Assembly: GCA_050633245.1 (NCBI GenBank)
Contig: JBOEGD010000019.1
Coordinates: forward strand, 1 to 24,477
Direction of reading: 5' to 3'
From: Calditrichia bacterium
GTDB taxonomy: Bacteria > Calditrichota > Calditrichia > RBG-13-44-9 > J075
Length of the DNA: 24,477 bases
Shown: piece after piece, positions 1-24,477 of the stretch
Position numbering within the stretch: the stretch's first letter is position 1
Layout: each line of letters opens with the position of its first letter
Made by a program: the position numbers and the translations under genes
The notes under the pieces: generated by a model
What the model saw: only the letters and a program-made list of their open reading frames with translations
What the model was told of the DNA's origin: nothing
The model's database searches: none

Positions 1-558
1 GAACTCGGCGAGATTGAAAGTGCACTCGCTGAACAGCCTTCAGTGGAGCAGGCCGTGGTATTGGTCCGTGAAATGACTCCCGGCGATAAACGACTTGTTG
101 CATATGTGGGAATAAATTACGATTATCCTTTCCGCGTCGGAAAAGTGCGCAAGAAATTGCGCGGGCTGTTGCCCGAATATATGGTGCCGGCTGCATATGT
201 TCAGCTTGAAGAATTTCCACTGACACCGAATGGTAAGATCGACCGCAAGGCATTGCCAATGCCGGAGAGCTGGCGTTCTGATAACACTTCAGCTGTTGTT
301 GAGCCATCAACCGACATGGAAAAGCAAATTGCAGAAATCTGGAAAGAACTTCTTATGGTAAATACAGTAAGTGTTCAGGATAACTTCTTTGACATCGGCG
401 GCCATTCACTGCTTTCAGTTAAGATGTTGTCGATGCTGGAAGAAACTGTTGGATTTCGTTTGGCGTTGCGTCATGTGCTGGTGCAGACTCTCGGCCAGCT
501 TGCCTACTTGTGCGAGCAAAAGCTGGGAATTAAGGCTACCAGCGAAATGACGACATAA
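1..558 (+). CDS. NRPS, 3' fragment (A-domain C-terminal subdomain + T domain), 5'-truncated
   Basis: Frame 1 is open from base 1 (ELGEIESALAEQPSVEQAVV, the end of motif A8). A9 LPEYMVP, A10 TPNGKIDRKAL and T motif DNFFDIGGHSLL are present. It ends about 45 aa after the phosphopantetheine Ser with no TE. The track start at 43 is an internal GTG. Confidence 0.95.
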   Translation, partial: ELGEIESALAEQPSVEQAVVLVREMTPGDKRLVAYVGINYDYPFRVGKVRKKLRGLLPEYMVPAAYVQLEEFPLTPNGKIDRKALPMPESWRSDNTSAVVEPSTDMEKQIAEIWKELLMVNTVSVQDNFFDIGGHSLLSVKMLSMLEETVGFRLALRHVLVQTLGQLAYLCEQKLGIKATSEMTT

Positions 559-594
559 GATTAGATTCTTTGATTGACAGGATATATAGTTAGA

Positions 595-1398
595 ATGATT
601 GAAACCTTTTACTTTGGGCCTGCTAAAACCTCCCTGTATGGAGTCTATAATGCTCCTTCTGCTGCAAAAGATAATTCCCACGGAGTTGTGCTTTGTTATC
701 CATTTGGACAGGAATATATTCGCGTTCATCGCTCATTTCAGCTTCTGGCCAGACGGTTAAGCGATGCCGGATTTCACGTCATGCGGTTCGACTTCTACGG
801 AAGTGGTGACTCATTTGGTCGCTCCGAAGAGGTGTCTATTGCACAGTGGATCAAAGATATTAACTTTGCTGTTGAAGAGCTTGAAGACAATGCCGATTTT
901 GATGAAGTCTCCTTAGTTGGATTACGCCTCGGAGCTTCTGTTGCCGCATTGGCTGCCGCCAGGGAAGAGCGGTTTGCAAACCTCATTCTATGGGAGCCGG
1001 TAATCAGTGGCGCTGAATACCTGGCAGAACTTACCGGAATGCAGCAGAAGTGGTTAAAAGATCAGCTTGCTCAGCCTGCAGCAGATAAACGAGCAATAAA
1101 CGGAATGGAAAGTATTGGCTTTCCCGTGCCGCAACAGCTTCAGGAAGAATTGCGACGCCTGAATTTACTGGGTATTAAAGCACAGATTTCCGGAAATGCA
1201 TTAATCCTGGCCCGCGACTCTTATGGTGGACTAAAGGAACTGCTTGAAGGAACGCTTCTCCAGAAGAAAGATTCTGCCGAGTTGCGGGTTCAGCATGGGC
1301 CCGCCGTTTGGCTGAGAGAAGAGCGTCTGGAAAATACATTGGTGCCGAAAGAGAGTCTCGATACAATTATTCATTGGTTAAGTGAGCAGTTAAAATGA
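595..1398 (+). CDS. Alpha/beta-hydrolase fold protein resembling exosortase A-associated hydrolase 2 (GLRLG elbow)
   Basis: Motifs VVLCYPFGQEY, GFHVMRFDFYGSGDS, elbow VGLRLGA (Arg in place of the nucleophile) and LILWEPVISGAEYL. ATG 595 follows AGGA; TTG 574 is an alternative start. Confidence 0.85.
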   Translation: MIETFYFGPAKTSLYGVYNAPSAAKDNSHGVVLCYPFGQEYIRVHRSFQLLARRLSDAGFHVMRFDFYGSGDSFGRSEEVSIAQWIKDINFAVEELEDNADFDEVSLVGLRLGASVAALAAAREERFANLILWEPVISGAEYLAELTGMQQKWLKDQLAQPAADKRAINGMESIGFPVPQQLQEELRRLNLLGIKAQISGNALILARDSYGGLKELLEGTLLQKKDSAELRVQHGPAVWLREERLENTLVPKESLDTIIHWLSEQLK

Positions 1399-2255
1399 AA
1401 GAACAGGTCTACTCTTTTGGAGATAAAAAAGGACTGTGCGGTGTAATTACCGATCCTTCCGAAAAGAATGCAGATCTTCCTGGGCTGATTATCCTGAACT
1501 CGGGACTTATTCCACATATTGGTCCAAACCGGCTGAGCGTGCAGTTAGCCAGACAAATGTCTGAAAGCGGATACACTACGCTACGCTTCGACTTCTCCGG
1601 TATCGGTGACAGTCAATTGCGCAGCGATTTTATTCCCTTCGAACAGAGTGCGCCCCTCGAAACGCGACAGGCTATGGACTTTCTGCAAAAAGCCCGCGGG
1701 ATTTCGCGCTTTGTCGTGACAGGTATCTGCAGTGGTGCAGATACTTCATTTTTCACCGCTCTGGAAGATGAGCGAATTGTGGGAATCATCCCGGTCGATT
1801 TTTATGGTGTTGGTTCAGTTGGCTATCAGATTAGTAGCTATCGCAAACGATTATTGCAGCCGCGTAGCTGGATAAATCTGGCGACGGGAAAAAGTGATAT
1901 TTGGAACCTGGTGAGTAAGCTGCCTGAAAAGCTTTCAAAGAAAGAAGTGAAACCTGTCGATACAACCAGCAGTGAAATAGAAGGTGCTTTTCCCTCAACG
2001 GACAAGATAGTAGAACATTTTCATACTTTATTTTCACGTAAGTTCGCAGTTCTTCTATTATATTCTGCAGGAAGCCCATCATACTACAACTATACTACTA
2101 TTTTTCGAAGCGCGCTCCGTGATTACGCATCAAAAGGCGCCCTTCGAATTACCTACCTCAAAGATTCAGATCACGGTTTTACCTTGAGATATAATCAGGA
2201 ACTGTATTTGCAAAATATCAATTCCTGGCTGCTTGCAACTTTTTCAAAAAAGTAG
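1395..2255 (+). CDS. Alpha/beta-hydrolase fold protein resembling exosortase A-associated hydrolase 1 (GICSG elbow)
   Basis: Motifs LNSGLIPHIGPNRLSV, LRFDFSGIGDS, elbow TGICSGAD and C-terminal SDHGFT (candidate catalytic His). ATGA overlap with the upstream hydrolase gene. Confidence 0.85.
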   Translation: MKEQVYSFGDKKGLCGVITDPSEKNADLPGLIILNSGLIPHIGPNRLSVQLARQMSESGYTTLRFDFSGIGDSQLRSDFIPFEQSAPLETRQAMDFLQKARGISRFVVTGICSGADTSFFTALEDERIVGIIPVDFYGVGSVGYQISSYRKRLLQPRSWINLATGKSDIWNLVSKLPEKLSKKEVKPVDTTSSEIEGAFPSTDKIVEHFHTLFSRKFAVLLLYSAGSPSYYNYTTIFRSALRDYASKGALRITYLKDSDHGFTLRYNQELYLQNINSWLLATFSKK

Positions 2256-2306
2256 CGCATAAAAAGATCCAAAATTATTCTTCTATCGTAAGTATATTAT
2301 AGTGAT

Positions 2307-2322
2307 CGTGAATAAGCTCACA
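2307..2322. promoter_or_regulatory. CRP/FNR-family-like binding site 1 (CGTGA-ATAAGC-TCACA)
   Basis: Matches TGTGA-N6-TCACA at 9 of 10 positions and lies in the longest intergenic gap of the window (2256-2524). Confidence 0.55.
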
Positions 2323-2341
2323 AGCTAATATTTGACTGGAA

Positions 2342-2357
2342 TGTGAGCACGATCAAA
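2342..2357. promoter_or_regulatory. CRP/FNR-family-like binding site 2 (TGTGA-GCACGA-TCAAA)
   Basis: Matches TGTGA-N6-TCACA at 9 of 10 positions and starts 35 bp after the start of site 1. Confidence 0.55.
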
Positions 2358-2524
2358 GTAGTTGTTGCCTTGTTCAGTGATCTTAGTAGTGCGTGTTGAG
2401 TGCCTTTCTTTTTTAGGCTTCCATTCTTCCTAACCCAAACCTGGAAGGGTGATTCTCTTAAAACCATTTATTCTTCTATCGGTCTCCGAGCGGATACGTA
2501 AAACCCATAACCAAGGATATACCC

Positions 2525-3703
2525 GTGATTCTTGCTTCTATTTATTCCCTCAGGGAAAAGCTGACCTATTTTATTTTTCTCTTTCTAGTTATGCTAAGCA
2601 GCATTGGCTATTCGCACTCAATGGGCGAGAGCTATGTATTTATGAACGTTACCGAGAACTCTGTTCAAGGGCGTTTCGAACTGACATGTAATGACTTGAA
2701 TGCGGCACTCCAGTTAAATGACAGTACCGGCTTAATAACCGCCGACAACTACGAGCAGTATCTTGCTGATATTCAGGCTTATGTAAAAAATAACATTTCG
2801 TTTAGCAACAACGGTACAACGCTGCCGATTCGTTTCACCAAGCATGAAGTTCGTATGATTGAAAAATTATCGAATTTTGTTCTGCTGGACTTTTCTCTGA
2901 TGGAAGGGCTGGATAGCCCGCCTGAAGGACTTGATATTGAGTGGAATTTCCTCTTCGACCAGAACGACAAGCATCGCGGGCTATTGGTTATCGAACATTT
3001 TTGGCGTGCTAACCTTTTCGAAAACGAGCGCGTTGTATCATTGATTTTCGATGCCGATGAACGGCGTCAACGTCTCGACCTTACAAAGTTCTCTATCTGG
3101 ACTGGCTTTGTCGGTGTGGTGAAATTGGGCATTAAACATATATTTGAGGGAATCGATCACATTCTTTTTCTGGTCGCCCTCATTCTTCCAGCGGTTTTAT
3201 ATCGTGAAGAAAAAGACTGGTTCGCTGTCCCCGCATTTAAACCTGCACTCATAAACGTAGTTAAGATTGTTACCTTATTTACTGTCGCGCATAGTATTAC
3301 GCTGAGTATCGCATCTCTTGGTTGGTTAAGCATGCCCTCTTGGCTGGTTGAGTCTATTATTGCTGCCTCTATTGCTATTGCAGCCCTGGATAATCTTATT
3401 CCTATATTTGGCAAACGCATGTGGATGGTTGTTTTTGGATTTGGCCTTTTCCACGGTTTTGGTTTCGCCAGTGTGTTGGGAGATCTGGGTATACTCGGAG
3501 AACACAAGCTCCTAACGCTTTTCGGCTTTAACCTTGGCGTCGAGCTCGGTCAGGTTGCTATTATTTGCGCCATCTTTCCGGTTCTCTATCTGCTGCGCAA
3601 GTTGTCAATTTACAATCCGGTTTTTCTAAAGCTCGGAAGTGTTGGCCTTATTATTATGGCATTAATCTGGTTTGCAGAAAGAGCCTTCGACTTCTCTTTC
3701 TAA
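2525..3703 (+). CDS. HupE/UreJ-family (HupE_UreJ_2-like) membrane protein with an N-terminal periplasmic domain; putative metal transporter
   Basis: Signal-peptide-like N-terminus ending GYS|H (mature protein would start with His). Multi-TM C-terminal half has the His motifs GIKHIFEGIDHILFL, FTVAHSITL, FGLFHGFGFA and FNLGVELGQ. GTG start follows AAGGA. Confidence 0.88.
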   Translation: MILASIYSLREKLTYFIFLFLVMLSSIGYSHSMGESYVFMNVTENSVQGRFELTCNDLNAALQLNDSTGLITADNYEQYLADIQAYVKNNISFSNNGTTLPIRFTKHEVRMIEKLSNFVLLDFSLMEGLDSPPEGLDIEWNFLFDQNDKHRGLLVIEHFWRANLFENERVVSLIFDADERRQRLDLTKFSIWTGFVGVVKLGIKHIFEGIDHILFLVALILPAVLYREEKDWFAVPAFKPALINVVKIVTLFTVAHSITLSIASLGWLSMPSWLVESIIAASIAIAALDNLIPIFGKRMWMVVFGFGLFHGFGFASVLGDLGILGEHKLLTLFGFNLGVELGQVAIICAIFPVLYLLRKLSIYNPVFLKLGSVGLIIMALIWFAERAFDFSF

Positions 3704-3720
3704 CACTACCCAGCGCTATT

Positions 3721-3741
3721 AGCGCATCAGGGTGATGCGCT
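3721..3741. repeat. Perfect intergenic inverted repeat AGCGCATCA-GGG-TGATGCGCT
   Basis: 9-bp perfect stem with a 3-nt loop between two co-oriented genes. There is no U-tract, so it is not a canonical intrinsic terminator. Confidence 0.6.
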
Positions 3742-3773
3742 GTAGATTTGTCAATAATTTGTGAGGCCATCGT

Positions 3774-5342
3774 TTGCTTGAAAGACTATCTGCATTCAAA
3801 CATACGGCTCTGGATTGTGTTTTGCTGCTCTGCGGCTACTATGTTCTGCTGCAGCTCCTTCTACAATTTGGAAATATGCCGGAACAGGCATTTTATGGAA
3901 GCTTTATTTTGCTTGCTGCCTTCCAAAATGCGTGGCTTTATGGTTTTGTTTTAATTGCCTTGGTGGTTGCTCTGGCTTGGTATCGTCGTGAAGATAGTTT
4001 TGCACTAAGTTGGCAAACGATGCCTTCGGGAAACATACTGCGGCTTATTGTCGGGTTGATTGCATTCTTACTGGCCTGGATGTTTTCAAGCTATGATTAC
4101 AACCTTTATTTTGCCTCCGGTCATTGGCCGGACAGATTGCTGCTTCTGTTGTTCTTTGGAATGATTCTGTGGAAACCGCTGATGGTATTGCCGTTTTTGC
4201 TGGTTCTTTTACCGGTAATCTCGCAATTTCATTATCCGATTGGTGGATATTCAGTAGCAGATCCTTTTCCACTCATGAAAATGTTGGTAGCATTTGTCGC
4301 GATGTTGGCTTTGTCTACCCTGCTGAAACGCGATTTCGGGAAAGCCTTCCTGGTGCTGATTTTGTGTATTCAGGCATCGGGATATTGGATCTCGGGAACG
4401 GGAAAGTTTAGCTCTCACTGGATATTGACCGATAAAATTTACTATCTGCTTCCGGCGACTTATGCAAACGGCTGGCTGGCATTTTTTCCACCGGAAACAA
4501 TTTCAGAGTGGACGCAGTGGCTTGGGAACTGGAATTGGCCAATGAAAATTGGAACCCTCATGCTGGAGGTCGGTGCGCTTTTTGTCCTGCTGAGAAGAAA
4601 CCTGACGCTCTTTCTGCTAATTGGATGGATTAGCTTTCACGTTGGCGTGTTCCTTGTCTCCGGAATTGCCTTCTGGCGCTGGGGCCTGCTAGAGCTGTTG
4701 ATTCTTGGCCTTCTGATAAAATATCCGAAAGAGGCATTATTTCAGGTTTATAGTAAATCTGTTTTTGCTGTTTCACTCGTATTGATATTAGGTGCTTCTA
4801 TTTGGTTTAAACCGGTGAAATTATCCTGGCACGATTCCAAAGTAAACTATACTTATCTGCTTGAGGGAATCGGGGAGAGTGGTAAGACTTATAATTTGTC
4901 TCCAGAGTTTTTCCAGCCTTATGAGTATCAGTTTACCCAAAGCCCTTTTGCGTATCTAAGTAGCGAAAAGCAACTAAATGTGGTATGGGGTGCTACCGGA
5001 CGAAAGACAGCGAAAGCGCTACAGCAAGTTAGATCGGCTGAGGATTTATTTGCCCTGGAGGAAAGCAGCGGAAAAATATTCTTCAATGAGAAGAAGACCT
5101 TGCGATTTGAAAAGTTTATTCGAATGTTCGTCAGCGCCTTAAATAAGGAAAAGTCGAAACGAACCTGGTGGGAAAGTATTCAGGCGCCACACCTGCTACA
5201 GACATTCAACAGCGGCGTAGAATATGACGGAGCAGAGAAAATTAACAGCATTACAGTAACTCAATTAACAACCTTCTATGATGAAAAAAAATATAAAGAG
5301 ATTCGACGGCGGCCGGTTCGCACTATCGCTATCGAACGATAA
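3774..5342 (+). CDS. Polytopic membrane protein, HTTM-like (vitamin K-dependent carboxylase/SdpB-related), with a soluble C-terminal domain
   Basis: Roughly 10 hydrophobic segments. Motifs YWISGTGK, TLMLE and SFHVGVFLVSGIAFW occur in the order typical of HTTM domains. TTG start follows GAGG. The CDS is secure; the family call is tentative. Confidence 0.6.
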   Translation: MLERLSAFKHTALDCVLLLCGYYVLLQLLLQFGNMPEQAFYGSFILLAAFQNAWLYGFVLIALVVALAWYRREDSFALSWQTMPSGNILRLIVGLIAFLLAWMFSSYDYNLYFASGHWPDRLLLLLFFGMILWKPLMVLPFLLVLLPVISQFHYPIGGYSVADPFPLMKMLVAFVAMLALSTLLKRDFGKAFLVLILCIQASGYWISGTGKFSSHWILTDKIYYLLPATYANGWLAFFPPETISEWTQWLGNWNWPMKIGTLMLEVGALFVLLRRNLTLFLLIGWISFHVGVFLVSGIAFWRWGLLELLILGLLIKYPKEALFQVYSKSVFAVSLVLILGASIWFKPVKLSWHDSKVNYTYLLEGIGESGKTYNLSPEFFQPYEYQFTQSPFAYLSSEKQLNVVWGATGRKTAKALQQVRSAEDLFALEESSGKIFFNEKKTLRFEKFIRMFVSALNKEKSKRTWWESIQAPHLLQTFNSGVEYDGAEKINSITVTQLTTFYDEKKYKEIRRRPVRTIAIER

Positions 5343-5354
5343 CCAGAGGATGGT

Positions 5355-6425
5355 ATGAAGTCATTAATTCTAGCGGTAGATGATATCAGAACGATCGTAC
5401 AAAAAGTCGGTCGTAACGCTCTCATGGATGAGCTGATCTCGCGTATGACAACAGCATTCGATAATTATAGTCAGGAAAAAATTAAGATTCCGATGAGAGA
5501 TGGATTTCAATATACCAAGCCGGTTTTAGGGCTTCTTGAGTGGATGCCGATTATGGAAGTGGGGCGAAAAAGCACGATTAAGATGGTGGGATATCATCCG
5601 CACAACCCGACGCAGCAGAACTTGCCGACCATTATTTCGACAATAAGTGCCTTCGATGCAGTCACCGGACATCTGATTGGATTGGCAGACGCGACATTCA
5701 CAACTGCCCTTCGAACAGGTGCCGCTTCCGCCCTGGCAAGTCGTCTGATGGCAAAAGCAGATAGCAAAACACTTGGTTTAATCGGCTGTGGTGCACAAGC
5801 GGTAACTCAGCTGCAGGCGCTGAGTCGAGTATTCGATTTTGAACGAGTGCTATTACATGACAGCAATTTTAGCGTAGTGCAGTCATTTCAAGAGCGTGTG
5901 GCTTTTCTCGGCATCGATTGTCATGCCACACAGCTCGATGACTTAGTAAAGCAGAGCGACATCATTTGTACGGCAACGTCTGTTGATATCGGCAAAGGAC
6001 CGGTCTTTGATGCGGTTGACCACAAGCCATGGCTGCACGTGAATGCCGTTGGTGCCGACTTTCCAGGTAAGGTGGAAGTGCCGCAGGATTTCCTGAAAAA
6101 AAGCTATGTATCGCCGGATTATCGTCTTCAGGCAATCAAAGAGGGCGAATGCCAACAGCTGGATGAAGAAGAGATCGGTAAAGACCTTGTCGAGATTGTG
6201 CAACACCCGGATGAATACGCTCATCTAAAAGAACAGTCTACGGTGTTCGACTCCACAGGATGGGCACTGGAAGATCAGGTTGCACTTGAATTGCTAATCG
6301 ACTTTGCAAATGAATTCGGTCTTGGCACAGAGATGGATTTGGAATCAATTGCTGAAGACCCGCATAATCCATACTCGTTTGTCGGGGAGAGTAAAACGGT
6401 TAACAGTGTTCAGAAAGCTCGATAA
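5355..6425 (+). CDS. Lysine cyclodeaminase (RapL/PipA-like; ornithine cyclodeaminase/mu-crystallin family), putatively L-pipecolate-forming
   Basis: Motifs LEWMP, TIKMVGY, TALRTGAAS, Rossmann GLIGCGAQA, HVNAVGAD and VFDSTG. The N-terminal DIRTIVQKVGRNALMDELI, internal NLPTII and C-terminal ESIAEDPHNPY match the RapL-type subfamily as I recall it. RBS AGAGGA. Confidence 0.85.
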   Translation: MKSLILAVDDIRTIVQKVGRNALMDELISRMTTAFDNYSQEKIKIPMRDGFQYTKPVLGLLEWMPIMEVGRKSTIKMVGYHPHNPTQQNLPTIISTISAFDAVTGHLIGLADATFTTALRTGAASALASRLMAKADSKTLGLIGCGAQAVTQLQALSRVFDFERVLLHDSNFSVVQSFQERVAFLGIDCHATQLDDLVKQSDIICTATSVDIGKGPVFDAVDHKPWLHVNAVGADFPGKVEVPQDFLKKSYVSPDYRLQAIKEGECQQLDEEEIGKDLVEIVQHPDEYAHLKEQSTVFDSTGWALEDQVALELLIDFANEFGLGTEMDLESIAEDPHNPYSFVGESKTVNSVQKAR

Positions 6426-6436
6426 GGATACTCAAT

Positions 6437-7582
6437 ATGGATTTTAACTGGACACCCCAACAGTTGGCTTTTAAACAATCTGTCATCGAATTTGCGCAGG
6501 ATAATCTGAACGAAGGCGTGAGAGATATGGACCGTGAGGGGCTTTTCCCCGCGGATAAATGGCGCAAATGTGCCGATTTTGGGCTACAGGGTATTTATTA
6601 CGATAAAGCGTTTGGTGGACAGGAACGCGATTTTCTCACCTCGGTCCTCGCAATGGAAGCAATGGGATATGGCTGTCGCGATAATGGTCTTACTTTTGGC
6701 TTAAATGCACAAATTTGGACGGTTCAATTGCCGATCTCTCGCTTTGCAACATATGATCAAAAGAAGCGTTTTTTAGAACCGATGTGTCGCGGCGAAATGA
6801 TTGGAGCCCATGCGATTAGTGAACCGGAATCAGGATCCGATGTGTACAGTATGAGCATGACGGCCACGAAAACGGAAGGCGGCTATCTCCTGAACGGGCG
6901 CAAACGATACATTACCTTCGGACCGATTGCCGATATGGCTCTGGTATTTGCCAGCACCAATCCCGACGTTGGGAAATGGGGCATAAGTGGATTTTTGGTA
7001 GACGCAAAATCTGATGGATACCGTTCACTACCTGTTCAAGAAAAGATGGGACTTCGCACCGTTCCTATTGGCGAACTCGATTTCAAGGACTGCTTCGTTC
7101 CCGAAGAAAACCGCCTTGGAAAAGAAGGCGCGGGAGTTAGTATTTCCAATAGCTCTTTGGAGTGGGAGCGTTGCTGTATTCTTGCCAGCCAGCTTGGTGC
7201 CATGGAGCGGCAGCTGGAGGAGGCGATTGCTTATGCTCGCGAACGAAAGCAGTTTGGTACGACCATCGGAAAATTTCAGTCGGTTTCAAACCGAGTTGTA
7301 GAAATGAAGCTAAGGCTCGAAACGGCACGACTTCTTCTGTATAAAGTTTCCTGGATGAAAGCCAATGATCAGCCCGCCATGCTTGAGTCCTCCCTACTGA
7401 AGCTGTACCTGAGTGAATGCTTTACCGAATCGAGCCTCGATGCAATTCGAATTCATGGTGGCAAAGGATATCTTAGTGAATTTGAAGTTGAACGCGATCT
7501 GCGTGATGCAATCGGTGGTGTTATTTATGGCGGAACTTCTGACATTCAGAAAAACATTGTAGCCCGGCTTTTGGGACTCTAA
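6437..7582 (+). CDS. Acyl-CoA dehydrogenase-fold aminoacyl-carrier-protein dehydrogenase (AnaB/PltE/RedW-like)
   Basis: MDFNWTPQQ start, GYGCRDNGLTF, AHAISEPESGSD, KMGLRT, LEWER (catalytic Glu position of AnaB-type enzymes), QFG..IGKFQSV and IYGGTSDIQ. Adjacent to a stand-alone A enzyme and a PCP. Confidence 0.9.
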   Translation: MDFNWTPQQLAFKQSVIEFAQDNLNEGVRDMDREGLFPADKWRKCADFGLQGIYYDKAFGGQERDFLTSVLAMEAMGYGCRDNGLTFGLNAQIWTVQLPISRFATYDQKKRFLEPMCRGEMIGAHAISEPESGSDVYSMSMTATKTEGGYLLNGRKRYITFGPIADMALVFASTNPDVGKWGISGFLVDAKSDGYRSLPVQEKMGLRTVPIGELDFKDCFVPEENRLGKEGAGVSISNSSLEWERCCILASQLGAMERQLEEAIAYARERKQFGTTIGKFQSVSNRVVEMKLRLETARLLLYKVSWMKANDQPAMLESSLLKLYLSECFTESSLDAIRIHGGKGYLSEFEVERDLRDAIGGVIYGGTSDIQKNIVARLLGL

Positions 7583-7595
7583 ACACTAGAAAATT

Positions 7596-9182
7596 ATGAC
7601 CTATTTAATTCAACATACAGTAGAAGAATCTGCACGCGTTCGCCCCGATCACGATGCCTTTCGAATGAATGGCGAAGGGGTAACGTATGCTATGTTGAAT
7701 GAGCGGGCTAATGCTCTGGCGGCTGAACTGATTCGACGTGGTGTTAAGCCACAAGATCGTATCGGTATCTTTATGAATAAATCGCTGCACTTGCCGGTTG
7801 CTGTCTACGGTATTTTGAAAGCCGGCGCTGCCTATGTGCCGCTCGATCCTGCTTCTGCGGTAGATCGTCTCGATTTTATTCTGCGCGATTGTGGTATTCG
7901 ATTTCTCATTACTCAAAAGAACAGGCTTCGGGTAATTAAGCAAATACCAGAAGTCGCCTCACGTCTCGATGGAATTATCGGGATTGATGTGCCCGAAGAG
8001 TTGGACATCGAAGGTATTCCTTGGAATCGTATTTATGAAAGTAATCACCCGGCGGTTCAGGTGAAATTAATGGAACGCGACCTCGCGTATGTTATGTATA
8101 CATCCGGTTCGACCGGAACGCCGAAAGGCATTATGCATACGCATTCCAGCTGTCTGGCCTATGCGAAACTTTCAGCAGCGCTTTATGATATTAAGCCGGA
8201 AGATCGATTGGCAAATCACTCACCATTGCACTTTGATATGTCTACTTTCGAATTCTTCTCCGGACCGCTTCATGGCGCAACCAGCGTGCTTATTCCGGAG
8301 GAATATACTCGCCTGCCTGCCAGTCTGTCGAAGTTGTTGCAAGACGAAAAAATGACGATTTGGTATTCGGTAACGTTTGCGCTGATGCAGCTTTTGTTGC
8401 GCGGTGTATTAGATGAGCGCAATCTTACCAGTTTGCGGTGGGTACTTTTCGGTGGAGAACCATTCCCCGTAAAATATTTACGTGAGCTTATGTTGAAGTT
8501 GCCTAATGCGCGCTTTAGTAATGTTTATGGTCCGGCGGAAGTAAACCAGTGTACCTTTTACCACCTTCCCTGCGTGCCCGATGAAAATCTTCCATCCGTG
8601 CCGCTTGGAGATATTTGGGAGAATACGACCGGCCTTATTGTAGATGAGGCAGATAATGAGGTTGCCGATGGAGAAGCAGGGGAACTGCTAATTCGCACCG
8701 GAACCATGATGCGCGGATATTGGGGCCGTCCCGACTTAAATGAGCGCGCATTTTTTGTTCGTTCACCCTTTCCGGATTACCGTGAAGTCTATTACCGAAC
8801 CGGCGACCTGGTGCAGCGCGCAGAGGATGGCAATATGCTTTTCCTCGGACGCAAGGATCGGCAGATAAAAACCCGTGGCTTCCGGGTAGAGCTTGATGAG
8901 GTTGAAGCAGTATTGCTTGCACATGCGGCCATTGAAGAGGCTGCTGTCTTCGCCGTTCCAGGCGATGAAGGCACGCGCTTTATTGAAGCTGCTGTTATCC
9001 TGAAAACAAATATGTCTGTAACGGTTAACGATTTAATTACAGAGGCTAAAAGCAAACTTGCACATTATGCCGTTCCAAGAACACTTCGAATTATGCAGGA
9101 ATTTCCAAGAACCGGGACGGGAAAAATTGACAGACTTGCCCTTCAGGAAAAGGCAACTTCAGAGAACATTGAGAAACGCTAA
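7596..9182 (+). CDS. Stand-alone adenylation enzyme (PltF/AnaC-like cyclic imino acid:PCP ligase)
   Basis: Motifs YTSGSTGTPKG, LHFDMS, IWYSV, LFGGE, NVYGPAE, YRTGD, GRKDRQIK and TGKIDR; no C or T domain. Specificity code read by eye is DMFYLGVQCK. Confidence 0.92.
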   Translation: MTYLIQHTVEESARVRPDHDAFRMNGEGVTYAMLNERANALAAELIRRGVKPQDRIGIFMNKSLHLPVAVYGILKAGAAYVPLDPASAVDRLDFILRDCGIRFLITQKNRLRVIKQIPEVASRLDGIIGIDVPEELDIEGIPWNRIYESNHPAVQVKLMERDLAYVMYTSGSTGTPKGIMHTHSSCLAYAKLSAALYDIKPEDRLANHSPLHFDMSTFEFFSGPLHGATSVLIPEEYTRLPASLSKLLQDEKMTIWYSVTFALMQLLLRGVLDERNLTSLRWVLFGGEPFPVKYLRELMLKLPNARFSNVYGPAEVNQCTFYHLPCVPDENLPSVPLGDIWENTTGLIVDEADNEVADGEAGELLIRTGTMMRGYWGRPDLNERAFFVRSPFPDYREVYYRTGDLVQRAEDGNMLFLGRKDRQIKTRGFRVELDEVEAVLLAHAAIEEAAVFAVPGDEGTRFIEAAVILKTNMSVTVNDLITEAKSKLAHYAVPRTLRIMQEFPRTGTGKIDRLALQEKATSENIEKR

Positions 9183-9195
9183 ACGGAGTATCATC

Positions 9196-9447
9196 TTGAC
9201 CATACAGAACAAGCTACAAGAATTTATTAATAAAGAGCTGCTATCCGGCAGCTTCGAAGTAGAAACAGATGAGAGTCTTCTTGCCGATGGCATGGTAGAT
9301 TCATTGGGAATGCTGCGCTTGGTAACCTTTATTGAGGAAACCTATGAAACACGCATTCCACCGGAAGATTTGATTATTGAAAATTTTCATACCATAGATG
9401 TGATTGCCGGTTATCTGACTCTGAAGGGGATACCTGCCGGTGAATAA
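9196..9447 (+). CDS. Discrete type II peptidyl carrier protein (PltL/AnaD-like)
   Basis: 83 aa acidic protein with LLADGMVDSLGML (phosphopantetheine Ser) and ENFHTI. TTG at 9196 follows GGAG. The track start at 9058 overlaps the upstream gene. Confidence 0.9.
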   Translation: MTIQNKLQEFINKELLSGSFEVETDESLLADGMVDSLGMLRLVTFIEETYETRIPPEDLIIENFHTIDVIAGYLTLKGIPAGE

Positions 9448-9480
9448 TACACTCGGACATCTTGTTGGGAGTATCCTCGC

Positions 9481-9900
9481 GTGATGCTGCTTTCTAAACA
9501 GCTCCGATTGGAGTATGCGGTGTGGTTGCTTTGTGCCTATTCTCTTGCATTTATGCAGCCGACTATCTTGCATGCCGTTCACTCGGCAACGCACTTGTAT
9601 AGTATTGCCGAAACCAAGGCAAGTCACTCTTCCGGCGATCATGTGCATGCCTACAATACGCACGAACATGGTGATGTCTTAGAGATCTTGTTGCAAATGT
9701 TGTTTAGTGAAGAATCACAATCAACAGGATCTGCTACGCTTGTTAAAACGACGATACTCTCAGGTCATTTTGCAAATTCAAGTAGCGATATTTCTCCCTG
9801 TGAAAAAGATTTTAATTATCGAAAGCCTGTTTCACAATTCGAACCTCGCTCGCTTGTGAAGCGTCCCTCTATTCCGCCTCCACAATTGTTTGCCGCTTGA
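9481..9900 (+). CDS. Small His-rich membrane-anchored or exported hypothetical protein (possible DUF2946/CruR-like regulatory leader ORF)
   Basis: N-terminal hydrophobic segment, His cluster HAVHSATH...HSSGDHVHAYNTHEHG and C-terminal KRPSIPPPQLFAA. GGGAG RBS. Ends 48 nt before the TonB receptor gene. Confidence 0.65.
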   Translation: MMLLSKQLRLEYAVWLLCAYSLAFMQPTILHAVHSATHLYSIAETKASHSSGDHVHAYNTHEHGDVLEILLQMLFSEESQSTGSATLVKTTILSGHFANSSSDISPCEKDFNYRKPVSQFEPRSLVKRPSIPPPQLFAA

Positions 9901-9948
9901 ATACAGAACGTTTAAGTGACATAACAATTTATTGAAAAGGAATAAACA

Positions 9949-12324
9949 ATGAAGACCTTAGTGAACGGTTTATGGCTGCTTCTATTAAGCGCCATGGTGT
10001 CTTTTGTATTTGCCCAAACGGGAACAATTAAGGGAGAAATTATCGATATTGATAATAGCGAAGAACTTCCCGGTGTAAACGTCTTGCTTGAAAATACGGT
10101 TCTTGGTGCCAGCAGCGCCCTCGATGGCAGCTTTGAAATTTTTCAAGTTCCGGTCGGAAATTACCAGCTGGAAGCAAGGCTGTTGGGCTACACCACAATT
10201 CGAAAAACAATTGCTGTTGCGGCAGGTGAAACTGTAACTCTTGACATCGAAATGAAAAGCAGCCCCATCGATATGAACGAAATCCTTGTCGAAACAGAAC
10301 GCGTCTATTCAGCGGCTTCATCTAAGGCCGTTCGAGCGTTTGATATTAAGATTCGACCAACGCGATCTGCTCAAGAACTTCTACAAATGGCACCGGGAGT
10401 TTTTATTGCCCAGCATGCCGGAGGCGGTAAGGCCGAGCAAATATTTATCCGCGGCTTCGATGCTGATCATGGAACAGATGTAAATATCTCTCTCGATGGA
10501 GCGCCATCAAATATGATTTCGCATGGACACGGACAGGGCTATGCCGATCTTCACTATATTATAGCTGATGTCGTGGAAACTATCGATGTAAAAAAGGGAC
10601 CTTATTTTGCTGAATATGGCAACCTTGCAACCGCAGGTGCCATGCAGTTTCATACCAAGGAACACATCGACAATAATCTGGTGCGCTTTGAAGGTGGCGA
10701 ATTTAATACGCGTCGCTTAACAACGATGTATCAAATTCCGTCGAGTGGCGAACACCAGAATGCCTATCTTGCCGGACAGTTTTATGCTACTGATGGTGCC
10801 GTAGAATCACCACAGGATTTTGATCGCTTCAATGTCTTTGGTAAGCTGCACACACATCTTTCCAATAATAGCAAGCTGACGCTGTCTGCAAGCGCATTTA
10901 GCTCTGCCTGGGACGCCTCGGGACAAATTCCGCAGCGTGCAGTGAACAGCGGTCAGATTGGTCGGTTCGGCACAATAGATGATCTTGAAGGTGGAACAAC
11001 CAGTCGCCAGGATTTGAATCTTCAGTATTTGATCAACGGCAAAAACAATAGCGAGTTGCTGATTCAAACGTATACTACAAATTATGACTTCAAGCTGTTC
11101 TCGAACTTTACCTTCTTTCTGGATAATCCGGAAAATGGTGATATGATCGAGCAAACAGATGACAGAAGCGTATTTGGTCTGAACAGTCACTATAAGTTTA
11201 GCCATAGTGCTGGTGCTTTCCTGGCAGTTGCAAAAATGGGCGGCGGTTTTCGGGCAGATGATATTGCTGTTTCGCTTTGGCAGTCGCCGAATCGCACGCG
11301 CAGTAATGCACTGGTAGATGCCGATATCCTTGAGCGTAATTTTTTCCTTTGGGTTGAGGAAGAGTTTTTGTTCTCTCCACGCTTTCGCATGCAGTTGGGT
11401 TTACGCGGAGACTATTTTACCTATAATGTTGAAGATGCCCTTGATGGCGTTGATAATGGCCTGCCGCATGCTTCCGGCTTTGCCAAGCAGAGCATTGTAT
11501 CACCAAAGTTGAATATGGTCTTCAGTCCTGTAAATAATTTCGACTTGTTTGCAAATGCCGGAACCGGTTTTCACTCGAATGATGCCCGCAATGTGGTTCT
11601 AAGCGAACGAATCAGTCAGATGACAACCAGCTTTCAGCGAGCAGGGCTGAGTAATAGCGAGATTGCTGATACGCTGACAGCGATGAATTTCGATCCGGAC
11701 CAGCTAAATGTAGAAACCTTACCGCGCGCTGTTGGAGCCGAAATTGGCTTCCGAACATTGCTTGGCGGACGAATTAATTTCTCCGCTGCGGCGTGGTGGC
11801 TAGACCTGGAACGCGAATACGTTTATATCGGTGACGCCGGCAGCACTGAACTAAGTGACCCGACCGTTCGTTACGGCGTGGATATGGAAGCACGTGCGAA
11901 CCTTTCTACCTGGATGTGGGCTGATGCCGATGTGAATATATCGGAAGGAAAGGTAAAGAATGCTCCGGATGGTGAAGATTTTATTGCCTTGGCACCGAGA
12001 ATTACCTCAACGGGCGGTTTAACGGCTGTTCATCCCTCCGGATGGGAAGGCAGCTTGCGCTATCGTTATCTTGACGATCGACCTGCGAATGAAGACAATA
12101 GCGTTGTTGCAGAAGGATATACGGTAATAGATTTGTCCGCCGGATATCGTATTGGGCCCTTCAAGCTGCACGGTTGGGTTGAAAATCTACTCGATGTAGA
12201 TTGGAATGAAGCACAGTTTGATACAGAATCCCGCCTGCGTGGCGAAACACAAGCTGTTTCCGAGATTCACTTTACTCCCGGAAACCCGCGAAATGTTCGT
12301 CTTGGCGTAAGCTACCTGTTTTAA
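9949..12324 (+). CDS. TonB-dependent outer-membrane receptor with an N-terminal carboxypeptidase-regulatory-like domain
   Basis: Signal peptide (VFA|Q), GTIKGEIID...LPGVNV domain, plug motifs AQHAGGGKAEQIFIRGFDADHGTD, NMISHGHGQGYADL and VKKGPY, and barrel end PGNPRNVRLGVSYLF with terminal Phe. AAGGA RBS. Confidence 0.95.
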   Translation: MKTLVNGLWLLLLSAMVSFVFAQTGTIKGEIIDIDNSEELPGVNVLLENTVLGASSALDGSFEIFQVPVGNYQLEARLLGYTTIRKTIAVAAGETVTLDIEMKSSPIDMNEILVETERVYSAASSKAVRAFDIKIRPTRSAQELLQMAPGVFIAQHAGGGKAEQIFIRGFDADHGTDVNISLDGAPSNMISHGHGQGYADLHYIIADVVETIDVKKGPYFAEYGNLATAGAMQFHTKEHIDNNLVRFEGGEFNTRRLTTMYQIPSSGEHQNAYLAGQFYATDGAVESPQDFDRFNVFGKLHTHLSNNSKLTLSASAFSSAWDASGQIPQRAVNSGQIGRFGTIDDLEGGTTSRQDLNLQYLINGKNNSELLIQTYTTNYDFKLFSNFTFFLDNPENGDMIEQTDDRSVFGLNSHYKFSHSAGAFLAVAKMGGGFRADDIAVSLWQSPNRTRSNALVDADILERNFFLWVEEEFLFSPRFRMQLGLRGDYFTYNVEDALDGVDNGLPHASGFAKQSIVSPKLNMVFSPVNNFDLFANAGTGFHSNDARNVVLSERISQMTTSFQRAGLSNSEIADTLTAMNFDPDQLNVETLPRAVGAEIGFRTLLGGRINFSAAAWWLDLEREYVYIGDAGSTELSDPTVRYGVDMEARANLSTWMWADADVNISEGKVKNAPDGEDFIALAPRITSTGGLTAVHPSGWEGSLRYRYLDDRPANEDNSVVAEGYTVIDLSAGYRIGPFKLHGWVENLLDVDWNEAQFDTESRLRGETQAVSEIHFTPGNPRNVRLGVSYLF

Positions 12325-12340
12325 GACAGAAATGATCTGT

Positions 12341-12381
12341 GGCTGTTTCACCCGGAGCGCTTACGCCGGTTCGGAACAGCC
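12341..12381 (+). other. GC-rich stem-loop downstream of the TonB receptor gene
   Basis: GGCTGTTTC (12341-12349) pairs with GGAACAGCC (12373-12381, one G-U pair), enclosing an inner GCG-CTTA-CGC hairpin. No U-tract; possibly an mRNA-stabilising or attenuating element. Confidence 0.5.
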
Positions 12382-12446
12382 GTAGTTAAGATATTCTGCT
12401 CGTAGCTTCTGTATCACTCTTGGAAACAGTGATAATGGAGTGATGG

Positions 12447-15400
12447 ATGCTCGACAAGATAAAAAATTACGATGAACAGATTCAGGCTGCTGGTAAGCTC
12501 AATAATGTTGCCGATGTTTCGAACCTTACTCGCAGCCAGCTTCTGATTTGGACCGGGCAAAAGCTCAGCCCGAAGCTTCCGCTATACAATATGGTAATGA
12601 CCTATCAAATCGATGGTCAACTGAACCCCGATGTTTTTCAACAAGCCTTTCAGATTCTGCTTCAAAAAAGCGATGCCATGCGCACGATCTTTAGCGAACA
12701 AGATGGTATTCCACAACAAAAGGTGCTGGACTACTGTGCATTTGACCTGGACGTAATAGATTTTACGGAGTCTGCAGATCCCGCAGCTTCTGCCGTAAGC
12801 TGGTCACAGCAGCGTGCTCGACAACCTGTTGATATTTCAAAAAGCCTTTTCGACAGCGTGCTGTTAAAACTCTCTGAAGAAAAATGGATGTGGTATTACA
12901 ACCAACATCATTTGATGAACGATGGGTGGTCAGTTACACTTGTATTTCGCCGCGTCTCGGAATATTACCAGGCCGTTCTGGCAGATCAGATCGAGGGCTT
13001 GCAAGATCTTCCGCAATATTGCAACTATCGTTCTTATGAAAAAGAGAACAGCAATTCACCCTCTTTTAAAAAGTCTATCGCTTTTTGGAAAGACAGAGCT
13101 GTTTCTAATAATGGTCCGCTGGCACTGTATGGAAAAACACCCGACGTTCGTTCTACCGCCGGTAAGCGCATTTACGCTGAGTTGAATGAAGAGCAAAGTG
13201 CCGCCTTGCGCGAAATCGCATTGGAAGCGGGCATTCGTTCCTTTACACTCGACCTTTCCCTTTATTATATATTTTCTACTTTGCTTACGGCCGTGTTGGC
13301 TCGAATCAGTGGTGAAAAGCATATCGCATTTGGCGCACCGGTTCACAATCGTTCGTCTGTTGATTTTAAAGAGACGATTGGACTTTTTATTGAAATGTTT
13401 CCAATGAAACTGGATCTGGAGAGTGGTGAAACTTTTCGCAGCCTGTTAAAAAAAGTTGCTCTGGAAACGCAGGACTTTCTGCGCCATAGTGGATCGGGTA
13501 TAACCACAGCCGAGCTGAACAACTCCTTTAACGTAACGCTTAACTTTATAAATGCTTCATTTGGCGAGTTTGCCGGATTAAAAACGCGATCGACCTGGGT
13601 GCATCCCGGAGACTTTGATAAGGGAAATAGTTTCAGTCTATTGGTGCACGACTTTGACGCAACCGGAAAATACCAGCTGCATTTCGATTTGAACACGGAT
13701 ATTTTTTCCGCACAGGATGAGCACAGGATTGTTGACGATTTTATGACCATCCTGAAGGCATTTATTAATGATCGTGAAATAGTTATAGATGACATCAAGA
13801 TGCTTTCTGATAGGCAAACGGTTGAACTCTTGAACGCATACAATGAGACAGCCAGACCTGTGGCCGATGGAACCATCGTTGATTGGTTTAATAATCATGC
13901 TGCTGCGCAGCCAAACGCCATCGCAGCATGTTGCAATGAGCAAAGCCTGAGTTACTCTCAACTTCAGAATTCAACGAAACAGCTCGCAAATTACTTTTCA
14001 GAGGCTGGTATCAAAAGCGGTGATATGGTTGCGATTTCACAGACGCGTTCTTTTGAGCTCTTGAAATCTATTTGGGCGATTACTAAGATTGGAGCTGCAT
14101 TTGTACCGCTGGATCCATCTTTGCCGAAAGTGCGAAAAGAATATATTTTGCAGGACTCAGGCAGTAATTGGCTTGTTTGCAATAAGGGGTTGGCTCCGGC
14201 AGAGAATGCAGACTTGAGAGTAATCGATCCGGAAGAATCGAGAGACGCGATTTCCTTATGTGAAACGACATTCCCGAAACGTCACATATCGGCACAAGAC
14301 CTCGCCTATATTCTATATACATCCGGCTCTACTGGTAAGCCAAAAGGCGTCCGGGTAAGCCACGGAGCTATCGCTAATTATTTGAACTGGGCAAAGCGAA
14401 CCTACATGCCAGTCAGCGGTATGAGAATGGCAGTTTTTACAACTATTTCTGCAGATCTTACCCTAACCTCGCTTTTGTTGCCATTCATTTCCGGCGGAAC
14501 TGCTGTAGTTTATCCCGAAGAGGGAAGTGGCACAGATCTTTCTATTGTACGGGTTGCGCAAGACGATGCGGTGGATATAGTTAAATTGACCCCTTCCCAT
14601 CTTGCTCTTGTTAAGGACAAACTGCTTGCTGCTACATCAATTAATACTCTGATACTTGGTGGTGAAGAGCTAAAAACAGCTAACGTGCGTGAGCTCGCTG
14701 CCAACGGAAAAATCGTTTACAATGAATATGGGCCTACCGAAGCAACTATTGGATGTATGATTTATCGCTATGATCCGGAAGAGGATGGTGACTCTTCTGT
14801 GCCGATTGGCAGTCCAATTGACAATACCCAGATCTACCTGCTGAACGAGCAGCTTCAACCCGTTCCACTTGGCACACCCGGTGAGCTCTTTATTGGCGGA
14901 GCAGGGCTTGCAGATGGCTACCATAAGCGTTTTGAACTGACACAAGAACGGTTTGTTGATAATCCATTTAACAAAGGAACACATCTGTATCGTAGCGGCG
15001 ATTTGGCGCGTTTTAATAATGGGCAGCTGCAGTACCTCGGTCGTAACGACGAGCAGCTGAAGCTCGGTGGGTTCCGTATCGAACCGGGCGAAATCGAAAC
15101 CGCATTGGGGAAAATCCCCGCGATTTCAAATGTTGTTGTCGATGTTGTTGACGTTCAGCCTGGATCTGTGGATTCGCGTCGCTCAGAAAAACGACTGATT
15201 GCATTTTTTACCGCTGATGATAAGCTGGAAGACAGTTTAATGCGCAGTGCTTTGGCAAAAGAAATTCCACATTATATGATTCCTGCGCACCTGATCCAGC
15301 TGGATGAAATGCCGCTAAATGCAACCGGTAAAATCGACAAATTGGCACTGCCGGAACTGGTTACTCTTTTACAGCCTCACAGCAGTCAGCACACGCCGGC

Positions 15401-18400
15401 GCAAAACCAACTCCAGAAGGAATTAACAGACATTTGGGAAGGTGTTTTGGGCACCTCGCCAATTGGCATTGAAGACAACTTCTTGGCACTTGGTGGTGGC
15501 TCGCTACACGCTGTATCTGTTATTGCCCAAATTATTCTGCGTTATCAAATAACATTGCCGCTGCAAACGCTTTTTGAGACATCTACGATTAAAGAATTAT
15601 CCGAACGAATTGAAACCGCACAGCAGCTGGAAACCGACGAGCTTGCAACTGGTTCTGCAACGCAAATTATAGCGCGTAGTACGGATGCGTCGATACCGCT
15701 TTCCTCCGCCCAGCGCCGAATTTGGTATCTTCAGTCTATTCAGCCGGAAAGCTACGCATATAATATGCACCAGGCTGTTCTGCTTGATGCACCGCTTGAT
15801 GTTGCCAGGTTGAATGCCGGAGTTGCGTCTCTGGTAAATCGCCATGAAATCTTGCGAACCTACTTTGTTGAACAAAAAACAGAATTGTTGCAGCGCATTG
15901 CCGATTCCGTTGATAATGTCTTTATAGAAGTCGATCTTTCTGCCGAAACGTCGGACAAAAATTCGCTGGTCAGACGGTATGCCGAAAGCCAGGCACAACG
16001 TACGTTTGCTTTGAATAAGCTGCCTCTATGGAATTTAACTTATCTCCATTTGCCGGATAACAGCTGCGCACTGGTCCTGATTATGCACCACATTATTTCA
16101 GATGAGTGGTCGGTGGATGTCTTTTGGCAACATCTTGCCGCGTTCTACCAGGACAATAATATGTCGGCCACAGCGAATCTTGTTCAATATGCAGACTACA
16201 GCATTTACGAGCAGGAATGGCTGCAAACATCCAGCTGTAGTTCTCAGCTTGACTACTGGAAAGGAATGCTCGAAACGCAGCTGGAACCATTGCAACTAAC
16301 TCATCGCACCGCCTCTTCGAATGCAAATCGCGGAGCACAAAAACAGCTGAATATCCCTAAAGATATTCTGACAAAACTAAAGCTGCTCGGAGGCGAAGAG
16401 TCTGCATCGTTGTTTATGGTTCTGTTTGCAGCCTATTCAATCTTATTACAAAAGCTAAGCGGGCAATCCGATTTTTGCATCGGCACGCCAGTAACACTGC
16501 GGGAAAGACCAGAGTTACAGAATGTCATAGGTTTTTTCCTGAATACATTGCCGCTAAGAGCCTCTGTTGAGGAAAATGACAGCTTTCGTGAACATCTGAA
16601 AAAGTCTCGTGCGATATGCTTGGAAAGTTTTGCCAACAAAGATGTGCCTTTTGACCTGCTGGTTAAAGAGCTAAGGCCAAACGTCGCAGGTGGCGAAAAC
16701 CCCTGGTTTCAAAGCATGTTGGTTGTACAAAATGACGGGACATCTCAATTGAGATTCGATGATAATTCTGCCTCGGCGATGCAAATTGACAGTGGTGTCT
16801 CGAAGTTTGACTTTACTCTGTTTATGCAGGAAGGGGAAGAGTCCGCAATCGCAATGGTTGAATACAATACGGATATGTTTGTGGCCGATTTTATAGAGCA
16901 ATTGTTGCAGAGTTGGTCTACTTTACTACAGGAAATTGTAGCGCAACCAGATGCTCAAATTCAGACTATCAATCATTACTCTAAAGTCCAAATCGACCAC
17001 CTCTTGGCTTTGGGATGTGGGCCGGGTGTGCGTATTCCCGCAGAACCTGTTCATATACTTATCGCAAAACAAGCCAAAGCAAATCCAACTTCGATTGCTG
17101 TTCGTTATGATAAACAGACTCTCAGTTATGGGGAGTTAAATGAACGTGCAACGGGGTTAGCGAATGGATTAGAAGTGAATTCCAGCGGCGTGCGAATCGG
17201 TATTTTGCTCGAGCGATCTGTCGATTATCCTGTGGCAATTTTGGCAGTATTGAAAACGGGGGCGGCTTATGTGCCGCTCGATCCGGCATATCCGGCAGAC
17301 CGTCTGGAAATGATTATCCAGGATGCCGGGATTAAAACCGTTATATCAAGCGCCGAACATGGCGATAAGGCTCGCGGAGCTTCTATAAAGATTATTGATG
17401 TGCAGGCTAAAATAACAAACTCGGCCCCTGTAGAATCAGCACAGCAAAACCTTGACAGCGACGCCTATATTATTTATACCTCCGGCTCAACCGGCAAACC
17501 CAAAGGCGTTCCGATTACGCATCGCAATCTGCTTTACAGCACGTTTGCGAGACCGCAATTTTATGAAAATAAGCCAGCAGCCTATCTGCTCCTTTCCAGC
17601 TTTGCATTCGACAGCTCTATTGCCGGAATATTCTGGACATTGACAGAGGGTGGAACACTATGTCTACCGGATAATGATCACTATATGGAACCTGATTATC
17701 TGACGACATTTATTGCCGACAACAACATAAGCCATATTCTGGCAATTCCTTCTTTTTATCAGCAGTTAATTCATTTCCAGCCAGATAGATTGCTTTCTCT
17801 GCAAACCGTAATTGTTGCCGGAGAGGCGCTTCACCACAGTTTAATTCATGAGCATCAAAAGCTGCTTCCCAAAACACGTTTGGTAAATGAATACGGGCCA
17901 ACGGAAGCTACCGTTTGGGCAACTGCGGCTGATGTTACAAATCTGCCTGAAAGTAATCGTGTACCAATTGGAAAGCCAATTGGATCGACACAGCTATATG
18001 TTTTGGATATGAATGAAAACCTCGCGGTTCCCGGAGTTCCCGGAGAGCTCTTTATCGCCGGGCCGCAGGTTGCCGCAGGTTATGTCAACAGAACCAAATT
18101 AACCAGCGAACGATTTATACATGATCCGTTTCTAAAAAATGGCGTGATGTATCGAACTGGCGATCGCGTTTGCTGGCGAGGAGATGGGCAGCTGGATTTC
18201 CTGGGTCGTGTAGATGGACAAGTGAAGATTCGTGGACATCGGATTGAACCGGAAGAAGTTGAAGCGGTTGTTGCGCAATTAAGTGAGGTCGTTGAGGTTG
18301 CTGTTGTTCCAACTCAGCGGACCAATGCCTCCGCGATTCGGACTGAAAGACTTCAGTTGATTGAACAGCAAGACTGGTTAACAGTGGCAGAACGCTTCGG

Positions 18401-19310
18401 CAGCGAGCGTCTGGAAAAGCTGATTAGTGAAATTGAAGGTATTTCTTCTGAGCAGGCGCTTCAAGAACTGCCGGAGATATTTCGAACTGAGAACTCGACA
18501 GATGATTTGGAACCTGCCTATCGAAAACGGCATCGCGATGCGGATATGGCTATCGAGTTGGCGCTACTTCAGGAAGGATTTATTCGCCCCCCAAGAGATG
18601 CGCAGCGCAATTGGATGGTTGGGCAGTGGATAGCTGAAGCAACTGATGATTTAAGACATCTTCATGAACTGGCCAAGCGTTTTGTCTCTGGTGAGACCGA
18701 GCATGGCGAGATCTATGATGAGAAGGTCGACGTGCTTGCTGATGAAGAAATAATGGAAGACTGGCAAACTCCAGTGATGAAGGCAATGGCCAAACAAGTT
18801 ACCGAAGCGCATGGCGATGTGCTGGAAATCGGTTTTGGCATCGGCGTTAGTGCGACCTTTATACAAGAGCAGGGTGTTGCATCGCATACAATTGTGGAGA
18901 TGAACGAATATATCGCCAACACGCTTTTCAAAGATTGGCGTGCCGGTTACCCCAAGTCTGATATTCGATTGGTTCTGGGGCGCTGGCAGGATGCGCTGGA
19001 AAAACTGAAAACGTACGACGGCGTATTTTTTCACGCTGTCCCGATGGATGAAGAAGAATTTATGAACGAAATGGTTGGCAGTATCACCTTTGCGGAGCAT
19101 TTTTTCCCGGTGGCTGCCAAGCTGTTAAAACCAGGTGGCGTGTTTACGTATATGACGACCGAGGTTGACTCGCTGAGCAGAAGACATCAGCGTGCATTGT
19201 TTAAGCATTTCTCCTCCATAGCGTTGGAAATTCAGCCGCTGACGATACCTGAAGATACCAAAGACTGGTGGTGGGCCGATTCTATGGTTGTTGTGAAGGC
19301 TACCAAATAA
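12447..19310 (+). CDS. NRPS: C(starter-like)-A(Asn)-T-C(LCL)-A(core, lacking A9/A10)-methyltransferase (GAMT/Rmt2-like)
   Basis: C1 HHLMNDGWS; A1 code DLTKIGEIGK (Asn-type); T1 DNFLALGGGSL; C2 LSSAQRRIW/HHIISDEWS. A2 has motifs through A8 (GRVDGQVKIRGHRIE) but no A9/A10. C-terminal IMEDWQTPVM and SAM motif VLEIGFGIG. GGAG RBS. Confidence 0.95.
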   Translation: MLDKIKNYDEQIQAAGKLNNVADVSNLTRSQLLIWTGQKLSPKLPLYNMVMTYQIDGQLNPDVFQQAFQILLQKSDAMRTIFSEQDGIPQQKVLDYCAFDLDVIDFTESADPAASAVSWSQQRARQPVDISKSLFDSVLLKLSEEKWMWYYNQHHLMNDGWSVTLVFRRVSEYYQAVLADQIEGLQDLPQYCNYRSYEKENSNSPSFKKSIAFWKDRAVSNNGPLALYGKTPDVRSTAGKRIYAELNEEQSAALREIALEAGIRSFTLDLSLYYIFSTLLTAVLARISGEKHIAFGAPVHNRSSVDFKETIGLFIEMFPMKLDLESGETFRSLLKKVALETQDFLRHSGSGITTAELNNSFNVTLNFINASFGEFAGLKTRSTWVHPGDFDKGNSFSLLVHDFDATGKYQLHFDLNTDIFSAQDEHRIVDDFMTILKAFINDREIVIDDIKMLSDRQTVELLNAYNETARPVADGTIVDWFNNHAAAQPNAIAACCNEQSLSYSQLQNSTKQLANYFSEAGIKSGDMVAISQTRSFELLKSIWAITKIGAAFVPLDPSLPKVRKEYILQDSGSNWLVCNKGLAPAENADLRVIDPEESRDAISLCETTFPKRHISAQDLAYILYTSGSTGKPKGVRVSHGAIANYLNWAKRTYMPVSGMRMAVFTTISADLTLTSLLLPFISGGTAVVYPEEGSGTDLSIVRVAQDDAVDIVKLTPSHLALVKDKLLAATSINTLILGGEELKTANVRELAANGKIVYNEYGPTEATIGCMIYRYDPEEDGDSSVPIGSPIDNTQIYLLNEQLQPVPLGTPGELFIGGAGLADGYHKRFELTQERFVDNPFNKGTHLYRSGDLARFNNGQLQYLGRNDEQLKLGGFRIEPGEIETALGKIPAISNVVVDVVDVQPGSVDSRRSEKRLIAFFTADDKLEDSLMRSALAKEIPHYMIPAHLIQLDEMPLNATGKIDKLALPELVTLLQPHSSQHTPAQNQLQKELTDIWEGVLGTSPIGIEDNFLALGGGSLHAVSVIAQIILRYQITLPLQTLFETSTIKELSERIETAQQLETDELATGSATQIIARSTDASIPLSSAQRRIWYLQSIQPESYAYNMHQAVLLDAPLDVARLNAGVASLVNRHEILRTYFVEQKTELLQRIADSVDNVFIEVDLSAETSDKNSLVRRYAESQAQRTFALNKLPLWNLTYLHLPDNSCALVLIMHHIISDEWSVDVFWQHLAAFYQDNNMSATANLVQYADYSIYEQEWLQTSSCSSQLDYWKGMLETQLEPLQLTHRTASSNANRGAQKQLNIPKDILTKLKLLGGEESASLFMVLFAAYSILLQKLSGQSDFCIGTPVTLRERPELQNVIGFFLNTLPLRASVEENDSFREHLKKSRAICLESFANKDVPFDLLVKELRPNVAGGENPWFQSMLVVQNDGTSQLRFDDNSASAMQIDSGVSKFDFTLFMQEGEESAIAMVEYNTDMFVADFIEQLLQSWSTLLQEIVAQPDAQIQTINHYSKVQIDHLLALGCGPGVRIPAEPVHILIAKQAKANPTSIAVRYDKQTLSYGELNERATGLANGLEVNSSGVRIGILLERSVDYPVAILAVLKTGAAYVPLDPAYPADRLEMIIQDAGIKTVISSAEHGDKARGASIKIIDVQAKITNSAPVESAQQNLDSDAYIIYTSGSTGKPKGVPITHRNLLYSTFARPQFYENKPAAYLLLSSFAFDSSIAGIFWTLTEGGTLCLPDNDHYMEPDYLTTFIADNNISHILAIPSFYQQLIHFQPDRLLSLQTVIVAGEALHHSLIHEHQKLLPKTRLVNEYGPTEATVWATAADVTNLPESNRVPIGKPIGSTQLYVLDMNENLAVPGVPGELFIAGPQVAAGYVNRTKLTSERFIHDPFLKNGVMYRTGDRVCWRGDGQLDFLGRVDGQVKIRGHRIEPEEVEAVVAQLSEVVEVAVVPTQRTNASAIRTERLQLIEQQDWLTVAERFGSERLEKLISEIEGISSEQALQELPEIFRTENSTDDLEPAYRKRHRDADMAIELALLQEGFIRPPRDAQRNWMVGQWIAEATDDLRHLHELAKRFVSGETEHGEIYDEKVDVLADEEIMEDWQTPVMKAMAKQVTEAHGDVLEIGFGIGVSATFIQEQGVASHTIVEMNEYIANTLFKDWRAGYPKSDIRLVLGRWQDALEKLKTYDGVFFHAVPMDEEEFMNEMVGSITFAEHFFPVAAKLLKPGGVFTYMTTEVDSLSRRHQRALFKHFSSIALEIQPLTIPEDTKDWWWADSMVVVKATK

Positions 19311-21301
19311 TGCAGAATGGAAAACGAATGAAACAGGTCGAAAATATATCATTTCGGGAACGCATTGCCGCGCTTTCGGATGCTCAAAAGCTTCTTCTTG
19401 CTCAAAGGTTAAACCTACCCGCTCAACAATCGGGCTCTTTTGACAGCCTTGCCGCGTTTATCGTTCCGACAAATATAGCGGATGTTGCTGCTATAAAAGA
19501 GCAGTTAACGCACCGCTTACCGGATTATATGCAGCCGGATATTGTGCTGATCGACAATATGCCGCGCACGCCTAACGGGAAAATTAATCGCAATGCTCTG
19601 CTTGAAATACCGAAAAGCAAGCTGGATAACGGGTCGGAGACAACTGGTCTCAGTGCTGCTCAGGTAACGCTAAGAGATATCTGGAAGACTGTTCTTGCCG
19701 TTGACGCCGTTTCGATTAATGATAATTTCTTTGAGTTGGGCGGCGATTCAATTCGCGCTATGCAGGTTATTTCACGCGCGCGTTCTGCCGGGATCGATAT
19801 TTCTGTACGCCAATTGTTTGCACAACCAACAATTGCACAGCTAATAACTTCTGAACCGGCTTTGCAAAAAGTTGAGACGATGAAATCTGTAAGCGGTGAC
19901 GTTTTGCTATCGCCGATTCAGCGCTGGTTTTTTCGCGAAAACTTTGCCGAAAGTCATCACTGGAACCAATCGGCTTTGCTCACTTTACATTCCGAAAATA
20001 GCGCTGCCGAGTTATCTGAAGCGCTTCAAACAATCGTTAAGCACCATGAAGCTTTTCGTATCCATTTTGAAGAGAACGATAAGGAATGGTGGCAAATTGC
20101 TTCGGCACAGCTGACGGAGCTGCCGTTCAAAGAGTGTGTGCATCCGGGAGAAGGTAAACTGGAGGCGTTTATCCGGCAGGCGCAGTTAGAACTTGATTAT
20201 CGCATGCCGGGTAAAGCATGGCAGGCAATCTATTTGGACGGACAGGAGAAGCGGCCCAGTTTATTACTGCTGGTTATGCATCACCTATTGATTGATGGCG
20301 TTTCCTGGGCAATCGTTTTAGAAGATCTTTCAGAAGCCATTGAAGGAAAACGACAAGGTAGAACACCTGTGCCGCTGAGTACGTCGACAACTTTACCTGA
20401 ATGGAACGAACGCTTACAGCAGTTTGCCAATCAGCGCGAAACATACTTGCAAGTAGCGCAATGGTTGCATTGTTTTGAAGAAACCAGCGGACAAATTCCG
20501 CGAAAGGAAAATGCCGATCTACAAAAAAACACCGAGGGCAACAGCAAGACAGTTATGCTTGAACTGTCCCGGGAGGATACAGCGCTTTTGCTTGGCGACT
20601 GCACGTCTGCCTATCGTGCGAGCCTAAATGAATTCCTTTTATCAACATTGTTTGCCAGCCTTACCGACTGGTCTGGAAATACCAAATTAAAGATTAATAT
20701 GGAAGGGCATGGACGTGAAGAAGCTGTGGGTGCAGATGCCTCTAGAGCAGTCGGCTGGTTTACCAGCTTTTTCCCAATCACAACAGCTTTCCATGCTGAT
20801 GCTGAAATTAATGATATACTCACTGGCGTTAAAAATGCTCTTAACGATATTCCTGAGAACGGTATCGCAGTTGCCGCTGCACAGTATTTGGGGCAATCTG
20901 AAAAGCTCCGCTCTGCGATTGATAAAGCCATGAAAAATGATGTGCTTTATAACTATCTGGGCACGTTGGATGGCGATTATGGAAATCACTGGGACTATAA
21001 ACTTATTAGCAGCCGCAGCCCGAAGGCACATCGTAGTCACCTGCTCGATGTAACCGCATATATTTTAAAAGATTGCCTGCAGCTTCACTGGGAGTTCTGT
21101 CCGGACCTTCATGATGAGGAAGTAATTCGAAAGCAGGCTGAGCAACAGCTTAATTATTTACAGACCATTATAGAAAATCGACATGCTGCGAGCACCAACT
21201 ATACGCCGGCAGACTTTCCTCTTGCCGGACTGGATCAACATGGATTACAGCAGCTTGGAGAGCTGCTAAAAGACTTGGATAGCAGGGGAGAGGATAAGTG
21301 A
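19310..21301 (+). CDS. NRPS: docking-like helix-A(C-terminal subdomain A9/A10)-T-E-COM
   Basis: TAATG coupling gives ATG at 19310 (alternative 19328). A9/A10 are LPDYMQP and RTPNGKINRNAL; T is DNFFELGGDSI. E motifs are LSPIQRWFF, HHLLIDGVSW, EGHGRE, RAVGWFT and YNYLG; COM donor is YTPADFPLAGL. Confidence 0.93.
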   Translation: MQNGKRMKQVENISFRERIAALSDAQKLLLAQRLNLPAQQSGSFDSLAAFIVPTNIADVAAIKEQLTHRLPDYMQPDIVLIDNMPRTPNGKINRNALLEIPKSKLDNGSETTGLSAAQVTLRDIWKTVLAVDAVSINDNFFELGGDSIRAMQVISRARSAGIDISVRQLFAQPTIAQLITSEPALQKVETMKSVSGDVLLSPIQRWFFRENFAESHHWNQSALLTLHSENSAAELSEALQTIVKHHEAFRIHFEENDKEWWQIASAQLTELPFKECVHPGEGKLEAFIRQAQLELDYRMPGKAWQAIYLDGQEKRPSLLLLVMHHLLIDGVSWAIVLEDLSEAIEGKRQGRTPVPLSTSTTLPEWNERLQQFANQRETYLQVAQWLHCFEETSGQIPRKENADLQKNTEGNSKTVMLELSREDTALLLGDCTSAYRASLNEFLLSTLFASLTDWSGNTKLKINMEGHGREEAVGADASRAVGWFTSFFPITTAFHADAEINDILTGVKNALNDIPENGIAVAAAQYLGQSEKLRSAIDKAMKNDVLYNYLGTLDGDYGNHWDYKLISSRSPKAHRSHLLDVTAYILKDCLQLHWEFCPDLHDEEVIRKQAEQQLNYLQTIIENRHAASTNYTPADFPLAGLDQHGLQQLGELLKDLDSRGEDK

Positions 21302-24300
21302 AGCTGGAAAATGTAACTGATATATATCCGCTTGCACCGCTGCAAGAGGGGATTCTCTTCCATGCAATCGCCGATAAAAACGCCGGACATTATCACCAAC
21401 AGTTCTGTTGCGTTTTGAAAGGTGAATTCGATACTGCGCGCTTTAAGAAAGCCTGGCTCAGCGTTATTCAAAACCATGATATTCTCCGAAGCATCTTCGT
21501 TTGGCAAGGTCTGGAAAAGCCGCTTCAAATAGTGCGGAAAGACGTGCAGCCTGTTTGGATCGAAGACGATTGGACAATGAATGATCACAATGTGCAAGCA
21601 GAAAAGCTCGATATGTATCTTTCCGATGACCGTCTTCGCGGCTTCGATGTGCGCTACGCACCACTCATGCGCTTTAAGTTAGTGCGATTGAATAAAGATC
21701 GCCTGCAATTTGTCTGGAGCTTTCATCATTTACTGTTGGATGGCTGGTCTATTCCAATACTTTGGTCAGATGTGCTGACAGCTTATGATAGCCTTGGTGA
21801 CACAAAAACTGCTACTTCCCGGAAACCGCAGCAGTATCGCGCGTTTATCTCGTGGATGATGCAGCAAGATAAGTCTGATGCTGAACTGTTCTGGCGAAGT
21901 CATTTTAAAAATTTAACCTCGCCAACCTCACTGGAGGGTTTGCCAAAACTTAATAAAGCGGAAAACCCGGGGCGCACAGCGGTTCAGTTTACGCTGGAGG
22001 AAACGCGTAAACTCGAAAAGGTAGCTTCTGCAAACAGTTTGACGCTGAATAGCGTGGCACAAACCATCTGGGCTTTTTTGTTGAGCGTCTACAGTTATCA
22101 GGACGACGTTGTATTTGGAACTACTGTTGCAGGAAGACCGCTTAACCTTTCCGGAGTGAATGAGATGGTGGGGCTGTTTATCAATACGCTGCCGATGCGT
22201 GTCAAGCTGGATGGGACACGTTCGCTGGTAGAAAATATGAAGGCGGTGCAGGATACCCAGCTTGCCATGCGACAGTACGAACAGAGCTCGTTACTGGATA
22301 TTCAGGGCTGGAGCGAAGTGCCACGTGGAGAGCAGCTTTTCGAAACGGTATTTATTTATGAAAATTATCCCTCTTCATCCAATGATGTTGGGAAAATTTA
22401 TTCGGTGGATGAAGTGACGGTTCATGAGCAAACACATTTTCCTCTGAGCATTCTTGTTGGAACGGTTCCGGAATTTCGTATAGAAATTGCCTGGAACGGC
22501 AAGCGAATTGGCAGGGTTTTTTCCGAACAGATTGCACGGCATTTTAAACATGTTCTTATGCAGTTTCTGGACAATCCAGGAATAGTTGTCGATGAAATCG
22601 TTGTTCCGCTAGAGGATGAAGCACATCGTTTGTTAAATGAGCTGAATAAAACACAACGATCTTTTCCTGTTATATCTTCCATAACGGAAATTCTTGAAAA
22701 GCAAGCAGCAACACAGCCCGAAACAATAGCTGTCCGGTTTCAGGATGATCGGCTTAGTTACGCTGAACTGAATGATCGAGTCACCCGCCTCGCTGTTTTC
22801 CTACAGCAAAAAGGGGTAAATCAGGAAGATAAGCTGGGAGTGTTTTTAGAGCGCTCCGAGCAGATGCTGATTGCTACGCTTGGTATTCTCAAAGCTGGCG
22901 CCGCTTATATTCCTCTGGATCCGGCTTTCCCAAAAGATCGACTTTCTTACATGGTTGAAGATGCCAGTATTACTACTCTGCTAACGCAGGAAAACCTGTT
23001 GCCTCACCTGCCTTCTCAAAATGTTCAAACTTTTTGCCTGGATAAAGATTGGTCTGAGATTGCCATGGCTGGGCCTGCTGATTGGAAGCCCCAATCGACT
23101 GCCTCAGACTGCGCTTATGTAATTTATACTTCCGGTTCAACCGGCAGGCCAAAAGGCGTTCAGGTTTCTCACAATTCTCTGTTGAATTTTCTGTTCAGCA
23201 TGAAGGAACAGCCGGGGTTTGCACCGCAGGATCGTTTACTAGCGGTGACAACGCTATCTTTTGATATCTCAGGATTAGAGCTTTATCTACCGCTTATCTG
23301 CGGTGGAACCGTCGATATCGCAGCAACAGCTATGGTTTCTGATGGACAGGCTTTAGCCAACCGTTTAGACGAAAGCGGGATTACCGTTATGCAGGCCACG
23401 CCTGCTACCTGGCGACTCTTACTGGAAAGTGGTTGGCAGGGTAAGCGTGATCTAAAAATTCTCTGTGGTGGCGAGGCGTTTCCGGATGACCTGGCGCAAG
23501 AGCTTCTACCTCTTTGTAATGAAGTCTGGAACATGTATGGCCCGACTGAAACAACAATCTGGTCTGCCATTGCACGAGTAAAGCCTGATGAGGCGATTCA
23601 TATCGGTCGGCCGATTGCAAATACGCAGATTGTTATTCTGGATAAGCGTGATAAGCTGGCACCATTCGGAGTTGCCGGAGAACTGTGTATTGGTGGAGAC
23701 GGTGTTGCCTTGGGATATCTAAATCGACCAGAGCTTACCAATGAGCGCTTTATTGAAAATCCTCTGTCTGGTGAAGGAGAGATTCTTTATCGAACCGGAG
23801 ATTTGGCGCGCTACTATCCCGATGGACGCCTGGAGTTTCTGGGGCGCTTCGATTATCAGCTGAAGCTGCGTGGTTTCCGCATTGAACCTGGCGAGATTGA
23901 GGTTTCATTAATGGAGCACGCCGATGTTGACCGTGCGGTTGTGGTGGTAGGAGATTTTGGTGCGAATGATAAGCGGTTAGTTGCTTATCTCGTGTGCGCA
24001 AATTTACCCGAGACCGGAGAGCTACGTAAGCATTTGCGTTTAAATTTGCCTGAGTATATGATTCCTGCTCATTTTATTCAGCTCGATGCCATTCCGCTAA
24101 CGCCAAATAACAAAATAGATCGCAACGCATTACCCAATGTTGCGTCTGTCGATAGCAAAACAATCTCTGATGAAGTTGCCCCTCAAAATTCGCTGCAGGA
24201 ACAGCTTCTGGATATTTGGAAGACGGTGCTGAAGCAACCAGCAATTGGAATCACCAACAATTTCTTCGATCTCGGTGGACACTCACTGCTGGCCGTTCGT

Positions 24301-24453
24301 CTTATCAGCGAAATCAATGCCGCCTGTCAATCCAACCTGACGATAGCAACTCTTTTCGAATCCCCAACCGTTGAAGGACTTGCACTCGCACTGGAGTCTG
24401 CACCGAGCGACACCACGATAGATTTTTCCGAGATTACAGAAGACGCCATCTAA
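21298..24453 (+). CDS. NRPS: C(DCL)-A(Gly)-T
   Basis: GTGA overlap. DIYPLAPLQEGILFH and WSFHHLLLDGWS mark a DCL-type C domain, consistent with the upstream E. A code DILQLGMIWK (Gly); T is NNFFDLGGHSLL. Short acidic tail and no TE. Confidence 0.95.
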   Translation: MKLENVTDIYPLAPLQEGILFHAIADKNAGHYHQQFCCVLKGEFDTARFKKAWLSVIQNHDILRSIFVWQGLEKPLQIVRKDVQPVWIEDDWTMNDHNVQAEKLDMYLSDDRLRGFDVRYAPLMRFKLVRLNKDRLQFVWSFHHLLLDGWSIPILWSDVLTAYDSLGDTKTATSRKPQQYRAFISWMMQQDKSDAELFWRSHFKNLTSPTSLEGLPKLNKAENPGRTAVQFTLEETRKLEKVASANSLTLNSVAQTIWAFLLSVYSYQDDVVFGTTVAGRPLNLSGVNEMVGLFINTLPMRVKLDGTRSLVENMKAVQDTQLAMRQYEQSSLLDIQGWSEVPRGEQLFETVFIYENYPSSSNDVGKIYSVDEVTVHEQTHFPLSILVGTVPEFRIEIAWNGKRIGRVFSEQIARHFKHVLMQFLDNPGIVVDEIVVPLEDEAHRLLNELNKTQRSFPVISSITEILEKQAATQPETIAVRFQDDRLSYAELNDRVTRLAVFLQQKGVNQEDKLGVFLERSEQMLIATLGILKAGAAYIPLDPAFPKDRLSYMVEDASITTLLTQENLLPHLPSQNVQTFCLDKDWSEIAMAGPADWKPQSTASDCAYVIYTSGSTGRPKGVQVSHNSLLNFLFSMKEQPGFAPQDRLLAVTTLSFDISGLELYLPLICGGTVDIAATAMVSDGQALANRLDESGITVMQATPATWRLLLESGWQGKRDLKILCGGEAFPDDLAQELLPLCNEVWNMYGPTETTIWSAIARVKPDEAIHIGRPIANTQIVILDKRDKLAPFGVAGELCIGGDGVALGYLNRPELTNERFIENPLSGEGEILYRTGDLARYYPDGRLEFLGRFDYQLKLRGFRIEPGEIEVSLMEHADVDRAVVVVGDFGANDKRLVAYLVCANLPETGELRKHLRLNLPEYMIPAHFIQLDAIPLTPNNKIDRNALPNVASVDSKTISDEVAPQNSLQEQLLDIWKTVLKQPAIGITNNFFDLGGHSLLAVRLISEINAACQSNLTIATLFESPTVEGLALALESAPSDTTIDFSEITEDAI

Positions 24454-24477
24454 ATAGAGGAAAAGGTTACAAGTAGC

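Follow-up and report, generated by a model that had tools for sequence, protein, structure and literature searches.

The closest described counterpart of the locus studied here is the corallorazine pair Crz1/Crz2 of Corallococcus coralloides B035, reported in 2024, in which a split adenylation (A) domain was proven biochemically: Crz1.2 showed no activity by itself but, mixed 1:1 with Crz2, gave almost quantitative turnover (PMC11342130). The gene-cluster family of this pair occurs mostly in actinomycetes, Serratia and Pseudomonas (PMC11342130). According to the same account, Crz1 has the order C-A-T-C-A-MT, with a stop directly after a methyltransferase (MT) that is located after core motif A8, and motifs A9 and A10 start the next open reading frame (ORF), before the carrier (T) domain. 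This arrangement is also seen in the window, by which is meant the whole 24,477-nt stretch of Calditrichia bacterium DNA analysed here (contig JBOEGD010000019.1): ORF1 carries an A core through A8, an MT and then a stop, and the adjacent ORF2 opens with A9 and A10 ahead of T. The two systems differ in that the Crz A2 loads glycine whereas the A2 of the window has a histidine code, that a type I N-MT is reported for Crz whereas the MT here is guanidinoacetate N-methyltransferase (GAMT)-like, and that Crz2 consists of T-TD whereas ORF2 is T-E and is followed by further modules. The main text of the corallorazine paper does not use the word 'docking' and describes no three-gene form (PMC11342130). 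The split A domain of the window is another case beside the already proven Crz1/Crz2, not the first example, and the view of the first-pass annotation that no characterised example was known is outdated.

Interrupted A domains, in which M lies between a8 and a9, form families described by Lundy et al. 2020 (PMC8341866). Their MT occupies the same A8/A9 loop as here and presumably acts, as it would here, on the residue that the A domain around it has loaded. However, they are single chains with an NRPS-type M, whereas here the MT belongs to another family, is a separate gene in 16 related loci, and always marks the end of a chain, the stop codon standing at 19308-19310 in the window and at the same place in 17/17 related loci and 125/125 database representatives. 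The portion of that survey drawn upon here makes no mention of histidine, of 'guanidin-', or of truncated or separate-protein forms (PMC8341866). A third point of comparison is provided by the class 2 docking domains found in cis-AT PKSs and in hybrid PKS-NRPS systems, such as CurG/H, CurK/L and Bamb_5925/5924 (PMC9113145). These are short helical elements at a C-terminus and at the next N-terminus, as in the three-gene relatives of the window, but they work between modules, where they link ACP to KS as dimeric eight-helix bundles, whereas the junction considered here lies inside an NRPS A domain.

Anatomy of the split module

ORF1 (12447..19310, + strand; ORF call and Pfam) specifies 2287 aa in the order C1-A1-T1-C2-A2-helical segment-MT, with A2 continuing as far as A8 plus the opening strand of its small subdomain (Asub), and with the stop codon TAA directly behind the MT; Pfam recovers the domain order C-A-T-C-A. 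The large subdomain of A2 and the start of its small subdomain (17064..18311, +) were delimited by the Pfam AMP-binding match (aa 1540-1879) and by motif positions, and include the core motifs A3 (SGSTGKPKG), A5 (NEYGPTE) and A7 (YRTGD). A8 reads GRVDGQVKIRGHRIE at aa 1920, and the next strand is EVVEVAVVP (aa 1947-1955, nt 18285-18311); the 45-aa A8 piece of ORF1, searched alone against Pfam, gave no match. Behind the strand lies a helical segment resembling a C-terminal docking element (aa 1960-2012, 18324..18482, +; alignments, profile and AF2), which contains the acidic helix LEKLISEIEGISSEQALQEL (aa 1989-2008, nt 18411-18470). The chain ends with a GAMT-like SAM methyltransferase (18516..19307, +; PDB, Foldseek and Atlas matches), fused to the A-domain protein, the start of which in ORF1 was set by alignment to free-standing MTs.

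The two genes meet at a TAATG junction (19308..19312, +), where the TAA of ORF1 (19308-19310) overlaps the first possible in-frame ATG of ORF2, at 19310. A second ATG lies at 19328, from which the database copy of the ORF2 protein (P0004, 657 aa) begins, and both starts are compatible with the alignment to relatives. ORF2 opens with a helix resembling an N-terminal docking element (aa 1-43, 19310..19438, +), with the motif RIAALSDAQKLLLAQRL at 19361-19411, and continues with the rest of the A2 small subdomain (19439..19612, +), namely the second hairpin strand LAAFIVP (19448-19468), A9 as LPDYMQP (19517-19537), and A10 as TPNGK (19568-19582), the PNGK of which includes the catalytic lysine. 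ORF2 aa 46-91 correspond to positions 28-76 of the 76 in the Pfam AMP-binding_C profile (E 1.5e-4), with a score of 23.1 bits, slightly below the cut-off of 24.5, and aa ~31-99 align to the final ~70 residues of one-chain A domains in NCBIfam full-length models (e.g., DltA, positions 430-501 of 505). Downstream are the T domain of module 2 (19667..19846, +; Pfam PP-binding, P0002 aa 134-193) and a condensation-fold domain (19895..21193, +; Pfam), which is read as an epimerisation (E) domain because of its location between T and a C domain and its match to TIGR01720. ORF3 (21298..24453, +) is C-A-T, with the A code DILQLGMIWK (glycine). The first-pass annotation had described an A2 split over two genes at the A8/A9 loop, an acidic helix after the break, a second motif near the start of the next protein and coupling by TAATG, and all four were found at the positions given above.

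Conservation of the break and the family of the methyltransferase

A break directly after the MT was found in all of 17 related loci from about eight phyla, whose MAG labels are Saprospiraceae, Bacteroidota, Nitrospirales, Planctomycetaceae, Methylococcaceae, Granulosicoccaceae, Gammaproteobacteria, Longimicrobiales, Pyrinomonadaceae and Aquimarina. In every one, the MT frame closes at a conserved ...DSMVVVKAVK-type terminus and is followed by a new ORF with helix, strand, A9, A10 and T. The MT is a separate gene in 16 of the 17, so the A domain in those loci is in three pieces. The A8 residues are invariant (17/17 sequences), as are the G-K of A10 (16/16). Junctions are ATGA overlaps in seven loci and TAATG-type overlaps in the window and three loci, while in others the genes are 1 to 73 nt apart. 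In four more genomes from the family to which the window belongs, the A-MT open frames measure 1175-1255 aa, and where the DNA is readable, the Asub'-T gene lies ~190 nt (G003) or ~700 nt (G014) downstream of this frame. A search of a protein database with the MT gave 1185 proteins at E <= 1e-3, of which the best 150 were listed; the tally took in 128 of the 149 non-self rows among these, the match reached the MT end in 125, and all 125 representatives end no more than 20 aa past that point (104 of them no more than 3 aa). Since an identical cut is seen across many bacterial phyla, it is a real and widespread design, and sequence comparison supports a split that is genuine and under selection.

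The window comes from a draft assembly of 59 contigs, and one related locus (L015) has a frameshift within its MT, but it is extremely improbable that faulty sequencing or assembly, or a mutation that recently made a pseudogene here, lies behind a break that recurs in every locus and in every tallied representative. Moreover, the sequence beyond the break has proper start codons and a conserved N-terminal part, and three independent related contigs are without an indel: two 30-kb contigs (runs X3 and X4) show ~93% identity and 0 gaps over 18800-19800, and a 592-nt contig (run X1) spans 19165-19754, also with 0 gaps. The genuineness of the split, proposed at first pass, is borne out. Two database proteins, P0077 and P0114, run from the MT into the downstream gene, but they do so via out-of-frame codons, that is, by a frameshift.

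It could also be supposed that a programmed ribosomal frameshift, or read-through, produces a single A-MT-A-T chain and that the split is merely apparent. In the window the frame of ORF2 is already open ~14 codons before its ATG (GTG 19268), upstream openness of this kind is seen in several loci too, and in most loci ORF2 lies in the -1 frame. However, the frame relation varies, being +1 in L005, L010 and L017, and the gaps between the genes reach 73 nt or, in the two family genomes mentioned above, far greater lengths, with another ORF between the genes in G014. The conserved C-terminal residues of the MT extend to the stop, so an earlier shift would lose them, and this explanation is considered very unlikely.

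The MT belongs to the GAMT-like family and is not a usual NRPS MT. By sequence it matches PDB 3orh (GAMT) at E 1.2e-17, and in Foldseek its predicted fold matches 3orh_A at E 1.6e-14 with a TMt of 0.68, GAMT structures together giving TMt 0.68-0.76. PF27704-type clusters match it with an Atlas score of 0.98, and it has both the glycine-rich SAM motif and the fold likeness of GAMT-like class I MTs. NRPS-embedded MTs were absent among the Foldseek matches listed for it, the best relatives being GAMT, and it is a free-standing gene in most relatives, and the first-pass comparison with KtzH/TioS-type inserts does not hold for its family. A MExW motif near the N-terminus is common to this MT and GAMT (PDB 3orh, 1xcj, 1khh); the differences are that the MT is fused to an NRPS module or has its gene next to one, that it has an additional N-terminal hairpin and helix (AF2 model), and that in the sequence alignment a histidine replaces the aspartate of the GAMT ...YDTYP segment. 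We take this aspartate to be catalytic in GAMT. A T-bound residue is more likely to be the substrate of the MT than guanidinoacetate. More than 140 protein clusters (50% identity) among the best 150 listed match the MT at E < 1e-30, and in the literature searched no earlier link of this family to NRPSs was found. Pipelines and surveys that seek A...M...A in one chain will miss the split family with its GAMT-like MT, since the upstream A would be called truncated and the downstream T orphaned.

Helical elements and their predicted docking

In all 16 loci with a separate MT, the upstream protein terminates 67-98 aa past A8 with the motif L..L..L....AE.LL...E, and the two helical elements occupy, as docking elements do, the outermost C- and N-terminal ends of successive subunits. 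ORF2 of the window likewise has its element at the terminus, but that of ORF1 is internal, since the fused MT comes after it, and its accessibility with an MT of ~275 aa behind it is assumed. A profile of the C-terminal motif matched 38 of 151 proteins from the database, in each case at a distance of 265-295 aa from the C-end, directly ahead of the MT, and at no other place. The N-terminal motif is also present at true N-termini of other NRPS subunits (three by profile; 11/80 by a loose regular expression). For the C-terminal-docking-like segment of ORF1, AF2 predicts three helices (model residues 41-65, 67-79 and 82-88), the last two of which have a block pLDDT of ~77-84. Taken together, the comparisons argue with moderate strength for the conservation of both helices.

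The first-pass proposal that the helices form a docking pair stands as far as their conservation and their terminal position in the three-gene loci are concerned, while binding is a prediction for which co-folding of the helices alone gave a weak signal. The ipSAE was 0.50 in 3/3 runs against 0.02 for the best of three controls, a value in a range (<=0.60) that in the calibration was contributed by just 7/80 solved complexes and by both of the mismatched pairs that reached the mark (2/110, compared with 58/80 solved complexes). At least 92% of contacts agree between runs, the partner pLDDT is 63, and the alignments supplied were those of the present analysis. The profile of the C-terminal helix has no recognisable relative among solved structures. 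For the N-terminal helix the top PDB match was 6tdd_A, a class 2 PKS docking domain, at a non-significant E of 0.12; this is a 45-aa chain, and the same matched sequence is found at positions 57-83 of 6tdn_A, the Bamb_5925/5924 docking fusion (PMC9113145).

A docking role is, on this evidence, the somewhat favoured prediction. The two proteins might instead be joined by beta-strand complementation within the small subdomain and by MT contacts, with the helices serving as an MT linker or lid. The weak co-fold, a C-terminal helix profile unlike any solved docking domain, and the fused form, in which the MT comes directly behind (AF2 one-chain model, pTM 0.72), are all in keeping with such an arrangement, and the conserved basic N-terminus of free-standing MTs (M-T-R-R-I-K-R type) could bind the acidic helix. 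It is nonetheless rather unlikely, given that in 16 loci it is the upstream A protein, and not the MT gene, that has this segment, as its very last part, that the N-terminal motif also occurs at ordinary subunit N-termini before C domains, and that the co-fold controls scored just 0.00-0.02.

Proposed assembly and substrate of the module

With docking of the two helices retained as the preferred reading, and by analogy with Crz1/Crz2, A2 is probably trans-complemented by the products of ORF1 and ORF2. Protein 1 supplies the large subdomain together with the A8 hinge region and the opening beta-strand of the small one, and after this strand a short helical element, the putative docking element, and the MT, whose last strand is the chain end. 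Protein 2 begins with the presumed complementary helix, followed by the second strand, A9, the A10 lysine, T and E. The small subdomain would most probably be reassembled non-covalently via strand pairing, aided by helix-helix docking, and in the suggested order of steps the reassembled A domain would load the T domain of ORF2, the MT would methylate the tethered residue, and the E domain would afterwards epimerise it.

It is possible, although this wider proposal is tentative, that the loci form a large cross-phylum family of two- and three-piece A domains arranged around a GAMT-like MT, in which a dedicated helix pair puts the small subdomain back together. If so, the last beta-strand of the MT would have to be the end of its chain, the A/MT boundary would have been fused or split several times while the MT/A9 boundary was never closed, and the three-gene loci would be living intermediates on the way to 'interrupted' A domains, in which a tailoring gene, at first free-standing, was taken up between the two parts of a split A domain linked by docking. 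The pattern of boundaries, with A-MT alternating between fused and separate and MT-A9 always broken, offers a testable picture of the entry of tailoring domains into the A8-A9 loop. For NRPS engineering, these loci would mark a portable, naturally tolerated split point within A domains, furnished with short helical connectors, at which large NRPS genes could be cut into exchangeable parts.

The specificity code of A2, mapped by hand from motif positions, is DSALIAEVWK, which is named among the codes of histidine-activating A domains (PMC12283262). The single check on this mapping is that A3 yields the published glycine code by the same procedure. A code of the form DS[A/V]L[I/V/M/S]AEVWK was seen in 21/21 split modules examined. 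Histidine is the presumed substrate of A2, and the residue that the module adds to the product is probably of the methylated D-histidine type. All in all, it is likely that the window encodes a real and functional trans-split A domain in a histidine-type NRPS module. That A2 of ORF1 is instead a dead remnant, the T domain of ORF2 being loaded by another adenylating enzyme, might be suggested by the free-standing A protein encoded 3 kb upstream (7596-9182), but this is very improbable, since the motifs and code of A2 and the A9 and A10 of ORF2 are kept across phyla, and a dead domain would not keep them. The free-standing A lies beside an ornithine-cyclodeaminase-like gene, an acyl-CoA dehydrogenase and its own small carrier protein, and with such neighbours it looks like part of a separate starter cassette.

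The split domain and its junction

ORF1, the NRPS gene at 12447–19310 on the forward strand (2287 aa), reads C-A-T-C-A by Pfam and ends in a methyltransferase (MT). In its second adenylation domain, A2, the motifs A3, A5, A7 and A8 (GRVDGQVKIRGHRIE, aa 1920) are followed by the strand EVVEVAVVP (aa 1947–1955; nt 18285–18311), after which the A fold is left for a helical segment that includes the acidic helix LEKLISEIEGISSEQALQEL (18411–18470), and then for the MT, which runs up to the stop codon at 19308–19310. The junction is of the sequence TAATG, with the in-frame ATG of ORF2, the next gene on the same strand, at 19310 overlapping this stop; a second ATG at 19328 is the start of the database copy P0004 (657 aa), and both starts are compatible with the alignment of relatives. 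ORF2 carries a helix (RIAALSDAQKLLLAQRL, 19361–19411) followed by the strand LAAFIVP, A9 (LPDYMQP), A10 (TPNGK), a T domain and a condensation-fold domain, interpreted as E. Pfam AMP-binding_C matched ORF2 at aa 46–91 with profile positions 28–76 of 76, and NCBIfam models of one-chain enzymes aligned aa ~31–99 of ORF2 with the last ~70 residues of A domains; the 45-aa A8 piece of ORF1 had no match in Pfam. Given this motif order and these alignments, every coordinate of the split A domain proposed in the first-pass annotation is correct.

A sequencing artefact was considered and ruled out by the conservation of the break and by related contigs free of indels. The first-pass annotation had asked for sequence support at 19300–19330, and no indel is seen at the junction in the contigs that span it: those of sequencing runs X3 and X4 span 18800–19800 at about 93% identity, and one of run X1 spans 19165–19754. 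They come from related strains and not from that of the window, the best run sharing at most 0.26 of sampled words, and no RNA data set is among the runs listed. None of the 40 substitutions listed falls within 19266–19362 (there are 33 further substitutions beyond those listed).

Conservation of the break after the methyltransferase

Species-representative genomes were pattern-scanned with the MT region, giving 17 loci in MAGs from at least eight phylum-level groups. The first-pass annotation had proposed to look for the same split in homologous loci, and it was found in 17 of 17: the MT frame closes at a conserved terminus, and the next ORF carries the helix motif, strand, A9, A10 and T domain (the contig of L013 stops just inside this ORF, and in L004 this ORF seems to have a non-ATG start). 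The junctions are diverse, with ATGA overlaps in seven loci, TAATG types in three and in the window, and gaps of 1–73 nt elsewhere. Among relatives, the MT is present in five of the 41 genomes searched (the window's own counted), and the other four have A-MT open frames of 1175–1255 aa. The gene for the remainder of the small subdomain (Asub') and the T domain lies ~190 nt downstream in genome G003 and ~700 nt downstream in G014, where a further ORF stands in between.

An exhaustive HMMER search with the MT against 1.84 billion representatives gave 1185 relatives at E ≤ 1e-3, 142 of these below 1e-30. From the best 149 non-self matches of the 1185, 128 were tallied, the other 21 being short fragments and two distant tandem-MT proteins. 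The match reaches the MT end in 125 tallied cases, and all 125 proteins stop no more than 20 aa beyond it, the distance being at most 3 aa in 104. In 94 tallied proteins the MT is preceded by over 400 aa of NRPS sequence, and 23 look free-standing. Among the matches listed, only P0077 and P0114 continue from the MT into the downstream gene, and since they do so through out-of-frame codons, they are frameshifts. Judged from these comparisons, the split after the MT is real and old.

It could be supposed that a programmed frameshift joins the two frames into one chain. This is unlikely, because the frame relation varies between loci, with the downstream ORF in either the −1 or the +1 frame relative to the MT, and the spacing between the MT end and that ORF varies as well. 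Two separate polypeptides are the preferred reading.

The break was also sought apart from the MT. With a profile of A2 and 86 genomes of the phylum, no split A domain without an MT was present among the best 150 of 499 matches; among these 150, the match begins at the N-terminal helix only in G000, G003 and G014, which are the MT loci, and the longer partial matches examined (L040 and L026) proved to be ordinary, uninterrupted A domains. A word-indexed search with ORF2 residues 1–110 returned only the window's own protein (one match among 438 candidates).

Some smaller features lie near the junction. The frame of ORF2 is open for 14 codons 5' of its ATG (from a GTG at 19268; 19268–19310), overlapping the MT end, and the out-of-frame peptide of this stretch (VVGR..G..G.Q-like) is also present in the frameshift-fused P0077 and P0114. 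In an Aquimarina MAG (L015:6590-6800) there is a frameshift inside the MT, ~60 codons before its end, representing a pseudogene or an assembly error.

The three-gene form and the terminal helices

Sixteen of the 17 loci have a gene of its own for the MT, about 262–265 aa long and with its own start (ATG in 14 of the 15 examined, GTG in L014), often coupled to the upstream gene too by an ATGA overlap. The three genes run C-A(to A8)-helices / MT / helix-A9-A10-T. The upstream proteins of these loci end 67–98 aa past A8, and their tail motif, L..L..L....AE.LL...E, aligns with ...ERFGSERLEKLISEIEG... of the window, so the A-core protein of most relatives ends in the acidic helix. The first-pass annotation had placed this helix right after the break; its position stands, with the amendment that in most relatives it is the physical end of a protein, and the MT has been fused behind it in the window's lineage.

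A FastTree phylogeny of 130 MT domains (31 rows were skipped by a motif filter) required at least eight changes between fused and free-standing MTs, three of them forced by well-supported branches, compared with a shuffled mean of 29; for database proteins the free-standing class may include cut gene calls. Fusion or separation at the A/MT boundary has therefore happened repeatedly, unlike at the MT/A9 boundary, which is never closed. In the AlphaFold2 (AF2) model the MT ends in a core beta-strand, and it could be speculated that the latter boundary is always broken because the end of such a fold is unable to get back to the loop.

A profile of the C-terminal helix matched 38 of 151 database proteins at i-E ≤ 0.01, all 38 at 265–295 aa from the C-end, directly before the MT. 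The N-termini of the downstream proteins share the motif L..RI..LS..QR.LL...L, and similar motifs occur elsewhere in the protein set at true N-termini, before C domains (three by profile; 11 of 80 by a loose regular expression), as would be expected of a general docking element. In a profile search of the PDB, the best match to the N-terminal helix was the 45-aa chain 6tdd_A, at a non-significant E of 0.12; its sequence is contained in 6tdn_A, a class 2 docking fusion of Bamb_5925/5924 (PMC9113145). The alignment of the C-terminal helix gave only chance-level matches to the PDB. When the two helical segments were co-folded alone, each with its alignment, ipSAE was 0.50 in three of three runs (partner pLDDT 63, at least 92% of contacts agreeing) and 0.02 in the best of three controls; the tool grades this as weak support, scores up to 0.60 having come in calibration from only 7 of 80 solved complexes and from both of the two mismatches (of 110) that passed. 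AF2 modelled ORF1 from A8 to its end with a mean pLDDT of 85.6 and pTM of 0.72, placing helices at model residues 41–65, 67–79 and 82–88, followed by a confident MT fold.

Several loci have as downstream partner a helix-Asub'-T protein of only ~200–237 aa (L005, 6806–7519; L017, 6770–7429; L019, 3155–3865; L024 in G003, 1477–2145), so that a carrier protein and half an A subdomain make up a small independent subunit flanked on either side by docking-like elements; that of L019 finishes with another acidic tail, ...LSDEEVEAMLKE. The next subunit boundary in the window (21200–21330) has a different pairing, with ORF2 ending ...YTPADFPLAGLDQHGLQQLGELLKDLD... and ORF3, the C-A-T gene that follows, starting VKLENVTDIYPLAPLQEGILFH, as do ~13 of 80 large MT-bearing proteins. 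This boundary presumably resembles an E-to-C junction of the COM type.

Methyltransferase, substrate and known systems

The best solved relative of the MT by sequence is guanidinoacetate N-methyltransferase (GAMT; 3orh, E 1.2e-17), and its fold matched 3orh_A in Foldseek (E 1.6e-14, TMt 0.68), where the matches listed comprise only GAMT, spermidine synthases and small O-MTs. Its nearest clusters by language-model features carry PF27704, and no NCBIfam family matched. By sequence and fold together, it is a relative of GAMT and not an NRPS-type M domain. A literature search for GAMT together with NRPS found no relevant paper.

The ten specificity positions, hand-mapped from core motifs, give the code DS[A/V]L[I/V/M/S]AEVWK in 21 of 21 split A domains. 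That of A2 in the window, DSALIAEVWK, is listed in PMC12283262 for domains that activate His, and thus the module is predicted to load histidine. The mapping was checked on A3 of ORF3, whose code, DILQLGMIWK, that paper lists for Gly. The loaded histidine would then be methylated by the MT and inverted by the putative E domain. A search for methyl-histidine together with NRPS retrieved no relevant paper; a falcitidin preprint has D-His, and a methyltransferase goes without any mention in it.

The first-pass annotation knew of no characterised example of such a domain, and this must be revised: according to PMC11342130, the only relevant paper from a search on split adenylation domains, Crz1/Crz2 of corallorazine biosynthesis is one. 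There, Crz1 is C-A-T-C-A-nMT, with the nMT after A8 and then a stop, and A9/A10 open Crz2; with Gly, Crz1.2 had no activity alone, and turnover was almost quantitative once it was mixed 1:1 with Crz2. The family is described as mainly from actinomycetes, Serratia and Pseudomonas, and the main text makes no mention of docking. The split A domain of the window accordingly has a characterised forerunner. New in comparison with Crz, which is known here from the paper's description and not from sequence, are the MT family, the histidine-type module, the conserved helix pair, the three-gene form and the breadth of the family. The passages found of a 2020 survey of interrupted A domains (PMC8341866) contain no split form, histidine or guanidino-type MT.

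In four loci (L003:3-3200, L013:1-3294, L010:2-3085 and L016:2-3115), the module upstream of the split one has an A domain on a single chain into which ~330 aa are inserted between A8 and A9/A10. This insert resembles PP-loop ATPases/amidotransferases and not a methyltransferase: Pfam QueC matched it at E 1.9e-4 (L003) and 2.2e-5 (L013), and in the PDB the L013 insert matched an N-acetyl sugar amidotransferase (8wex, E 7e-4) and an NAD synthase domain (8cnz, E 2.8e-3), while the inserts of the same size in L010 and L016 had no match in Pfam. By sequence likeness, it may represent an undescribed kind of interrupted A domain.

In the window itself, four neighbouring genes at 5355–9447 code for an ornithine-cyclodeaminase-like protein, an acyl-CoA dehydrogenase, an A domain that stands alone and a small product bearing the serine motif of carrier proteins (DSLG), a set that looks like a proline-to-pyrrole-2-carboxyl starter cassette. 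They are followed by a TonB-dependent receptor (9949–12324), hinting that the product may be metal-binding.
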